From: Alphaproteobacteria bacterium
GTDB lineage: Bacteria > Pseudomonadota > Alphaproteobacteria > UBA1280 > UBA6503
Assembly (NCBI GenBank): GCA_021774615.1
Contig: JAJFIW010000036.1
Location: forward strand, 37,318 to 101,317
DNA: 64,000 bases
Direction: 5' to 3'
Program-made: the position numbers and the translations under genes
Notes under the pieces: generated by a model
What the model was told of the DNA's origin: nothing
The model's input: only the letters and a program-made list of their open reading frames with translations
The model's database searches: none
In this document: positions 1 through 64,000 of the stretch, in pieces
Layout of the letters: each line of letters starts with the position of its first letter
Position numbering within the stretch: position 1 is the stretch's first letter

Positions 1-265
1 TCATCGTGGTAAAGGCTGGGAAGAGTTTACCGATAAAGCGATCCAAACTATTAGCCAAGACCAAGAGCACGTAGTTTTTATGTTGTGGGGGATGCCCGCA
101 CGAAACAAGAAAAACTTAATTGATAGTAATAAGCATTTAATACTAGAAGCTCCACACCCGTCGCCACTTTCTGCATATCGAGGTTTTATTGGCTGTGGGC
201 ATTTTTCTAAAGCTAACCAATATTTGCTTAATGCGGGTAAAACTCCAATACAGTGGTTTGGCTAG
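1..265 (+). CDS. ung: Uracil-DNA glycosylase, C-terminal part (5' end lies outside the window)
   Basis: The frame read from position 2 gives [30 protein letters not shown]...[34 protein letters not shown]. This matches the conserved Ung C-terminus (HPSPLSA-RGF-GC-HFS). Stop codon at 263-265. Confidence 0.85.
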
Positions 266-343
266 AGCTTCTATTATCGTTGTTGCAATTACTAGGTAGT
301 GGTATTATTCATCCCACCAAAAATAATAATAAGGAATTGTTAG

Positions 344-922
344 TTGTTACAAAATGACTTTAACATAATTGAAGAATTTATAAGTAGTCTTGACTTTAAA
401 GGGAATGAGACTCTTGACGAGATGTTAGGCTATGTTCTTGCAAAAACCCGACGCATTGTAGGAGCTGAGGCAGGTACAATCTTTATCGCAGAGCCATTGC
501 TTGGTGAAAGTAAGAGCTTACGTTGTGTTGCCTTACAAAATGATACTGTAGAAATTAGTACCGAGTCGTTTACAGTTCCTATCGATCCATCTTCTATTGC
601 AGGATACGCTGCAACTACAGGTGAGCTAGTACGTATTGATGATTTATATAACATTAATAATAAGCCGTATAAGTTTAACCAAACTTTTGACAGGAAATAC
701 CGCTATAAGTCTGTTTCAATGTTAGCAGTGCCATTACGTAATATTCGTAACGAAGTAGTAGGGGTTATCCAGCTGCTAAACCATCTTTCTGATACTGGTG
801 TAGGCTATATACCATTCCAAACAAAAGACGTAACTAATATGAAGAGCTTATCCTTAATAATGGGTATGCTCGTAGAACATACCGCATTAATGGAAGAAAT
901 TAACCGCCTTAAGCAGCATTAA
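344..922 (+). CDS. Stand-alone GAF domain protein (putative signalling/ligand-binding)
   Basis: 192 aa ORF with a GAF-like pattern (TRRIVGAEAGTIFIAEP...LRCVALQND...VGVIQLLNH). No output domain is visible. Confidence 0.55.
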   Translation: MLQNDFNIIEEFISSLDFKGNETLDEMLGYVLAKTRRIVGAEAGTIFIAEPLLGESKSLRCVALQNDTVEISTESFTVPIDPSSIAGYAATTGELVRIDDLYNINNKPYKFNQTFDRKYRYKSVSMLAVPLRNIRNEVVGVIQLLNHLSDTGVGYIPFQTKDVTNMKSLSLIMGMLVEHTALMEEINRLKQH

Positions 923-1913
923 TACCTTTTATAATATCATCATAACCATTTTGTAGTCGTCCACCTGTATGTTGGATTACTCGTTGTGCTAATTGATGCC
1001 CTAGGAAAATGCTGTCTGTAGGTTCAAAGTTTTTAATGTGACCATACATGAAGCCCGCGGCAAATGCATCACCTGCACCTGTTGCGTCTACTACATGGTC
1101 AACAGCCGTAGTTGGTACGTGGATATTTCCTTGTGGGGTGTGTAGAGTTGCTCCATTTTTGCCCATAGTTACTAAGTGTGGGGTTTGGCGTAGCGCAACA
1201 AGTGTTTCTTCAGCATGGATGGTGTCTTCTCCACTAAGCTCACAGCGTTTTAGGCTAATAAGCTCTTCGTCATTACAGATGTAAAGATCAATACCATCTC
1301 GGACTAGTAGCGCAATTTTACTAAAATGCTGCTCTACAAAGAATGGAGCGGCTAGAGTTAGAGCAATCTTTGTATTGTGTTTGCGTGCAAGACGGCATAC
1401 TTCAAGGATTGTATCAAACTCATTGTCAAATAGGTAACCTTCAATAAATACCCATTCGCTTTTAGAGATCATATCTTCTTTAATGTTTTCCTTGCCAATG
1501 GGAGTGCGTTGCATAGGTGTACGTTCGCCAGTAGTAATAAAGGTACGCTCGCCATCTGGAGTAATAAGAACATAAATAACAAGCGTCTTTCCACCTGCCA
1601 TAGGCTCTGGCATTACAATACCAGCACCTGTCATGCTTTCATGGTATGCTTTACCAGGGGTGTCATCACCAACATAGCCACAAAAAGCAACTTTTGCGCC
1701 TAAATTTGCTAATGCAAATGCACTATTACCTGCCGAGCCACCTGCCATTGGGGTTTTGTCTTCATCAGCAATTTGGGTTACAATTTCAGAAATAACTTGT
1801 GGGGAAACTTGCTGCCAGTCGCCTAGTTTTAACTCGTATTTATCAAGTATGTCGTAGCTAACAGGCATTAAAATATCCATTGGTGCATTACCGACAAAAG
1901 TTACATTGTACAT
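909..1913 (-). CDS. PfkB-family carbohydrate/adenosine kinase
   Basis: 334 aa with a ribokinase/PfkB signature near the C-terminus (DATGAGDAFAAGFMYG) and an N-terminal GG-containing motif (AGGSAGNSAFALANLGAK). Confidence 0.75.
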   Translation of the reverse strand: MYNVTFVGNAPMDILMPVSYDILDKYELKLGDWQQVSPQVISEIVTQIADEDKTPMAGGSAGNSAFALANLGAKVAFCGYVGDDTPGKAYHESMTGAGIVMPEPMAGGKTLVIYVLITPDGERTFITTGERTPMQRTPIGKENIKEDMISKSEWVFIEGYLFDNEFDTILEVCRLARKHNTKIALTLAAPFFVEQHFSKIALLVRDGIDLYICNDEELISLKRCELSGEDTIHAEETLVALRQTPHLVTMGKNGATLHTPQGNIHVPTTAVDHVVDATGAGDAFAAGFMYGHIKNFEPTDSIFLGHQLAQRVIQHTGGRLQNGYDDIIKGINAA

Positions 1914-2039
1914 GAGAAAGGGTTCCTATAAATATTAATTAATTTCAGGTGCATATTACTCTAATTAATCTTTATTGTAAGCTGTGTTTTGTGTTATTTT
2001 TCAAATACGCAGAAATTTCTTTAAAAGGTATTATAAATA

Positions 2040-3032
2040 GTGGACTCATTACTCGTTATGAAAAAAGTTGGCTTCAAAAGTCAAAAGCTGCAAACACTTG
2101 CTTTGTGGTTGTTTTCTTTGATGGTTCCATTGTTAGCAATTATCCTTACCCAGCAAGGGCAGCTAGATTTTACAACCCCTCACGAGGATTTACGCTCGTA
2201 TCGACTATTGCCTACTGTAATGGCAATGTTCCTGATGGCATCGGGCAGTTATTTGTCTTGGATTTTCAGTAAGCGTGGATGGCTTTTAACAATGGGCTGG
2301 TGCTGGCTTGTAATTGCAGGTGGGGCTACTGCAGGGCTACTTATTGGCCGTGGTTGGGAAACACACCATGTCCTCGAACAAGGGCATTGGTCAATTACAA
2401 ACCTATACGAAGTAAGCTTGCTACTTTTAGTAATGGTTGCTGCAATTGCTTGTTGGCTAGACAAAAAGCGTAATAGTACTCTGGGGGTATTTTTATCTCC
2501 GCTTATTTTGGCGGGTGTCTTTTTTGTATTGTGGCTAGCTAGTATTGGTAATGCTAACCCAGAGCATCTGGTACCTTCGTTAAAAAGCTACTGGCTGCCA
2601 TACCATGTTTTAGCTAACTTTATTGGCTATGGTGCATTTACAGTGGCAGCTGCCGCAGGGTTGATGCATCTATGGCGCTGGCGACAAGATAAACTAGGGA
2701 AACCGTCGTTATTGCCAACCCAAGAAGTAAGCGAACAATTAGGCTTTAGAGCTGTTGTGGTAGGCTTTCCTATATTTACTTTAGCGGTTGTGTTGGGGTC
2801 GTTGTGGGCTTATGAGGCTTGGGGCGGTTATTGGTCGTGGGATCCTAAAGAAACATGGGCATTGATTGTATGGTTAGTGTATGCTGGGTATCTACATACT
2901 CGCATGAATCGTCGTAAACCTGATGTGGTATTGGCCATATGGCTAGTAGTTGGGTTTATAGTTACCATGTTTTGCTATTTAGGGGTAAACATGTTTCTAA
3001 GTGGTTTGCATAGTTATGGTAGTTTGAATTAA
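2040..3032 (+). CDS. Cytochrome c assembly family inner-membrane protein (CcsA/YpjD-like)
   Basis: Polytopic membrane protein carrying the W-rich signature WGGYWSWDPKETWALIVWLVYAGYLH typical of Cytochrom_C_asm proteins. The start may instead be the downstream ATG at 2058. Confidence 0.6.
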   Translation: MDSLLVMKKVGFKSQKLQTLALWLFSLMVPLLAIILTQQGQLDFTTPHEDLRSYRLLPTVMAMFLMASGSYLSWIFSKRGWLLTMGWCWLVIAGGATAGLLIGRGWETHHVLEQGHWSITNLYEVSLLLLVMVAAIACWLDKKRNSTLGVFLSPLILAGVFFVLWLASIGNANPEHLVPSLKSYWLPYHVLANFIGYGAFTVAAAAGLMHLWRWRQDKLGKPSLLPTQEVSEQLGFRAVVVGFPIFTLAVVLGSLWAYEAWGGYWSWDPKETWALIVWLVYAGYLHTRMNRRKPDVVLAIWLVVGFIVTMFCYLGVNMFLSGLHSYGSLN

Positions 3033-3051
3033 GAGCAGATAAGGGATAAAT

Positions 3052-3864
3052 ATGCTTAAGCAATTATTTGTAATGGTAGGTTTGGTAGCTGTGCTTGCAG
3101 TTACTGGGTGTTCATCTTCAAAGAAGGAGCCTCTAATTGGTGAGGTGGATAACTTATATAATAAAGGTATGTCTTTATTAGAAGATAAAAAATTTACCGA
3201 CTCTATCCACGCTTTTGAAGAGCTAGAACGCCAACACCCTTATTCTGGCTGGTCTACTAGGGCACAAATTATGGTAGCTTTTGCGCAGTATAGGCTCGAG
3301 CAATACGACGAATCATTATTTACTATCGAACGCTTTATTCGCCTCCACCCTGGGCATGAAGACCTAGACTACATGTATTATATGCGTGGCATGAACCACT
3401 ATGTGCGTATCTCCGACATTAACCGTGACCAAGGCTTCACAGAAGAAGCAAGTAAAGCATTCCAAGAGGTTATAGACCGTTTTCCAAACAGCCGCTATTC
3501 TCGTGATGCAGGCTTAAAGCTTACTCTTACCATAGACCATATCGCTGGTAAGGAAATGGAAGTAGGGCGTTACTACCAAAAACAAAAACAATATTTGGCT
3601 GCAATTAATAGGTTTAAACGTGTAGTAGATGACTACCAGAAAACACTGCAAATCCCAGAGGCACTTTACCGCTTAACCGAAAGCTACTTCTCCCTAGGGC
3701 TAGATGACCAAGCAAGAAGAAGCGCAGCTGTACTAGGGCATAACTACCCAGACTCTGATTGGTACAAGCATGCCTATAAACTACTAACTGAAAATGGATA
3801 CCTTGAAGAGTCTGACCTAGGGTTAGGTGGGAAAGTATCTAAAGGTTTTAAAGAACTGTTTTAA
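3052..3864 (+). CDS. bamD: Outer membrane protein assembly factor BamD (TPR lipoprotein)
   Basis: Signal peptide with a lipobox (LAVTGCSS), TPR-like repeats, and a position immediately upstream of recN, as in many proteobacteria. Confidence 0.8.
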   Translation: MLKQLFVMVGLVAVLAVTGCSSSKKEPLIGEVDNLYNKGMSLLEDKKFTDSIHAFEELERQHPYSGWSTRAQIMVAFAQYRLEQYDESLFTIERFIRLHPGHEDLDYMYYMRGMNHYVRISDINRDQGFTEEASKAFQEVIDRFPNSRYSRDAGLKLTLTIDHIAGKEMEVGRYYQKQKQYLAAINRFKRVVDDYQKTLQIPEALYRLTESYFSLGLDDQARRSAAVLGHNYPDSDWYKHAYKLLTENGYLEESDLGLGGKVSKGFKELF

Positions 3865-3865
3865 A

Positions 3866-8571
<4,706 letters not shown>

Positions 8572-8579
8572 TTTTTATA

Positions 8580-9518
8580 TTATTCTTCCGCAATTCTTGT
8601 TCTGTTTGAAGTAGCTTTTTTTTCAATAAAATCAATAATAGCACTAGCAACGTCTTTATTGGTACAATTTTCTATACCTTTTAAGCCAGGAGACGAATTT
8701 ACTTCTAACACTACAGGCCCCGAAGCTGAACGAAGAATGTCTATACCTGCAACATTTAGCCCCATAATCCGTACTGCACGAATAGCTGTGCTGCGCTCTT
8801 CAGGTGTTAGGTTAACCGTATGAGCTGTTCCACCACGGTGCAAGTTAGAGCGGAAATCACCTTCAGGAGCTTGGCGGCGCATGGCAGCAATAACCTCGCC
8901 ATCGATAACAAAACAGCGGATATCTGCGCCATCTGCTTCCTTTACAAACTCTTGCACCATAATATTGGCCTTAATACTAATGAATGCTTCGATGATGGAT
9001 TCAGCAGCTTTACGGGTTTCAGCAAGTACAACACCAAGCCCTTGGGTACCTTCTAGTAGCTTAATAACCAGTGGTGCGCCGCCAACCATTTTTAATAAGT
9101 CTGGGATATCATCAGGAGAGTGGGCAAAACCTGTAACAGGTAAACCAATCCCACGGCGAGATAAAAGCTGTAAAGAACGGAGCTTATCTCGAGAACGGTT
9201 AATTGCCATAGACTCGTTAACAGCAAGAACGCCCATCATCTCAAACTGACGAAGCACAGCAAGGCCATAATGGGTTATAGATGCACCAATTCGAGGGACT
9301 ACGGCGTCAAAATCATCAAGGTTTTTACCTTTGTAGTGAATGGTTGGCTTGTCTGTAGCAATATTCATGTAGCAACGTAGTGTATCAATAACGTGTACTT
9401 CATGGCCACGGGCTTTACCTGCTTCTACTAACCTTTGGGTAGAGTATAGCTTTTGGTTGCGCGATAAAACAGCTATTTTAAGCGGGCGTTTTGCTAAATT
9501 ATTATTGTTATCGTCCAT
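8580..9518 (-). CDS. rimK: Ribosomal protein S6 glutamate ligase RimK (ATP-grasp)
   Basis: 312 aa with ATP-grasp motifs ([19 protein letters not shown]; [12 protein letters not shown]) and an N-terminus [18 protein letters not shown] typical of RimK. Confidence 0.9.
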
Positions 9519-9535
9519 TATTAAATAACTCCTTG

Positions 9536-10063
9536 TTATTTTCCTATGTAAACAGGTTCAGCAGGCTCAATATTTAAGGCTTTTTCAAGGTTTGGTCTTC
9601 CTTGCAGGAATGACCCTGCACTATCTACTAGAAAACGCCCAGCTAAAGCTTCACGGCCAATAAGCATCATAAAATTCATAGTGTCTCTGTCGGTTAGGGT
9701 CATTTCAATGTCCCATTGCCATTCCCCTAGGCAAACAGGACTCTTTATAACATACCTACATTCTTTATGGCCACCAGAGTCTTTAACATTTCTGGTATCA
9801 ATAACCTTTGCTTCGCAAGTATGCACAAGCTCGGGCATACTTTTACGAGGGTGGATTAGGAAACGAACCCATTCCTCGCCATTTTTTTCGAAAGTGGTTA
9901 CTTCAAAAGCATGTAAAGCAGATGTTTTTGCACCTGTATCAATTTTTGCGCGTATATCTGGCAGGCCTAGTTCTTCTAGGCGCACCCATTCTCTCCAGCC
10001 AAGGGCTGTTTGGGTAGATGGCTCAGATACTGTAGGCACTACTGGTAAGTCAGTCATCAACAA
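9536..10063 (-). CDS. RimK-associated ATP-dependent zinc protease / retropepsin-like aspartic protease family protein
   Basis: 175 aa immediately upstream of rimK on the same strand. The motif [14 protein letters not shown] resembles the aspartic-protease D-T/S-G of this family. Confidence 0.65.
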
Positions 10064-10109
10064 GAAACTCCCTGAGTCAGGTTATTGTTATTTTTTTATG
10101 AATTTATTA

Positions 10110-11048
10110 TTACAAGCGTTTACCTTGCAAAGGGTAGCCTTCTGCTAAAAGCTTTTGCCGTAGCTCTTCGGGGCCATTTTCTTCGAAGCAATGAGGGCAA
10201 AAACTACCTTTAAGGTAGGTAGGGCGTTTTAAGTCTGCTGCGATTAGGCTATGCCCGCAAGGCTGGCAGCGGCTGTTTTCTTGTGAGGGCTCTAGACCAT
10301 GGCCAACCGCAACACGGTCGTCGAAAACATAGCATTCACCATCCCACATGCTTTGTTCTTGGTCTATTTCTTCTAGGTATTTTAAAATGCCGCCTTTTAG
10401 GTGGCAAACATCTTCAAAGCCAAGTTCCTTTAGGTACGAGGTTGATTTCTCGCAGCGGATACCGCCAGTACAGAACATTGCAACTTTTTTGTGTTTTTTA
10501 GGGTCTAGGTTTTGTGCAACCCACTCTGGGAATTCTTTAAAGGTTGCAGTTTTTGGGTTAACTGCATTTTTGAATGTACCTATATATATTTCGTAGTCAT
10601 TACGAGTATCAACCACAATTGTGTCGGGGTCTGAAATTACGTCATTCCAGTCTTGAGGAGAAACATAAGAGCCAACAATCTTGTTAGGGTCAACCTTTGC
10701 GCCCATTGGGATTGTTTCGGGCTTTAATTTTACTTTAGTACGCAAGAAAGGTTTTTCCTCGCAGAAACTTTCTTTGTGCTCTAGGTCTGTAAAGCGTTCG
10801 TCGCTTTTAATATGGTTAAGAACAGCGTCAATACCCCAACGGCTACCAGAAATCGTGCCATTGATACCTTCGTCAGTAACTAGGATAGTTCCAGTTACAT
10901 CGTTATCGAGCATTTTTTGCTTCCAGTCAGCTTGGAGAACTTTGGGATTATCAATAATAACGAACTTATACAATGCTGCAACAACGTACATATTGGTTGG
11001 TTTTTGCATAGTTGGTTGTTCTGCTACGTTCATAAAATTATATTCCAT
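10110..11048 (-). CDS. trhO: Rhodanese-domain tRNA uridine(34) hydroxylase TrhO (YceA/UPF0176)
   Basis: Rhodanese active-site loop [10 protein letters not shown] followed by a C-terminal Cys cluster (CQPCGHS...CPHC). The true start may be an internal Met ([16 protein letters not shown]). Confidence 0.75.
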
Positions 11049-11081
11049 TACTGTTTATAATTTTATATTTATAGTAACTTT

Positions 11082-11729
11082 CTAGCTGTTCTGCAACAAA
11101 TAAACTGTATCTACCCCAACAGTGTAGGGTGGGTATTTGTCCATAACTCCTGTAAACTCGGGGCTTTTTACCAATATTGCTAGCCAGTTACGCACATGTG
11201 GGTAGGGGGCTATATTGTCAAACCAGTCGGAATTGGGCATTCTAAATTGGCGAATGAACGGAAAAATAGCATAATCGGCCAAGGTTGGTTTGTCAGACAG
11301 TAAAAAGTTGTTCTTTTGCAGGTTGTTTTCAAGCTTAGCAATAAACTTCTCGGCTTCAGCGCGCCAGTCCATTTGTGGTTCATCTTGGTAGCGGTGTGGG
11401 TATTTATAGCGGTCTAGCGCTTTTTTAAAGGAAGTGTCGTTCTCTGCAATAAGTATAAGGGCTTGCTCTTTATTTTTTAACCACCCTTTGGTATCATTTT
11501 GTTTTAGCGCCCAAAGCATTATGTCGAGGCTTTCGTCAATAACTGTGCCATCAGCTAATTGCAGAACTGGTACAGTGCCTTTTGGCGATAGCTCTAGCAT
11601 GCTGGCGGGCTTATCGCGCAGCAATACCTCACGCACCTCCACCTGCACCCCACAAACAAACAAAGCCATCCTTGCCCTTATTGCGAACGGGCAACGGCGG
11701 AATGTGTAGAGGGTAGGGTGTGGTAACAA
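11082..11729 (-). CDS. Glutathione S-transferase family protein
   Basis: 215 aa with an N-terminal thioredoxin-like GST domain (LYTFRRCPFAIRARMAL...VPVLQ..DG) and an alpha-helical C-terminal domain. Confidence 0.6.
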   Translation of the reverse strand: MLPHPTLYTFRRCPFAIRARMALFVCGVQVEVREVLLRDKPASMLELSPKGTVPVLQLADGTVIDESLDIMLWALKQNDTKGWLKNKEQALILIAENDTSFKKALDRYKYPHRYQDEPQMDWRAEAEKFIAKLENNLQKNNFLLSDKPTLADYAIFPFIRQFRMPNSDWFDNIAPYPHVRNWLAILVKSPEFTGVMDKYPPYTVGVDTVYLLQNS

Positions 11730-11786
11730 GTTAAATATCCTTTTAAAACTATAATGTGCTTATGATAATAGCACATTGTAATACAA

Positions 11787-11823
11787 GAAAAGCCCCTAAT
11801 CCGTGAGGATAGGGGCTTTCTTG
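11787..11823. terminator. Rho-independent terminator hairpin (aagcccct...aggggctt) with flanking A/T tracts
   Basis: Perfect 7-bp GC-rich stem with A-tract 5' and T-tract 3'. It lies downstream of the minus-strand gene ending at 11856. Confidence 0.6.
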
Positions 11824-11855
11824 TGTTACTGTATCGTTAAATGCTCGAGATGTTT

Positions 11856-12230
11856 TTAGTCACCTTCGAACTCTTTTAGGTACTTTCTTGCTTCTGCCTT
11901 CTCGTCCTTTAACCTTTGCTCTGCTAGGTTAGGGGCTTCTTCCAACACCAATGGATCAGGTGTTGGCTCTGGCATCGAGTAACTTGGTATGTTTGCTGAT
12001 TGCCCCATGGGGTTTGGTAAGTAAGAACCACCAAATAGCGATAATATCGCCATAACAACCAGAAACAACACAAGAATGCCTGCTCGTTTAATCCAATTGC
12101 CTTCTGTTTCAGCAGTATTGGACTCATCAGCCGTTTTCTTGTGTTTTATACCGTGCCTAATAAGCCAGATACCAAACCACGTAGCTAGAAGTAAGGCGAT
12201 AACTGTAATATAAAAGCTTGTTGGGCTCAT
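11856..12230 (-). CDS. Hypothetical small membrane protein (two TM segments)
   Basis: 124 aa with an N-terminal TM helix (ITVIALLLATWFGIWLI), a second hydrophobic segment, and an acidic C-terminus. No recognisable motif. Confidence 0.35.
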   Translation of the reverse strand: MSPTSFYITVIALLLATWFGIWLIRHGIKHKKTADESNTAETEGNWIKRAGILVLFLVVMAILSLFGGSYLPNPMGQSANIPSYSMPEPTPDPLVLEEAPNLAEQRLKDEKAEARKYLKEFEGD

Positions 12231-12242
12231 ATGGTATCTCCT

Positions 12243-13133
12243 TTATTTGCTAGGTAATAATGGAATGCCTAGTGCAAACGGCACGCCGTTATCAGCAAAC
12301 ATTGCAGCTGTTTGTTGCCAGTTGTACATTTCAGTCGTGACTCCAGTCTTACTCTCGATAACTTTTTTCCAAATCTCGATGTTGTTATCGGCTCGAGTAC
12401 GCTCAAATGTTTGTCTTTTTGCTTCAATTTCTATTTGAGCTTCAATTTCAGCTAGTTCACGAGCCTTGTCAGCTTTAACAGCATATAACCTTTCTTTTGC
12501 CAACAAAACGGTCTCTGGCGGGTTACCAAGACCATTAGGGAAGTCAACCCGAGTAACAGCCACTCCAACTTCTCTTAAGGACTTATTGATCCTAGCCCTT
12601 GCAGCTTCTGATATTTCCACGACACTGCCCAAAACTTGGTCGATATCGTAGTCCTTCAGAAGATCAATAGTTAATGATGCAGCAGGCCCTTTTATTAAAG
12701 AGTCGAATATTGCATCAGACGATATTGATATAATGCGGCTGTTCATTTCGTGCTGTTTAGCTCGAACATTGTTCCAGACATAGTTCATGGATGACGTATC
12801 ATTTAATACCATAAATTGGATATCCATTTGGATATCATCCAAGGGAATATCGCTTTTTGGTAGAAATGCTCTACTGATATTTAGAGAACGGGTTGCTTTA
12901 GCTGCCGATAGTACCGACATTTTTTCGCAAACCTCTCCCCAACTTTCCCAACAGTTTTCTAAACGACCTTGTTTGGCAGTGAGTATTTCATCACTAAGGC
13001 CATTACTATCCATAATACGGCCTACCTCACCAGTGTTAATGGTATAGGAGTCACCTGCACAGCCTGCAAGAATGGCAAGAATGGTAACAACGAATCCTGC
13101 TTTTAACAGTTTTAACAAATTTTTGAATTTCAT
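12243..13133 (-). CDS. SPFH/band-7 domain lipoprotein (prohibitin/stomatin-like)
   Basis: Signal peptide plus lipobox (LAGCAG). The C-terminal region has the EAxxxA-rich coiled segment typical of SPFH proteins (AEIEAQIEIEAKRQTFERTRAD). Confidence 0.5.
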   Translation of the reverse strand: MKFKNLLKLLKAGFVVTILAILAGCAGDSYTINTGEVGRIMDSNGLSDEILTAKQGRLENCWESWGEVCEKMSVLSAAKATRSLNISRAFLPKSDIPLDDIQMDIQFMVLNDTSSMNYVWNNVRAKQHEMNSRIISISSDAIFDSLIKGPAASLTIDLLKDYDIDQVLGSVVEISEAARARINKSLREVGVAVTRVDFPNGLGNPPETVLLAKERLYAVKADKARELAEIEAQIEIEAKRQTFERTRADNNIEIWKKVIESKTGVTTEMYNWQQTAAMFADNGVPFALGIPLLPSK

Positions 13134-13310
13134 ATAGTTTCCTATAAAGAAAGGTTGAACTTCGAAAAGTAAATACTTCTTTACTTAATTATCGGCACCT
13201 TTCTAGGAAAGACTAAGATAATTTTAGAAAAGTTAAGAAGATATTTAGGTACTACAAGTGTCCATATATGATGAATGAATATAAATTTCAAGTGTATTGT
13301 GAAGTTTAAT

Positions 13311-14888
13311 TTAAATACTTTGTAACGTTTCTTCTTCCCCTGGTGCATCTGCATCGGGGGCTTTTTCTTGTGGTTCTTCTGGTTTCTCTTGTTGCCAGTC
13401 TAGGAAATAGATGGTTTGGGGCTCGTCGAAGCCTTTTAGTTCGCAGTTTTCTTTAGGGATAAATGTATATGAAAGGTGTTGGCTTAAATTATATAATGGT
13501 TCTGCCACAGCAATTTCATGACCATTTGCAAATGGCATAACACGTGCGGCTAGGTTTACTGGTAGGCCAAATAAGTCGCCATCTATGTGTAGTGGTTCGC
13601 CTGCGCTAATGCCAATCCTTGCGTCAAAGGTATGGTCGGGCATTTTCTCGTTGAATAGATTAATTCCTTTTTGGATTGCAACACAAGCCTTTAAACCATT
13701 TTCAACCGAAGGGAATGACATCATGATACCGTCACCAGTATGCTTTACTTCGTAGCCACCAAAAACTATAAGCGCTTCCCTTACAATGTTATTATGAGCA
13801 TGGAGGATATCAATCATCCATTCGTCACCCATAGTGCGGATATTTTCGGTAAAATCTACAATGTCGGTAAAGCCAACAACAGCAAAGTTCGTAGGTGTTT
13901 CTTCCGAAGCTATTTCTGTTGATTCCTTTTGTGGGTTGCCTTTTCCTATGTTGTACCAAGCTTGTATAGATTCCTGTATAGATATAGGTGCTGACTCGTC
14001 TTTGTTTATAGCTAATATGTTTTCTTTGCCTTGGGTATAAATATTAAAATACTTAGGGTAAACAAGGTACTCGTGCAGGTTTAATGCTGTGTTAAGGACA
14101 CTTTCTGGTGTTATTCCTAAATCATTAAGTAATATAGTGACTTGCTGATTAGTAGTGCGTTGGTCTGTGCCAAGGGTTTTTGTGAAGCCTTGGCTCATAC
14201 CAAGAAGATACAAAATAAGGGCGAAGTGGCCGTCTTCTTTAAACTTTTTCTGTTCGTCATCCCATACTAGTGGTTTAGCTAGCGATGTAGCCTCAGACAA
14301 AATTGCTTCTGTCTTTTGCAATTTTTTCTGCATAAGAAGCTTTCTTTTTTCTTCCTGTTTTATGGGGGACGCTTCGTCAATAGTAGAGTGTATCCACACT
14401 GCTAGCGATATTGTTATACTTCCCATCATAAGTAGTACCATCATTATAGATGGTATAGAGGCACCATTTATAATCATCATTATAATAATAATGATGGATA
14501 CCCCAAAGCCACCCATACCAACTGTTAACGCATTCCCAAAAGCTGAAGGAGTAGGGGGTTTTGTAGGCTCTGGCTCTTTATTTTTTTTACGGTTGTTATA
14601 GAGATTGTTTAATGCAGACGATGAAATTTTTTGTGTGGAAATATTTTTTTGCCCTGCTTCTTTTAAACCTCTTGCGATTATAGAGTAGGTTGGCGCAGGG
14701 CCTTTTGCAGCATAGGAGAAAATGATCTCTCTAGTGTCGTCAATAATTAGTGCTACAGCTTCGTAAAGGTAGTCTTCCTTGAGCTTGCCCGCTTCTTTTA
14801 GGGCTGCGGCTCTTTTGTCTTTAGGGTAGATTGCACGAAAAGACCATACACCTTTTTGTTTAACGCATAGGTCGATGTCACCCTTCAT
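13311..14888 (-). CDS. Membrane-anchored class III adenylate/guanylate cyclase
   Basis: The C-terminal catalytic domain has FTDIVDFT...VKHTGDGIMMSF...RIGISAGEP motifs. The centre holds a Pro-rich linker and a poly-Ile TM region (SIIIIIMMIING). The N-terminal ~110 aa soluble domain has unknown function, and the tail is acidic. Confidence 0.75.
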   Translation of the reverse strand: MKGDIDLCVKQKGVWSFRAIYPKDKRAAALKEAGKLKEDYLYEAVALIIDDTREIIFSYAAKGPAPTYSIIARGLKEAGQKNISTQKISSSALNNLYNNRKKNKEPEPTKPPTPSAFGNALTVGMGGFGVSIIIIIMMIINGASIPSIMMVLLMMGSITISLAVWIHSTIDEASPIKQEEKRKLLMQKKLQKTEAILSEATSLAKPLVWDDEQKKFKEDGHFALILYLLGMSQGFTKTLGTDQRTTNQQVTILLNDLGITPESVLNTALNLHEYLVYPKYFNIYTQGKENILAINKDESAPISIQESIQAWYNIGKGNPQKESTEIASEETPTNFAVVGFTDIVDFTENIRTMGDEWMIDILHAHNNIVREALIVFGGYEVKHTGDGIMMSFPSVENGLKACVAIQKGINLFNEKMPDHTFDARIGISAGEPLHIDGDLFGLPVNLAARVMPFANGHEIAVAEPLYNLSQHLSYTFIPKENCELKGFDEPQTIYFLDWQQEKPEEPQEKAPDADAPGEEETLQSI

Positions 14889-15014
14889 GGAGTAGCTACC
14901 TTGTTTAATTATTTTTTATGAGCTTAATTGTAATAGAAAAACAATCCTTAGGCTATAAATGAATAATAAGGCGCTAGGAATAAACCTAACGCCTTATTAT
15001 TAGAGTTTAGTACT

Positions 15015-16049
15015 TTATTTTCTTAAAGCATTACTACCAAAGTGTGATCTTCCTCGACTATCTATGAACTGCAAGGAACCACTTCCGCTACTCCTAAGTG
15101 TTCCAGAAAAATGCCCAGAGACTTGGGCATTGCCCACAGCGCTCCAACTACCATTGTATGAAACACTGCTTGGGTTTCCTACTGCGTACGAGATAGTACC
15201 TAGTGCAGAGTATCGGTTTACACCCATAACAATGGTGTTTAAACTAGCTCCTGCTGCTGAGGCACTGGCTAATGATATCCAAGAACCTTGGTAGTAGCAG
15301 CCTCTGGTGCTTATGTATGTGTAATAACCACCTCTATAGTAGCAATACCTAGCAGTACCAACAGAGTAGTGCGGTGATGGTGACCCTAAAGTAGAGCAAT
15401 TTGAACTACCCACATTACGACTAGTATCGGTACAGAATGTTTCTGAAATATTTAACCCTCTAACTCTATTAGAAGTACCAGACAATACAGCCTCTATATA
15501 GCTGGTTTTTCCACCATAGGTGAATCTCCAGTTACCATTAACCCAAGAAAATGCAGCCAACGGATCAACCGGTGGCGGTGGTGGAGGTGGTGGAGGCGTT
15601 GGCGTAGGTGTAGGTGTTGGCGTAGGTGTTGGCGTAGGTGTAGGTGTTGGTGTAGGCGACCCACTTCCAAGAGCATTCACCCTAGAAATAAGGTTATTAA
15701 TTTGCGCTTGCATAGCATTAAGCCTGCTATTAATAGTATTAATGTTACCTGTATTGGTAGCAATACCAGTAGTGTTAGTGGCAATGTCAGCAGTATTAGT
15801 AGCAACTTGCGTTTCTAATGTACTAATTCTTGTGTCCAAGGCTGCTTGCCCTGACTGCAAATTAGGTATTGATGTACCGATAATAGTATTTACATTACTA
15901 TCTGTTGCCTGAAGGCCTGCAGCTAAAGACTGCGCTGAAGCTGAGTCTACAGTTTGGACCCCGCTTGCAGACATTGTTTGTGCTTGCGCTTGCGTGCCTG
16001 AAACCAGCATACACAAGCTGAATAAGGTTATAATTTCTATACGCTTCAT
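15015..16049 (-). CDS. Secreted paralog A: signal peptide, N-terminal coiled/repetitive region, (Pro-Thr)n-polyPro linker, Cys/Tyr/Ser/Gly-rich C-terminal domain
   Basis: 344 aa with signal peptide MKRIEIITLFSLCMLVSGTQAQA and the linker GSPTPTPTPTPTPTPTPTPTPPPPPPPPP. The C-terminal domain (AAFSWVNGNWRFTYGG...CYYRGGYYTY...) is clearly homologous to the ORF at 16198-17196. Confidence 0.6.
   Translation of the reverse strand: MKRIEIITLFSLCMLVSGTQAQAQTMSASGVQTVDSASAQSLAAGLQATDSNVNTIIGTSIPNLQSGQAALDTRISTLETQVATNTADIATNTTGIATNTGNINTINSRLNAMQAQINNLISRVNALGSGSPTPTPTPTPTPTPTPTPTPTPPPPPPPPPVDPLAAFSWVNGNWRFTYGGKTSYIEAVLSGTSNRVRGLNISETFCTDTSRNVGSSNCSTLGSPSPHYSVGTARYCYYRGGYYTYISTRGCYYQGSWISLASASAAGASLNTIVMGVNRYSALGTISYAVGNPSSVSYNGSWSAVGNAQVSGHFSGTLRSSGSGSLQFIDSRGRSHFGSNALRK
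15571..15657. repeat. In-frame GGN/hexanucleotide repeat tract (ggcgtaggtgta-type) encoding the poly-Pro and (Thr-Pro)n linker of paralog A
   Basis: Direct reading shows ggtggcggtggtggaggtggtggaggc followed by repeated gttggcgtaggtgtaggt units. Confidence 0.8.
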
Positions 16050-16158
16050 GTGGAGTCCCCCTAAATAACTTTAAATATAGTCCCCGTTACATCTTATATA
16101 CTGCATTAAAAATATTTTACTGACATATGTAAGGATGCCTAACATTGTATTAAAAATA

Positions 16159-16188
16159 AGGAGCTAATAATAAATACATAGCTCCTTA
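16159..16188. terminator. Terminator hairpin (aaggagct...agctcctt) downstream of paralog B
   Basis: 8-bp perfect inverted repeat with a T-tract on the minus-strand reading, located 10 nt past the stop of the 16198-17196 gene. Confidence 0.6.
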
Positions 16189-16197
16189 CCTTGTCTA

Positions 16198-17196
16198 TTA
16201 CTTTCTCATAGATACGTTAAAATAGGGCCTACCACTACCACTTAAGAATTGTAGGCTTCCTGAACCATTTTTATTTAATACACCAGAGAATGGCCCTGAT
16301 GATCTTGCTCCAGAGCCTATAGAGCTCCAAGAACCACTATAAGATACTCTGCCTGTGTTGCTTACAGAGTAAGATATAGATGCAAGAGCAGAATAGCTAG
16401 CGGTTGTAGATTTTATAGTGTTTAGAGTTGCACCATCTGCTTTCGCATCTTTAAGTGATATCCATTTACCTTTGTAAAGGCATCCTTTTGAACTAGAATA
16501 TGCATAATACCCACCTTTATAGTAGCAATTGTGCGAGGCAAGCATTATTGGGGCTGGACTACCCAACTGAGAACATTTTGGTTTTACTACATTACGAGTA
16601 GTATCGCGGCATGCCGTCTCTCTTATAGAAATGGATGACATACGATTTGTAGTACTGTTTAATGCTACATTAAAAGAACCTACAATCCCAGTGTTGCCTG
16701 CATAAGAGAATTTCCATACGCTATTAACCCAAGAGAATGCAGCAGTTGGGTCTGTAGGCTTAGGTGTAGGCGTAGGTGTTGGGGCTGGCGTAGGTGTTGG
16801 TGTTGGAGTTGGAGTAGGCGCAGGTGTAGCACCACCACCTCCTCCACCCCCAGCACCAAGAGCATTTATCTGTGCTTGTAAGCTTACATCTGTATTAGTT
16901 AGGCTTACATCTTTGTTAGTTAAGTTAGTTAAACTTGTGTCATGGCCATCTAGGCGTAATTTAAGAGCATCAATCTGTGCCTGTAGATTGGACTGCCCTG
17001 TTTGTAAATTAGGGATTGATGTACCGATAATAGTGTTTACATTACTATTAGTTGACTGAAGGTCTGCAGCTAAAGACTGTGCGGAAGCTGCATCTAAAGT
17101 TTGTGTGCCACTTGCAGACATAGTTTGTGCTTGCGCTTGCGTGCCTGAAATTACCATACACAAACTAAATAGCGTAATAACTTTAATGCTTTTCAT
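16198..17196 (-). CDS. Secreted paralog B: signal peptide, N-terminal repetitive region, poly-Gly + (Pro-Thr)n linker, Cys/Tyr/Ser/Gly-rich C-terminal domain
   Basis: 332 aa with signal peptide MKSIKVITLFSLCMVISGTQAQA and linker GAGGGGGGGATPAPTPTPTPTPTPAPTPTPTPKPT. The C-terminal domain aligns with paralog A (AAFSWVN..W.F.Y.G; CYYKGGYYAY; LQF..G.GR..F). Confidence 0.6.
   Translation of the reverse strand: MKSIKVITLFSLCMVISGTQAQAQTMSASGTQTLDAASAQSLAADLQSTNSNVNTIIGTSIPNLQTGQSNLQAQIDALKLRLDGHDTSLTNLTNKDVSLTNTDVSLQAQINALGAGGGGGGGATPAPTPTPTPTPTPAPTPTPTPKPTDPTAAFSWVNSVWKFSYAGNTGIVGSFNVALNSTTNRMSSISIRETACRDTTRNVVKPKCSQLGSPAPIMLASHNCYYKGGYYAYSSSKGCLYKGKWISLKDAKADGATLNTIKSTTASYSALASISYSVSNTGRVSYSGSWSSIGSGARSSGPFSGVLNKNGSGSLQFLSGSGRPYFNVSMRK
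16762..16856. repeat. In-frame hexanucleotide/GGN repeat tract encoding the poly-Gly and (Pro-Thr)n linker of paralog B
   Basis: ggtgtaggcgtaggtgttgg... units followed by accaccacctcctccaccccc. Confidence 0.8.
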
Positions 17197-17370
17197 GTCT
17201 AATCCCCTTAAATGTATTTAATCCCCATGCTTGCTTATGTGTTTTACCATAATTTATTTGCTGACATGCTATTAACATAGTATGTCTACTATTTTTAGTT
17301 ATACAAGTATAGTTGTATAATATGTTAACCTTAATTAGGTCTTTATATAAAAAAACAAGGAACTATTTGA

Positions 17371-17655
17371 ATGCGCTTAATTATTGCTTTGTTGCTTCCC
17401 CCACTATTGTTTTTAACGATAGGTCGTATTTTTTCGGCTATCATTTGTGCTGTTCTGCAGTTTACGCTTGTTGGCTGGCCAGTTGCTGCTTTATGGGCTG
17501 TTTATTCGTTAAGCCAATACAATACCGATAAAAAAATTGCTAAAGCTGTCGGCAGTACAGGTGGAGTTAGCTCTGCTGGTGGTGAAATTGCTGATATGAA
17601 GGCCGCACTCCGCTTTGGCTGGAAACGTATAAAAAACTTGCTAGGGCAGGGGTAG
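17371..17655 (+). CDS. YqaE/Pmp3-family small membrane proteolipid with a C-terminal extension
   Basis: The N-terminal 50 aa (LIIALLLPPLLFLTIGR...FTLVGWPVAALWAVY) match the UPF0057/Pmp3 two-helix pattern. The ~40-aa basic C-terminal tail is atypical. Confidence 0.55.
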   Translation: MRLIIALLLPPLLFLTIGRIFSAIICAVLQFTLVGWPVAALWAVYSLSQYNTDKKIAKAVGSTGGVSSAGGEIADMKAALRFGWKRIKNLLGQG

Positions 17656-17665
17656 TTTAATAATT

Positions 17666-17695
17666 AAAAAGCGCAGTTCATACTGCGCTTTTTCT
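17666..17695. terminator. Bidirectional rho-independent terminator (aaaaagcgcagt tcat actgcgcttttt)
   Basis: Perfect 7-bp GC stem flanked by an A5 and a T5 tract, between convergent genes. Confidence 0.75.
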
Positions 17696-17699
17696 TTGG

Positions 17700-18281
17700 C
17701 TATCTGGCTGGCTCTGCTTCCATGCTTTCTTCGATAGAGAGAGTTTCATCCTTTTCAGCTGTTATTCTTTCTTTATACCATGCGAGTGTATCTCCACCTT
17801 TTCCAGGAATTGTACCTGCCTCGCGTAATTCTCCTAGAGCTGCACCTTTAGTGATATTATTAGCTTTTGCATATGTTTCTACTTCAATATCAAGAGCTTG
17901 TTTTGCAATGGCATGTTCGCGGATATTTTCTGCTCGGGCTTGCTTGTCTACTTCTACCTCAGGGTCAACACCAGCAGGAACTGTTCCTGCTCCCACATGC
18001 TGATGGTATTTTGCTATAAATTGAGCCTCTATATATTCTACACTACTAGTCATATTTGATAGTGCAGTAGTGTATATCATACTTTTACCAGCAGGAGCCG
18101 CATCTGATGCCATTTTAGCAGCAGTCTCAGCTTCTTTTCTTACTTCAACTAAAAGTTTTTCATAGAACTTTGCTTGTTGCTCGTTTTCAGCATAAATATA
18201 AGCAGGGCTGTCATTCTTGTCTAAGGCATCTAGGAGCTGTACTGGTATCCCTTGTGGAGTATCATTTTGTTTGTCACTCAT
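17700..18281 (-). CDS. Hypothetical soluble protein (193 aa, acidic, no recognisable domain)
   Basis: Long ORF with good coding character and no signal peptide. Candidate secreted-effector-like protein by composition only. Confidence 0.4.
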   Translation of the reverse strand: MSDKQNDTPQGIPVQLLDALDKNDSPAYIYAENEQQAKFYEKLLVEVRKEAETAAKMASDAAPAGKSMIYTTALSNMTSSVEYIEAQFIAKYHQHVGAGTVPAGVDPEVEVDKQARAENIREHAIAKQALDIEVETYAKANNITKGAALGELREAGTIPGKGGDTLAWYKERITAEKDETLSIEESMEAEPAR

Positions 18282-18390
18282 TGTGTGTGCCTTTTCTATA
18301 ATAGCTTTTATATATAATAATTCGTGGGTATACTTTATTACCTTTTCAAGGGCTTTTGTATATTAAAATTGTTTATTAAGGGAAAATAGT

Positions 18391-19050
18391 ATGTTTACAG
18401 CAATAATAAACACCATAAAAAGCCTGCTTAATAACAAAACTTTAAGGCGCACTATGTGGCTGTGTTTATTGCTAACTATTGTGTGTGCAATAGCTTTTAT
18501 TGGTCTTGTTATTACTATATTAAGCACAACTAATATTTTTGATCTTGCTTGGCTTGAAACAATAGCCGATTTGCTGGGTGGTGCTGGTAGCTTTGTTGTT
18601 GCATGGTTTTTGTTGCCAATATTTATGCCGCTTATTGCAGGCTTGATGGAAGACAATATTATAAAAGCGGCTTATGGGGCAAAGCAAGACCCTGTACAGC
18701 AGAAACAATCTTTTCTACAAAATATGGCAGAAGATGCTCGGTTTATGGGAGTAGCTATTTTATTGAATATATTGGTATTACCACTATATTTTGTGCCAAT
18801 AGTTAATATTTTTATATATTACCTGCTGAATGGTTATTTGTTGGGTAGAGAGTTTTTTACCAATGTTGCAGGTTGGCACTTAGGCAAAAAGCCAGCACGG
18901 TTGCTTTTTAAAGAATACAAATTATCTGTATTTGGAGGTGGGGTATTATTGGCTTTTATTGCAACAGTACCGGGGGTGTCATTCTTTGCACCATTTATTG
19001 CTATTGTGATGATGGTGCATTTTTTCCATAAAATAAACCCCCATAAGTAA
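18391..19050 (+). CDS. Polytopic membrane protein, possibly EI24/CysZ-like family
   Basis: 219 aa with 4-5 predicted TM helices and an architecture loosely resembling CysZ/EI24 (DUF540). The assignment is weak. Confidence 0.35.
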   Translation: MFTAIINTIKSLLNNKTLRRTMWLCLLLTIVCAIAFIGLVITILSTTNIFDLAWLETIADLLGGAGSFVVAWFLLPIFMPLIAGLMEDNIIKAAYGAKQDPVQQKQSFLQNMAEDARFMGVAILLNILVLPLYFVPIVNIFIYYLLNGYLLGREFFTNVAGWHLGKKPARLLFKEYKLSVFGGGVLLAFIATVPGVSFFAPFIAIVMMVHFFHKINPHK

Positions 19051-19278
19051 AAGCCCTCGTACGAAGAATTTTGCTTATGGGGATAGATCATTACATACTA
19101 AGTTTAACGCTCTAAGCTTGTATCACTAATGCCTTGGGTTGTTTTGTTAGTTCCTTCTAAGTCTGGCGTGCGTGATACTTCTTTACCAGAAAATTTGTTA
19201 AGATCAGCAGGGTTTATTTTAGCTAAGTCTATTTGTCGTGCTTCTCCAACGGTTATATATTGCATATATTATTTCCCC

Positions 19279-19599
19279 TTATACTTGTTCTTGTCGCATT
19301 TTATTCCATAGCACTAATGGTGATGATTTCTCTAGTTCTGAGTTATCTACCAAAACTGCTACGTTTAGGTCTACTAGGCGAGGGTCAAAATTATTTTCTT
19401 GGACTGCTTTAATTTCATTGCCTTTAAAAATCAAGCTGCGTCCAGAAGTATAATTATGTACAACGGTTAAGGTTGTCTCTGGATCGTAGGAAATGCGTGT
19501 TACGATGCCCTCATTCTCAACAACATAGTGTCTAATACGAGATACACTAATCACCAGCTTGTCTTTTTCTTGCTCTGTGTGTGCTAAGTGTTCACTCAT
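19279..19599 (-). CDS. Hypothetical protein (106 aa)
   Basis: ORF only. Mixed charge, no motif recognised. Confidence 0.3.
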   Translation of the reverse strand: MSEHLAHTEQEKDKLVISVSRIRHYVVENEGIVTRISYDPETTLTVVHNYTSGRSLIFKGNEIKAVQENNFDPRLVDLNVAVLVDNSELEKSSPLVLWNKMRQEQV

Positions 19600-19736
19600 T
19601 ATCAGTCATCTTTCTATGATTGCCCTTATAAGTTTGGTATGGGGGTTTGTATAGTTAGTTACAACCCTGCCTTTAAAATAAAAATGACATAAACTACAAA
19701 TTTTGTTTAAAAGTGTCAGTTTTATGCAAAGTTTAG

Positions 19737-20588
19737 CTACTTTTGTATCATATGGACTGTCCTATGTGGGAATGGGATATCAATTCCTGCTTTATCCATA
19801 CCTTCTTTGAGGCGTTGGTTTAGCTCGAAATTTGTGTCCCAATAGTCGTCTTTTTTAGTCCAACAGCGGATGGTTAGGTCTACGCTGCTTTCCCCAAGGC
19901 CTTTAACTGCAATGAAAGGTGCAGGGTCTGCTAGCACTCTGGTATCTTTCTTTAAAACACTCTCGGCAGCTTTAATTGCTTTGTCTATGTTGTCGCTATA
20001 GCTGATACCGATAATAATTTCAATCCGTCTGATTGGGTTAGCGGAATAGTTTTTCATTGCTTGGTCCCATACCTTACCGTTAGGGATAAGAATTTGTACG
20101 TTATCTGGCATGGCTAGCTCGGTCATGAATAAAGATAACCTAACTACGGTGCCCGAGTGCCCTGCAACCTCAATATAGTCACCCACATGAAAGGGGCGGA
20201 AGATAAGTAGTAAAACACCACTAGCAAGGTGGCTAAGTGTCCCCTGTAGGGATAAACCAATAGCAAGGCCAGCTGCACCTAAGACTGCAATTAAACTTGC
20301 TGTTTGTATGCCAAACTGGTTAAGAACTGCAATAACCGTGAAAACAATAATTGCGTAACGGGCCAAACTTGCAAAAAAGTGGCTAAGGGTTTTGTCTATC
20401 TTATCTGTTTTTAGGAATAAAGTTTCTACGTAATGGCTAGCACGACTAGCAATAGACCAGCCGATAATAAGGATAATAATGGCACCAATCATCCGTAAGC
20501 CATATACAGTTGTTAGCTCTATAATTTGGTGTATGTATTTCTCAGTGCTTTCGATAGGTAGTTTGTTTAGCAGTTCATTCTCTAGCAT
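19737..20588 (-). CDS. Small-conductance mechanosensitive channel (MscS family)
   Basis: Three N-terminal TM helices followed by an MscS beta-domain (GDYIEVAGHSGTVVRLSLFMTEL...PNGKV..) and a C-terminal IPFPHRTVH. Confidence 0.8.
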   Translation of the reverse strand: MLENELLNKLPIESTEKYIHQIIELTTVYGLRMIGAIIILIIGWSIASRASHYVETLFLKTDKIDKTLSHFFASLARYAIIVFTVIAVLNQFGIQTASLIAVLGAAGLAIGLSLQGTLSHLASGVLLLIFRPFHVGDYIEVAGHSGTVVRLSLFMTELAMPDNVQILIPNGKVWDQAMKNYSANPIRRIEIIIGISYSDNIDKAIKAAESVLKKDTRVLADPAPFIAVKGLGESSVDLTIRCWTKKDDYWDTNFELNQRLKEGMDKAGIDIPFPHRTVHMIQK

Positions 20589-20606
20589 GGTTGTATTCCT
20601 TTTCTA

Positions 20607-21971
20607 TTAGCCTAATAAAACAAATTCTTCAGCGCTTGTTGGGTGTAGAGGGATTGTATCTTGCATTTGTTGTATGGTTATACCAGCCTTAACTGCGACA
20701 GCTATAAACTGGATCATCTCTGGTGCGTCACGCCCCATAAGGTGTGCACCTAATAGTTTATTAGTGTTTTTATCATAGACTGCTTTCATAAGCATCTTTT
20801 CATCACGCTGGGGGAGAACATTTATCATTGGTCTGAATACGGCCTTATAAGCAGCAATATTTTCAGCCCCTAGTTTTTCTATTGCTTGTTCTTCTGTAAG
20901 CCCAACTGTGCCAAGTGGGGGGATAGAGAATACAGCGGTTCCAATATCCGCATCATTTATCGTGCGTTTTGTGCCAGCAAATAGGTTATCTGTAACAATC
21001 CGACCGTCACGTATGGCAACAGGGGTTAGGTTTACTCTATTGGTTAAGTCGCCCACAGCAAAGATATGGTCGTGCTTACCTTTTGCATGGAGGGCTTCGT
21101 CTATAATAACAGCGCCAGCTTTATCTAACTCTATGCCAGCTTCCTCAAGCCCAAGGTTTTGCGAGTTGGGGCGGCGGCCTGTAGCAAATAGTACTTCGTC
21201 TACAATAAGTTCTTCACCATTATCTAAAGAAACCTTTTTTCTTCCTTGGCGCTGTTCGATCTTTTCCACATTACAAATACTATGGAAGTTAACCCCACGT
21301 TTCTGCATTTCATTGGTTAAATTACTGCGAATATCCTCATCAAAACCATTTAACATGGTTTGCCGGCGTACAACTAAATGTACTTCACTGCCTAGAGCAT
21401 TAAATATAGATGCAAACTCTACCCCTATATACCCACCACCAATAACAGCAATAGCTTTAGGTAGCGCCTCTAGGTCAAAAACTCCATCAGAAGTAAATGC
21501 CAGTTCGTTACCTTGTATAGGAGGCATAGTAGGGGTTCCTCCTGTTGCTAATACAATGTAACGCCCTGTGATAGTTTTTGTACTGCCGTCAATAGCGTCA
21601 ATTGCAACGGTGTGTGGGTCAGTAGTTAAACGACCACGGCCTTTAAATAGAGAGACACCAAGTTCTTCTATTTTGCTTTGGTGCATGCCTTCAAGGCGAG
21701 AGACTTCGTCGTTACGTTTAGTCGCAAGGGCTTTATAGTTAAAAGAGCTTGTTACATTAAACCCATAACCCACAGCATCTTTTATGGTGTCGGCAGTGCT
21801 AGCCGCATAAGACATAATCTTTTTAGGGACGCACCCTCTAATAACACAAGTGCCGCCAACGCGGTCGTCTTCAATTAGTGCTACTTTTGCACCAAGAGGA
21901 GCCGCACGCTTTGCGCTAGCCATTCCGCCCGAGCCCGCGCCTATAACAACTAAATCGTAATCAAATTCCAT
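20607..21971 (-). CDS. gor: Glutathione-disulfide reductase (pyridine nucleotide-disulfide oxidoreductase class I)
   Basis: FAD fingerprint DLVVIGAGSGG and redox-active disulfide GGTCVIRGCVPKK. The second Rossmann motif is IAVIGGGYIGVE, and the C-terminal dimerisation-domain His (TIPLHPTSAEE) is present. Confidence 0.85.
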   Translation of the reverse strand: MEFDYDLVVIGAGSGGMASAKRAAPLGAKVALIEDDRVGGTCVIRGCVPKKIMSYAASTADTIKDAVGYGFNVTSSFNYKALATKRNDEVSRLEGMHQSKIEELGVSLFKGRGRLTTDPHTVAIDAIDGSTKTITGRYIVLATGGTPTMPPIQGNELAFTSDGVFDLEALPKAIAVIGGGYIGVEFASIFNALGSEVHLVVRRQTMLNGFDEDIRSNLTNEMQKRGVNFHSICNVEKIEQRQGRKKVSLDNGEELIVDEVLFATGRRPNSQNLGLEEAGIELDKAGAVIIDEALHAKGKHDHIFAVGDLTNRVNLTPVAIRDGRIVTDNLFAGTKRTINDADIGTAVFSIPPLGTVGLTEEQAIEKLGAENIAAYKAVFRPMINVLPQRDEKMLMKAVYDKNTNKLLGAHLMGRDAPEMIQFIAVAVKAGITIQQMQDTIPLHPTSAEEFVLLG

Positions 21972-22107
21972 AATAAAAACCTGTTTAATTGAAGAGTTCT
22001 TTATAACATATATTAAAACATGGAAAACTAATAAAGACTATACTTGCTAAAAAGTAGCAAATACTTTAAAAAATGATGTTTGTATCTATTTTTTAGTAAG
22101 GATAAAT

Positions 22108-23889
22108 TTGTTTATGAATGTATTAAACACACCTACACCCACAACATCAAGTAACCTGCCACCACGGCTGGCCGATTTTAAAACCTTGGCCGAAGCTATG
22201 GACTATGCAGCACAAGGGGATACAGGCTTTAACTTTTACGATGTCCGTGGGAACTTAATAGATATACTTCCGTATAAAGAAATTCGTACTAAAGCGCAAC
22301 AACAAGCACAGCAACTTTTAGGGCTTGGGTTAAAGCGTGGCGACAGAGTAGGGATAGTTGCCGACATGGAACCTTATTTCCTAACAACTTTCTTTGCTTG
22401 TCAATATGCAGGGTTAATGGCTGTGCCTTTACCAGTTATTACAGGCCTTGGCGGCAGGCACGGCTACGAGCAACAACTAGAAAAAGTACTAACCACTTCA
22501 GAAGCAAAAGTTGCCATTGGGCCAGAAGATTTACAAAGCCACCTGTCTGAAGCTACCAAAAGTATGGAGATTAAACTTCTAACTCCAGAAATGCTAGACA
22601 CTCTAGCTATAGCAGATATAGCCCTTGCACCATTGCAAGCAGATGAAGAAAGCCATATTCAGTTTTCATCGGGCAGTACACGCCACCCTAAAGGGATTAT
22701 AATCAGTCAAAGCGCAATGCTTAATAATGCACACATGATAATGGTAGACGCCCTTAAAGGTAACGAATTTGGCTGTGTGGAGCGGGTGGCATCATGGTTG
22801 CCATTTTACCACGATATGGGGCTTATTGGCTGTATGCTAACCCCAATTTGCTGCCAATTCTCGGTAGATTTATTACATACCGACTCTTTTGCACGCCAAC
22901 CACTGCAATGGCTAAAACTAATTGCTCGCAACAAAGCTACAATATCGTTTGGCCCAACTTTTGGTTACGAAATTTGTGCACGCCGTGCTTCACGCCTTAA
23001 AGACGATACCCTTGACCTTTCCTCGTGGCGGGTGGCAGGCATTGGCGGCGAGATGGTACATGCACAACCTCTTTCCGACTTTGCTAGAGCATTTGCTCCA
23101 TATGGCTTTAAAAGCAGTGCCTTTACCCCTAGCTATGGTTTGGCAGAAGCTACCTTAGCTATTTCGTTTTCAGATGTAGACAAAGACGTTATGACCGATG
23201 CTGTAGACAAAAACTCACTATTAGCAGGTGATGCAATCCCTACTACTGAAGACAGCAGTGTAGACTCTGCCGAAACTAGAGTGCTAGTATCATGTGGAAC
23301 TCCTCTAAAAGGCTATAAGGTAGAGATTAGAGCTGAAGATGAAAGTATTTTACCCGAGCGTAAAGTAGGCCGAGTATGTGCCTCGACCCCAAGCTTGATG
23401 ACAGGCTACTTCCACGATGCAGAAGCCACCGCAGAAAGCATGCTCCCCGATGGTTGGTTGGACACAGGCGACATGGGCTATATGGTCGATGGGCAACTAG
23501 TGCTTACTGGCCGCAAAAAAGATATGATCATAATTAACGGGCGTAATATTTGGCCCCAAGACATGGAATGGCACGCCGAACAAAACATAGACATTCTACG
23601 TAGCCGCGACACAGCAGCCTTTGCGGTAGAAACAGAAACTGGTAAAGAAGAACCAGTAATGCTAGTGCAAACACGCACAATGGATGCAGACAAACAATCC
23701 CAGCTTGCAAAAGATGTGCATGCCGCAGTTATTAAAAATACAGGTGTTGACTGCCGAGTAGTCCTTGTGCCACAACGTAGCTTGCCTTATACTACTTCAG
23801 GCAAGTTAAGCCGAGCAAAAGCAAAAAAAGCCTACCTCGAAGGCACCATTAAACCCTTACAAATTGCTGGAGAAGAGTCAGCAGCATGA
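22108..23889 (+). CDS. Fatty acyl-AMP ligase / acyl-ACP synthetase (AMP-dependent synthetase family)
   Basis: 593 aa with adenylation motifs (SSGSTRHPKGIIIS; GYGLAE; DTGDMGY). It sits at the head of an ACP/Spt cluster. Confidence 0.8.
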   Translation: MFMNVLNTPTPTTSSNLPPRLADFKTLAEAMDYAAQGDTGFNFYDVRGNLIDILPYKEIRTKAQQQAQQLLGLGLKRGDRVGIVADMEPYFLTTFFACQYAGLMAVPLPVITGLGGRHGYEQQLEKVLTTSEAKVAIGPEDLQSHLSEATKSMEIKLLTPEMLDTLAIADIALAPLQADEESHIQFSSGSTRHPKGIIISQSAMLNNAHMIMVDALKGNEFGCVERVASWLPFYHDMGLIGCMLTPICCQFSVDLLHTDSFARQPLQWLKLIARNKATISFGPTFGYEICARRASRLKDDTLDLSSWRVAGIGGEMVHAQPLSDFARAFAPYGFKSSAFTPSYGLAEATLAISFSDVDKDVMTDAVDKNSLLAGDAIPTTEDSSVDSAETRVLVSCGTPLKGYKVEIRAEDESILPERKVGRVCASTPSLMTGYFHDAEATAESMLPDGWLDTGDMGYMVDGQLVLTGRKKDMIIINGRNIWPQDMEWHAEQNIDILRSRDTAAFAVETETGKEEPVMLVQTRTMDADKQSQLAKDVHAAVIKNTGVDCRVVLVPQRSLPYTTSGKLSRAKAKKAYLEGTIKPLQIAGEESAA

Positions 23890-24836
23890 CCAAAAAAGCA
23901 AGCGATATGCGTATAGCCGTTACAGGTGGTTCTGGTTTTATAGGCCAGCGTCTGCTCGAGAAATTAGCTGAACAAGGCTTTAAAGTAAATGCGCTCGAAA
24001 ACCGTACTCCACTATACACCCATGAAAATATTACCCCGATTAAAGGTGGTTTGACTGACACCAATGCCTTGCAAAAACTAGTTAAAGGTTGTGATGTTGT
24101 TGTGCACGGGGCAGGGTTAATAGCTGCTCGCCGAGGCGCAGACTTTTATAAGGTTAATACCGAAGGCACTCGCCGTTTAGCACAAATTGCCAGCTACGAG
24201 AAAAACGAAAGATTTTTACTTGTTTCGAGCTTGTCTGCTCGGGAATTTGAACTGTCGGACTACGGCATGAGCAAGAAAAAAGCAGAACAATCCCTTAGCA
24301 CATTTCATAACTTAAAATGGGATGCTATACGCCCACCTGCTGTTTATGGCCCAGGGGATATGCAATTTTTGATGCTAATGAAAATGGTTAAAAGCGGCAC
24401 GGTATTGCTTCCTGCAGGTAGAGACGCCAGAGCATCTCTAGTTTTTGTTGACGACCTTGTAGACGCTGTTATTTCTTGGATATATAACGCTAAGCCAAAC
24501 AGTAATGTGTACGAAATTGACGATGGTATGGAAAATGGCTATTTGTGGCAAGATGTAGCCGCAAAAGCTGCCGAAATTCTTAATGTCAGCCCACGGTATT
24601 TGGTCCCGCCAAAATCTTTAGTGCAGTTACTATCGTATGCTAGTTTTCTTGCAGGTGAGGTAACAAGAACTATTCCGGCCTTACCGCCAGAAAAAGCACG
24701 CCAACTTTGCCACCATAACTGGGTCTGTAATGACCATACACTTGGGGAAGATATTAACTGGAAACCACAAGTTAGCTTTGACGAAGGGTTTAAAAAAACT
24801 ATTGCTTGGTATCAGGCAGAAGGGTTGTTACAATAA
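23886..24836 (+). CDS. NAD-dependent epimerase/dehydratase-family SDR (candidate 3-ketodihydrosphingosine/ceramide reductase, CerR-like)
   Basis: Rossmann motif VTGGSGFIGQRLLEKL and an SDR YxxxK region (YGMSKKKAE). The position between the acyl-ACP synthetase and the ACP mirrors the Caulobacter sphingolipid locus. Confidence 0.6.
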   Translation: MTKKASDMRIAVTGGSGFIGQRLLEKLAEQGFKVNALENRTPLYTHENITPIKGGLTDTNALQKLVKGCDVVVHGAGLIAARRGADFYKVNTEGTRRLAQIASYEKNERFLLVSSLSAREFELSDYGMSKKKAEQSLSTFHNLKWDAIRPPAVYGPGDMQFLMLMKMVKSGTVLLPAGRDARASLVFVDDLVDAVISWIYNAKPNSNVYEIDDGMENGYLWQDVAAKAAEILNVSPRYLVPPKSLVQLLSYASFLAGEVTRTIPALPPEKARQLCHHNWVCNDHTLGEDINWKPQVSFDEGFKKTIAWYQAEGLLQ

Positions 24837-24866
24837 CTACCTCTTTTTAATCTAAAGGAATAGACT

Positions 24867-25118
24867 ATGGCACAGACAACGCACGCACAAATAGTAGATA
24901 AAATCTGCGAAGAATTAAAAAGTATTGATACGGGTATCAAAATTGACCTGTCGGCTGATACTAACATGACTACTGATATCAAAGTAGACTCGTTGGATGT
25001 TATGGAATTAGTATTTGCATTAGAAGAAGCTTTTGATGCATCTATCCCAGTTAATGACTTAAGCGATGTATTTACAATTGGTGAGCTTGCATCACTAGTA
25101 CAAAAAAACATGGACTAA
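24867..25118 (+). CDS. Acyl carrier protein (dedicated, cluster-associated)
   Basis: 83 aa with the phosphopantetheine attachment motif DSLDVMELVFALEEAF. Confidence 0.85.
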   Translation: MAQTTHAQIVDKICEELKSIDTGIKIDLSADTNMTTDIKVDSLDVMELVFALEEAFDASIPVNDLSDVFTIGELASLVQKNMD

Positions 25119-25146
25119 CTAAAATATAATTTCTAAGGATAAAACT

Positions 25147-26337
25147 ATGGCAGACTTGCTCGATAAATTCCGCTCATTAAAAGAAATCCACACCAACATT
25201 GTAGAAATGGTGGGGCGTGACCCTTTGGGTGTACCATTCGAAAAAATGATATCACCAACCGAAGCGGTTATCGGCGGTAAAAATTGCGTATTGCTTGGTT
25301 CCAATAACTACCTTGGGCTTACATTCTACCAAGAGGGGATGGACGCTGCAAAGGCTGCTATTGATAAATCTGGAACTGGTACAACAGGCTCGCGGATGGC
25401 AAATGGTAGCTATAGTGGCCATATGGCTTTAGAAAGAAAGTTGGCCGAATTTTATGGTAAAAAACATGCCATGCTATTTACTACGGGCTATCAGGCTAAT
25501 GTAGGCTTTATTTCGGCTATTTCTGGCAAAGATGACTATATCTTTATCGATGCCGACAGCCACGCTAGTATTTATGATGGCTGTAAATTGGGTGATGGCA
25601 CAGTTATTCGCTTTCGCCACAATAATGCTGACGACTTAGCTCGCCGTTTGAAAAAACTCCCTGCAGATTCTAATAAAATAGTAATTGTTGAGGGCATATA
25701 CTCTATGTCGGGCGACCGTGCGCCATTAAAAGAGCTAGTTCGTGTAGCAAAAGAGTATAACGCCTACATCATGGTAGACGAAGCACACTCCTTAGGTGTT
25801 CTGGGCGAAAATGGTCGAGGGCTACTTGAAGAAGTAGGCGTTGAGGATGATGTAGACTTTGTGTTGGGTACATTCTCTAAAAGTGTTGGTACGATTGGCG
25901 GTTTTTGTGTGTCTAACCACCCTGAAATCGAAACAATGCGCTTTGCGTCACGTGCTTATATGTTTACAGCATCACCACCACCATCTATCGTGGCATCAGC
26001 AAGCGCAACCTTAGATTATATCCGCGATACACCAGAACTGCGTAAAAAACTGTGGGCAAACACCGATGTTGTCTACGATTCTTTAAAAGCTATGGGCTAT
26101 AAAGTAGGGGTAGAGAAAACCCCAGTTATAGGCATCCAAATGCCAAGCCTTGAAGAAGGCATTAGGGTTTGGAATGTATTGTTCGATAACGGTGTATATG
26201 TAAACATGGCATTACCACCAGCAATACCAATGGGTAAATGCTTACTCCGCTGCTCACCATCGGCAGCCCATACCCCCGAGCAACTCGAGCAAGTTGTGGC
26301 TGCATTTACAAAGGCACAACCTGCGGTCGCTGCTTAA
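25147..26337 (+). CDS. Alpha-oxoamine synthase; serine palmitoyltransferase-like (PLP-dependent aminotransferase class II)
   Basis: 396 aa with the PLP-lysine motif GTFSKSVGTIGG plus typical AOS blocks (GSNNYLGL; DEAHSLGVLG). Confidence 0.8.
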   Translation: MADLLDKFRSLKEIHTNIVEMVGRDPLGVPFEKMISPTEAVIGGKNCVLLGSNNYLGLTFYQEGMDAAKAAIDKSGTGTTGSRMANGSYSGHMALERKLAEFYGKKHAMLFTTGYQANVGFISAISGKDDYIFIDADSHASIYDGCKLGDGTVIRFRHNNADDLARRLKKLPADSNKIVIVEGIYSMSGDRAPLKELVRVAKEYNAYIMVDEAHSLGVLGENGRGLLEEVGVEDDVDFVLGTFSKSVGTIGGFCVSNHPEIETMRFASRAYMFTASPPPSIVASASATLDYIRDTPELRKKLWANTDVVYDSLKAMGYKVGVEKTPVIGIQMPSLEEGIRVWNVLFDNGVYVNMALPPAIPMGKCLLRCSPSAAHTPEQLEQVVAAFTKAQPAVAA

Positions 26338-26364
26338 AATGTAAATATTATAAGGAAGAGGTAA

Positions 26365-27078
26365 ATGTTTAAAATATTAGTTCTATCCTTATTTATTATT
26401 ACTCCATATTCTGCAACTGCAGAAACTATAGATGCTTTCATAAGTAAAATAGAGAAGGCATTCTCCATAGCGGATGTAGAAAATCGCAAACAAGCTATGC
26501 TAGAGCTTTTTTATTTACCAAATGCAGATGGAGAAGATATTAAAATGTACCATGATAGGATTATTGATAAACGCCTTGGTAAGCTAGAAGCTCCTAAATT
26601 GGGTACGGAGGCTTTACCCGAAGACTTTGTAATGAGCTATGTTAATAATGGTATAGAGTTTAAAGCCACGCTTACTCCTGTGGGTATGTTAACTTTTAAT
26701 GAAAAAATGAAAATACCATACGGTAAAAAACCAGATGGTAATTTTGCACTTGCTGGAATGCTTAAGCACAACGTAATAGCTAATGCCCCAGAAGACGTTG
26801 TATTAAACATGATGGTTATGGGTATGGGTAACCCTCCCGTTAGATTTTCTGGCTACTGTGATGTTATGCAAGCCAATAATAAAACTAGGCGCATGACATT
26901 CGAAGACAATAATAATGGTAATAATACATTGGCTACATGGGCGCAATATGTACACTCGTGCGAAGTAAAAAAACTATCTACACATGGTACACTTCAACTT
27001 AGAATTACCGCTGGGGATACTGATATATTTAAAAAAGTTATTTCTGAGAAAGACAGAAAAATTATTTACCAGCACTAA
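26365..27078 (+). CDS. Secreted/periplasmic hypothetical protein
   Basis: Signal peptide MFKILVLSLFIITPYSATA. No recognised domain. Confidence 0.4.
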   Translation: MFKILVLSLFIITPYSATAETIDAFISKIEKAFSIADVENRKQAMLELFYLPNADGEDIKMYHDRIIDKRLGKLEAPKLGTEALPEDFVMSYVNNGIEFKATLTPVGMLTFNEKMKIPYGKKPDGNFALAGMLKHNVIANAPEDVVLNMMVMGMGNPPVRFSGYCDVMQANNKTRRMTFEDNNNGNNTLATWAQYVHSCEVKKLSTHGTLQLRITAGDTDIFKKVISEKDRKIIYQH

Positions 27079-27998
27079 CCCACAATCTTGCGAGTAAGGA
27101 CTTTATAAAGCAATGGCCAGCCACCGATTAGGGGGTGACGGCGTTGGAAGTCTGTGGCTTCAATGCGTTCGCCGGTGTGGCGTTCGATTTTCCAGATTAT
27201 ATAGTCTACAGCGCCATCAAAAGTGAGCGGGGCTTTTATAAGGCGTAGTAGTGTTACCAGCTTACCGCTTAAGCGCCTAATTGGTGTGTTTAGTTTTTTA
27301 AATAGATGCTGCTTAGAGCTAGACTGTATAGCAAACTTGTTGTTATCTTCTTTTCTTAATAACTTAGGGTTATTTTGGGCAAAAAGTTCGGTGCATTTAT
27401 CAAACCGTGTTGGCGATGCATCGTATATAGAGTTTTGCCTTGCTTTTGACTCGCTCCGCAATTCTGACCCATATGTGTCGGCCATGCCTGTGGTCCAGAT
27501 TTCTTGTGGGGTAACTGTGCCTTGTAATAGTGGGATACTGCGGCGGTGGAATGTTTCTACTGCCATTGCTAAAGAGTCAATAACTTTGTTTTCTCTATGT
27601 TTGCCACGTGCCCAAACAAGCCTGCAAGGCTGCGAGAACCTTGCCCATATACTTGGTGCAACACTCCAACCATTAGCAGCTCTTTCAAACTGCTTAACAG
27701 TCATAACGGCGTATTTACAACGTAGAGTTTTGCCATCATGGGAAATTTCTTTGTAGTAAACATTGGGTGGTAAAATAGCACCCCAAAAACGGTGGCTTAG
27801 TGGTGAGGATGCAGCTTTAAAGCTATCGACTAGTAAGTAAAAATCCATAACAGTGTCGTCGGCTAGTTCTTTCCAAAGGCCAGAACCATAAAACATAACT
27901 GCTGCTGCACCATTATTGCCTTTATAGATGCTTTCAGCCATTGCGATAACTTCGCCTTTGCAAGGGGTAAGGCATTCGTGCTTTATAAGGTCGCGCAT
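27075..27998 (-). CDS. Nucleotidyltransferase-fold protein, possibly Tam41/Mmp37-like (phosphatidate cytidylyltransferase-like)
   Basis: Minimal NTase motif (YGSGLWKELADDTVMDFYLLVD: GS...D.D). The size and helical C-terminal half resemble the eukaryotic mitochondrial CDP-DAG synthase Tam41. This is a low-confidence family call. Confidence 0.35.
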   Translation of the reverse strand: MRDLIKHECLTPCKGEVIAMAESIYKGNNGAAAVMFYGSGLWKELADDTVMDFYLLVDSFKAASSPLSHRFWGAILPPNVYYKEISHDGKTLRCKYAVMTVKQFERAANGWSVAPSIWARFSQPCRLVWARGKHRENKVIDSLAMAVETFHRRSIPLLQGTVTPQEIWTTGMADTYGSELRSESKARQNSIYDASPTRFDKCTELFAQNNPKLLRKEDNNKFAIQSSSKQHLFKKLNTPIRRLSGKLVTLLRLIKAPLTFDGAVDYIIWKIERHTGERIEATDFQRRHPLIGGWPLLYKVLTRKIVG

Positions 27999-28006
27999 AA
28001 AAAAGG

Positions 28007-28969
28007 CTAGGCCTTTCCTAGAGCAAAAGTAAATGGCTTTTCTATACTAACCGAGATTGGGGCATCTTCAGATGCTTGGTACATTTCGCCGTCAAGTGTC
28101 CACTCTCCATCAAAACTTAGGTCGCAACTATCTGTACGGAAACCAATGCAGCCGTCATCTTTTTTTGGGTCAAGAGGGTGTTTACCGAAAAGTAAGGTTG
28201 GTAAATGGTGGATAAACCGTTTGTATGGGTTAAATACACCCATAACTGACATCCCACCTTTACCTTGTTGTTGGGGCTTTATGCCTAGCAGCAGTTTATC
28301 TAGCGATGTAATTGTGAGAAATACAGTATCTACCTTTTGGGTTGTAGAGTTGTGTTTAATAGTTGTAGGTGTTGGTTTTAATAATAAATCTTCTGTTGGT
28401 TTTCCTTGTGCTAAGCGCCATAGCATAATTGCCATAGTTACGCTTTCGCTAAAAGTGCTATTAAAACCACGGTCATGGAGGTTTTTACGTGTTTTATGGA
28501 TAACCCTAGGGATGGCAGATGTACCAAGGAAAAAACCGTATAATGGAGTTTTTCTAGTGTCTGATTTTACTGCAATTGGAGCACGAGAAACAGTTTTAAC
28601 AATACCTTCATCAGCCCATTGCAAAAGGTCTAGTATAGGTTGGTTCGAGTCGCCACTAAAACCAACATCTTTATGGGCCATATTGGTTGTGCCTGCATCA
28701 TAAAGGGCTATGGTAGGCTCTTTTTTGAATAGTTTTTTTGCCCGTAGCTCTGTCATAACGGTATCTAGTGTGCCATCGCCACCAATAATTGCTAGGTAAT
28801 CTGCATTTTTTGCTGCTATATCTTCGAGAGCTTGGGGGATGTCATCTACCGAGTTTGTTTGTTGAAAAACAATGTTCTTAGCATTGCGGACGCTATCTAT
28901 ATGGCTATGGATAGCTCCACGCCTTTTTTTACCGCTATTAGGGTTGTAAATAACACCAATAATTGCCAC
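28007..28969 (-). CDS. Lipid kinase of the DAGK_cat family (diacylglycerol/sphingosine/ceramide kinase-like)
   Basis: N-terminus IGVIYNPNSGKKR... and the catalytic GGDGT motif (IIGGDGTLDTV). This is the YegS/BmrU/LCB5-type fold. Confidence 0.7.
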   Translation of the reverse strand: MAIIGVIYNPNSGKKRRGAIHSHIDSVRNAKNIVFQQTNSVDDIPQALEDIAAKNADYLAIIGGDGTLDTVMTELRAKKLFKKEPTIALYDAGTTNMAHKDVGFSGDSNQPILDLLQWADEGIVKTVSRAPIAVKSDTRKTPLYGFFLGTSAIPRVIHKTRKNLHDRGFNSTFSESVTMAIMLWRLAQGKPTEDLLLKPTPTTIKHNSTTQKVDTVFLTITSLDKLLLGIKPQQQGKGGMSVMGVFNPYKRFIHHLPTLLFGKHPLDPKKDDGCIGFRTDSCDLSFDGEWTLDGEMYQASEDAPISVSIEKPFTFALGKA

Positions 28970-28973
28970 AGGT

Positions 28974-30146
28974 TTACCTCTCTAACCATGATATAACACG
29001 GCCACCTGTTAAAACTTTAAATTCAGCCTGTATAATCTGTAGTAAGTGTACCAGTAATGAGGCAAAAGTCCAACCAGCAATTGCCCAAACAGCCCAGTCT
29101 GGGCGGTTTATAACAACACAAGCTGTCATTAGCAGCATGTTTGGGTTGCGACGGGCTGTAATTAGCCTGAAGAAACTATCAAACTTACGCCAAATATGCA
29201 TATGGATATGGAAACGAACAATAAAGTACCCCTCTAATATGCGTTGTGCCACATAGCCACCAACAATAACTATAAGTAGCATATTAAGAGTTTCTTTTGG
29301 TAACTCCATGCCCACATGTACTAGCCCGTAAGCCCAAGCTACATACCAAAATGGTGGGTGGATAAGGTCTGTACCGTGATCTAGGATATTCCCTATTTTT
29401 GACGATGTAAATGTAACCCTAGCAAGCTTGCCGTCTACAGTGTCAAGGAATGTCATAATCCAGCCAGCTAGTAGACCTAATGCATATTGCCCTTCCCAAA
29501 AGAGGAATAGAGCATAAAACATTAGAATTATGCCAGCAATAGTAACCATATTAGGGCTTATATTTGCTTTAATACACCATTTAGTTACAACCATTGCAGG
29601 GCGAGGCCAAAAATATTTAGTAACAAAGTCTGTTACACCTTTATATGTTCCCATGAAAATTCGGTGTTCTGTTTGTTTAAGAGTCTCATCATCAAGCTTC
29701 AAACAGTAAGGAGCTTCTTTTTTGCGCAAATCCGAGTCAAAGTTACCGCCAATAGTAGCAGTTGTTTTGGCCTCCAACCCTGTAGGGATATCATTTTTGC
29801 CTTGTAGCCATTTTATTGCAGCAGCAGCTTGTTTTGGTATGGTGTGCACTGCTAGCGGGACATTATTGTCTGTCAAAACTGTTTGGGTACTGTCGATAAG
29901 ACCAGATAAAATAGGTTTGTCGTATGCATAGTCTGTCATTATTAGAATAATGGTATTATTACTGGGTACAGTGTTTAAATCTGATTCTTCAATGACTTCT
30001 ATATTCATATTGCTAAATATGCGGCGTAGGCGTTCAGCACCACTTAGCCCCCAAACTTTAGGGGAAATGTTAGTGCCACGGTTCAATAAAACCACCGTAA
30101 TGGCATTTAGTTGTGATGGTTGTTTGACATTTGCAGTATTTTTCAT
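28974..30146 (-). CDS. CDP-alcohol phosphatidyltransferase-family membrane enzyme with an extra N-terminal soluble domain (fusion)
   Basis: Exact CDP-OH PT signature DG(x2)AR(x8)G(x3)D(x3)D (DTVDGKLARVTFTSSKIGNILDHGTD) in the membrane-embedded C-terminal half. The N-terminal ~150 aa soluble domain may be a cytidylyltransferase-like module, as in archaeal IPCT/DIPPS fusions. Confidence 0.75.
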   Translation of the reverse strand: MKNTANVKQPSQLNAITVVLLNRGTNISPKVWGLSGAERLRRIFSNMNIEVIEESDLNTVPSNNTIILIMTDYAYDKPILSGLIDSTQTVLTDNNVPLAVHTIPKQAAAAIKWLQGKNDIPTGLEAKTTATIGGNFDSDLRKKEAPYCLKLDDETLKQTEHRIFMGTYKGVTDFVTKYFWPRPAMVVTKWCIKANISPNMVTIAGIILMFYALFLFWEGQYALGLLAGWIMTFLDTVDGKLARVTFTSSKIGNILDHGTDLIHPPFWYVAWAYGLVHVGMELPKETLNMLLIVIVGGYVAQRILEGYFIVRFHIHMHIWRKFDSFFRLITARRNPNMLLMTACVVINRPDWAVWAIAGWTFASLLVHLLQIIQAEFKVLTGGRVISWLER

Positions 30147-30184
30147 AACAATGACTTTACCTAAATTAAGGGATACATAAATTT

Positions 30185-31039
30185 ATGTTATTTGCACACA
30201 TTACTGATATTCATTTACCGCTTACTAAAGCGAAGCCGTACGAACTTATCAGTAAGAGGGTTTTATCGTATCTATCTTGGCATCTCAAGCGCAAAAATCA
30301 TCATATAGACGAAGTTACTAATTTGTTGTTAGAAGATATGCGTTCTTTTAAACCTGACCATATTTGTGTTACAGGTGATATTACCAACCTAGGGTTGCCC
30401 TCTGAAATGGCGCAAGCTAAGGTATGGCTTGATAACTTAGCCCCTGTCGAACAAATTAGTTTTGTTCCTGGCAACCATGACGCGCTTGTTTACTCCGCAG
30501 AAAAAAGAATTAAAGAATTTTTTGGCAAATGGATGATTTCTGATGACAGTAGTGCAGAATTACCATTTTTACAGGTTAAAGGTAATATAGCTTTTATTGG
30601 TGTAGACTCGGCCATTGCTACAAAGCCTTTTTCTGCTAGAGGCAAGGTAGGCAAAAAACAGATGGCAAGGTTAGAAAAAATTCTACAGGAAACAAAAGAA
30701 AAAGGCTTGTATCGAGTTGTTCTTATTCACCACCCTCCATTACTTGACATGGTCGAGAAAAAACGAAAAAGCTTGATTGATGCTCCAGAGCTAGAAAAAG
30801 TCTTGGAAAGATCAGGTGCTGAGCTAGTAATACATGGGCATAATCATATCCCCATTCACCGTAAAGTTGGGCAAACAGATATTTTCGGTGCAGGGTCTGC
30901 TTCTATGGTTGACCCAGACGGTAAAGGGCTTGCTCACTATAGTATTTACAGTATTGATGATAATAATAAGTTAACCGTAGAGCATCGGGTTTATGACTTA
31001 GACAGTAAAAAATTTGTTGCCTATAAATCACACGATTAA
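30185..31039 (+). CDS. Metallophosphoesterase (calcineurin-like phosphoesterase)
   Basis: Motifs DIHLP, VTGDITNLG, GNHD, and a HGHNH region. Confidence 0.75.
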   Translation: MLFAHITDIHLPLTKAKPYELISKRVLSYLSWHLKRKNHHIDEVTNLLLEDMRSFKPDHICVTGDITNLGLPSEMAQAKVWLDNLAPVEQISFVPGNHDALVYSAEKRIKEFFGKWMISDDSSAELPFLQVKGNIAFIGVDSAIATKPFSARGKVGKKQMARLEKILQETKEKGLYRVVLIHHPPLLDMVEKKRKSLIDAPELEKVLERSGAELVIHGHNHIPIHRKVGQTDIFGAGSASMVDPDGKGLAHYSIYSIDDNNKLTVEHRVYDLDSKKFVAYKSHD

Positions 31040-31130
31040 TATTTTTTCGGGTTTTTATAAAAATACTGTATACAAAAGTATGTTTATTGTGGCATAAAGA
31101 CATTTGTAAATATGGAGAAATTTTTGGTCT

Positions 31131-31901
31131 ATGAAAGCTATTATTCTTAGTGCAGGGCAAGGCACACGATTATTACCAATGACAGAACAAACACCTAAGT
31201 GTTTACTGCCTTTAGCTGGTGGTACAAATATACTTCGTTGGCAGCTAGACCAACTAGAAGAAGCTGGTATTAAAGAAACTATCGTAGTAACAGGTTTTCA
31301 TGCTGATAAAGTTTGCACAGAGCTTGCAATGCCGCGAGCCTTCATGAAAACAAAAGCAGTTTATAACCCATTTTTTAAAGTAGCCGATAACCTTGGTAGT
31401 GTTTGGATTGCACGTCAAGAGATGACAGAAGACTTCATCCTACTTAATGGTGATACTCTATTTACAACCGATGTTGTACAGCGCCTTATTGCTAATGCTC
31501 ACCAACCAATAACAGTTACAGTTGCTTATAAAGACAGATACGACTCTGATGACATGAAAGTTACCTTAAAAGACGAAGGTATTGTTCATTCAATCGGTAA
31601 AACTATTGATATGAGCAATGTTGATGCTGAGTCCATCGGTATGATTATGTTCCGTAACCATGGTAGTAAAACATTCCGTGAAGCTGTAGAAACAGTAATG
31701 ATGGATCAAACATCATTAAAAAGATATTATCTGTCTGTAATCGATATGCTTGCAAAAGGCATTACTATCGGTACAGCAGAAGCACTACAAGAAGAGTGGT
31801 GCGAGGTTGACTTCCCGCTTGACTTTGAAAGAGCGCAAAAAGCCATTACTAACTGGCAGTCTATGATGAGCCCTTCCATTCAAGGTGCTGTCACAGCTTA
31901 G
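31131..31901 (+). CDS. Nucleotidyltransferase (NTP_transferase family; LicC/phospho-sugar or phospho-alcohol cytidylyl/nucleotidyltransferase-like)
   Basis: N-terminal signature MKAIILSAGQGTRLLPMTEQTPKCLLPL. Confidence 0.7.
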   Translation: MKAIILSAGQGTRLLPMTEQTPKCLLPLAGGTNILRWQLDQLEEAGIKETIVVTGFHADKVCTELAMPRAFMKTKAVYNPFFKVADNLGSVWIARQEMTEDFILLNGDTLFTTDVVQRLIANAHQPITVTVAYKDRYDSDDMKVTLKDEGIVHSIGKTIDMSNVDAESIGMIMFRNHGSKTFREAVETVMMDQTSLKRYYLSVIDMLAKGITIGTAEALQEEWCEVDFPLDFERAQKAITNWQSMMSPSIQGAVTA

Positions 31902-31909
31902 TTTAGTTA

Positions 31910-32710
31910 CTATTGACGACTATTAAAGATCTGGCGCACTAGCGTCAGGTCTTCTTTTTTATCTACATCAATAGCAGCTTCAGGAGTTTGCATAAGCTTA
32001 AGGTAAATGTTGCACTTTGTTAGTTTATTAAGGCGTTTTATAATATTTTCTCTGCGTAGACTGCCCATCATATAGCGTAATAAAACAATAAAGCCCACAA
32101 CAAAAGCTAATTTTATTGGGGTTTTACGGCTGTTCTCAGCTTTTTGCCAGAAATTAGCTACATTGGCTGATTTTGGCTGATTAAATAAAAATAGGTTACA
32201 ACCCCCAATCGCACCATCAGCAAAGCTCAGGCGGGTACGTTTAACTTGTGGGTAGGCATTTTCTACTATATCTACTTTGGCTATTGCTGCTGTAAAATCA
32301 GCCTCTAAGGTTGCTTTATCTTGAATAAACTCGTCAAGGATCTGGTGGTCTAATAAGGGGTGGTCGGCGGTTGTAACTAAAACAGGTTTTTTTATGTCTT
32401 TAAGCCCCATAATAATGCTTTTACAAGGCGTTGTTCCCGTTTCTATAATGCGTATCTTGCCTTTATTTAGTAACTCGTATAGAAGGGGAGCTTCTTCTGA
32501 CATCGCAAACTCTTTTGAGATACTAACCGTTATACCAGCAGTTTTTGGCCATGTATTTAAAGTATGTAATACACGGTCTATCATTGGTGTGCCTGCAATA
32601 TCTACAAATGCTTTGCACAGCTTACCTTCGCCTTTGGCTATAGGGTCGCCACTTTGGCGGCTACCTGCAAGTAATAAAATATTAAATTTTTGCTCTGTTT
32701 CTTCGGGCAT
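31910..32710 (-). CDS. MobA-like/IspD-like nucleotidyltransferase (NTP_transf_3 family)
   Basis: N-terminus ILLLAGSRQSGDPIAKGEGKLCKAFVDIAGTPMIDRVL, matching the glycine-rich loop of the small cytidylyl/guanylyltransferase family. Confidence 0.5.
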   Translation of the reverse strand: MPEETEQKFNILLLAGSRQSGDPIAKGEGKLCKAFVDIAGTPMIDRVLHTLNTWPKTAGITVSISKEFAMSEEAPLLYELLNKGKIRIIETGTTPCKSIIMGLKDIKKPVLVTTADHPLLDHQILDEFIQDKATLEADFTAAIAKVDIVENAYPQVKRTRLSFADGAIGGCNLFLFNQPKSANVANFWQKAENSRKTPIKLAFVVGFIVLLRYMMGSLRRENIIKRLNKLTKCNIYLKLMQTPEAAIDVDKKEDLTLVRQIFNSRQ

Positions 32711-32712
32711 AA

Positions 32713-33840
32713 TTAGGCAATACCTTTTTCATATATACGATATTTTTTATTAAGGGTACCGCCAACAAACTCGATGATTTTGCTCATTGGTTTGTTGTCT
32801 TCTAGGATCCATGACAGCTCAACTTGTTCAAAACTTTTCTTTTGCCCAATTTCATGGATATGCACAACTAGTGCTGCAGCCAGTGCACCGCCTAGGGTTG
32901 TTCCTTGGTGCTCTTTACGAATGCCCATTAAAACAACACGCCCACCTTTTGTACCACGAACCTTTAGACGCCAAAGCAGCTTAAGCCACCCAAAAGGGAA
33001 CAAGCTTCCTTTTAAGTCTTTAATAGCTTCGTTTACATCTGGTAAGGCAATAATCATTCCTGCGGATTTACCATCAACCGAAATAATTCGTGCGAGATCT
33101 GGATCTATAAGTGGCTTTAGGTTTTTGGCCATGTAGCTTATTTCTTCTGCAGTCATTGGGGTGAAACCCCAGTTATTTGACCAGGCATCGTTAAAAATAT
33201 CCATAACTAGTTTTAGCTCTTGGTCTAAATTTTTAACATCTATTGCTCGCTCTTGTACTTTAGGGTTACGCATAGCATATTTTGCCATACGCTTTGCATT
33301 AGCAGGGAAAGGGTTTGCAACCTCAAGGTTATAAGCAAAAAGATCTTGAACTTTTTTATAACCATCTTTTTCTAGAGATTTTGCATACCAAGGCTTTGCA
33401 TAGTTCATTAGTAGGCGTGCAGAGCTATCAAAGCCTTCCACTAACAAACCAACCTCATCGTTAATAGATAAGCTATAAGGCCCCGTTACTTTTTTTATAC
33501 CTTGCCCTCTAAGCCACTCTTCAGCTTCGATTAGTAGTGCTCTTAGTGTGGTTTCGTCTGCGGCTTCTAAGCAACCAAAGTGGCCAGTGTTCTTAGAGTC
33601 TTCCTCTTGGTGGTCAACCTGTGCACTAATCCGCCCTACAGGCTTTCCTTCAGGGTTATAAGCAACAAATAATTGGCAATCAGCATGGTCAAAAAAGGGG
33701 TTTTTCTTTGGGTTTAAATGTTCTTTACGTTCCATTGTAAGTTGCTGCACGTAGTTTTCATCGTCCTGATATAAATAATTAGGAACATTGATAAAATCAG
33801 TCAGACATTTATGGCTATTTGCAGAACAAACCTTAATCAT
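32713..33840 (-). CDS. GNAT-like N-acyltransferase, candidate bacterial ceramide synthase (bCerS-like)
   Basis: 375 aa with a C-terminal GNAT-type acyl-CoA binding motif (VVLMGIRKEHQGTTLGGALAAAL). The gene is co-located with the Spt/ACP/reductase genes and a sphingolipid-type hydroxylase. The functional call is by context. Confidence 0.4.
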   Translation of the reverse strand: MIKVCSANSHKCLTDFINVPNYLYQDDENYVQQLTMERKEHLNPKKNPFFDHADCQLFVAYNPEGKPVGRISAQVDHQEEDSKNTGHFGCLEAADETTLRALLIEAEEWLRGQGIKKVTGPYSLSINDEVGLLVEGFDSSARLLMNYAKPWYAKSLEKDGYKKVQDLFAYNLEVANPFPANAKRMAKYAMRNPKVQERAIDVKNLDQELKLVMDIFNDAWSNNWGFTPMTAEEISYMAKNLKPLIDPDLARIISVDGKSAGMIIALPDVNEAIKDLKGSLFPFGWLKLLWRLKVRGTKGGRVVLMGIRKEHQGTTLGGALAAALVVHIHEIGQKKSFEQVELSWILEDNKPMSKIIEFVGGTLNKKYRIYEKGIA

Positions 33841-34625
33841 TAACTAGCAAGCTTTCTTGTTGGTTTTTTGCGGTCAACACCTTCTATGGCAGATCTCTCT
33901 TCATCTAAGTCTGGAGTTAGTCTTGCGACCCATGGGTACAGTCTAACTTCTTCGCCAGTGTAGCCAAGGTTAAATACAGTTGGGCTTTTACCACCTTGGT
34001 CTTTTGCTGATGGTTTAAATGTACCAAATAGCATGTCTGGCCAAAAGGTAATAATACCAAAGTTAACATTTTCGTTGAAAAAATGGTGCTGTAGGTGCCA
34101 ACGCTTAATTTTTCTGAAAAATGCTGTTTTTGGCTCGTAGTTTAAATGTTGCCCACAATGGCAAAACTCGTAAATACAAGTCATGATGATGCCAGCACTA
34201 ATTGCGGTTGCCATACCGGCCAACCCACCGATAGCATAGCCAATAGGTGATGTTGCAATAAAAATTGTAGGTAGTGTTGTGTACAGCGCGCCAAAAAGTA
34301 CTTTAAGGTCGTAAGGGTCGCGGTGGTGGTCAAAGTGGATACGTTTCCAAGCGGTTGCTGTTATCTTAGAGCGATACAGGAACTGACCATGCAGTATATA
34401 GCGGTGTAGCAAATACCAAACCATCGGGTAGGCGACTGCTACTGCTAGTATTATATAACCAGTAGTGCTTGCTTCAATCCCCCAATGCCATGCCAAATAG
34501 CCGCTAACTGCTGCCAAAACTAGGTAAATATGAATATCTAAGTACATAAAAAATGCTACAAAAAGGTCTTTAAGGTTCATTTCGTCAAGACGATAGTCTT
34601 GTTTCCAAATGTTAAGTGCTTTCAT
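33840..34625 (-). CDS. Fatty acid hydroxylase superfamily membrane enzyme (sphingolipid/sterol desaturase-hydroxylase-like)
   Basis: Di-iron histidine boxes HFDHHRDPYD, HCGQHLNY and HLQHHFF, with 3-4 TM helices. Confidence 0.75.
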   Translation of the reverse strand: MKALNIWKQDYRLDEMNLKDLFVAFFMYLDIHIYLVLAAVSGYLAWHWGIEASTTGYIILAVAVAYPMVWYLLHRYILHGQFLYRSKITATAWKRIHFDHHRDPYDLKVLFGALYTTLPTIFIATSPIGYAIGGLAGMATAISAGIIMTCIYEFCHCGQHLNYEPKTAFFRKIKRWHLQHHFFNENVNFGIITFWPDMLFGTFKPSAKDQGGKSPTVFNLGYTGEEVRLYPWVARLTPDLDEERSAIEGVDRKKPTRKLAS

Positions 34626-34768
34626 AATAACTACCTATACTGTTTTCTATAGTTAGAAAATACTCCTTACGAGTAAAAAGTCAAATCTGAAAAGTAGATG
34701 TTGGAGTCATTATTTATTAAGTGGTACTATATGGGTAATAATATTTCTAAGAAAGAAAGATCATTACC

Positions 34769-35998
34769 ATGTTCAAGATACCTGCAACTGCTGCCGATTT
34801 TCATGCAGAATTAACAGATCTACAGCAAAAATTCCAAGCGATGGAGCCAGAGCTAGAGCTGACCATCCGTGATCCTGAAATGGGGGTAGAAGGCTATGTT
34901 GTAGTGTGGAATACAGGCATTAGCCTTGGCGGGGCTTTACCAGCTTGTGGTAAAGGCGGAACACGAGTTACTAAGGACTTAAAGCTAGATGATGTTAAAC
35001 GCCTAGCACGAGCTATGGCTGAGAAAAATGCAGCAGCAGGCTTGCCTTTAGGCGGGGCAAAGTCTGGGTTGCGCCTTGATCCGACATCTCCAGATTACGA
35101 AAAAAAATATCGCCGTTTTGTCGAACTCTGTAAGCCAATTTTACATGAGCATGGCGGTATCTTTGGTGGTTTCGGCTATGATGTGGGGTGTATCCCGCCT
35201 AAAAATGCAATTTGGGCATGCGACCAACTAAAAAGTAACCGTAGCTTTACAGGTAAACCTGTAGATATGGGCGGTACAGACTATGACAAAGAGGGGATAG
35301 CAGGTCTTGGGGTTGCTGTTGCTGCTAAAACCCTTATTGAAGAAAATGGCAATACTGCCCAAGGCAGTACGTTCGCAGTACAAGGAGTAGGCGCAATGGG
35401 CGCAGCTATTATCCGTTACTTTGTTGATTATGGCGGAGTTTTAAAATACCTATCCGATCCTAAATACGGCGGAACATGGGGCATAAATAACACTCCATCA
35501 GCTGATCTTATCGACGCACTAGCCCATCAGAAAAAAGATATAGCTATCGACTTACTAGCAAAAGAGGCTACAAAAATATCAGACGACTGCACCGAAGCTC
35601 TCTATGCAGATGTTGATGTGCTATTCCCTAGTGCTATGGAAGATGTTTTGCATAAAGGTAATGCAGCTAAAGTTAAAGCTAAATTTATGGTAGAGGGGGC
35701 TAATAACCCAACCACAGCCGAAGCACACCAAATCTTGTTTGATAAAGGCATTAAAGCCGTGCCAGACATTATTTCTAACCCTGGTGGGATTATTGCAGCA
35801 TTTGTTGAGCTTACCTCAAAAGCAACCTCAGAAGAAAATGTAAAAACACACATTAACGTGACAAACGCTAAAGAAATGACCATTACCAAGGTATCAGAAA
35901 ATACTAAAAAATTAGTTAATATAGTGAACACTCTAAAAGTGCGCCCAGACCTAGCAGGCGACTATATGGCATACCGTAATATTTTTTATGGGCTGTAA
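34769..35998 (+). CDS. Glu/Leu/Phe/Val-family amino acid dehydrogenase (glutamate dehydrogenase-like)
   Basis: Catalytic Lys region GLPLGGAKSG and Rossmann motif FAVQGVGAMGAA. Confidence 0.75.
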   Translation: MFKIPATAADFHAELTDLQQKFQAMEPELELTIRDPEMGVEGYVVVWNTGISLGGALPACGKGGTRVTKDLKLDDVKRLARAMAEKNAAAGLPLGGAKSGLRLDPTSPDYEKKYRRFVELCKPILHEHGGIFGGFGYDVGCIPPKNAIWACDQLKSNRSFTGKPVDMGGTDYDKEGIAGLGVAVAAKTLIEENGNTAQGSTFAVQGVGAMGAAIIRYFVDYGGVLKYLSDPKYGGTWGINNTPSADLIDALAHQKKDIAIDLLAKEATKISDDCTEALYADVDVLFPSAMEDVLHKGNAAKVKAKFMVEGANNPTTAEAHQILFDKGIKAVPDIISNPGGIIAAFVELTSKATSEENVKTHINVTNAKEMTITKVSENTKKLVNIVNTLKVRPDLAGDYMAYRNIFYGL

Positions 35999-36001
35999 GC
36001 T

Positions 36002-36039
36002 AAAAAGCCCTATGTGTTTAAGTACATAGGGCTTCTTTT
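36002..36039. terminator. Bidirectional terminator (aaaaagccctatgtgtttaagtacatagggcttctttt)
   Basis: 11-bp inverted repeat flanked by A and T tracts, between convergent genes. Confidence 0.75.
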
Positions 36040-36051
36040 AGGTTGCATTAT

Positions 36052-37434
36052 TTAAGCAAGTGCTTGCTCTTTTTCTTTACTTTTTTGTGGTTTGTTATTC
36101 TCGCGATAATTACTTACTTGCGCTTCTATTTCTTGCGCGTCATCAACAACAACCATTGCTGCATGTACGACACTTCCATCCTTAAGCTTACTTGAGTGAG
36201 TTACAGTTTTTAGCCCTGTCTCATTTTGTATTTTTTCGGCTATGGCTTCTGCACCTTCTCTAGTTTCGGATGTAACATATACACTGGGGTGTTCTTCCCC
36301 TTGGATCCCATGACTAGTATAAGCTGAATGGCCTCTCGGTAATTTATTGTCTTGAATTACGCTTGAAACTTTATTTGCTGCACGAAGTTGTGCTCTGTAC
36401 TGTTCGTCATTAACCTGTTCATTTTTAACTAATGTTGGGTTTTCCTCATTTAAAACCTGAGGGTCATAATTATCAGGATATACTTTTGGGGTATTAACAG
36501 ATTTTGTTAGCGTCTCTTCTCGACGCACTAGATCTTCATCTGTTTTAGCTGATAGCTTATGCATAAGCTTGTCATTCTTATCTTTTGCTTCAAGGTAGTT
36601 ACCTATTTGTACAGTTACTTCTCGTGGGTCTTCTACAATTAGCATCGCCATGTGCTGAGTTGTACCGTCTTCAAGTTTTTTGGATGCTGTGACAAAATTT
36701 AAGCCAGTTTGTTCTTTTAGGTCATTTGCTACTGCTTGAGCAGCTTCTTGAGTATCCCCACAGTTAATACGTACATTAGGGTGTTTTGCACCACCATTAC
36801 CACCGTCAATGCTGCAAGATAGGTGGCTTGGTAGCAAACCACCACTCTTATTTCTTAGTAAGTTGCCAACATCCTGTGCTGCTGTCATTTTTTCTTTATA
36901 TCTTGTAAGAGATACCTCTTTACAAGGGTTTGGCGAGTCTTCAACAGCATAGTCTTTGCCAGTTTTTCTTTCTTCGTTATAACTAGCATATTTACTGCCC
37001 TCAACCATTTTATGACCTTTTGGGGGCTTAGATATAGGTATGCCTAATTCTTTAAATTGTTGCTCAATCTCGTACAGCTCTTTCTCCCAATATGCAGTAT
37101 CTTTTCCGTCTGCATGTACTAAAAGACCTTCTTCAGAGTTTGGGTTTATCCGTAAATCATTTTCGCCTCTAATCGGAACATCAACTACTGGGGAATCATC
37201 TTTTTCTGTGACTATACGTCCTAGAACAATGCCATAGCCTTTAGCTTCATCACCTTTACCTATTTTAAAACCAAAGTGGTAGCCTTTAAATACTCTTTTC
37301 TCACCTGGCTTGGCAGTCCTAAATTTTTCACTATCATATACAAACCCGCTACCTGTATAGTCACAATCAGGTAATTGACCACTTGCTTCCAATTGGTTGG
37401 TTATATCTTCTCTTGTATATTTAGATTCTACCAT
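36052..37434 (-). CDS. Hypothetical protein with an internal tandem duplication of a ~60-aa domain (effector-like)
   Basis: 460 aa. Two homologous modules: CGDTQEAAQAVANDLKEQTGLNFVTASKKLEDGTTQHMAMLIVEDPREVTVQIGNYLE and SETREGAEAIAEKIQNETGLKTVTHSSKLKDGSVVHAAMVVVDDAQEIEAQVSNYRE. No known catalytic motif. Confidence 0.5.
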   Translation of the reverse strand: MVESKYTREDITNQLEASGQLPDCDYTGSGFVYDSEKFRTAKPGEKRVFKGYHFGFKIGKGDEAKGYGIVLGRIVTEKDDSPVVDVPIRGENDLRINPNSEEGLLVHADGKDTAYWEKELYEIEQQFKELGIPISKPPKGHKMVEGSKYASYNEERKTGKDYAVEDSPNPCKEVSLTRYKEKMTAAQDVGNLLRNKSGGLLPSHLSCSIDGGNGGAKHPNVRINCGDTQEAAQAVANDLKEQTGLNFVTASKKLEDGTTQHMAMLIVEDPREVTVQIGNYLEAKDKNDKLMHKLSAKTDEDLVRREETLTKSVNTPKVYPDNYDPQVLNEENPTLVKNEQVNDEQYRAQLRAANKVSSVIQDNKLPRGHSAYTSHGIQGEEHPSVYVTSETREGAEAIAEKIQNETGLKTVTHSSKLKDGSVVHAAMVVVDDAQEIEAQVSNYRENNKPQKSKEKEQALA

Positions 37435-37658
37435 TGTAAAAGCCCTATGTTTTGTTTCCCATATACAAGTGATGTGTTCTTTTTTTATAAAAACAAGCCC
37501 CTTAGAGACAACAAAATGAGGATAGGGGTAGGGGATTTATTTTATAATTACATTCTGAATACTTGAAAAACTAAGAATAATCCCAACAATAAGCAGTACA
37601 TACAGAAACATCTTTATTTATTTTTATATTTTTGGGCATTGCCCGAGGAAAATTAATC

Positions 37659-37904
37659 ATGAACAAAAGAAATAAAAGAAATAACCAGAAGCCTAAATTG
37701 TCATTTCAGGTAAAAACAACTAATGGAACCGTAAGTTTTTATGGCCCATACTTGTTATGCTTTATATTGGCTTTTATGCTTTTCTTTGCACTTAACGGTG
37801 CAGGTTGGTTTTTATCCCTGTTTTTAGGGGGATTTTCTGGTTTATTGACTGGGGTCACAGCAATGGCAGCATATGCTGTCTATTTAACTGAACCTAAACA
37901 TTAA
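37659..37904 (+). CDS. Small membrane protein, tandem family member 1 (82 aa from the conserved start)
   Basis: Start chosen at the ATG preceded by the conserved AGGAAAA RBS. Basic N-terminus MNKRNKRNNQKPK, then two hydrophobic helices. Confidence 0.5.
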   Translation: MNKRNKRNNQKPKLSFQVKTTNGTVSFYGPYLLCFILAFMLFFALNGAGWFLSLFLGGFSGLLTGVTAMAAYAVYLTEPKH

Positions 37905-37924
37905 CGAAAAAACGTTTAATCGTT

Positions 37925-37951
37925 CCCCGTCTCTGGCGGGGTTATTTTTTT
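37925..37951 (+). terminator. Rho-independent terminator ccccgtctctggcgggg + T-tract
   Basis: Seen directly, 20 nt after the stop of member 1. Confidence 0.7.
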
Positions 37952-38104
37952 GTGGTGACTAATGAGAAGAACCATAGAAACCCCCATAAAAAATAATAAG
38001 TACAGACACTTTAAAATATCTATAACCATCCCTATAATGAAGTGTGAACATAGAAACATCTATTATTTTTTTAAATTTTGGGTATTGCCCGAGGAAAATT
38101 AATT

Positions 38105-38302
38105 ATGCAGAAAAAAGGAATCATTATGTTTAATGGCCCATATGTGTTGTTTTTTATGGCGCTTTTTGTGGTCACCTTTGCAACCAATGGAGCTAGTATG
38201 GTTGACTCTCTAACTTTCGGGAGTTTTTTTGGTTCCCTTTTTGGGGCTACAGTTATGGCAGGCTATGCTAAGCTTAGTTATAGCTATTACCCTGATTATT
38301 AA
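38105..38302 (+). CDS. Small membrane protein, tandem family member 2 (65 aa)
   Basis: Conserved RBS/start context. FNGPYVLFF resembles FYGPYLLCF of member 1. Confidence 0.5.
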   Translation: MQKKGIIMFNGPYVLFFMALFVVTFATNGASMVDSLTFGSFFGSLFGATVMAGYAKLSYSYYPDY

Positions 38303-38383
38303 TTCCACACACAAGTAGAATGGTGGATTTGCCAGCATTTGCTCAAGTAATATGCTTTTTTAACGAAAAAACGTTTAATCGTT

Positions 38384-38410
38384 CCCCGTCTTTGGCGGGG
38401 TTATTTTTTT
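38384..38410 (+). terminator. Rho-independent terminator ccccgtctttggcgggg + T-tract
   Basis: Near-identical to the terminator at 37925. Confidence 0.7.
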
Positions 38411-38551
38411 GTAGTAACTAATGAGGAAACACCTATCAAAAATAGGTATAGATACTTTAAAGCACCCATAACCATCCCTATAATAAGTAGTACATACAGA
38501 AACATCTTTATTTATTCTTAAATTTTTGGGCATTGCCCTAGGAAAATTATC

Positions 38552-38812
38552 ATGAAACAAAGACACAAAAGGAACAAAAAAACAGTATCTGCAAAAAGCG
38601 TTACTTGTACTTTGCAGTTTCAATGGTGGAACCTTTTAGGTTTTGCTGGTTTGGCTTATTTGTTTACAGATAAGGCCATAGCATCTGGAGCAGAATTTGC
38701 TCCTGCCATTATAAATGGTCTGCTCAACGCATCTGCATTAACAATTATCGGAGTCGGATTGATCCTAATAGTATGCGGGTTATTTGGTAGAACTGTTGTT
38801 TTACTGAAATAA
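38552..38812 (+). CDS. Small membrane protein, tandem family member 3 (86 aa)
   Basis: Conserved upstream 5'UTR. Basic N-terminus MKQRHKRNKK, then two TM helices. Confidence 0.5.
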   Translation: MKQRHKRNKKTVSAKSVTCTLQFQWWNLLGFAGLAYLFTDKAIASGAEFAPAIINGLLNASALTIIGVGLILIVCGLFGRTVVLLK

Positions 38813-38850
38813 GGCTCTTAACGAGAAGCGATTTTTTATTTATCGTTTCA

Positions 38851-38877
38851 CCCGTCACTTGTGGCGGGTTTTTTTTT
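38851..38877. terminator. Terminator cccgtcacttgtggcggg + T9, likely bidirectional (also downstream of lptG)
   Basis: Seen directly between convergent genes. Confidence 0.65.
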
Positions 38878-38883
38878 ATGGTG

Positions 38884-39975
38884 CTACTTAGAAAAGCGTG
38901 ACTCTTTCCATAATGTATAGGTAATAAGGGCTATACCAAATATTATCGATGGCAGCCATACGGCCAAAGTAGGGGGGAACTCGCCACCTTCACCAAAGGA
39001 TAAGGCAATTCGCTCGCCTACAAAAAATAAAAACCCGATTATAATAATACCTGCACTAAGCACTGTTTTATTTGTGTGCCGAGGGCTCATAAATAAAAGT
39101 GGGACTGCGATTAAGATCATAATTAAAGTGCTGAATGGCTGGGAGAACCTACGTTGCAGCCATGTATCATAGTAATAGTTGCGGCTATCAGTTAGGTGGT
39201 TGGCTGTTGTTAGTGCTAATAGCTCGGGAAGGGTCATTTCATCAATTTTTTTATTGAAAACAGCTAAATCTTCTGGGGTAGAATTTAAATTTATAGGGTG
39301 TTCTTTAAAGCTAGAGATTTTGCCCGAATCTAAGTTTTTCTCGGTTACGTCGTGTAATATCCATTTAGAATTTGCATCGTAAGTAGCTTTACTTGCAGTG
39401 GTGTATGTTTCTAGCCTACCTAGTTTATCACGCTCAACTAATTTAATATTGAGGAGAGTACTTCCAGTATCATTTGCATCTTCAGCAAATAGGATAAGCT
39501 CATCAATTGTAAACCAAGCAGGGTAGCGGCTGATATTTGTCTGAGCTGTTACTTCTCTATAGTCGTTATTAGCCCAGATGCGCAGTTTCTCTGATGTATC
39601 GAGTACTACCGTGTTAAGAAATATAAAATGTAACGTTGCTAAAAATATACCGCCACCAATAAATACGCCTACAATACGTAGCAAACGTATGCCCGAACTC
39701 ATTATGGCGGTTATTTCTAGGTGGCTGTGGAACCGACTATATACAGACATTGCAGCTAACATCCCAGCCATAGGAATAACCAACGAGATTATCTGTGGTA
39801 AACGTAGTATGGCATATAGCCCTGTGGCCTCAAAAATTGGCATGCCTCCACCGAGGATACTATCGCTCTGGGCTAGAATATCAAACACTAAAAAAAGCAA
39901 AGCTAATACCAATGAAAATGCCAAAGAGGCATTAATAAAATGCTTAAGTAGATAGTATCGTAAAATTGAAGACAC
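38884..39975 (-). CDS. lptG: LPS export ABC transporter permease LptG
   Basis: 363 aa YjgP/YjgQ-family permease with a periplasmic beta-jellyroll insert, adjacent to lptF. Confidence 0.85.
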   Translation of the reverse strand: MSSILRYYLLKHFINASLAFSLVLALLFLVFDILAQSDSILGGGMPIFEATGLYAILRLPQIISLVIPMAGMLAAMSVYSRFHSHLEITAIMSSGIRLLRIVGVFIGGGIFLATLHFIFLNTVVLDTSEKLRIWANNDYREVTAQTNISRYPAWFTIDELILFAEDANDTGSTLLNIKLVERDKLGRLETYTTASKATYDANSKWILHDVTEKNLDSGKISSFKEHPINLNSTPEDLAVFNKKIDEMTLPELLALTTANHLTDSRNYYYDTWLQRRFSQPFSTLIMILIAVPLLFMSPRHTNKTVLSAGIIIIGFLFFVGERIALSFGEGGEFPPTLAVWLPSIIFGIALITYTLWKESRFSK

Positions 39976-39995
39976 AGCTTAAACTTCTTTTCTAG

Positions 39996-41153
39996 TTAGT
40001 GTTTACGTTTACGTGGGCGTTTAAAGAAAGACATAACATATCTATAAGGTGGTGCATCCATCCAGACCGCAATTAGTGTTGCGGTGATAATAGCCAGAAT
40101 AGACAAAGGTGTCCACAACCCTGTCCATGTAGACAAACTACCGAGTGCGGCAAAGGCTTCGCCGAAACCGAGTATTTTCTCGTACAGAATAAGAATAACT
40201 ACCCCCAAACCAATCCCATAAGCACGCCCCGTACGCCCAGAACCAACTAAGGCTAAGGGTATCGCTAGTAATGCTAGTATTGGGACTGATAATACTAAAA
40301 CAATACGGCTATGTAACTCGGCTTTCATTTCAAGGAATGGTGCTTTGGTTAAAACACCTTGTACTCCTTCTGAGAACAATTCTACCAAAGTCATCTCGCG
40401 GCTTTCTTGCCCACGGTTGCCATATTCTTCGATGTTGTCTAGTGGGGGGCTCCAGTAAAATTGGCTAAAGCTAATGGTAGCGGCTGTATTATTAGTGCTA
40501 CTTTCCCGAACCATTTTACCATTTTTTAATAACAGGGTAAAATCGCTCTCGGGGTTGGCAGATTCGGTAACTCGCACTGCTTCTTGTGCGGTTATAATAG
40601 TACGGTTGCCGTTATCGTTGGTTGAGGCAAAGAAACCAGTAAAGAACTTACCACCTTGGCTAACTGTTTCTGCCCGTAGGGTAATGTCACTCCCGAGGCT
40701 TTCAAAAATACCAGGGCGAAGGTTGGTTAGCATTTGCGATTTTGTAAGCTCCCAAACAGACAAATGATAAGCATAACGGGCGTAAGGTTGCACAAAACCA
40801 ATTAAAATAAGCATTAAAATAGTAACTACTGTAGCTAACGCCATAACTGGACGGATGATTTGCTCTAGCGATAGTCCAGTTGAGAAAATAGCAGTTAATT
40901 CAGAGTCTTGTTGTAACTTCCTGATGCTAATCATCAGTGCAATAAATAATGCTGCTGGCAACGCTGTACCAAGGTAATGGGGGATAAGATACCACAACAG
41001 TTTAAAGGCACTTATAATAGGTGTGCCTTCTTCTGTAACCAATTGCACCAAGCGCATTAGCCGCTCTAAAACAAGTGTTATTAAAATAATAAATAACGCC
41101 ATAATAAACGGCGGGGTTACTCGGCGCAGCAGATATACTGTTAATTGCGACAT
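39996..41153 (-). CDS. lptF: LPS export ABC transporter permease LptF
   Basis: 385 aa YjgP/YjgQ family with N-terminus MSQLTVYLLRRVTPPFIMALF. Confidence 0.85.
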   Translation of the reverse strand: MSQLTVYLLRRVTPPFIMALFIILITLVLERLMRLVQLVTEEGTPIISAFKLLWYLIPHYLGTALPAALFIALMISIRKLQQDSELTAIFSTGLSLEQIIRPVMALATVVTILMLILIGFVQPYARYAYHLSVWELTKSQMLTNLRPGIFESLGSDITLRAETVSQGGKFFTGFFASTNDNGNRTIITAQEAVRVTESANPESDFTLLLKNGKMVRESSTNNTAATISFSQFYWSPPLDNIEEYGNRGQESREMTLVELFSEGVQGVLTKAPFLEMKAELHSRIVLVLSVPILALLAIPLALVGSGRTGRAYGIGLGVVILILYEKILGFGEAFAALGSLSTWTGLWTPLSILAIITATLIAVWMDAPPYRYVMSFFKRPRKRKH

Positions 41154-41168
41154 GTAGTTTCCTTGTGA

Positions 41169-41600
41169 TTATTTATCTATAAAGCTCTTAAGTAGAGCTG
41201 TAACTTCTAATAATGCTTTGTCATCTAGTGTAACACCTTCGGCCATGTCTGGTGTTTTGGGCCATCCGTGGTCTATTGCTGCTACAGTTCCTAATTGTCG
41301 TACACCTTCATACCTAGGGAGTACATGAAAATGTACATGTGGGTCAACCATCATTAGCATTAAATAGTTTATTTTTTCAAAGTCTACAGCATCTTTTAAT
41401 GCTTTTTCTAGGTCAGCAGTTACTACGCTTAGCTCGCACATTGCTTCTGCTGAGATGTTGGCAAAGGATGTTGCTTCTTCTTTACAAATTAGCACCAATG
41501 CACCAGCAGTTGCTTGCTTGCGGCGGGTTTGGATTGTCCAATGGTCGTATTCTTTAATAAGACTATTTGGGTAATCAAATGTTGTCATGGTTTTGTTCAT
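41169..41600 (-). CDS. HIT-family (histidine triad) nucleotide hydrolase/transferase
   Basis: HxHxHxx motif HVHFHVLPRY. Confidence 0.7.
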   Translation of the reverse strand: MNKTMTTFDYPNSLIKEYDHWTIQTRRKQATAGALVLICKEEATSFANISAEAMCELSVVTADLEKALKDAVDFEKINYLMLMMVDPHVHFHVLPRYEGVRQLGTVAAIDHGWPKTPDMAEGVTLDDKALLEVTALLKSFIDK

Positions 41601-41689
41601 TATGGAGCCAACTATTTTTTTTAATATCGCGTTATATTGCTGTTTATGCTATAAGTATGAGTTGCTTCAATCAATGGGAAAATAACAAA

Positions 41690-42331
41690 ATGTACTTACA
41701 AAAGCATATTTTCGCAATATTAGTCTTTGCTCTGTTGTTTTTGGGTTCTACTCCAGTAAATTCTGCAGACAATAACGAGGTTAAGTATTTTTATGATATT
41801 TTAAAAGATGGCCATAAAATAGGCGTGTACAACTTTATTGTAACCGAAAATGGTACAGAAAAAACAATCCACGCTGGGATGAAAATAAAAGTTAAAGTAT
41901 TTTTTGTTACCGCATATAAAGCTAGCCATTCTCGTACAGAAATTTATAAAAATGACAAACTAATATCTATTGATGGTTCTTCTATATATAACGGTAAAGA
42001 CTATAAAATTAGCTATGCGCCAGACAGAACGTTAGTAACCAATGGCAATAAAATGCTATTGGAGAAACGAGGTGTTACGGTTAGCCCTTTTATACAAAAC
42101 GATGATGATGAAGCCTTTATTATTACTGAAAAAGGTAAAGCAAAACTTGCAACTTTTAAAAAAGTTGGCGAAGAAATAATTAAAGTGTCGGGTAAAAAGA
42201 CTACTGCTTTACACTATAAGGTTACTGGCTCTGTAGAAAGGGATTTATGGTACGATAAAAATGGAATACTTCTTACTCTATCATACCTTAAAGATGGGTC
42301 TGTTATTAGTTTTAGGCGCCATTCTTTGTAA
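41690..42331 (+). CDS. Secreted hypothetical protein
   Basis: Signal peptide MYLQKHIFAILVFALLFLGSTPVNSA. Start chosen at 41690 (GGGA RBS) rather than the ORF extension from 41567, which overlaps the HIT gene. Confidence 0.45.
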   Translation: MYLQKHIFAILVFALLFLGSTPVNSADNNEVKYFYDILKDGHKIGVYNFIVTENGTEKTIHAGMKIKVKVFFVTAYKASHSRTEIYKNDKLISIDGSSIYNGKDYKISYAPDRTLVTNGNKMLLEKRGVTVSPFIQNDDDEAFIITEKGKAKLATFKKVGEEIIKVSGKKTTALHYKVTGSVERDLWYDKNGILLTLSYLKDGSVISFRRHSL

Positions 42332-42382
42332 CTAAATCTAAAAATATACTAATAATTTAGTTATTACATAGGAAAAAAAATA

Positions 42383-43504
42383 ATGCTAAAGCTATCTTTA
42401 AGGTTACATATATTATTTGCAGCATTAATTATTTGTATGCCAACCCAAGCAATTGCGCAAAGACCACCGATGGGTATGGGTGGTGGTGTACCTGTTGTAG
42501 TCACGCCTGTAGTAGAAAACCAATGGGTAGAAGAAATTGAAGCTCTTGGTACATTGCGTGCGCGCGAACAGGTAAAATTAACTGCCACTGTTTCTGACAA
42601 GGTTTCAGCAATTCACTTTACCGATGGGCAATGGGTAGAAAAGGGCGCTATTGTCGTTGAAATGGATAGTGGTGAGGAAAAAGCCGAACTAGAAGCAGCC
42701 CTTTCAGCCTTAAGAGAAGCAAAAAAACAGCACCAACGATCAAGAAAACTTGTTAAAAAAGGTGCTACATCGCAATCTGTTGCCGATGAACACCGCCGTG
42801 TGTTTGAAATATCTAAAGCACAAGTTGGGGTAGCAAAAGCAAAACTGCAAGACCATGTTATCCATGCGCCGTTTTCAGGCGTGCTAGGGTTGCGGGAGGT
42901 AAGCCCTGGGGCATATTTAAACTCTGGCGATACTATTACAACATTAACCGATGCATCTACTATGCGTTTAGACTTTACCCTTCCAGAGGTTCATTTAGCG
43001 AGCCTTACCGTAGGACAAACAGTAAAAGTAATAACTAAAGCTTATGATGGCCGTATTTTCCAAGGGCAAATTTCTGCCGTTGATAACCATGTGGATAATG
43101 TAACCAGAGCTATTGGTGTTCGTGCGCTATTATCTAATGAAGAAAACTTATTAAAAGCCGGGATGTTGATGACTGTTAATATTAAAAAAGCAGCAGAGCC
43201 TGTTTTGGTATTACCTGAAGGCTCTTTAGTGCCAGAAAGTGCCAGCAATTTTGTATATGTAGTAGACCCAACAGCAAAGCCAGCGGTTGCTGTAAAAACC
43301 GAAGTGAAAATAGGCCGTCGCCAAGCCGGAATCGTTGAGATTTTGTCGGGAGTTAATGTGGGGCAAATGGTTGTGTCGCACGGTACGCTAAAGCTTGCTA
43401 ATGGTCGCCCTGTTATGATTATTGCAACTCAAGAACAGGGTGTTTCTATGGCAGATATTCTGGAGAAAATGAACAAAGCAAGCCAAAGTAGGGCTCATAA
43501 ATAA
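42383..43504 (+). CDS. RND efflux periplasmic adaptor (membrane fusion protein)
   Basis: Signal peptide plus HlyD/biotinyl-lipoyl-like barrel motifs. The stop overlaps the start of the RND pump (ATGA junction). Confidence 0.85.
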   Translation: MLKLSLRLHILFAALIICMPTQAIAQRPPMGMGGGVPVVVTPVVENQWVEEIEALGTLRAREQVKLTATVSDKVSAIHFTDGQWVEKGAIVVEMDSGEEKAELEAALSALREAKKQHQRSRKLVKKGATSQSVADEHRRVFEISKAQVGVAKAKLQDHVIHAPFSGVLGLREVSPGAYLNSGDTITTLTDASTMRLDFTLPEVHLASLTVGQTVKVITKAYDGRIFQGQISAVDNHVDNVTRAIGVRALLSNEENLLKAGMLMTVNIKKAAEPVLVLPEGSLVPESASNFVYVVDPTAKPAVAVKTEVKIGRRQAGIVEILSGVNVGQMVVSHGTLKLANGRPVMIIATQEQGVSMADILEKMNKASQSRAHK

Positions 43505-46500
43505 TGTTGTTATCGGATGTTTCTGTTAAACGGCCTGTCTTTGCATCTGTTGTTGCATTGCTACTGGTTGTTTTTGGGGTTATCTCATTTTTAGAGCTAC
43601 CACTGCGCGAGTACCCTGCTATTGACCCACCTGTAGTAACTATTAAAACCAATTACCGAGGTGCGGCAGCCCAAGTAGTAGAAAATAGAATTACTGAAGC
43701 CATCGAGGAGCGCATTTCTGGTATTGAAGGAATTAAGTTTATTTCTTCAACTAGCGAAGATGGACAGTCTTCTATCCGAGTGGAGTTTAGTATTGATCGC
43801 GACATAGATGCTGCTGCAAATGATATCCGCGACCGTGTTGCATCTGTCTCTGATGACTTACCCGATGAAGCTGACCCACCTGAAATATCTAAAATAACTT
43901 CCGATGACGATGTTATTTTATGGCTCCATTTAGCAAGCGATAGATTGTCTGTTTCGGAGTTAACCGACTATGCCGACCGCTATCTGGTAGACCGTTTTTC
44001 GGTTATTGATGGGGTTGCTCGGGTACGTATTGGCGGCGGGCAAAAATTTGCGATGCGAGTTTGGCTAGATAGGCGAGCATTAGCAGGGCATAACCTTACA
44101 GTTGCTGACGTGGAAAACGCACTACAACGAGAAAATATAGAGCTACCAGCAGGGAACATAGAGTCTATCGATAGGCAGTTTACAGTTAGAGTCCAGCGGG
44201 CATTTTCTGACGCGGAAGATTTCCAAAAACTTGTGCTTTATAAAGGTGACGATGGGCACCTAGTCCAACTTGGTGATGTTGCACGGGTAGAGCTGGGGCA
44301 AGAGGTATTACGAACATTCTTTCGTGGTAATGGCGAGCCTATGGTCGGGATTGGGATTATAAAACAATCACAAGCTAATACAATTGCCGTTGTTAAAGGG
44401 GTTAAGGGTAGGCTAGATGAAGTTAACCAAACCCTACCAGAAGGGATGACTGTTGATGAAAGCTACGACACTTCTGTGTTTATTAGTAAAGCGATTATAG
44501 AAGTTTACAAAACTCTAGCGATTGCCTTATTTTTGGTTGTAGGCATTATATATTTATTTTTGGGTAGTGTTAGGGCTACAATTGTACCTGCAGTAACGGT
44601 TCCGGTGTCTATTATTGCAACTTTTATGGCTTTATTAGCTTTTGATTTTTCGATTAATTTGCTTACATTACTTGCCCTTGTTTTGGCGATTGGCCTAGTG
44701 GTTGATGACGCAATTGTAGTGCTAGAAAATATTTACCGCCGTATGGAAGAAAAAAACGAGACACCACTTGTAGCAGCATTTAATGGCACACGCCAAGTAG
44801 GATTTGCGGTTATTGCAACTACTTTGGTTTTACTTGCGGTGTTTATCCCCTTTACTTTTTTAGAGGGTGACATTGGCAGGCTATTTGCCGAGTTTGCGGT
44901 TACGTTATCGGTTGCGGTTGTGTTCTCTAGTTTTGTGGCATTAACTCTTTGCCCGATGTTAGCGTCAAAAGTATTGCGGGTTGGCCGAAGCGATAATAAA
45001 GCCATAAAAAAGGTTGATGATGTTTTCCAGAAAGTTCGATCTTCTTATGTTAGCTGGCTAGATAAAGCCTTACACAAACCTAAAAAAGTATTGTTACTTG
45101 CAAGTGCTGGTATCGCTGCAATTGGTGGACTATTTATGGCATTGCCAAGCGAGTATGCACCAAAAGAAGATAGGGGAGCATTTTTTGTTATTGTAAACGG
45201 CCCAGAAGGGGCAACCTACAGCTACATGAAAGACTATATGGACGAGATCGAAAACCGCCTGATGCCATATATTAAAAAAGGCGAAATGCAACGGCTTTTA
45301 GTACGTGCGCCACGTACATTTTCTAATTTCGAAAATTTTAACAGCGGGATTGTTATTGCAGTGCTTTCTCCATGGGGGCAACGCCGCCCTGCGGATGCAA
45401 TTATGGGCGAAGTTGCAGGCAGGCTTGCAGGCTTACCTGGGGTTATGGCATTCCCAGTTATGCGCCAAGGTTTTAGCCAGTCTATCCAAAAACCAGTACA
45501 ATTTGTAATTGGTGGTAGCACTTACGATGAGCTAACAAAATGGCGTGATATTATGCTGACTGAAATTAATAAAAATAACCCCGGCTTAACAGGATTAAAC
45601 TGGGACTACAAAGAAACAAAACCCCAACTTAAAATTGACGTAGATTATAATCGTGCTGCCGAATTAGGCGTACGAGTGCAAGACATTGGCCTAACGCTCG
45701 AAACCATGCTTGGCTCTAGGCGTGTTACTAATTTTATGATGGATGGCGAAGAATATGATGTGCTGGTAGAAGGGGAGAGAAACCTCCAAAATACTGCGGC
45801 AGACTTGCAAAATATTTATGTGCGCTCGGAAGCCACGGGCGAGCTTATCCCTGTATCGAACATGGTAGAAGTGCGCGAGTTTGCAGACTCTACCACCCTT
45901 AATCGTTATAATCGGGTGCGGGCAATCACGATCGAAGCCAACCTTGGCGGCAATCTAACCCTTGGGCAAGCGCTTGAATATTTAGAAGACACTGCACGCC
46001 AAAACCTACCCGAAAAAGTAATTATTGATTATAAAGGGCAGTCGCTAGACTTCAAGTCGTCAGGTAGCTCGATATGGTTTGTGTATCTATTAGGTATTTT
46101 AGTAGTGTTTTTGGTGCTGGCAGCGCAGTTCGAAAGTTATGTGCACCCTGCAATTATTATTACCACCGTGCCAATGGCAATGCTGGGTGGTTTGTTAGCA
46201 TTGTTTATAACAGGCAGCAGCATTAATATTTACAGCCAAATTGGGCTTATTATGCTGGTAGGTCTAGCCGCAAAAAATGGGATTTTAATTGTAGAATTTG
46301 CCAACCAACTCCGTGACCAAGGCACACCTTTTGCCCAAGCATTAAAAGAGGCTGCGGCCACTAGGTTCCGCCCAGTTGTGATGACTAGCGTAACAACCGC
46401 TGCTGGTACAATCCCACTAATATTAGCAACAGGAGCGGGGGCTGCATCGCTATTTACTATTGGGGTAACGGTTATGGGCGGTGTTCTTGTTGCTACAGTT

Positions 46501-46614
46501 TTAACCCTGCTATTAGTACCGCTAGTCTATAGCCTTATGGCAGAGAATACAGGTTCTCCAAACGATGTTGCTCGGCAGCTTGAAGCTGACATGGAAAAGC
46601 AAAAAATTACATAA
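43504..46614 (+). CDS. RND efflux transporter permease (AcrB/HAE1 family)
   Basis: 1036 aa, 12 TM helices with two large periplasmic loops. No outer-membrane factor gene is adjacent. Confidence 0.9.
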   Translation: MLLSDVSVKRPVFASVVALLLVVFGVISFLELPLREYPAIDPPVVTIKTNYRGAAAQVVENRITEAIEERISGIEGIKFISSTSEDGQSSIRVEFSIDRDIDAAANDIRDRVASVSDDLPDEADPPEISKITSDDDVILWLHLASDRLSVSELTDYADRYLVDRFSVIDGVARVRIGGGQKFAMRVWLDRRALAGHNLTVADVENALQRENIELPAGNIESIDRQFTVRVQRAFSDAEDFQKLVLYKGDDGHLVQLGDVARVELGQEVLRTFFRGNGEPMVGIGIIKQSQANTIAVVKGVKGRLDEVNQTLPEGMTVDESYDTSVFISKAIIEVYKTLAIALFLVVGIIYLFLGSVRATIVPAVTVPVSIIATFMALLAFDFSINLLTLLALVLAIGLVVDDAIVVLENIYRRMEEKNETPLVAAFNGTRQVGFAVIATTLVLLAVFIPFTFLEGDIGRLFAEFAVTLSVAVVFSSFVALTLCPMLASKVLRVGRSDNKAIKKVDDVFQKVRSSYVSWLDKALHKPKKVLLLASAGIAAIGGLFMALPSEYAPKEDRGAFFVIVNGPEGATYSYMKDYMDEIENRLMPYIKKGEMQRLLVRAPRTFSNFENFNSGIVIAVLSPWGQRRPADAIMGEVAGRLAGLPGVMAFPVMRQGFSQSIQKPVQFVIGGSTYDELTKWRDIMLTEINKNNPGLTGLNWDYKETKPQLKIDVDYNRAAELGVRVQDIGLTLETMLGSRRVTNFMMDGEEYDVLVEGERNLQNTAADLQNIYVRSEATGELIPVSNMVEVREFADSTTLNRYNRVRAITIEANLGGNLTLGQALEYLEDTARQNLPEKVIIDYKGQSLDFKSSGSSIWFVYLLGILVVFLVLAAQFESYVHPAIIITTVPMAMLGGLLALFITGSSINIYSQIGLIMLVGLAAKNGILIVEFANQLRDQGTPFAQALKEAAATRFRPVVMTSVTTAAGTIPLILATGAGAASLFTIGVTVMGGVLVATVLTLLLVPLVYSLMAENTGSPNDVARQLEADMEKQKIT

Positions 46615-46632
46615 CTTCTTTGAAAATAAAGA

Positions 46633-46663
46633 AGCCCTAGAAGTGGTTTAACACTCTAGGGCT
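46633..46663. terminator. Terminator hairpin agccctagaag...ctagggct
   Basis: 9-bp inverted repeat. The T-tract is on the minus-strand reading, so it serves the 46674-46895 gene and probably also the RND operon. Confidence 0.55.
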
Positions 46664-46673
46664 CAAGAAGTCG

Positions 46674-46895
46674 TTATTTATAGTAAGATAGGTCACGACG
46701 GTTCCTTGGGAATAACGTCAGCCATATAGATTTTAAATGGTTAAAGCCACCAGTAAAGAGGGCTATTGCGCCAAAAAATATACCAGATGCGGCAAAAATT
46801 TGTAAATAGATAGACTCTTGAGGTGAGAGTATGAGGAATATTGCTACTGCCATTCCAAGTATTGTAAATATTTTTATAAAACAACGTAAAATCAT
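46674..46895 (-). CDS. Hypothetical small membrane protein (73 aa)
   Basis: Two hydrophobic helices. ORF-only call. Confidence 0.25.
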   Translation of the reverse strand: MILRCFIKIFTILGMAVAIFLILSPQESIYLQIFAASGIFFGAIALFTGGFNHLKSIWLTLFPRNRRDLSYYK

Positions 46896-46918
46896 AGTTA
46901 AATTTCCTTGATAGTATA

Positions 46919-47179
46919 TTAACCATTACTCCGAGATGTTGGTTCTGGGTTTTTGTGCTCTGTAGGTTCATCTGAATGATGAGCAAAAAAATTGAAATAT
47001 ACAAATGATGCAACCATAAAAATTATGCCTGTGGTTACACTGAATGTAATAAATGATTTCATTATCAAGTTTACTTCTTTTATTGTGCCTCCTACCACCA
47101 GTATGGCTAGACCCATTCCTGTGGTGCTAATCATCATTATAATAAACTGGAAACTAGTTGATATAGTAGATAGTTTCAT
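46919..47179 (-). CDS. Hypothetical small membrane protein (86 aa)
   Basis: Two hydrophobic helices. ORF-only call. Confidence 0.25.
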   Translation of the reverse strand: MKLSTISTSFQFIIMMISTTGMGLAILVVGGTIKEVNLIMKSFITFSVTTGIIFMVASFVYFNFFAHHSDEPTEHKNPEPTSRSNG

Positions 47180-47269
47180 AAATACCCTTATATTGAAGTG
47201 AATAAAAAATAGATAAGATAAAACTAGAATATAGATTATGTGTATAACAACCGTTTTATTGGTGCAAGG

Positions 47270-47728
47270 TTATTTAGCATCTAATGATCCGAGAATTTCA
47301 GCAGGAGGGATTTTTTCTTTTTTCTTGTTAAGAAATAATCCTTTCACATGGGCAATGGCAACTGGTTTGTCACCACAAAGGAACGTTTGGCGGATATCGA
47401 AGTATTTCTCACCCACATTATGTATTTCTGTACGTAATATAACTTTTGCAAAAGGTTGGATAGAACGGATAAATTTAATTTCGACGTTGCCAACCACAGG
47501 GAACCAGCCATTTTTAAATGATGTACCCATTAACCCTGTGCGACCCATCATGTAAATACGGCCCAAGTCCATCCATGCAGGGTAGCGAGAGTTTGTCATG
47601 TGCATGTTAATATCAAGGTCAAACGGCCATACCCTAAATGCAATATCAAAGTGTGACAATGGATCGTCTTCCTTTTTCTCAAAAAATATTCTGAGGAGAA
47701 CTCGCATCATTCTGAAATATAAGTTCAT
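47270..47728 (-). CDS. Hotdog-fold thioesterase-like protein
   Basis: 152 aa. The pattern WPFDLDINMHMTNSRY resembles the 4HBT_2/acyl-CoA thioesterase family. Confidence 0.45.
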   Translation of the reverse strand: MNLYFRMMRVLLRIFFEKKEDDPLSHFDIAFRVWPFDLDINMHMTNSRYPAWMDLGRIYMMGRTGLMGTSFKNGWFPVVGNVEIKFIRSIQPFAKVILRTEIHNVGEKYFDIRQTFLCGDKPVAIAHVKGLFLNKKKEKIPPAEILGSLDAK

Positions 47729-47914
47729 GTGTGTATTAACTCCTGTAAAGAAAAGGTATGAAAATAAAGTGTAATAATTTATTTATATTGTAAGAAGTAT
47801 TGATATACAAGAAAAGAACAAACAAAAAACTATAGGCCACAAAAATAATGGCCTTTTATAGCAAAGCACAACAAAATGTGCCCATAAAAAAATTTTTAAG
47901 AGCTACAAAAAAGA

Positions 47915-47944
47915 AAAACCCCAGCACATAATACTGGGGTTTTG
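47915..47944 (-). terminator. Terminator (aaaaccccag...ctggggtttt) downstream of cspA
   Basis: 5-bp GC stem plus T-tract on the minus-strand reading, 15 nt after the cspA stop. Confidence 0.65.
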
Positions 47945-47958
47945 AATCTTACCAACCG

Positions 47959-48162
47959 TTAGACGACTTGGAGATTAACAGCAGCAGTTTTGCCACGGTT
48001 TTCTTCTAGTTCATAGCTAACTTTTTGACCTTCGTTTAGGCCATCAAGGTTAGATTTTTGAACAGCAGTAATGTGAACAAACACATCGTTGCCACCTTCG
48101 TCAGGTTGGATAAAACCAAAACCTTTAGTTGGATTGAACCATTTTACAGTTCCTGTACTCAT
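47959..48162 (-). CDS. cspA: Cold-shock protein (CspA family)
   Basis: 67 aa with RNP1/RNP2 motifs (KWFNPTKGFGFI; VFVHI). Confidence 0.9.
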   Translation of the reverse strand: MSTGTVKWFNPTKGFGFIQPDEGGNDVFVHITAVQKSNLDGLNEGQKVSYELEENRGKTAAVNLQVV

Positions 48163-48413
48163 CGGTATATACTTTCTTTACATATTCAAATTCTGAACAA
48201 GGCGCATTCTATGCAAGTCTTATTCAGTGCAAGTTATATAGTCATTACATAACCTACCCTACTTAGGCAAAGAGCCTATCACGTATATGGGTACTACAAA
48301 ACAAAATAACAGTGTTAAGTGTTGTTTTTTTGCATTTTATACCAGTTATATAGACATATTATGTTTACACTGTGTTTCTAGTTATTGCAATTATTGGCTG
48401 TTTTCTAAAGCTA

Positions 48414-49610
48414 TTAAGCAGTTTTCTTGCTTGGAACAGGCAATAAGTGTTTTTCGCTCTCATCACGATGTTTTTTTAGGTATTTCATAAAAGGTGTGCC
48501 ACCTGTACCAACATCACTCGGGTTACCAGCTAAACTATTTTGTTTATTAATGTATGATGCTGCATATTCTAAATGTAGAGCACGGAACTGGTGCATTTGG
48601 CTAAGGCAAGCGTTATATAGCTCGGTCAACTCTATGTTTTCAGTTTTTTCTACAAATGCTCTTAAACCGCTGCGTTTTGCTACTTCTTCAATAAAACGAC
48701 GGTGTAAAACTGGGCGATAATCGTGCAATTCGTTTAAATATTGGCGCAGAGGGTCGTTAGAGTGCATAACATTAAATAAAGCATCCATTGTTGGCACAAT
48801 AGAGCTTTGCGAGCCTGTTTGACCACGGAAACCTTGGATCTCTCCTTTAAATTTATCCACACCTTCATAGATCACGCCACCTGGTAGGTCAGGGTTGTCT
48901 TGCCAGCCGTGGATATAGGGGCGGACACGGGTAAAGTAGGTATATGGGTCGCAGCGTTCTACCATGCGTGCCATAGTTGGGTTTATATTTTGCCATGAGG
49001 CAAGTATTTCTTTAAGCCCTGCAATTACAGCTTGTTCGTTGCTGGCGTCTACACCTTCAAAAATAGATGGGATTGCTGCTAGTGCTTGGCCAGCTTCGGC
49101 CTCAATCTCCACATGGATCATTTTAAACCAGTTTTCGTCAATCCCGCTCGAAAAATGTTGCATCATGTAGATGTTCTCTACGGTTATTCCACCTTTTTTG
49201 TCAAGCATGCTCCAGTTGTCTAGCACGTAGCATGAGTAAGGCAGAAGAGGGAACTGTTCTAGTTTTTCAGCAACAAGGCAAAAGGGCACACTAATATTAC
49301 GGGGGATAATATGGTTGGGTTCATCCTCACCCCATACCCAGCTTTGGGCAAAGTACGAGTAGTAAACCATAGCGTTTCTAAGTTGCTCGTTGGTGGCTGT
49401 ATTAACAAAACTAGTTACGTCAATTTCAGGGATAGTTTTAAGATAACGGCGCACCACACCTGTGGCCATCCACTCGGGTAGCCATTTTGCGGCTTCAATG
49501 ATTGGGTTAAATAGCTCTGGCATTTGTACAGTTACAGGGTCGTACTTACATAAAAATCCACGCTCTTTAGAAACATCAAACTTAGTAATATCAAAATGTT
49601 CGGTCATCAT
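48414..49610 (-). CDS. Indoleamine 2,3-dioxygenase-like haem dioxygenase (eukaryote-like)
   Basis: 398 aa. Blocks are collinear with human IDO1: IPRNISVPFC vs LPRNIAVPYC; IHGWQDNPDLPGGVIYEG vs LSGWKGNPQLSDGLVYEG; FRGQTGSQSSIVPTMD vs FAGGSAGQSSVFQCFD; LRQYL vs MRRYM. Confidence 0.8.
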   Translation of the reverse strand: MMTEHFDITKFDVSKERGFLCKYDPVTVQMPELFNPIIEAAKWLPEWMATGVVRRYLKTIPEIDVTSFVNTATNEQLRNAMVYYSYFAQSWVWGEDEPNHIIPRNISVPFCLVAEKLEQFPLLPYSCYVLDNWSMLDKKGGITVENIYMMQHFSSGIDENWFKMIHVEIEAEAGQALAAIPSIFEGVDASNEQAVIAGLKEILASWQNINPTMARMVERCDPYTYFTRVRPYIHGWQDNPDLPGGVIYEGVDKFKGEIQGFRGQTGSQSSIVPTMDALFNVMHSNDPLRQYLNELHDYRPVLHRRFIEEVAKRSGLRAFVEKTENIELTELYNACLSQMHQFRALHLEYAASYINKQNSLAGNPSDVGTGGTPFMKYLKKHRDESEKHLLPVPSKKTA

Positions 49611-49812
49611 CTATCCCCTTTGTATAATTTTTGTTCATTATTCTCTTTTTTTTAATAATGGGCAAGTGAAGTTGGAACCTAATTATGCTATATATATTAT
49701 ACGAGAGAGAATTGAGCTTGACTTATGTATTTACCAAAGTTAGAAAATCAAACCTGTAAGTACTATCTCTTTTCTTTTTTAACCTTTATTAAATTTATAG
49801 GAAATATCTCTT

Positions 49813-51228
49813 ATGGAACTTAAAACACCAAAAGTAATTGTTATAGATGATATCCACCCTGAAGATGGCGCAATGCTACAAGCGCTTTATTCTCGGAGCC
49901 CTGCAGGTGTAGAATACCACCTTGGAAAAGTTAAAAAAGCTGGTGCCGGTAAGTTTATGAGCCAATATTACGTTGGTTATGGTCATGCTTCTATTGGCGA
50001 TTGTGGTGTTACAAACATCTTCGTTGAGAATTACTCAATGCTAGCGTGTAAGGCAATCCAAGATAACCCGCTTTACTCGGGGCAGGAGGCTTCAACCCGC
50101 TACTTAGATTTTTCAGCACAACCTGCTGTTGACCCTTATAACACCCCATATACACGTTCTATACTCGATGGTTGGCTGTCTATTTATAATACATGGATGC
50201 CAAAGGTAGAAGCAGCAATAGCAGAGAAATACCCATTCTCTACCGACGCTTACAAAAGCGAAAAAGCGTGGCGTAATGCTGTGCAGGTTCGGGCGTTCGA
50301 CACTATGCGTTCGTATTTGCCAGTAGGTACAACAACCTTATTTAGCTGGACAACTAACCTGCGCCAAGCTCGGGATAAAATGATGAAGCTAAAATCCCAC
50401 CCATTGCCAGAAGTAAGGCAAATGGCTGAAACTATTTTTACCCAACTGGTTGATAAATACTCGAACAGTTTTTCTGGTGATGAAATGCAGAACCAAGGTG
50501 GTCGCTATACCAAGCGTGATGCCTATAATGCTGCTGAGGCAACCCGTGAAAACTATGAAAGCTTTGCCGACATTAAAACTCGTCTAAATATTTCAGACTC
50601 CGAGCAACAAGCGCTACTTGACGGCGCACTAATAGCTCGGAAAAACTTGCTAGATGTTGACGGTATTAACCGTATTGAAAAAGATACATTATCTGCTCGC
50701 CCGCAAGGCGGGGTTATGCCTCGGAGGCTAGCTGCTTACGGTAATTACACTATGGCATGCGCTATAGACTTTGGCTCGTACCGAGATTTACAACGTCATC
50801 GCAACGGCATTGCACCATTACCATTGATAGAGCCAACTTTTGGTATGTTCAAATGGTACACCGAAGAGTTGGCAAGTTTACTTGGCGACAGTTATGCATC
50901 GCTAGAGGCTGCAACAAATGACTTGTTCGATAGAATTAAAAATCTTGAACAAGCTGGCATTACTCCAGACCCATTGTTAACCCAATACTTATTACCAATG
51001 GGAACAACTGTTATTTGCTCGCTAGCTTATGGCGTGCCACAAATGGTCTATGTTGGTGAATTGCGCTCGGGTAAAACAGTGCACCCAAGCTTGCGCCCAA
51101 TTGCACATAATATGCTACGTGTATTATCTGAAGATTTCCCAGCCCTTAAACTATATGGGGATATGGACATTGACGGCTGGTCCGAAAAACGTGGTTCGCA
51201 AACTATCAGCGAGAAAAAAGCTGGTTAG
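49813..51228 (+). CDS. Hypothetical 471-aa protein with weak resemblance to the ThyX/Thy1 family
   Basis: The N-terminal third (GHASIGDCGVTNIF...YSGQEASTRY) loosely resembles the ThyX core, and an RHR tripeptide occurs later (DLQRHRNGIA). The protein is about twice ThyX length. Low-confidence family call. Confidence 0.45.
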   Translation: MELKTPKVIVIDDIHPEDGAMLQALYSRSPAGVEYHLGKVKKAGAGKFMSQYYVGYGHASIGDCGVTNIFVENYSMLACKAIQDNPLYSGQEASTRYLDFSAQPAVDPYNTPYTRSILDGWLSIYNTWMPKVEAAIAEKYPFSTDAYKSEKAWRNAVQVRAFDTMRSYLPVGTTTLFSWTTNLRQARDKMMKLKSHPLPEVRQMAETIFTQLVDKYSNSFSGDEMQNQGGRYTKRDAYNAAEATRENYESFADIKTRLNISDSEQQALLDGALIARKNLLDVDGINRIEKDTLSARPQGGVMPRRLAAYGNYTMACAIDFGSYRDLQRHRNGIAPLPLIEPTFGMFKWYTEELASLLGDSYASLEAATNDLFDRIKNLEQAGITPDPLLTQYLLPMGTTVICSLAYGVPQMVYVGELRSGKTVHPSLRPIAHNMLRVLSEDFPALKLYGDMDIDGWSEKRGSQTISEKKAG

Positions 51229-51242
51229 CTTGCATAAAAACG

Positions 51243-51274
51243 AAAAAACCGCCCCTATAAAGGGCGGTTTTTTC
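51243..51274. terminator. Bidirectional terminator (aaaaaaccgccc ctataa agggcggtttttt)
   Basis: 7-bp GC stem with flanking A6/T6, between convergent genes. Confidence 0.75.
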
Positions 51275-51287
51275 GTGCCAAACGGTG

Positions 51288-52028
51288 TTACTGTTTGGTA
51301 ATCGTTACGGTCAAGTTTGGGCAAATTTTAATACTATCAGCCTCTTTTATGGCTTCACATATAATGTCAGTGTCAACCATGAGTTCGTCATCGGCATTAC
51401 TGTCTTGAATTTGCCGTAATAAAGAAAGCATTATAGTGTCGCTACCTTTAATTGCAGTATAATCGTACTCGATGCCATCGTTAAAGTTTTTAATAATGAT
51501 GTCATCTGGCCAAGTGTAACTAATGTTGATATTAGCTTTTACAAGCTTACCATCAGCAGAGGATAGCGTAGTTTGTTCTTGCCATTCTCCATGCATATTT
51601 TTTACAATGGTAATTTCTTCGCCCCCCAACCAAGTTGGCGGGTAGGTGCGATACTTTTCACTAATGCTAATAGTTCCATCTGCATGGATTGCAGCATCAG
51701 TAATATTAACTTGCGTGGAGCTAAAAAATAACATAATAGCTATCGTTGCTCCAAAACCTAAACTAATAGTGTACTTGTTTAGTATTGAGCATATTGCTAG
51801 GAACCCTGCCACAATAAATACAAGTAATGACACTATTAAAGTGAAATCTTGGCTGGATTCTGAGGCGTATCCATAAAATATGAATTGCCACAAGAAAATT
51901 GCTGCTACTAGTGCAATACCAGTAAGGTGTATGGCGATTTTCAAAAATGTTTTGAAAAAATCTGATTCCATAATATTAGCGGCATGGTTTGACATATTTA
52001 CCTCCAAAGGTAAAAAAGAAAAAAGCAA
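51288..52028 (-). CDS. Membrane-anchored paralog family protein, member 1 (conserved C-terminal C-x8-CP-x-LTVTIT motif)
   Basis: 246 aa with N-terminal TM helices. The C-terminal periplasmic-type domain is homologous to 52865-53632 (YPPTW/YPPW; WQEQT; LRQI.DS; ICPNLTVTIT vs GCPQITVSIT). Confidence 0.55.
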   Translation of the reverse strand: MLFSFLPLEVNMSNHAANIMESDFFKTFLKIAIHLTGIALVAAIFLWQFIFYGYASESSQDFTLIVSLLVFIVAGFLAICSILNKYTISLGFGATIAIMLFFSSTQVNITDAAIHADGTISISEKYRTYPPTWLGGEEITIVKNMHGEWQEQTTLSSADGKLVKANINISYTWPDDIIIKNFNDGIEYDYTAIKGSDTIMLSLLRQIQDSNADDELMVDTDIICEAIKEADSIKICPNLTVTITKQ

Positions 52029-52066
52029 ACAAATCCCCCATATTTTGAGAGGGATTTGTTTTGTGA

Positions 52067-52717
52067 TTACTGTGCAGTGTTAACTGTTATGGTTAGCTTA
52101 GGGCAAGTTGGAATTGGTGTACCTGCCATCATTGCAGCGCAAACAGCGCTTGTATCAATGTTCAGGTTTTCTACGGTATGATCATTATCTGCAATTTGCA
52201 CTAATACGGCAGATATAATAGTATTGGCGTTAACCATACTCCTGTAGTCAATCTGCTTTCCAGCATAGAAATTAGAAACTAAAAAACCATTTAGCCACTG
52301 ATAATCAATGTTGATATCTATTAACTGCTGATTTTCTAGCAAAACCATCTGCTGGTTTATGTTTCCATGTGTGTGTGTTATTAAATGTATATTTGGCTTT
52401 GGGTGGTATATGGCAATATCGGTATCTTGATGATGTGCAATATTTATACTGCCAGACTTATTACCAATTAAGACAGAATCTGTTGGGGTAGCTATAATCG
52501 CAGTTAACGCTATAACAGCAATGGTAATCGCATAACCAAGCATTATGCCGACCATAGTTTTATCTGACCATCGCATCATTATAAGGAATGATACAATAAC
52601 CGCTGGTAGCATCATCCATGGTGTGGTGTAGTCTTTGAAGTGCCACTGCCAAAAGTGTGCAGCTACTACTAGAAATGCAATAACAACTATAGATATAATA
52701 GTTTTTAAATATTTCAT
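52067..52717 (-). CDS. Membrane-anchored paralog family protein, member 2 (divergent)
   Basis: 216 aa with N-terminal TM helices. The C-terminus (AVCAAMMAGTPIPTCPKLTITV) matches the family motif. Confidence 0.5.
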   Translation of the reverse strand: MKYLKTIISIVVIAFLVVAAHFWQWHFKDYTTPWMMLPAVIVSFLIMMRWSDKTMVGIMLGYAITIAVIALTAIIATPTDSVLIGNKSGSINIAHHQDTDIAIYHPKPNIHLITHTHGNINQQMVLLENQQLIDINIDYQWLNGFLVSNFYAGKQIDYRSMVNANTIISAVLVQIADNDHTVENLNIDTSAVCAAMMAGTPIPTCPKLTITVNTAQ

Positions 52718-52825
52718 GATAATCTCCGAGAGAGAATGTGAAAAGAAAAGGGAAGAAAAAATAATAGATATTATTGAGAGAATTTATAATAGCTATGGCA
52801 CTTTGTGTCAACATGCCATTACGTA

Positions 52826-52861
52826 AAAAGCCACCCTCTGTTGTAGAGGGGGGCTTTTCTG
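52826..52861 (-). terminator. Terminator (gccaccctctgttgtagaggggggc + T-tract) downstream of paralog member 3
   Basis: Seen directly, 4 nt after the stop at 52865. Confidence 0.6.
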
Positions 52862-52864
52862 TTT

Positions 52865-53632
52865 CTATTTTTCTCTAGTAATAGAAACCGTTATTTGAGG
52901 GCAGCCTTCAAGGCCTTCCATTTTCTGCAACTCTGCACATGCATCTAATGTATTAATTCTAATATTATCAATACTTTCAGTGCTATCTGCAATTTGTCTT
53001 AATATAATAAGCATTATAGGAGAGTCATTTGATGAACTCCAAGTATAATTGCGCATTATATTTTTATTAAAATCAGAAAGGATAATTTCTTTTGACCATT
53101 CGTAGTTGATACTAACTATGATAGGTATAAGTTCTTCATTTTTTAGAACTTTTGTTTGCTCTTGCCATTGACCACGGACATCTTTTATTACATAAAAATC
53201 ACCTTTAGCCCATGGTGGGTATAAAGACTCTGTAATATGAGTAATAACTACAGTTTCACCATTGTCAGCTGTACGGAGCAATGTATCTTCAGGTGTTACA
53301 TATGTTCCAAGTGAGGCAATAATAGCGGCAATTATTGACCCTAGAAGGGAAACCAATGTTATATAAGGTGTCTTCTTACTTAAAAAATATGAGCCTACCA
53401 GCATTATAGTTCCTGATAATAATATTCCTGTTACTGTGCTATTGCCTATAATTGGGTATTCCCAAAATAGAGACAATGCAGCAACAAGTACAACTAATAA
53501 CCACATTATTATTTTTGCAAATACATAGACAATATGTGGAACATTTTTTAATAAAGATTCAGTTTTTTGCATAAAACCCTCCGATAAGGGGTTAGAAAAA
53601 GAAAAACAAACAGATGAGATATATTTATACAC
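52865..53632 (-). CDS. Membrane-anchored paralog family protein, member 3
   Basis: 255 aa with 3 N-terminal TM helices and the C-terminal conserved domain. Confidence 0.55.
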   Translation of the reverse strand: MYKYISSVCFSFSNPLSEGFMQKTESLLKNVPHIVYVFAKIIMWLLVVLVAALSLFWEYPIIGNSTVTGILLSGTIMLVGSYFLSKKTPYITLVSLLGSIIAAIIASLGTYVTPEDTLLRTADNGETVVITHITESLYPPWAKGDFYVIKDVRGQWQEQTKVLKNEELIPIIVSINYEWSKEIILSDFNKNIMRNYTWSSSNDSPIMLIILRQIADSTESIDNIRINTLDACAELQKMEGLEGCPQITVSITREK

Positions 53633-53682
53633 ATCTTATGTCGGTTATATGCAGTTTTGTCAAGAGTATGGAGTAACGCAAT

Positions 53683-53711
53683 AAACCACCCTGTTTTATA
53701 GAGGGTGGTTT
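53683..53711 (-). terminator. Terminator (aaaccaccctgttttatagagggtggttt) downstream of the exonuclease gene
   Basis: Seen directly. The stem sequence is similar to the 52826 terminator. Confidence 0.6.
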
Positions 53712-53730
53712 ATCGCTTTGGTTTCAGAGA

Positions 53731-54756
53731 TTAAAACCCGTGGGGGTTTAATCTAATTAGCTCATTGTGCCATATGGTAAATGGGTGTGGCTTTCCGCTT
53801 TTGCGTGACCTAATCTCACGCTCTACATAATTGACCAACCCTTTATAGTAGTAGCTTCGTGTTTCTGCGTTTATCATGCCGAAGCCTTGCATAGTATTTA
53901 TAAATAACAAAGCAAGGGTTAATACATCATGGCTACCATAATCAATAATACGTTGACGATGAGCAGGCCTTTGGAAATAAAGATTAGCAACTTTCGAACC
54001 ATCCATAGTATCAGAGTCATCTTCACCCTGTACTTTACCAGGAACATTCTGGATTGCAGCATAGTCTGCTTGTTTTGTTCTTGCAGAAAATCCATGCTCA
54101 CCTGCAATAGCTTTCATTAAGTCTAGATTTAGTGGGGTAAATCTGCCAAACAAATCTTCTTCTCCTTTGTGTTTTGCACGGGCGAAGAATTTAGAAAGTA
54201 GCTCATTGTTATTACTACTAGCTATAGGTGTCCCAGATGCTATAGATTCTGGAAACCTACGATTAGCACGCATCAGAAATACAGGCATATCAAAACCATG
54301 ACCATTCCAAGTCAGCAGTACAACTGTATTGCCTTTCTCTTGGTCTTTAACAATATCTTCCATTAAAGCCATAATGGCGGAACGTTCTTTCTTTAGACCT
54401 TCTAAAAGCCATTCAGTACGCCCATTGTCTTTAACACTGCCAACACTTTTTGGTAATGTTTTTGGCAATGGCTTTGCAATATAATTTATCATTTTATAAT
54501 TAGCAGAATTACCTGCCTCAAGTGAAAATGAAAATCGTAAGCAAGGCAATGCAACAATTTGCTGGAAAGCAAGTGGGAACATAGGATTTTTTGCATCTGG
54601 CTCAAACCGCTCTTTACGAAAAGTATCTATGATGCCTTCGTAAGTAGAAGTAGCAGTAAATTTTATGCATAAAGCATTCATCAGAGCCAAAACATCTGGC
54701 ACTGTTTCCGAGTCAATACAATAAATTGTTGCATTGGTGGGGAAGTTCTTAATCAT
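53731..54756 (-). CDS. Stand-alone DEDDy-type 3'-5' exonuclease (PolB-exo/RNase H-like fold)
   Basis: Exo I IYCIDSETVPD, Exo II WNGHGFDMPVF, Exo III YGSHDVLTLALLF. Start at 54756 (AAGGAG RBS 7 nt upstream) rather than the ORF extension to 54822. Confidence 0.65.
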   Translation of the reverse strand: MIKNFPTNATIYCIDSETVPDVLALMNALCIKFTATSTYEGIIDTFRKERFEPDAKNPMFPLAFQQIVALPCLRFSFSLEAGNSANYKMINYIAKPLPKTLPKSVGSVKDNGRTEWLLEGLKKERSAIMALMEDIVKDQEKGNTVVLLTWNGHGFDMPVFLMRANRRFPESIASGTPIASSNNNELLSKFFARAKHKGEEDLFGRFTPLNLDLMKAIAGEHGFSARTKQADYAAIQNVPGKVQGEDDSDTMDGSKVANLYFQRPAHRQRIIDYGSHDVLTLALLFINTMQGFGMINAETRSYYYKGLVNYVEREIRSRKSGKPHPFTIWHNELIRLNPHGF

Positions 54757-54944
54757 AATAAGCTCCTTTAATGGGGCAAGAAAAGGGAAGAAAAAAATAA
54801 GAATATATAATTTGTAAACCATACGTTTTTTTATGGGTATCTGTCAAGCTGATGTATCTTTAAAGAAATGTGTTTTATTTGTATGGTTAGCAAGGTAAAT
54901 TAAATGCTTGAGCAGCGAATTAAAAAATAATAGGAAAACAGCTG

Positions 54945-56069
54945 ATGACACATAAAATAGAAAATATTGCCGTAATGGGTTTAGGTAAAGTTGGCTCATT
55001 AGCTGCACAATTGTTGGCTGATGCAGGCTTTAAAGTTACAGGATATGATTTAGACCCACCCCAAAGTGATTATTTTAAAACTGTTATTTTAGACCTAAGC
55101 GACACTAAAGCAGTTGCTACAGCTCTTAGCAAAAATGATGCTGTGCTCTCCTGTTTGCCATATCATCTTAATAAAGATCTGGCTTCGGCAGCTGTTGCAA
55201 ATAAAGTCCATTATTTTGATTTAACCGAAGACGTACCCACAACCCAACACATTATAGAGCTCTCTAAAAATGCTGAAACAGTTTTGGCGCCACAATGTGG
55301 GCTAGCACCAGGTTTTGTTGGTATAGTTGGCGCAAGTCTTGTTAAGCGTTTTGATAAAATCCGCTCTATCCGTCTACGAGTTGGAGCATTACCACAAAAC
55401 CCAACAGGGTTAATGGGCTACAATTTTAATTGGTCGCCAGAAGGTGTAGTAAACGAATATTTAAACGATTGTGAAGTAATCGAGGGTGGTGTCCATAAGT
55501 CGGTATCGCCAATGCAGTGGGTAGAAAGTATCTACATTAATGGCCAAATGCTAGAGGCTTTCACAACCTCAGGCGGGCTTGGCACAATGTGTGAAACTTA
55601 TGCAGGTAAAGTGGAGAATCTTGACTATAAAACCATGCGTTATCCCGGGCATGTAAAGATGATGAATTTTTTCTTCCATGAGTTATTGATGCGAGAAGAC
55701 CGTAAACTGGCAGGTGAAATTCTAGTCCACGCAAAGCCCCCAACCAGTAAAGATGTTGTGTTTGTCCATGTTGCAGCCGAAGGGTGGCAGTGTGATGAAC
55801 TAATGCGTGAAGAGTTTGTGCGTAGCTATAAACCACAATTAATTGACGGTAAATTTTGGCGTGCTATCTCCTGGACAACGGCAGCATCTGTTGCATCAGT
55901 CATAGAAATGGTCAGTAAAGGTGCATTGCCACAAAAAGGCTTTATTAAACAAGAGGAAATTCTGTTAAAAGAGTTCTTAAAGACAAAAAGTGGTGGCTTG
56001 TATATTAAAGGTGATGAAGACTCGGGTGGGGCTCGCCTTGCCCTTGAAACTACTAAATGTACTAAATAA
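54945..56069 (+). CDS. Saccharopine dehydrogenase-family NAD(P)-binding oxidoreductase
   Basis: N-terminal Rossmann motif IAVMGLGKVGSLAAQLL. The size and layout fit the Sacchrp_dh family, but the substrate is unknown. Confidence 0.5.
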   Translation: MTHKIENIAVMGLGKVGSLAAQLLADAGFKVTGYDLDPPQSDYFKTVILDLSDTKAVATALSKNDAVLSCLPYHLNKDLASAAVANKVHYFDLTEDVPTTQHIIELSKNAETVLAPQCGLAPGFVGIVGASLVKRFDKIRSIRLRVGALPQNPTGLMGYNFNWSPEGVVNEYLNDCEVIEGGVHKSVSPMQWVESIYINGQMLEAFTTSGGLGTMCETYAGKVENLDYKTMRYPGHVKMMNFFFHELLMREDRKLAGEILVHAKPPTSKDVVFVHVAAEGWQCDELMREEFVRSYKPQLIDGKFWRAISWTTAASVASVIEMVSKGALPQKGFIKQEEILLKEFLKTKSGGLYIKGDEDSGGARLALETTKCTK

Positions 56070-56081
56070 AAAGGGTGGAAC

Positions 56082-56897
56082 ATGTCTAAAACTATAGAGG
56101 GTGTCGCACATATTATTGCAGTTGCATCAGGTAAAGGTGGGGTTGGTAAATCTACAACTGCCGTAAACTTGGCCGTGGCTCTAAGTGCTGCGGGGCATAA
56201 GGTTGGCTTAATGGATGCCGACGTATACGGCCCATCGGTACCACGGATGATGGGGCTAGAAAATGGCTCTGCTCATAGTGATGACGGCAAAACAATTGTA
56301 CCAGCACTCGCCCACGGGGTTAAAGTGATGAGCATGGGCTTTCTTATAGACGAAAACACACCTATTGTTTGGCGTGGGCCAATGGTGCTGTCTGCATTAC
56401 GACAAATGCTGTTTGATGTTAAATGGGGACCTCTAGACGTATTGGTAATTGATATGCCACCAGGCACTGGTGACACACAGTTATCTATTTCCCAAACTGT
56501 TGGTTTGTCGGGTGCTGTTATTGTCTCTACCCCACAAGACATTGCTCTGCTTGATGCTAAAAAAGGGCTTAATATGTTCCGCAAAGTGAATGTTCCAATT
56601 TTAGGAATGGTTGAAAACATGAGCACATTTATTTGCCCATCATGTAGCCATGAAACTCATATCTTTAGTACAGGTGGTGCTGAAAAAGCTGCTGCTGAGC
56701 TTGATGTGCCATTTTTGGCGGCAATCCCACTTGACTTAGCTATCCGCCAAAATACTGACGAAGGTAAGCCATTAGTTATTAGTGCTCCTGATAGCAAACC
56801 TGCAGCTACTTACCATAAGCTGGCAGAAAATGTGTGGGATGCACTACAAGAGCAAGCAGACAAAGCATCACAACCAGTAAAGATTGTTATCGAGTAG
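56082..56897 (+). CDS. apbC: Fe-S cluster carrier ATPase ApbC/Mrp (NBP35 family)
   Basis: Deviant Walker A ASGKGGVGKSTT, and a CxxC-type motif region (FICPSCSHE). Confidence 0.9.
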   Translation: MSKTIEGVAHIIAVASGKGGVGKSTTAVNLAVALSAAGHKVGLMDADVYGPSVPRMMGLENGSAHSDDGKTIVPALAHGVKVMSMGFLIDENTPIVWRGPMVLSALRQMLFDVKWGPLDVLVIDMPPGTGDTQLSISQTVGLSGAVIVSTPQDIALLDAKKGLNMFRKVNVPILGMVENMSTFICPSCSHETHIFSTGGAEKAAAELDVPFLAAIPLDLAIRQNTDEGKPLVISAPDSKPAATYHKLAENVWDALQEQADKASQPVKIVIE

Positions 56898-56901
56898 GTT
56901 T

Positions 56902-58029
56902 ATGAACTCTATAAAACAGTTTCTATTTACCATTATGCTTTTATTAGTAGCACCTGCTGCATATGCGGGTATGTTGCCTGACGATATTGTTGCTACTGGT
57001 GACGATGTTGTTGTTGTGGGTGGTTCTGAAGGGCGAGTTTTTGGGGCAGGCTGGAAGGTTAAAATTGAAGACGGCAACTACGAACGAGAAATTATTGCCA
57101 TTGGTGCCGATATCCACCTAGAACCACATGCTAAAAAACCAGTGTATATATTTGGGCAAAAAATTGTATTGTCGGGGCATTATGCCTCTGATGTTGCTGC
57201 TGTTGGGCAAGAGATTATCCTAATGCCTGATGCTAAAATAGACGGTAAATTATGGCTGTCGGGGCAAAAAGTATGGTTACAGGGCAGTGTTGTTGCAAAC
57301 GGTAAAATTCTTGCTAACCGAGTTTTATTAGAAGGTAATGTTCTTTCTAAAAAAGGTAAGGTTCTAGACGTCCAAGCAAAAGAGCTAGACATCTCTGAAA
57401 CCGCTAAAATTAATGGGGATATTTTATACCGAGCCCAAGAAGCCCCACGGGTAGATGGGCGAGCAAAGGTGCTTGGCAATATAACTCTAGAAACTGCAAG
57501 TTTTGAAGATGAACTGCGCGAGAAATTAGAAAAAATTGCATTTTTAGGTAAGCTAGGCTCAAAACTAATGCTGCTGGTATGGCTACTATTAGCAGGGTTT
57601 GCTATAACCTTATTCATGACACCAAAAGTCGTAGCTTCAATGAAGCGAGTACATGAAAATCCTTTGCGGATGATGGGGGTAGGGTTTGGCTTTCTAGTTA
57701 TAATCCCCATTGCGGCAGTATTCTTGTTGCTAACAGTTATTGGTATGCCTGTGGCTATTTCGATGATGGCTAGTTATCCATTGGCTATTATTATGGGTTT
57801 CTCTATTGGTACTTTGTGGCTAGGTACATTAATATATAAGCTTATATTCCGTAAAAAGCCATACCGTAGGCACCAATTATTGGGTTGTTATTTAATGGCA
57901 ATGCCGCTGGTTGTAGGGCTTACACAGGTTCCATACATGGGGATTATAGGTTGGCTATTGCCATTAACCGCAGGGCTTGGTGCTTTAAGCTGGTTAAAGT
58001 GGCAACAAATGCAAGCGGGTAAGGAGTAA
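56902..58029 (+). CDS. Hypothetical protein with an N-terminal signal/anchor, a repetitive beta-helix-like (bactofilin/polymer-forming-like) region and C-terminal TM helices
   Basis: Repeating V/I-x-G/A patterns (VVVVGGSEGRVFGAG; KIVLSGHYASDVAAVG; KVWLQGSVVANGKILAN), then 3-4 TM helices. Family assignment is tentative. Confidence 0.35.
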   Translation: MNSIKQFLFTIMLLLVAPAAYAGMLPDDIVATGDDVVVVGGSEGRVFGAGWKVKIEDGNYEREIIAIGADIHLEPHAKKPVYIFGQKIVLSGHYASDVAAVGQEIILMPDAKIDGKLWLSGQKVWLQGSVVANGKILANRVLLEGNVLSKKGKVLDVQAKELDISETAKINGDILYRAQEAPRVDGRAKVLGNITLETASFEDELREKLEKIAFLGKLGSKLMLLVWLLLAGFAITLFMTPKVVASMKRVHENPLRMMGVGFGFLVIIPIAAVFLLLTVIGMPVAISMMASYPLAIIMGFSIGTLWLGTLIYKLIFRKKPYRRHQLLGCYLMAMPLVVGLTQVPYMGIIGWLLPLTAGLGALSWLKWQQMQAGKE

Positions 58030-58033
58030 CTTC

Positions 58034-58405
58034 ATGCCAATAGTTATTGCAGTAGCTTTAGGTGGCGCAGTTGGTGCTGTTTTGCGTTATGGAATGGTTA
58101 GTTTTATGCCTATGTGGGGCTCGTTTCCTGTGGCAGTTTTAATTGCTAACATTATAGGTAGTACAGTTTTTGGCTGGCTAGTTAGTGCTATTGATGCCCA
58201 AATTATAATTATGTCTGAAGGGATGCGCAGCTTTATAATGGTAGGCATAATAGGGGCTTTTACAACGTTCTCGTTTTTCTCTTTTGAAACAGTGTCTCTT
58301 TTTCAATCACAGGGCGTTAAAATAGCAATATTATACATATTCCTATCGGTATCTTTAGCTATTACAGGGTTTGTGATAGGAGCAAAACTAGCAACTGCTT
58401 TTTAA
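58034..58405 (+). CDS. crcB: Fluoride efflux channel CrcB/Fluc
   Basis: 123 aa, four TM helices, N-terminus MPIVIAVALGGAVGAVLRYG. Confidence 0.85.
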   Translation: MPIVIAVALGGAVGAVLRYGMVSFMPMWGSFPVAVLIANIIGSTVFGWLVSAIDAQIIIMSEGMRSFIMVGIIGAFTTFSFFSFETVSLFQSQGVKIAILYIFLSVSLAITGFVIGAKLATAF

Positions 58406-58507
58406 TACAGGTTACTGGTTGACGTACGGACGGATATAGTCATAATAGACGCCTATTTAAATGCATAGATAATAATAATGAATCACTTTAAAAAGGTCAG
58501 GTAACAC

Positions 58508-59677
58508 ATGGTTTCTAAATCATTTTCTTGGGAACATAAGGGCGGAAAAGGTCCTTGGGGTTCTGGTGGCGGTAACGCTGGCGATAATCGCAATAATAAT
58601 AGGCAACAAAATCAACAACCAGATCTTGACGACATGATACGCTCAGCGCAAGAGCACTTGCGTCGCCATATGGGCGGCGGTGGCGGCGGTAAAGGCGGCT
58701 CATCTGGCGGTAGTAGTAGCATGTGGCTTGGTCTTGTTATTATTGGTATTTTATGGCTGGTAAGTGGTTTCTACATTGTTGACCAATCCGAGCGTGGCGT
58801 TGTACTACGTTTTGGTAAATACGTACAAACTACATCTCCAGGGTTAAATTATCACCTACCATGGCCGTTCGAGTCAGTTATTAAGCCTAAGGTAGAGCGT
58901 GAAAACCGTGTTGAAATTGGCTTTCGTAACACTACTGTAGGCAACCAAAGCCTAAGCCGCTTAATTGGTGGGCGTGGTAGCGATGGTAGCGTACGCCGGA
59001 TGCTAGACAGTGAAGCGTTGATGCTAACTGGTGATGAGAACATTGTTGACCTTAACTTTACAGTTCGTTGGAAAATTAAAGATGCACAAGCGTTTTTGTT
59101 TAACATAGCTAGTCCTGATATTACGGTTAAAGATGTTGCCGAGTCTGCAATGCGTGAAATCATTGGGAAACGCCCAATCGATGACGCTTTAACGTCAAAC
59201 AAGGCAGAAATCGAATTTGCAGCAAAAGACCTTATCCAACAAGTTATGGACGAGTATGGCTCGGGAATTCAGATAAATGCTGTCGAGTTGCAACAAGTAA
59301 ACCCACCAAGCCAAGTTATCGACTCGTTTAAAGATGTGCAAGCAGCTCGTGCTGACGCTGAAAAGTTGCAAAACGATGCCATCGGTTATGCTAACGACAT
59401 TTTGCCAAAAGCTCGTGGTGCTTCAGCTCAAATCACCCAAAATGCTGAAGGTTACCGTGAAGCGAGAAGGTTGGAGGCTCAAGGTCAAGCAGACCGCTTT
59501 ACGAAACAGCTAACTGAATATAACAAAGCAAAAGACATTACCCGTGAGCGTATGTACATAGAGGCCATGGAAGAAGTTCTTGGCAAGGCAAATGTAGTTG
59601 TTATGGGCAGTCAAACAAAAGAACATGTGTTGCCTTATCTTCCTTTAGGGCAGTCAGCAAAACAGGGAGTTCGTTAA
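58508..59677 (+). CDS. hflK: Protease modulator HflK (SPFH domain)
   Basis: Gly-rich N-terminus, one TM helix and an SPFH domain, followed by hflC. Confidence 0.85.
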   Translation: MVSKSFSWEHKGGKGPWGSGGGNAGDNRNNNRQQNQQPDLDDMIRSAQEHLRRHMGGGGGGKGGSSGGSSSMWLGLVIIGILWLVSGFYIVDQSERGVVLRFGKYVQTTSPGLNYHLPWPFESVIKPKVERENRVEIGFRNTTVGNQSLSRLIGGRGSDGSVRRMLDSEALMLTGDENIVDLNFTVRWKIKDAQAFLFNIASPDITVKDVAESAMREIIGKRPIDDALTSNKAEIEFAAKDLIQQVMDEYGSGIQINAVELQQVNPPSQVIDSFKDVQAARADAEKLQNDAIGYANDILPKARGASAQITQNAEGYREARRLEAQGQADRFTKQLTEYNKAKDITRERMYIEAMEEVLGKANVVVMGSQTKEHVLPYLPLGQSAKQGVR

Positions 59678-59678
59678 A

Positions 59679-60539
59679 ATGAAACCAATCCATATGATTT
59701 TTACAATCTTCTTAATAATCACAGGTATTGTTTTAGCTAATAGTACTTTTATTGTAACCGAGACCGAGCGTGCTTTGGTTTTATCTTTAGGTAAGGTTGA
59801 TAAGCAGGTTAATAAACCTGGTCTACACTTCCGTCGTCCATTTATCCAACAATTGGTTAAATATGATGACCGTATCTTGTACTTAGATTCTCGCCCTGAG
59901 GAAATTGTAACCAAAGACAAAAAACGTTTAGTTGTGGATACATTTATGCGCTGGCGGATTGAAGATGCTATTAAGTTTTACGAAACTCAACGCACTTTAC
60001 AAAATGGTAGAGCACAGCTAAACACAATCATGAGCTCGACTACAAAACGTAACTTAGCACGTGAAGATGCCCAAGAGATTATCTCTGGTGAGCGCTCTAA
60101 TATTATGGATAGTATCCTTAATGAAACTCGTGAAGAAGCTGCTCGTTTTGGTATTGCTGTTATTGATGTACGCATTAAGCGTGCTGACTTGCCAGCGGAA
60201 AACTCGCAAGCGGTTTACAACCGGATGCGTGCAGAACGAGACAAAGAAGCAAAAGAAATCCGCGCTGGTGGTGAGGAAGAAGCACAAAAAATCCGTGCTA
60301 ATGCCGAGCGTGAACGGACTATCTTACTTGCTGATGCCGAACAAAAAGGACAAACTCTGCGTGGTTTAGGAGACGCTGAAGCAATTAAGATTTTTGCTGA
60401 CGCTTTTGGTAAAAACCCTGAGTTTTATCGTTTAACTCGTACTCTAGAAGCTTATCGTAATAGCTTAGCGAAAGAAGGCACAACTTTGGTTGTTGACCCT
60501 GCGACAAGCTTTCTTAGAATATTTGAACAAGGGCGGTAA
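59679..60539 (+). CDS. hflC: Protease modulator HflC
   Basis: N-terminal TM helix plus an SPFH domain. Starts 2 nt after the hflK stop. Confidence 0.85.
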   Translation: MKPIHMIFTIFLIITGIVLANSTFIVTETERALVLSLGKVDKQVNKPGLHFRRPFIQQLVKYDDRILYLDSRPEEIVTKDKKRLVVDTFMRWRIEDAIKFYETQRTLQNGRAQLNTIMSSTTKRNLAREDAQEIISGERSNIMDSILNETREEAARFGIAVIDVRIKRADLPAENSQAVYNRMRAERDKEAKEIRAGGEEEAQKIRANAERERTILLADAEQKGQTLRGLGDAEAIKIFADAFGKNPEFYRLTRTLEAYRNSLAKEGTTLVVDPATSFLRIFEQGR

Positions 60540-60565
60540 TTGATTATACAAAGAGGAAGCAAAAC

Positions 60566-62014
60566 ATGATTAGAAATAGTGATGTATTGAAAAATTTAAG
60601 TATAGCTATATTATTAGGAATATTTTCTTTGCTACCGCAAACAGTGGTAGCAGAGCTTCCTGATGTCGCATCATTGGCAGAAAAATACGCCGAAACAGTA
60701 GTCAATATAGCTACTACAACCGAGCCTAAGCCTATTGTACAAGGACAACCTCGAGGTGGTCAGCAAATGCCGCTTCCTTTCGAGGGGACTCCGTTTGAGG
60801 ACATGTTCAAGGACTTTTTTAAGAACTTCCAACCACAGCAGTCACGCCCATCACACTCTTTAGGGTCAGGTGTGGTTATTTCTACTGATGGATACGTTGT
60901 TACTAATAACCATGTTGTCGAGAAAGCAGACGATATTATAGTCCGCCTTTATGACGATACTGAGTATAAAGCTAAAGTTATTGGGACTGACTCTAAAAAC
61001 GATTTAGCACTACTTAAAATTAAACCAAAAGGCAAACTACCTTTTGCAGCTCTTGGTAACTCTGACAATATCAGAGTTGGTGAGTGGGTAGTTGCAATTG
61101 GTAACCCTTTTGGTTTGGGTGGCACTGTTACTGCTGGCATTATTAGTGCTCGTAGTCGCCATATTGGGCAAGGGCCTTACGATAACTTTTTGCAGACCGA
61201 TGCTGCAATTAACCCTGGTAATTCTGGTGGCCCATTATTTAATATGAATGGTGAGGTTATTGGTATTAATACCATGATTATGTCTAGAAGTGGTGGAAGC
61301 CAAGGTATTGGGTTTGCAATCCCAAGTAGTACAGTACAGATGATTGTAGAGCAAATAAAGGAACACGGGCACCCAATCAGAGGTTGGCTGGGGGTTAAAA
61401 TCCAAACAGTTACTAACGATATGGCAGATGCATTAGGGCTTGATAAAGGCGTGGGGGCTTTAGTTTCTGAAGTTGTTGCTGGCAGCCCTGCGGAAAAAGC
61501 CAAAATTAAAACTGGTGACCTTATCCTGACTTATGATGGTAAAACAATTAGCAAAATGGTCGAGTTACCACGTTTAGTAGCGCAAACACCTATCGGTAAT
61601 AAGGTTTCCGTTGATATATTGCGAGGTGGTGAAAATAAACAGCTAACAGTTATCATTGAGCAACTAACAGAAAAAGATATCGCTGAAAAAAGAAATATAA
61701 AACCAGTTGATAATAGCAAGTCTGCCTTAGGCATGAAACTCAGCCCGTTGACTGATCAGTTGCGCGAGCAATACCAAGTAGCAAAAGACATTAAAGGTGT
61801 TTTAGTTGTTGGGGTTGTGCATGGGAGTGCCGCACAGCAAGCAGGGGTGAGAGAAGGTGATATATTATTACGAGTAAACCGTAATAAAGTTAAAACTGTA
61901 CCAGCAGCTATTGGGTCAATTGCTGCAGATAAAGGTACAGCTGTACTTTTATTAATTAGTCGCAATGGCAGTAACACATTTATACCAGTGCGCCGCAAAA
62001 AAGATGAAAATTAA
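60566..62014 (+). CDS. degP: Periplasmic serine endoprotease DegP/DegQ (HtrA family) with two PDZ domains
   Basis: Catalytic triad context (H in TNNHVV; D in KNDLALLK; GNSGGPL) and two PDZ-like segments. Confidence 0.85.
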   Translation: MIRNSDVLKNLSIAILLGIFSLLPQTVVAELPDVASLAEKYAETVVNIATTTEPKPIVQGQPRGGQQMPLPFEGTPFEDMFKDFFKNFQPQQSRPSHSLGSGVVISTDGYVVTNNHVVEKADDIIVRLYDDTEYKAKVIGTDSKNDLALLKIKPKGKLPFAALGNSDNIRVGEWVVAIGNPFGLGGTVTAGIISARSRHIGQGPYDNFLQTDAAINPGNSGGPLFNMNGEVIGINTMIMSRSGGSQGIGFAIPSSTVQMIVEQIKEHGHPIRGWLGVKIQTVTNDMADALGLDKGVGALVSEVVAGSPAEKAKIKTGDLILTYDGKTISKMVELPRLVAQTPIGNKVSVDILRGGENKQLTVIIEQLTEKDIAEKRNIKPVDNSKSALGMKLSPLTDQLREQYQVAKDIKGVLVVGVVHGSAAQQAGVREGDILLRVNRNKVKTVPAAIGSIAADKGTAVLLLISRNGSNTFIPVRRKKDEN

Positions 62015-62985
62015 TGGTAGACAATATCAATAAAACCACCGTCCGTAGGGCGGTGATTTTATTTGGCCCTACAGGATCAGGTAAAACTGCAGCTAGTTTA
62101 GAAATTGCGAAAAAATTCTCAGGGCAAATTATTAATGCCGATAGTCGCCAAATTTATAAGGAAATGCCAATTATAACGGCAATGCCTACTGCTGTTGAAC
62201 AAGGTATGGTTCCGCATCATTTATTCGAAATTCTAGAACCAGATATTTCTTTTTCGGTAACTCAATGGCTAGATTTAGCAAAACAAAAAGCAGAAGAAAT
62301 ATGGCAACAAGGCGGTATTCCTATTTTTGTTGGTGGCACTGGTTTTTACCTTAAAGTGTTAATGAAAGGGATTAGCCCTATACCAGAGGCTGACACCAAT
62401 CTTCAAACAGAGTATCAATATATTCTTGAAGAAAAGGGGATAGATGCACTTTACAAAGAGTTAGAGAACATTGACCCAGAGTGGGCAGGTAACGTTACAC
62501 CACAAGATACACAACGTATTTTGCGAGGTCTAATAGTATATAAACAAACTGGTAAGAAACTTAGCGAATGGCAGAGTGAACCATTAACAGGAGCTCTTGA
62601 TGCTGACTTTTTATGCTTGGCAATTTCACCACCTCGAGAAATTCTAAATGCTCGGATTCATAAACGTTTTTCGATGATGATTGAAAATGGAGTAGTTGAT
62701 GAAGTTCGCACCCTTTACGATAGATATATGCAAAATTTATCTAATATAAATATGTACCCAGCTCTTAAAAGCATTGGCCTTCCTATATATGCTGATTTTT
62801 TTGAAGGGCGAATTTCTCTTACTGATGCTCATGCGATTTCCGAACAACAAACCCGCCGTTATGCCAAACGCCAACGCACATGGCTTCGTAATTCTTACCC
62901 TTCTAATGCTAAAGTTTTTGAGGATGGAAATGACACAGGTGCAATTGTTAGTAGTGTGTCAAAATGGTTCCAGTCATTTGTATAA
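62014..62985 (+). CDS. miaA: tRNA dimethylallyltransferase MiaA
   Basis: P-loop GPTGSGKT, and the motif DSRQIYKEMPI. Confidence 0.9.
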   Translation: MVDNINKTTVRRAVILFGPTGSGKTAASLEIAKKFSGQIINADSRQIYKEMPIITAMPTAVEQGMVPHHLFEILEPDISFSVTQWLDLAKQKAEEIWQQGGIPIFVGGTGFYLKVLMKGISPIPEADTNLQTEYQYILEEKGIDALYKELENIDPEWAGNVTPQDTQRILRGLIVYKQTGKKLSEWQSEPLTGALDADFLCLAISPPREILNARIHKRFSMMIENGVVDEVRTLYDRYMQNLSNINMYPALKSIGLPIYADFFEGRISLTDAHAISEQQTRRYAKRQRTWLRNSYPSNAKVFEDGNDTGAIVSSVSKWFQSFV

Positions 62986-63129
62986 ATAACACTGTTTTTA
63001 GCGTAAATAAACTTTTCTTGTGTGTATGCTTCTTGCACATTGAGCCACATACTGTTATTTTTAAAGGAAGAATTTAAAATAAAAAATATAGTTTACTTCC
63101 AATAGCAAAAAAATAAAAAAGGCGGATAA

Positions 63130-64000
<871 letters not shown>

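Follow-up and report, generated by a model that had tools for sequence, protein, structure and literature searches.

Organization of the array

Three tandem units were found at 37563-38879 on the plus strand of the analysed stretch of DNA (64,000 nucleotides, below the 64-kb window). Alignment of the units gave start-to-start periods of 446 and 448 nt and confirmed the three tandem small-gene units described in an earlier note on this DNA. Each unit is composed, as predicted from the sequence, of a sigma-70-like promoter, a leader of ~60 nt, an AGGA ribosome-binding site, a hydrophobic open reading frame (ORF) of 65-86 codons and a strong intrinsic terminator.

In unit 1, the promoter-like site (37563..37590, TTGAAA-16-AACAAT) is weaker than those of units 2 and 3. 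The leader (37597..37658), a 5'UTR counted from a putative transcription start, includes a predicted hairpin at 37629-37649 and is followed by the ORF u1 (37659..37904, 81 aa). The 3' module (37901..37966) reads TTAACGA(A6)CGTTTAATCGTT, with a terminator hairpin at 37925-37941 and a T-run, and is 95% identical to the module of unit 2. Unit 2 has a promoter-like site TTTAAA-17-TATAAT (38010..38038), a leader (38045..38104) with a predicted hairpin at 38076-38095, and the ORF u2 (38105..38302, 65 aa), a paralogue of u1, which is followed by a 3'UTR of ~60 nt lacking in unit 1 and by the 3' module (38360..38425; terminator hairpin 38384-38400, T-run). The promoter-like site of unit 3 is again TTTAAA-17-TATAAT (38456..38484); its leader (38491..38551; predicted hairpin 38523-38543) is 90-97% identical to that of unit 1, and its ORF u3 (38552..38812) encodes 86 aa. 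The 3' module of unit 3 (38818..38879) contains a TTAACGA...ATCGTT stem-loop, a terminator hairpin at 38850-38869 and a T9 run, and ends 5 nt short of the stop codon of the convergent gene lptG (38884).

All three units have a 5' block of 67 nt in common, with 78-85% identity. The conserved 5' module contains ACAGAAACATCTTTATTTATT...GGGCATTGCCC, of which GGGCATTGCCC is found in units 1 and 3 and is replaced by GGGTATTGCCC in unit 2; in each case it stands directly before AGGAAAA and the ATG, just where the earlier note had placed its dyad. The 24-nt leader motif occurs three times in the 64-kb window against 0.00 expected by chance, and an extra copy of GGGCATTGCCC (n=1, at 15125) lies inside an ORF without flanking similarity. 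Beyond the three (or two) units, we found no copies of the leader and terminator motifs in the 64-kb window, which speaks against the general REP-like element that had been named as the refuting alternative.

The promoter block had been described as common to the units. This holds for units 2 and 3, which carry CCCTATAAT, whereas unit 1 has CCCAACAAT with a weaker -10. In this AT-rich stretch promoter-like sites show no enrichment (7 found vs 6.3 expected); they stand at equivalent positions across the three units. The repeat has its edge at the unit 1 promoter, and further upstream the resemblance to units 2 and 3 is gradually lost. Read as a sigma-54 -24/-12 promoter, TGGGCATTGCCC has the wrong GG-to-GC spacing (judged by eye), and this reading was rejected. 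Terminator-like sites number 11 against 1.4 expected, the three strong hairpins given above among them. The near-identical terminator module was claimed for every unit, but the 66-nt module matches only units 1 and 2 (two matches); that of unit 3 shares a related layout (TTAACGA...ATCGTT, then a hairpin) with only ~47% identity.

Genomic context and relatives

The array belongs to a lineage-specific insert next to lptG. This segment of ~4.25 kb (34626..38883) lies between an FA_hydroxylase gene and lptG, two genes that directly abut each other in the closest relatives (those with the most similar LptG, at 53% identity). It also contains a Glu/Leu/Phe/Val-dehydrogenase-like gene (34769-35998, plus strand) and an orphan gene of 460 aa (36052-37434, minus strand).

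No Pfam, NCBIfam, PADLOC or PHROGs match was obtained for u1, u2, u3 or the neighbouring 460-aa gene. A PDB sequence search with the latter gave no match, and its AlphaFold2 model (pLDDT 41.5) was too poor for use. In a word-indexed search of 5.8 billion proteins u1 had no match and u3 found only itself, and an HMMER profile of u1 and u2 gave 0 matches among 1.84 billion representatives. Pattern scans of metagenomes and viral contigs with back-translated sequences, and tblastn and blastn searches against plasmids and phages, revealed no relatives. The leader motif gave one match in a Desulfobacteraceae MAG, 11 in metagenomes and none in the viral collection; the outside matches are confined to a pattern of ~20 nt and are thus considered chance matches.

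Variable ORFs between conserved spacers of ~200 nt look superficially like a cassette array, and the units are situated in a lineage-specific insert. We regard it as extremely unlikely that the flanks are a mobile or dispersed element unrelated to the ORFs, be it integron cassettes with attC sites or REP/MITE-like repeats. The conserved part is made of promoter, leader, ribosome-binding site and first codons and continues without a break into the ORF; the only symmetric elements are an 11-nt dyad and terminator stems of 7-9 bp instead of an attC-type imperfect palindrome of 50-150 nt; and there is no conserved RYYYAAC...GTTRRRY pair at the unit borders. The motifs are confined to the array within the window, genome, metagenome, viral and plasmid collections gave only 20-nt chance matches, and no recombinase was seen among the neighbours scanned. 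As for attC cassettes in particular, GTTTAAT fails GTTRRRY, the left ends are not conserved, and every ORF is preceded by a promoter-like site and leader of its own, unlike the promoterless ORFs of such cassettes.

Encoded proteins

All three ORFs begin 7-8 nt past AGGA. Their lengths of 81, 65 and 86 codons were reached in 9, 46 and 12 of 2000 shuffled units, respectively (0.45%, 2.3% and 0.6%), in agreement with the small hydrophobic proteins of 65-86 aa in tandem that had been proposed. In the source gene calls u1 and u2 are apparently absent, and u3 alone appears in the protein collection, as P0001.

When a hydrophobic stretch was defined as 15 residues with at least 10 I/V/L/F/C/M/A, each protein contained at least one, and one or two were counted per protein. 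Two transmembrane helices had been claimed for every protein; the hydrophobic character stands, and the second helix may be inferred from modelling. The AlphaFold2 model of u1, of moderate confidence (pLDDT 63), suggests a two-helix hairpin (H29-46, H48-77) with an NGAG turn. The claimed basic N-terminus is long in u1 (7 K/R) and also found in u3, whereas u2 has only the short tail MQKK; in u2, codon 8 is also an in-frame ATG and has an AAGGAA to itself.

The proteins u1 and u2 are identical at 25 of 52 residues (48%, ungapped, E=6e-12), so the view that little similarity exists beyond FNGPY/FYGPY does not hold. Their alignment is free of indels over 156 nt, only the coding frame of the aligned block is free of stops, and the positions of GPY, NGA and GxxxGxxxG are kept. 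GxxxGxxxG is a helix-packing motif of channel-forming and oligomeric membrane proteins, and here the glycine zipper occupies aligned positions of the predicted second helix (G57xxxG61xxxG65 in u1, G39xxxG43xxxG47 in u2). The C-termini of these two proteins are polar/aromatic (YLTEPKH and KLSYSYYPDY), unlike RTVVLLK in u3.

The basic N-terminus of u3 resembles that of u1 (MKQRHKRN vs MNKRNKRN) and its C-terminal half is hydrophobic. Beyond the first ~10-20 codons u3 is no more like u1 or u2 than shuffled sequence, at both the DNA and the protein level, and no frame supported it as a frameshifted relative. No F[YN]GPY motif was found in u3, contrary to the statement that all three share FNGPY/FYGPY, and neither an NGA motif nor a clear glycine zipper was found.

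The residues around NGA raise a different reading, in which the ORFs encode exported peptides: a Sec-type signal would be cleaved after NGA-G/S and release glycine-rich, bacteriocin-like or membrane-active peptides of ~32-34 residues. In both u1 and u2 the first hydrophobic stretch is directly followed by small residues at -3/-1 (G-A-G, G-A-S) and the N-region is positively charged, and fast divergence such as theirs is often seen for antagonistic peptides. However, the hydrophobic stretch of ~19 residues has the length of a membrane span rather than that of a typical signal-peptide core, the N-region of u1 is very long (~25 aa), and u3 lacks the NGA motif. The putative cleavage site was read by eye, and no export, immunity or maturation genes were recognised beside the array. 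We consider processed peptides improbable.

Leader hairpins

Each leader is predicted to fold into a short hairpin that covers the ribosome-binding site. In unit 1 (UUUUU-GGGC-AUU-GCCC-GAGGA, -10.0 kcal/mol at 37 C) the U-run pairs with AGGA; in unit 2 (UUUU-GGGU-AUU-GCCC-GAGG, -7.0 kcal/mol at 37 C) a C-to-U change retains a G.U pair; and in unit 3 (UUUUU-GGGC-AUU-GCCC-UAGGA, -6.5 kcal/mol at 37 C) there is one U/U mismatch. The consensus fold of the three leaders has 8 pairs, with U.G, U.G and U-A on AGG(A). Among these three paralogous leaders the number of compensatory pairs is 0, so the hairpin is not distinguishable by covariation from a conserved DNA dyad.

Compared with the 43 gene starts in the window, the array leaders belong to the 5-12% most structured, and the predicted accessibility of the Shine-Dalgarno (SD) sequence is only moderately low (5th-23rd percentile of window genes). 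From 20 C to 42 C the computed stem energies of units 1, 2 and 3 change from -14.3, -10.2 and -10.3 to -8.7, -6.3 and -5.3 kcal/mol, and predicted SD exposure shows a modest rise from about 0.13-0.25 to 0.30-0.37.

The fourU element is defined by four U paired with AGGA of the SD in a hairpin of the 5'UTR (PMC3185406, PMC10586365), as in Salmonella agsA and htrA and SPbeta blyA (PMC3185406, PMC2887971, PMC10586365). All three leaders show this pairing in their predicted folds. The Rfam FourU family was absent among the 20 matches listed at E<=10 for 37400-39000. It is plausible that the dyad at the ribosome-binding site is a regulator, as the earlier note had supposed. The predicted hairpin puts a U-run against AGGA in all three leaders; an RNA hairpin of this kind, rather than an antisense target, is plausibly the simplest reading of the dyad.

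Mosaic similarity and history of the units

The coding parts are much less similar than their flanks, as had been proposed. Between u1 and u2, identity is 65% at the nucleotide level in the alignable block of the coding sequence (CDS) vs 95% for the 66-nt 3' module, which is 100% identical over ~45 nt, including 24 nt upstream of the hairpin. Between u1 and u3, identity is 90-97% across the block from -10 to ribosome-binding site and about chance level in the CDS. Informative sites supporting u1=u2, u1=u3 and u2=u3 were counted as 2:13:3 in the -10-to-ATG block, 56:33:15 in the CDS and 20:1:0 in the 3' module. By these counts u1 goes with u3 in the 5' block and with u2 in the CDS and 3' module (Fisher p=5e-5), with sharp borders between conserved and diverged segments in the identity profiles. 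A synonymous divergence (dS) of ~0.5-0.8 between u1 and u2 stands beside a 3' module that is 95-100% identical.

This mosaic fits short-tract gene conversion or module exchange, and together with the high dN/dS of about 0.5-1 between u1 and u2 it agrees with the suggested gene conversion of regulatory regions accompanied by fast protein divergence. With three sequences compared, it could partly reflect unequal rates rather than conversion, and conversion and selection on the flanks are not separable from three copies of one genome. The idea that the 3'UTR of unit 2 bears a remnant of the C-terminal coding sequence of u1 was dropped, the match being only marginal (13 of 500 shuffles score as well).

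The u1/u2 dN/dS of ~0.5-1, with near-equal differences at the three codon positions (17/16/22), is equally expected of decaying, unconstrained duplicates. The ORFs would then be functionless relics with little or no constraint on the protein, and recent gene conversion between the repeats would incidentally have made the flanks similar. The degraded -10 box of unit 1, the loss of the long N-tail and gain of ~60 nt of 3'UTR in unit 2, the absence of u1 and u2 from gene calls and the lack of homologues in the collections searched agree with such decay. Nevertheless, all three ORFs are still open at lengths rare by chance, u1 and u2 keep their motif positions over 156 nt without an indel, and the ribosome-binding site, start codon and terminator are intact in three of three units. 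We therefore regard decay as quite unlikely.

The identity of the 3' modules could also mean that RNA is the product, with the 3' module serving as a 3'UTR-derived Hfq-type sRNA or the whole unit as a regulatory RNA, and the ORFs being incidental or secondary. The ~45 nt of complete identity include 24 nt needless for a plain terminator, in spite of the diverged CDS nearby (dS ~0.5-0.8), and sub-threshold Rfam matches to rseX, GadY and RprA fall on the 3' modules. These matches are far below gathering scores and typical of any strong terminator: no Rfam match reached the gathering threshold in the array, and at E<=10 only terminator-driven noise was found among the matches listed for 37400-39000. 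Recent gene conversion explains the identity of the 3' modules equally well, and the strong ribosome-binding site, ATG and long hydrophobic ORF of all three units argue for translation. We consider RNA products very unlikely.

Proposed function of the array

We favour, with slightly better than even confidence, three independently transcribed monocistronic orphan genes for small inner-membrane proteins that share a leader-based translational control. Each unit would be transcribed from its own sigma-70-type promoter into an mRNA with a ~60-nt leader, ended by a strong intrinsic terminator. In the leader, 4-5 consecutive U may be kept on AGGA of the ribosome-binding site by the GGGC/GCCC clamp, as a fourU-like gate; translation would thus probably be restrained as long as the weak U.G/U-A pairs stay closed, and warmth or some factor might open them. 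Helical hairpins are predicted for the products, with the basic N-tail in the cytoplasm, and the second helix of u1 and u2 would carry GxxxGxxxG. The proteins most likely self-associate in the membrane, which they could modulate or perturb.

As for their history, u1 and u2 are true paralogues whose proteins evolve fast, and u3 has in common with them only the 5' module, a diverged 3' layout and about the first 10 codons. Short-tract gene conversion, purifying selection or a combination of the two may have preserved the likeness of the regulatory modules.

To a more speculative extension of this reading we give only a slim chance. The 5' module (promoter, fourU-like leader and the first ~8-10 codons for the basic tail) might be a portable expression-and-insertion cassette, copied by recombination onto unrelated short hydrophobic ORFs, and the locus would be a birthplace and trial site of new small membrane proteins under a common, possibly temperature-gated switch. 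A related version would see self-limiting membrane toxins controlled by the RNA hairpin alone, without an antitoxin.

The array does not overturn current understanding. Small membrane proteins are under-annotated, and two of the three ORFs here are seemingly absent from the source annotation. Should these proteins be produced, they would represent a novel family of small proteins, restricted to a Gram-negative lineage that branches deeply and has been poorly sampled. Besides this, the locus is a compact example from nature in which regulatory modules are near-identical and the attached coding sequences have been drifting or swapped, and it is thus a convenient test case both for gene conversion vs selection on UTRs and for fourU-type gating of genes other than those for heat shock and virulence. 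Should the proteins prove toxic, type I-like loci would be extended to larger, two-helix proteins.

Comparison with known systems

Tandem type I toxin-antitoxin loci include ldr/rdl, ibs/sib and zorO-orzO/zorP-orzP (Fozo et al. 2010, PMC2887945; PMC3919570). Applied to the array, a type I arrangement would make each ORF a membrane-depolarising toxin. The leader hairpin would keep its mRNA translationally inert, and a small antisense RNA that has escaped recognition would silence it. The gene for this RNA could lie in cis within every unit or at another genomic site, in which case the conserved leader would be the target; this would explain leader conservation. The likeness to ldr/ibs/zor-type loci consists of small hydrophobic ORFs arranged head-to-tail with similarity beyond the coding region, which was a search criterion of Fozo et al. 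2010 (PMC2887945), of a strain- or lineage-specific insertion in an intergenic region, of leaders predicted to occlude the ribosome-binding site and hinder translation, and of the polar/aromatic C-termini of u1 and u2, likewise an auxiliary criterion of that search, which u3 does not share. All three proteins have at least one hydrophobic stretch, from which a transmembrane segment is predicted. With an A-tract upstream of them, the terminators might be bidirectional, and one weak promoter-like site on the minus strand (38022-37993) is directed into unit 1 at its 3' end.

On the other side, type I toxins are generally under 60 aa, and the limit used in that search was 70 aa (PMC2887945). No array protein is under 60 aa and only u2 (65 aa) is under 70 aa, with u1 (81 aa) and u3 (86 aa) above the range; the proteins also probably have two helices and not one. 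None of u1-u3 matched a known toxin family (Hok/Gef, Ldr/Fst, TisB, Ibs, ShoB, Zor and others) in Pfam/NCBIfam at E<=1, and any toxicity is putative. The minus-strand promoter-like site is the only one and is not conserved in the spacer between units 2 and 3, and the array contains no minus-strand terminator. Complementarity between the divergent upstream region and the leaders was not above shuffles, and the leader core pairs with no other place in the 64-kb window. By these scans, which as consensus scans are weak tests, no antisense promoter, terminator or partner RNA was conserved in the array or found in the window, and the strand-specific promoter/terminator scan and the complementarity test gave no support to an antisense or divergent sRNA. 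As no antisense RNA gene was detectable in these 64 kb, the status of type I toxin is unsupported. The analogy drawn in the earlier note extends no further than tandem arrangement and hydrophobicity; neither a toxin family nor an antisense partner in the 64-kb window was found. Finally, known tandem loci conserve the toxin ORF together with its UTRs, while in the array the ORFs are the least conserved part. A type I array is possible in our view, though unlikely.

The array leaders resemble FourU thermometers in that a short 5'UTR hairpin is predicted in all three to place at least four U on AGGA of the SD via weak U-A/U.G pairs. They differ in having four G-C pairs atop the stem, closed by a 3-nt loop, and in giving no Rfam FourU match even at E<=10, and the genes downstream encode orphan membrane proteins instead of heat-shock or virulence functions.

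With small glycine-zipper membrane proteins, u1 and u2 share the motif at aligned positions of the putative second helix, from which their oligomerisation may be inferred; no Pfam glycine-zipper or other family matched at E<=1, and u3 has no clear zipper.

The closest likeness in history is to concerted evolution by short-tract conversion, where different segments support different groupings with sharp borders of identity, and near-identical tracts adjoin sequence saturated with changes. The array differs from it in that the homogenised tracts are the regulatory modules and not the coding regions.

Array organization

Three units, each composed of a promoter-like site, a leader, a ribosome-binding site, an ORF and a terminator, lie head to tail on the + strand from about 37563 to 38879, with start-to-start spacings of 446 and 448 nt. 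With the units aligned by MAFFT and their identity profiled by a sliding scan, we found the same order of parts in all three, bearing out the common layout described in an earlier note. The promoter-like sites (all +) are located at 37563-37590 in unit 1 (TTGAAA-16-AACAAT), and at 38010-38038 and 38456-38484 in units 2 and 3 (TTTAAA-17-TATAAT in both); the motif CCCTATAAT, which the note had placed in every promoter block, occurs in units 2 and 3 but not in unit 1. Leaders of about 60 nt end in GGGCATTGCCC (GGGTATTGCCC in unit 2); AGGAAAA comes next, and the ATG 7-8 nt further on. The ORFs u1 (81 codons, 37659-37904), u2 (65 codons, 38105-38302) and u3 (86 codons, 38552-38812) are all on the + strand, as are the G+C-rich hairpins followed by a T-run at 37925-37941, 38384-38400 and 38850-38869. 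The claimed near-identity of the 3' modules holds for units 1 and 2 (66 nt, 95% identical), but in unit 3 only the arrangement is kept (TTAACGA...ATCGTT with a hairpin after it), its identity to them being about 47%.

The 24-nt leader motif was found three times against 0.00 expected by chance, terminator-like sites numbered 11 against 1.4 expected, and the observed ORF lengths were matched by shuffled units in 9, 46 and 12 of 2000 trials (units 1, 2 and 3), indicating that the repeat is real. The locus is a real, tidy, orphan array of small genes. No protein or DNA search revealed relatives of the units, the only matches being chance ones of 20 nt. Within the 64-kb window no dispersed copies of the leader or 3' motifs were detected, which speaks against the flanks being a general REP-like element.

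Mosaic flanks

Sites shared by two units but not by the third were taken as informative and counted as u1=u2 : u1=u3 : u2=u3. The closest pair was u1 and u3 in the block from the -10 box to the ATG (2 : 13 : 3), but u1 and u2 in the CDS (56 : 33 : 15) and in the 3' module (20 : 1 : 0); the 5' block differed from the remaining segments with Fisher p=5e-5. Units 2 and 3 form the closest pair upstream of the -10 box (14/20 informative sites), as expected from the position of unit 1 at the repeat's edge. Identity breaks sharply at the module borders: u1 and u3 are 90-97% identical in the leader but drop to about 40% in the CDS, and u1 and u2, at 50-70% in the CDS, reach 96-100% in the 3' module. 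The picture of conserved flanks around divergent ORFs stands, with the amendment that the closest pair changes from segment to segment.

Synonymous divergence between u1 and u2 is about 0.5-0.8, so that neutral flanks are expected to be far more diverged than those observed. As judged from three copies in one genome, short-tract gene conversion or module exchange has homogenised the flanks, purifying selection has preserved them, or the two have acted together. Conversion and/or selection would thereby maintain the likeness of the regulatory modules as the proteins diverge.

Predicted proteins

The proteins u1 and u2 are clear paralogues, with 25 of 52 residues identical in an ungapped alignment (E=6e-12), much more than the FNGPY/FYGPY motif to which their likeness had been limited; u3, also credited with F[YN]GPY, does not contain it. 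The alignment keeps GPY, an NGA turn that separates two hydrophobic stretches, and GxxxGxxxG in the second stretch, a glycine zipper which suggests that u1 and u2 may self-associate in the membrane. An AlphaFold2 model of u1 from the two-sequence alignment, of moderate confidence (pLDDT 63), has two long helices (29-46 and 48-77). In the aligned 156 nt of u1 and u2, the coding frame alone is stop-free. Evolution of both proteins is fast, with 17, 16 and 22 differences at the three codon positions and method-dependent dN/dS estimates of about 0.5-1. Decaying duplicates and RNA products are rival explanations for the array.

The first 21 or so residues of u3 resemble u1, a score equalled by 10 of 1000 shuffles, and the rest of u3 showed no similarity to u1 or u2, in DNA or protein, beyond shuffled controls. 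A frame-shifted relationship was rejected, as no other reading frame restored similarity. All three proteins have the basic N-terminus noted earlier, followed by hydrophobic segments; two transmembrane helices in each are inferred. The three genes, predicted to be monocistronic, would encode small membrane-inserted helical-hairpin proteins, for which processed or exported peptides are a rival reading. Physiologically, they could serve to modulate the membrane, in a stress response or as toxins.

The protein collection contains u3, as a singleton, along with flanking genes of the same contig, but lacks u1 and u2; neither word search nor exhaustive profile search matched u1 or u2, not even to themselves. 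Therefore both seem to have been left unannotated in the source record.

A second in-frame ATG occurs in u2 at codon 8 with its own AAGGAA upstream (38105-38130), so that two products differing by an MQKKGII extension (two lysines) are possible. This layout is similar to holin dual-start motifs. No lysis gene is near u2, and no PHROG match was found.

Genomic context

Chromosomal housekeeping genes surround the array: lptG (38884-39975, -), lptF (39996-41153, -), a HIT-domain gene, a DUF6134 gene and an RND efflux pair. LptF matched mainly plasmid- or chromid-borne alphaproteobacterial LptF/LptG (Roseomonas, Sinorhizobium and Sphingomonas) at about 30-34% identity, which hints weakly at the affiliation of the organism. 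The closest LptG relatives in a search of 5.8 billion proteins were 53% identical. Three contigs carrying them have the gene order of the window, except that lptG is directly followed by the FA_hydroxylase gene; here the two are separated by about 4.25 kb (34626-38883; loci L002, L003 and L004) that the nearest relatives lack at the same position. This difference indicates that the array is part of a lineage-specific insertion, which also contains a Glu/Leu/Phe/Val-dehydrogenase-like gene and an orphan 460-aa gene divergent from unit 1. Mobile cassettes would be another reading of the array. No flanking repeats of the mobile-element kind were found, and no phage, plasmid or defence-system signal.

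The dehydrogenase-like gene (34769-35998) scores far under the NCBIfam cut-offs for named dehydrogenases. The 460-aa gene (36052-37434, -) is bracketed almost exactly by a 16-nt direct repeat, AAAAGCCCTATGTGTT at 36003-36018 and AAAAGCCCTATGTTTT at 37438-37453 (15/16 identical; rough chance expectation 0.1-0.3 in this 4.8-kb stretch), which could be a target-site-like duplication or a coincidence. Its product matched nothing in Pfam, NCBIfam, PHROGs, PADLOC, PDB, or plasmid or viral DNA. Read from sequence, it contains an internally duplicated helix-plus-strands domain of about 70 residues (about aa 215-280 and 380-445), to which the confidence of the AlphaFold2 model is limited (overall pLDDT 41.5). 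Upstream of its start codon, in the divergent intergenic region common to this gene and unit 1, a minus-strand terminator-like hairpin GTCTCTAAGGGGC with T-run (37487-37509) could act for the gene as a leader or attenuator, or mark where a very short divergent RNA ends; its pairing with the unit leaders was not significant.

Elsewhere in the window, a full-length indoleamine 2,3-dioxygenase family gene (48414-49610, -; Pfam IDO E=2.4e-83) lies in this bacterial chromosome segment. Two adjoining ORFs of 344 and 332 aa (15015-17196 and 13311-14888, both -) without Pfam match neighbour a protein of 525 aa that contains an adenylate/guanylate cyclase catalytic domain.

Comparison with known systems

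The analogy to type I toxins drawn in the earlier note was examined by the search criteria of Fozo et al. 2010 (PMC2887945). Like such loci, the array has tandem repeats whose similarity reaches past the ORF, a transmembrane segment and, in u1 and u2, polar/aromatic C-termini; it departs from them in protein size (81 and 86 aa for u1 and u3; 65 aa for u2) and in having no match to any family. The antitoxin RNA that defines such systems was not found. The sole promoter-like site on the minus strand (38022-37993) is weak and is not kept in the next spacer, no minus-strand terminator exists within the array, and pairing of the leaders with the divergent upstream region did not exceed that of shuffles, with no other partner in the window. 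As tests for an antitoxin RNA these searches are weak; they leave the hypothesis unsupported but do not refute it, and we consider a type I toxin-antitoxin array improbable. The locus gave no evidence of being a toxin-antitoxin system, nor any hint that its mechanism is categorically new; it is a set of lineage-specific tandem small membrane-protein genes, of interest for its mosaic regulatory flanks and the common predicted translational hairpin.

In that hairpin GGGC-AUU-GCCC is predicted to form a 4-bp clamp; the hairpin energies are -10.0, -7.0 and -6.5 kcal/mol at 37 C in units 1, 2 and 3. The consensus fold of the three leaders has 8 pairs; a C-to-U change in unit 2 keeps a G.U pair, a G-to-U change in unit 3 breaks one U.G pair, and the three leaders showed no covariation. 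Among 43 gene starts in the window the leaders are in the 5-12% most structured and in the 5th-23rd percentile of SD exposure, which is predicted to increase only modestly with temperature. The 5-1-5 dyad may alternatively be a DNA operator; one extra exact copy of the 11-mer, at 15125, is taken as chance because it is inside an ORF and has no flanking similarity. Occluding the SD in all copies, the predicted hairpin would restrain translation. No Rfam FourU match was obtained for the leaders, even at E<=10. The predicted hairpins have the geometry that defines fourU thermometers, four U paired with AGGA (PMC3185406, PMC10586365).

Follow-up and report, generated by a model that had tools for sequence, protein, structure and literature searches.

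A stand-alone alphaproteobacterial gene for a probable haem oxygenase of the bacterial distal-His clade of the indoleamine 2,3-dioxygenase family

The 64-kb stretch of alphaproteobacterial DNA analysed here (the window, taken as a whole) contains an open reading frame whose product resembles human indoleamine 2,3-dioxygenase 1 (IDO1), which raises the question of whether the gene is a eukaryote-like sequence with a role in host interaction, an entry point into kynurenine and NAD metabolism, or a member of an established bacterial family. We favour the third answer, with a probability of about 0.8: the gene probably encodes an IDO-family haem oxygenase of a known, mainly alphaproteobacterial clade that has a distal His and includes the Erythrobacter enzymes, and it stands alone. 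The reading frame has an ATG start, 398 codons and a stop (Table 1). Its product is matched by Pfam profile PF01231 (IDO) with E=2.4e-83 and 280.6 bits (cut-off 26), the match extending over protein residues 9-387 and profile positions 3-411 of 412. A phmmer search of PDB sequences returned human IDO1 (4e-49) and IDO2 (5e-49) and no other family, and BLASTP alignment with human IDO1, for which the human sequence (residues 1-403) was checked against 5ek2 and 2d0t, gave 28% identity over 375 columns (E=5e-57). TDO (PF03301) is absent from both the Pfam output and the PDB sequence matches of the window protein, and no NCBIfam model matches it. Three blocks that an earlier note on this DNA had described as collinear with human IDO1 are all present, PRNISVPFC aligning with PRNIAVPYC, IHGWQDNPDLPGGVIYEG with LSGWKGNPQLSDGLVYEG, and GQTGSQSS with GGSAGQSS; the human form of the last block had been misquoted as GTGGSAGQSS, although the alignment was right. 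The assignment to the IDO family made in the earlier note thus holds, with best matches to that family and not to unrelated ones, and with the proximal haem ligand and the substrate anchors intact.

Structure prediction gives the same assignment. An AF2 model computed from a 30-sequence alignment (mean pLDDT 85.4, pTM 0.87) predicts the two-domain, all-helical IDO fold, and the sole internal stretch of very low confidence, residues 362-371 (pLDDT <50), corresponds to the mobile JK-loop of IDO1. In a Foldseek comparison of the predicted model with the PDB, the top 50 matches were all IDO1 or IDO2, with TM 0.85-0.88 and rmsd ~2.2 Å. We conclude that the reading frame, judged by its sequence, is a real gene and clearly belongs to the IDO family.

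The start codon is preceded by a Shine-Dalgarno sequence and, further upstream, by a sigma-70-like promoter candidate, a site that we infer to be the gene's own promoter; the promoter-candidate block, CACTTG...AAAAAAAGAGAATAATG, is kept in the intergenic spacers of the close relatives L081 and L087. The neighbours are as previously described, with a divergent ThyX-like reading frame on one side and cspA downstream. A signal of horizontal transfer was considered and rejected: base composition at the gene is unremarkable, GC in the 48-50 kb bin being 0.391 in a window that ranges from 0.354 to 0.440.

Table 1. Positions in the window of the IDO-family gene, its predicted functional sites and its immediate neighbours.
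Feature	Position	Strand	Basis
IDO-family haem dioxygenase CDS (probable bacterial distal-His clade), 398 aa	48414..49610	-	ORF, Pfam, PDB matches, AF2 model, Foldseek
Shine-Dalgarno AGGGGA of the IDO gene	49614..49619	-	read from sequence; 3 nt 5' of ATG
Sigma-70-like promoter candidate of the IDO gene, TTGCCC-17-AATAAT	49637..49665	-	consensus scan
Codon of His346, predicted proximal haem-iron ligand (= IDO1 His346)	48573..48575	-	BLASTP alignment
Codon of His166, distal pocket, at the IDO1 Ser167 position	49113..49115	-	alignments
Codon of Arg230 (= IDO1 Arg231, substrate carboxylate anchor)	48921..48923	-	alignment; invariant in 119 relatives
GTGGT loop, residues 368-372 (= IDO1 JK-loop G378-T382 including Thr379)	48495..48509	-	alignment; invariant
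Long ThyX-like protein, 471 aa, divergent from IDO	49813..51228	+	Pfam Thy1 E=4.2e-16; context only
cspA, downstream neighbour of the IDO gene, cold-shock domain, 67 aa	47959..48162	-	Pfam CSD E=7.9e-25; context only
Terminator-like hairpin after cspA	47943..47915		sequence scan

Relatives of the window protein are numerous, and they are bacterial. A word-indexed protein search returned more than 5,560 clusters (90% identity) at E<1e-5, and an exhaustive search of 50%-identity representatives returned 2,608 clusters at E≤1e-3 and 473 at E≤1e-30. Scanning a species-representative genome set yielded 561 confirmed stretches with IDO relatives, the best 80 of which are nearly all from Alphaproteobacteria (Micavibrio, Erythrobacteraceae, Hyphomonadaceae, Kordiimonas and assorted MAGs) at 51-59% identity, and scanning metagenomes yielded at least 539 confirmed stretches. 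The window protein is itself a singleton cluster; its closest relatives among the matches listed are from marine assemblies, at 76-77% identity, and the IDOs of Erythrobacter, Qipengyuania and Citromicrobium are 52-54% identical to it. Among the cluster members is a MAG protein from NCBI that bears the label 'Magnetococcales bacterium' and is present also in the Tara collection. With counts of this size, and with bacterial IDOs known since 2011, the statement that such genes are uncommon in bacteria does not stand. The description 'eukaryote-like' fails as well, since identity is 28% to human IDO1 as against 51-77% to hundreds of bacterial proteins, and the pocket is that of a bacterial clade, unlike that of IDO1 or IDO2. 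This disparity in identity between human IDO1 and a broad bacterial clade suggests descent within bacteria, not recent transfer from a eukaryote.

The same figures bear on a role in host manipulation, in which an intracellular bacterium would use the protein, acquired from a eukaryote, as an effector to modulate host immunity, either by depleting host tryptophan or by making kynurenines. Family resemblance to IDO1 is what such a role draws on, but the identity values point to bacteria, the relatives are environmental or marine, the N-terminus (MMTEHFDITKFDVSKERGF) is by eye without a hydrophobic signal-like stretch, and the 64-kb window is without secretion-system, reduced-genome or host-association features. 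Pfam scans of 54 of its larger reading frames, from 67 aa up, reveal ordinary chromosomal gene content: ligA, a recN-like gene, BamD, RimK, LptF/G, an RND efflux pump, HflK/C, DegP, MiaA, MscS, GST, adenylate cyclase and a lipid-synthesis cluster. With such genes around it, and with nearest relatives in marine metagenomes, Micavibrio, Erythrobacteraceae and Hyphomonadaceae, the intracellular, host-manipulating role once suggested for the gene finds no footing, and we regard the effector reading as extremely improbable. The source is probably a free-living, marine alphaproteobacterium-like organism in which the IDO gene is an ordinary inherited chromosomal gene.

Within the family, the active site defines the clade. 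The proximal haem-ligand His is not absent: window His346 aligns with IDO1 His346, and the residue is present in 119 of 119 close full-length relatives and in 113 of 114 representatives of 50%-identity clusters. Compared with human IDO1 (P14902; PDB 2D0T), to which the predicted model is similar in fold at TM 0.86-0.88, the window protein also keeps Tyr126 (window Tyr125), Phe163 (Phe162), Phe227 (Phe226), Arg231 (Arg230) and the JK-loop GTGGT, G378-T382 (G368-T372), whereas Cys129 is replaced by Tyr128, Ser167 by His166, Phe226 by Tyr225 and Gly262-Ser263-Ala264 by Gln264-Thr265-Gly266, and there is no immune context. The protein thus has His166 and Gln264-Thr265-Gly266 where the high-affinity pocket of the IDO1 type has Ser167 and Gly262-Ser263-Ala264. 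The set Y125/Y128/F162/H166/Y225/R230/Q264-T265-G266/H346/GTGGT occurs in 119/119 of the closest full-length relatives, the exception to pocket invariance being IDO1 position 227, which is Tyr in most relatives and Phe in the query and 11 others. Translated IDOs of Erythrobacter sp. SD-21, Citromicrobium, Pontixanthobacter, Hyphomonas, Kordiimonas and a Phycisphaerae MAG have an identical pocket signature, and the Micavibrio IDO differs at one position, with Tyr for Phe226.

His166, invariant in the 119 relatives, has a distal His as its counterpart in 91 of the 114 full-length 50%-identity cluster representatives. A second class among these 114 is IDO2-like, H..T..RGSA (HxFT..RGSA in 18-20/114), and the query signature, YYFH..RQTG, is not the IDO2/proto-IDO pattern of a distal Thr with a His at the Tyr126 position. 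The best PDB sequence match, 6cxu, is an engineered S167H mutant of IDO1, hence the apparent conservation at position 167 in that comparison. In TDO the distal side of the haem is occupied by a His (XcTDO His55, hTDO His76). The literature searched contained no paper on S167H or distal-His IDOs. Because the catalytic residues and the pocket signature are conserved across relatives, the window protein is under constraint and presumably works as a haem enzyme, within a large and separate 'distal-His' subfamily.

According to this assignment, the product would be a soluble, cytoplasmic oxygenase dependent on haem b. By homology with IDO1 and TDO, His346 would ligate the haem iron, and the ferrous haem would bind O2. 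An L-tryptophan-like indole amino acid would be held through its carboxylate by Arg230 and through its ammonium by Thr369 of the mobile GTGGT loop, and would pack against Phe162, Tyr125 and Tyr225, with His166 predicted to take the place above the haem that is occupied by the distal His in TDO and by Ser167 in IDO1. Insertion of both oxygen atoms at the indole C2=C3 bond would then yield N-formylkynurenine. The chemistry is expected to be that of TDO/KynA (PF03301), and the predicted distal His is TDO-like; by sequence, however, the protein matches PF01231 only and is not a TDO.

How efficiently such an enzyme would use L-tryptophan can be approached through its assayed relatives. Work published in 2011 described bacterial IDOs and assayed them (Yuasa, Ushigoe & Ball, Gene 485:22; cited in PMC4191572 and PMC4217691). 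Efficient tryptophan turnover is found only in a branch comprising the mammalian and fungal IDOs together with those of Gemmatimonas aurantiaca and Streptomyces scabiei, and the IDOs of E. litoralis and Neptuniibacter (N. caesariensis) have very low tryptophan rates (PMC4217691). The Gemmatimonas and S. scabiei IDOs resemble the window protein in being bacterial and in the same Pfam family, but they belong to the mammal/fungus branch with good tryptophan kinetics, whereas the window gene is probably of the Erythrobacter type and has no kynU nearby. The abstract of the 2011 study reportedly calls the low-efficiency enzymes 'group I' bacterial IDO, and the gene for the efficient Gemmatimonas IDO, not of the Erythrobacter type, is said there to flank kynU. 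The Erythrobacteraceae IDOs have the same length as the window protein and an identical 16-residue pocket signature (distal His, Y128, Y225, Q-T-G), and theirs too are stand-alone genes without kynurenine-pathway neighbours; what distinguishes the window is a host lineage with GC of ~40%, marine-MAG-like relatives at 76-77% identity, and a divergent ThyX-like partner. On the basis of the 52-54% identity and the identical pocket, the window protein most probably falls in the low-efficiency 'group I', and its efficiency on L-tryptophan may be low. The invariant TDO-like distal His and the fully conserved tryptophan-anchoring residues could equally mean that the clade is a competent tryptophan dioxygenase under native reducing conditions, the low in vitro rates being an assay artefact. 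Two other leads from the literature were set aside as irrelevant: one on IAA degradation concerns a Rieske enzyme, and the haem-dependent tryptophan hydroxylase Luz15 lies outside the haem-dependent aromatic oxygenase family that contains IDO and TDO.

Gene context provides a second line of evidence on function. Among the 54 reading frames of the 64-kb window scanned with Pfam there is no TDO, kynurenine formamidase, kynureninase, KMO, HAAO or nadABC. Window neighbours were compared by tblastn against 80, then 166, related IDO loci, and no kynurenine-pathway gene adjoins IDO in the 166. All-versus-all clustering of flanking reading frames from 80 genome loci likewise uncovered no pathway enzyme; the flanking frames group by host family, with dnaK/dnaJ/grpE/hrcA in Erythrobacteraceae and pst/pho in Hyphomonadaceae, and an ABC permease and a methyltransferase are other neighbours in related loci. 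Reading frames of ~390-400 aa just upstream of IDO in Micavibrio-type loci were suspected to encode kynureninase and proved by Pfam to be MltA. No biosynthetic-cluster context was found at any IDO locus examined, and neither an Rfam scan nor a tRNA scan of the window gave a match. A kynurenine operon, defined as IDO clustered with formamidase and/or kynureninase, occurs neither in the window nor in the related loci, and bacterial kynA often adjoins kynB/kynU whereas the window gene does not. Since no pathway enzyme is found among the neighbours in the window and in related loci, we conclude that the IDO gene is a stand-alone cistron across the clade and not part of a kynurenine/NAD operon. In 26 of the Erythrobacteraceae loci (L023-L078), a 113-aa HExxH-like (FIHEMVHVWQ) protein is encoded on the same strand ~116 bp upstream of IDO (for example L069, 2393..2734, +), a family-specific neighbour.

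These results weigh on the idea that the enzyme is the entry point of a canonical kynurenine pathway, efficiently converting L-tryptophan to N-formylkynurenine, either to break the amino acid down or to supply de novo NAD synthesis, the genes kynB/kynU and the rest of the pathway lying elsewhere in the genome. In favour of this idea, every tryptophan- and haem-binding residue is conserved, and the distal pocket with its His is like that of the efficient TDO (XcTDO His55); the pathway genes, however, are lacking from the 64-kb window and from the positions adjoining IDO in the 166 loci, and it is the efficient Gemmatimonas enzyme, not the Erythrobacter type, that reportedly sits beside kynU. 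Bacteria have either TDO or IDO, which suggests that one suffices for tryptophan metabolism and speaks for the idea (PMC4191572), but the assayed enzymes of this branch, from E. litoralis and N. caesariensis, have very low rates (PMC4217691). We consider a canonical pathway role possible but doubtful. The NAD/kynurenine role put forward in the earlier note is accordingly not borne out at this locus: the scanned frames of the window and the neighbours of the gene in relatives include no pathway gene, and the Erythrobacter enzyme is reported to have very low tryptophan turnover.

The most conspicuous neighbour is the divergent ThyX-like gene, separated from the IDO gene by a spacer of 202 bp. 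The Thy1 match is limited to residues 44-213 of its product, which scores 24.8 bits against TIGR02170 (thyX equivalog), below the cut-off of 87.9, and has no PDB sequence match; an 'RHR' motif lies in its C-terminal half. The canonical ThyX motif has a Ser that is absent from this 'RHR' motif. The family to which it belongs (~470 aa; 5,648 matches) is widespread in Alphaproteobacteria and Bdellovibrionota MAGs, and its members frequently carry the annotation FAD-dependent thymidylate synthase. The divergent ThyX-like/IDO pair is present in 5/5 loci that have an IDO ≥61% identical and upstream room (L081, L082, L083, L084, L087), with outer flanks that vary: CSD, NUDIX or CobW downstream of IDO, and membrane proteins or a nucleoside deoxyribosyltransferase-like gene beyond ThyX. 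It is absent from ~125 loci that have upstream room and an IDO ≤60% identical, including P0009 at 60%. A ThyX-like link as a general feature of IDO is thereby ruled out, the pairing being confined to the closest lineage. Because the pair is limited to the ≥61% loci and absent from the more distant ones, it looks like a gene order handed down in a single lineage; regulatory coupling of the two genes is no more than a possibility.

It is against this pattern that a function other than tryptophan dioxygenation has to be weighed. The protein would then be a haem oxygenase, or a haem protein of another kind, with a physiological substrate other than L-tryptophan or with a different reaction, candidates being another indole or indoleamine, a monooxygenation of the MarE or PrnB type, or O2/NO binding like that of the IDO-like myoglobins; a coupling to the ThyX-like flavoprotein encoded next to it would also be possible. 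Clade members turn over tryptophan slowly (PMC4217691), pocket substitutions relative to IDO1 are fixed (C129Y, S167H, F226Y, G262Q, S263T, A264G), and the ThyX-like/IDO pair is kept in all five loci at ≥61% identity despite their differing outer flanks. Members of the haem-dependent aromatic oxygenase superfamily, MarE and PrnB among them, are documented to differ in function, and a further precedent is IDO-like myoglobin (PMC4191572). However, the amino-acid anchors Arg230 and Thr369/GTGGT are invariant, which argues for an amino-acid substrate, the pair is missing from the ~125 more distant loci, and the loci examined have no biosynthetic-cluster context. We judge this reading unlikely. That the distal-His clade is not tryptophan-catabolic, acting on another indole or amino-acid substrate or catalysing another oxygenation, and that its member here is co-regulated with the ThyX-like flavoprotein through the shared 200-bp divergent region, also appears improbable.

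Several other features of the window are recorded here in their own right. Beyond the ThyX-like gene, at 51288..53632 (-), lie three tandem, apparently paralogous membrane-protein reading frames of 246, 216 and 255 aa, with no Pfam match and with similar C-terminal motifs (CPNLTVTITKQ, CPKLTITVNTAQ and CPQITVSITREK); relative L081 has three unannotated genes at the corresponding position (3733-6251). Next to them, at 53731..54822 (-), a 363-aa protein with a PolB-related 3'-5' exonuclease domain (PF10108, E=7e-15) is encoded, and this protein has a conserved counterpart at the matching position in both L081 and L087. At 37563..38900, a small-gene cassette is triplicated as three tandem units of ~447 bp, each with a conserved 67-nt leader (78-85% identical) and a small membrane-protein reading frame of 74-90 aa, two of the three frames beginning MGIARGKLIM; after each of the first two units comes a terminator-like hairpin, 95% identical, with the sequence CCCCGTCT(C/T)TGGCGGGG and then a run of T. 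A lipid-related run at 22108..34625 comprises an AMP-binding enzyme, an NAD-epimerase, a class I/II aminotransferase, a DAGK_cat kinase, a CDP-alcohol phosphatidyltransferase, a metallophosphoesterase, two nucleotidyltransferases and a fatty-acid hydroxylase, and possibly forms a cluster that makes an unusual polar lipid or a sphingolipid-like head group.

The preferred reading, an IDO-family haem oxygenase of the distal-His clade encoded by a stand-alone gene, makes the IDO gene of the window one more sequence in a bacterial clade already known from hundreds of genomes. Reading the gene as eukaryote-like, as a sign that the organism lives inside host cells, or as pointing to a kynurenine/NAD pathway is not warranted, and the locus adds no special leverage on the question of the distal His beyond its lineage-specific ThyX-like pairing. 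The clade is widespread and has an invariant TDO-like distal His and invariant tryptophan anchors, yet its assayed members are reported to be nearly inactive on tryptophan and the gene has no pathway neighbours at the loci examined. The role of these common distal-His IDOs in marine and soil Alphaproteobacteria is a real question, and one already recognised in the literature.
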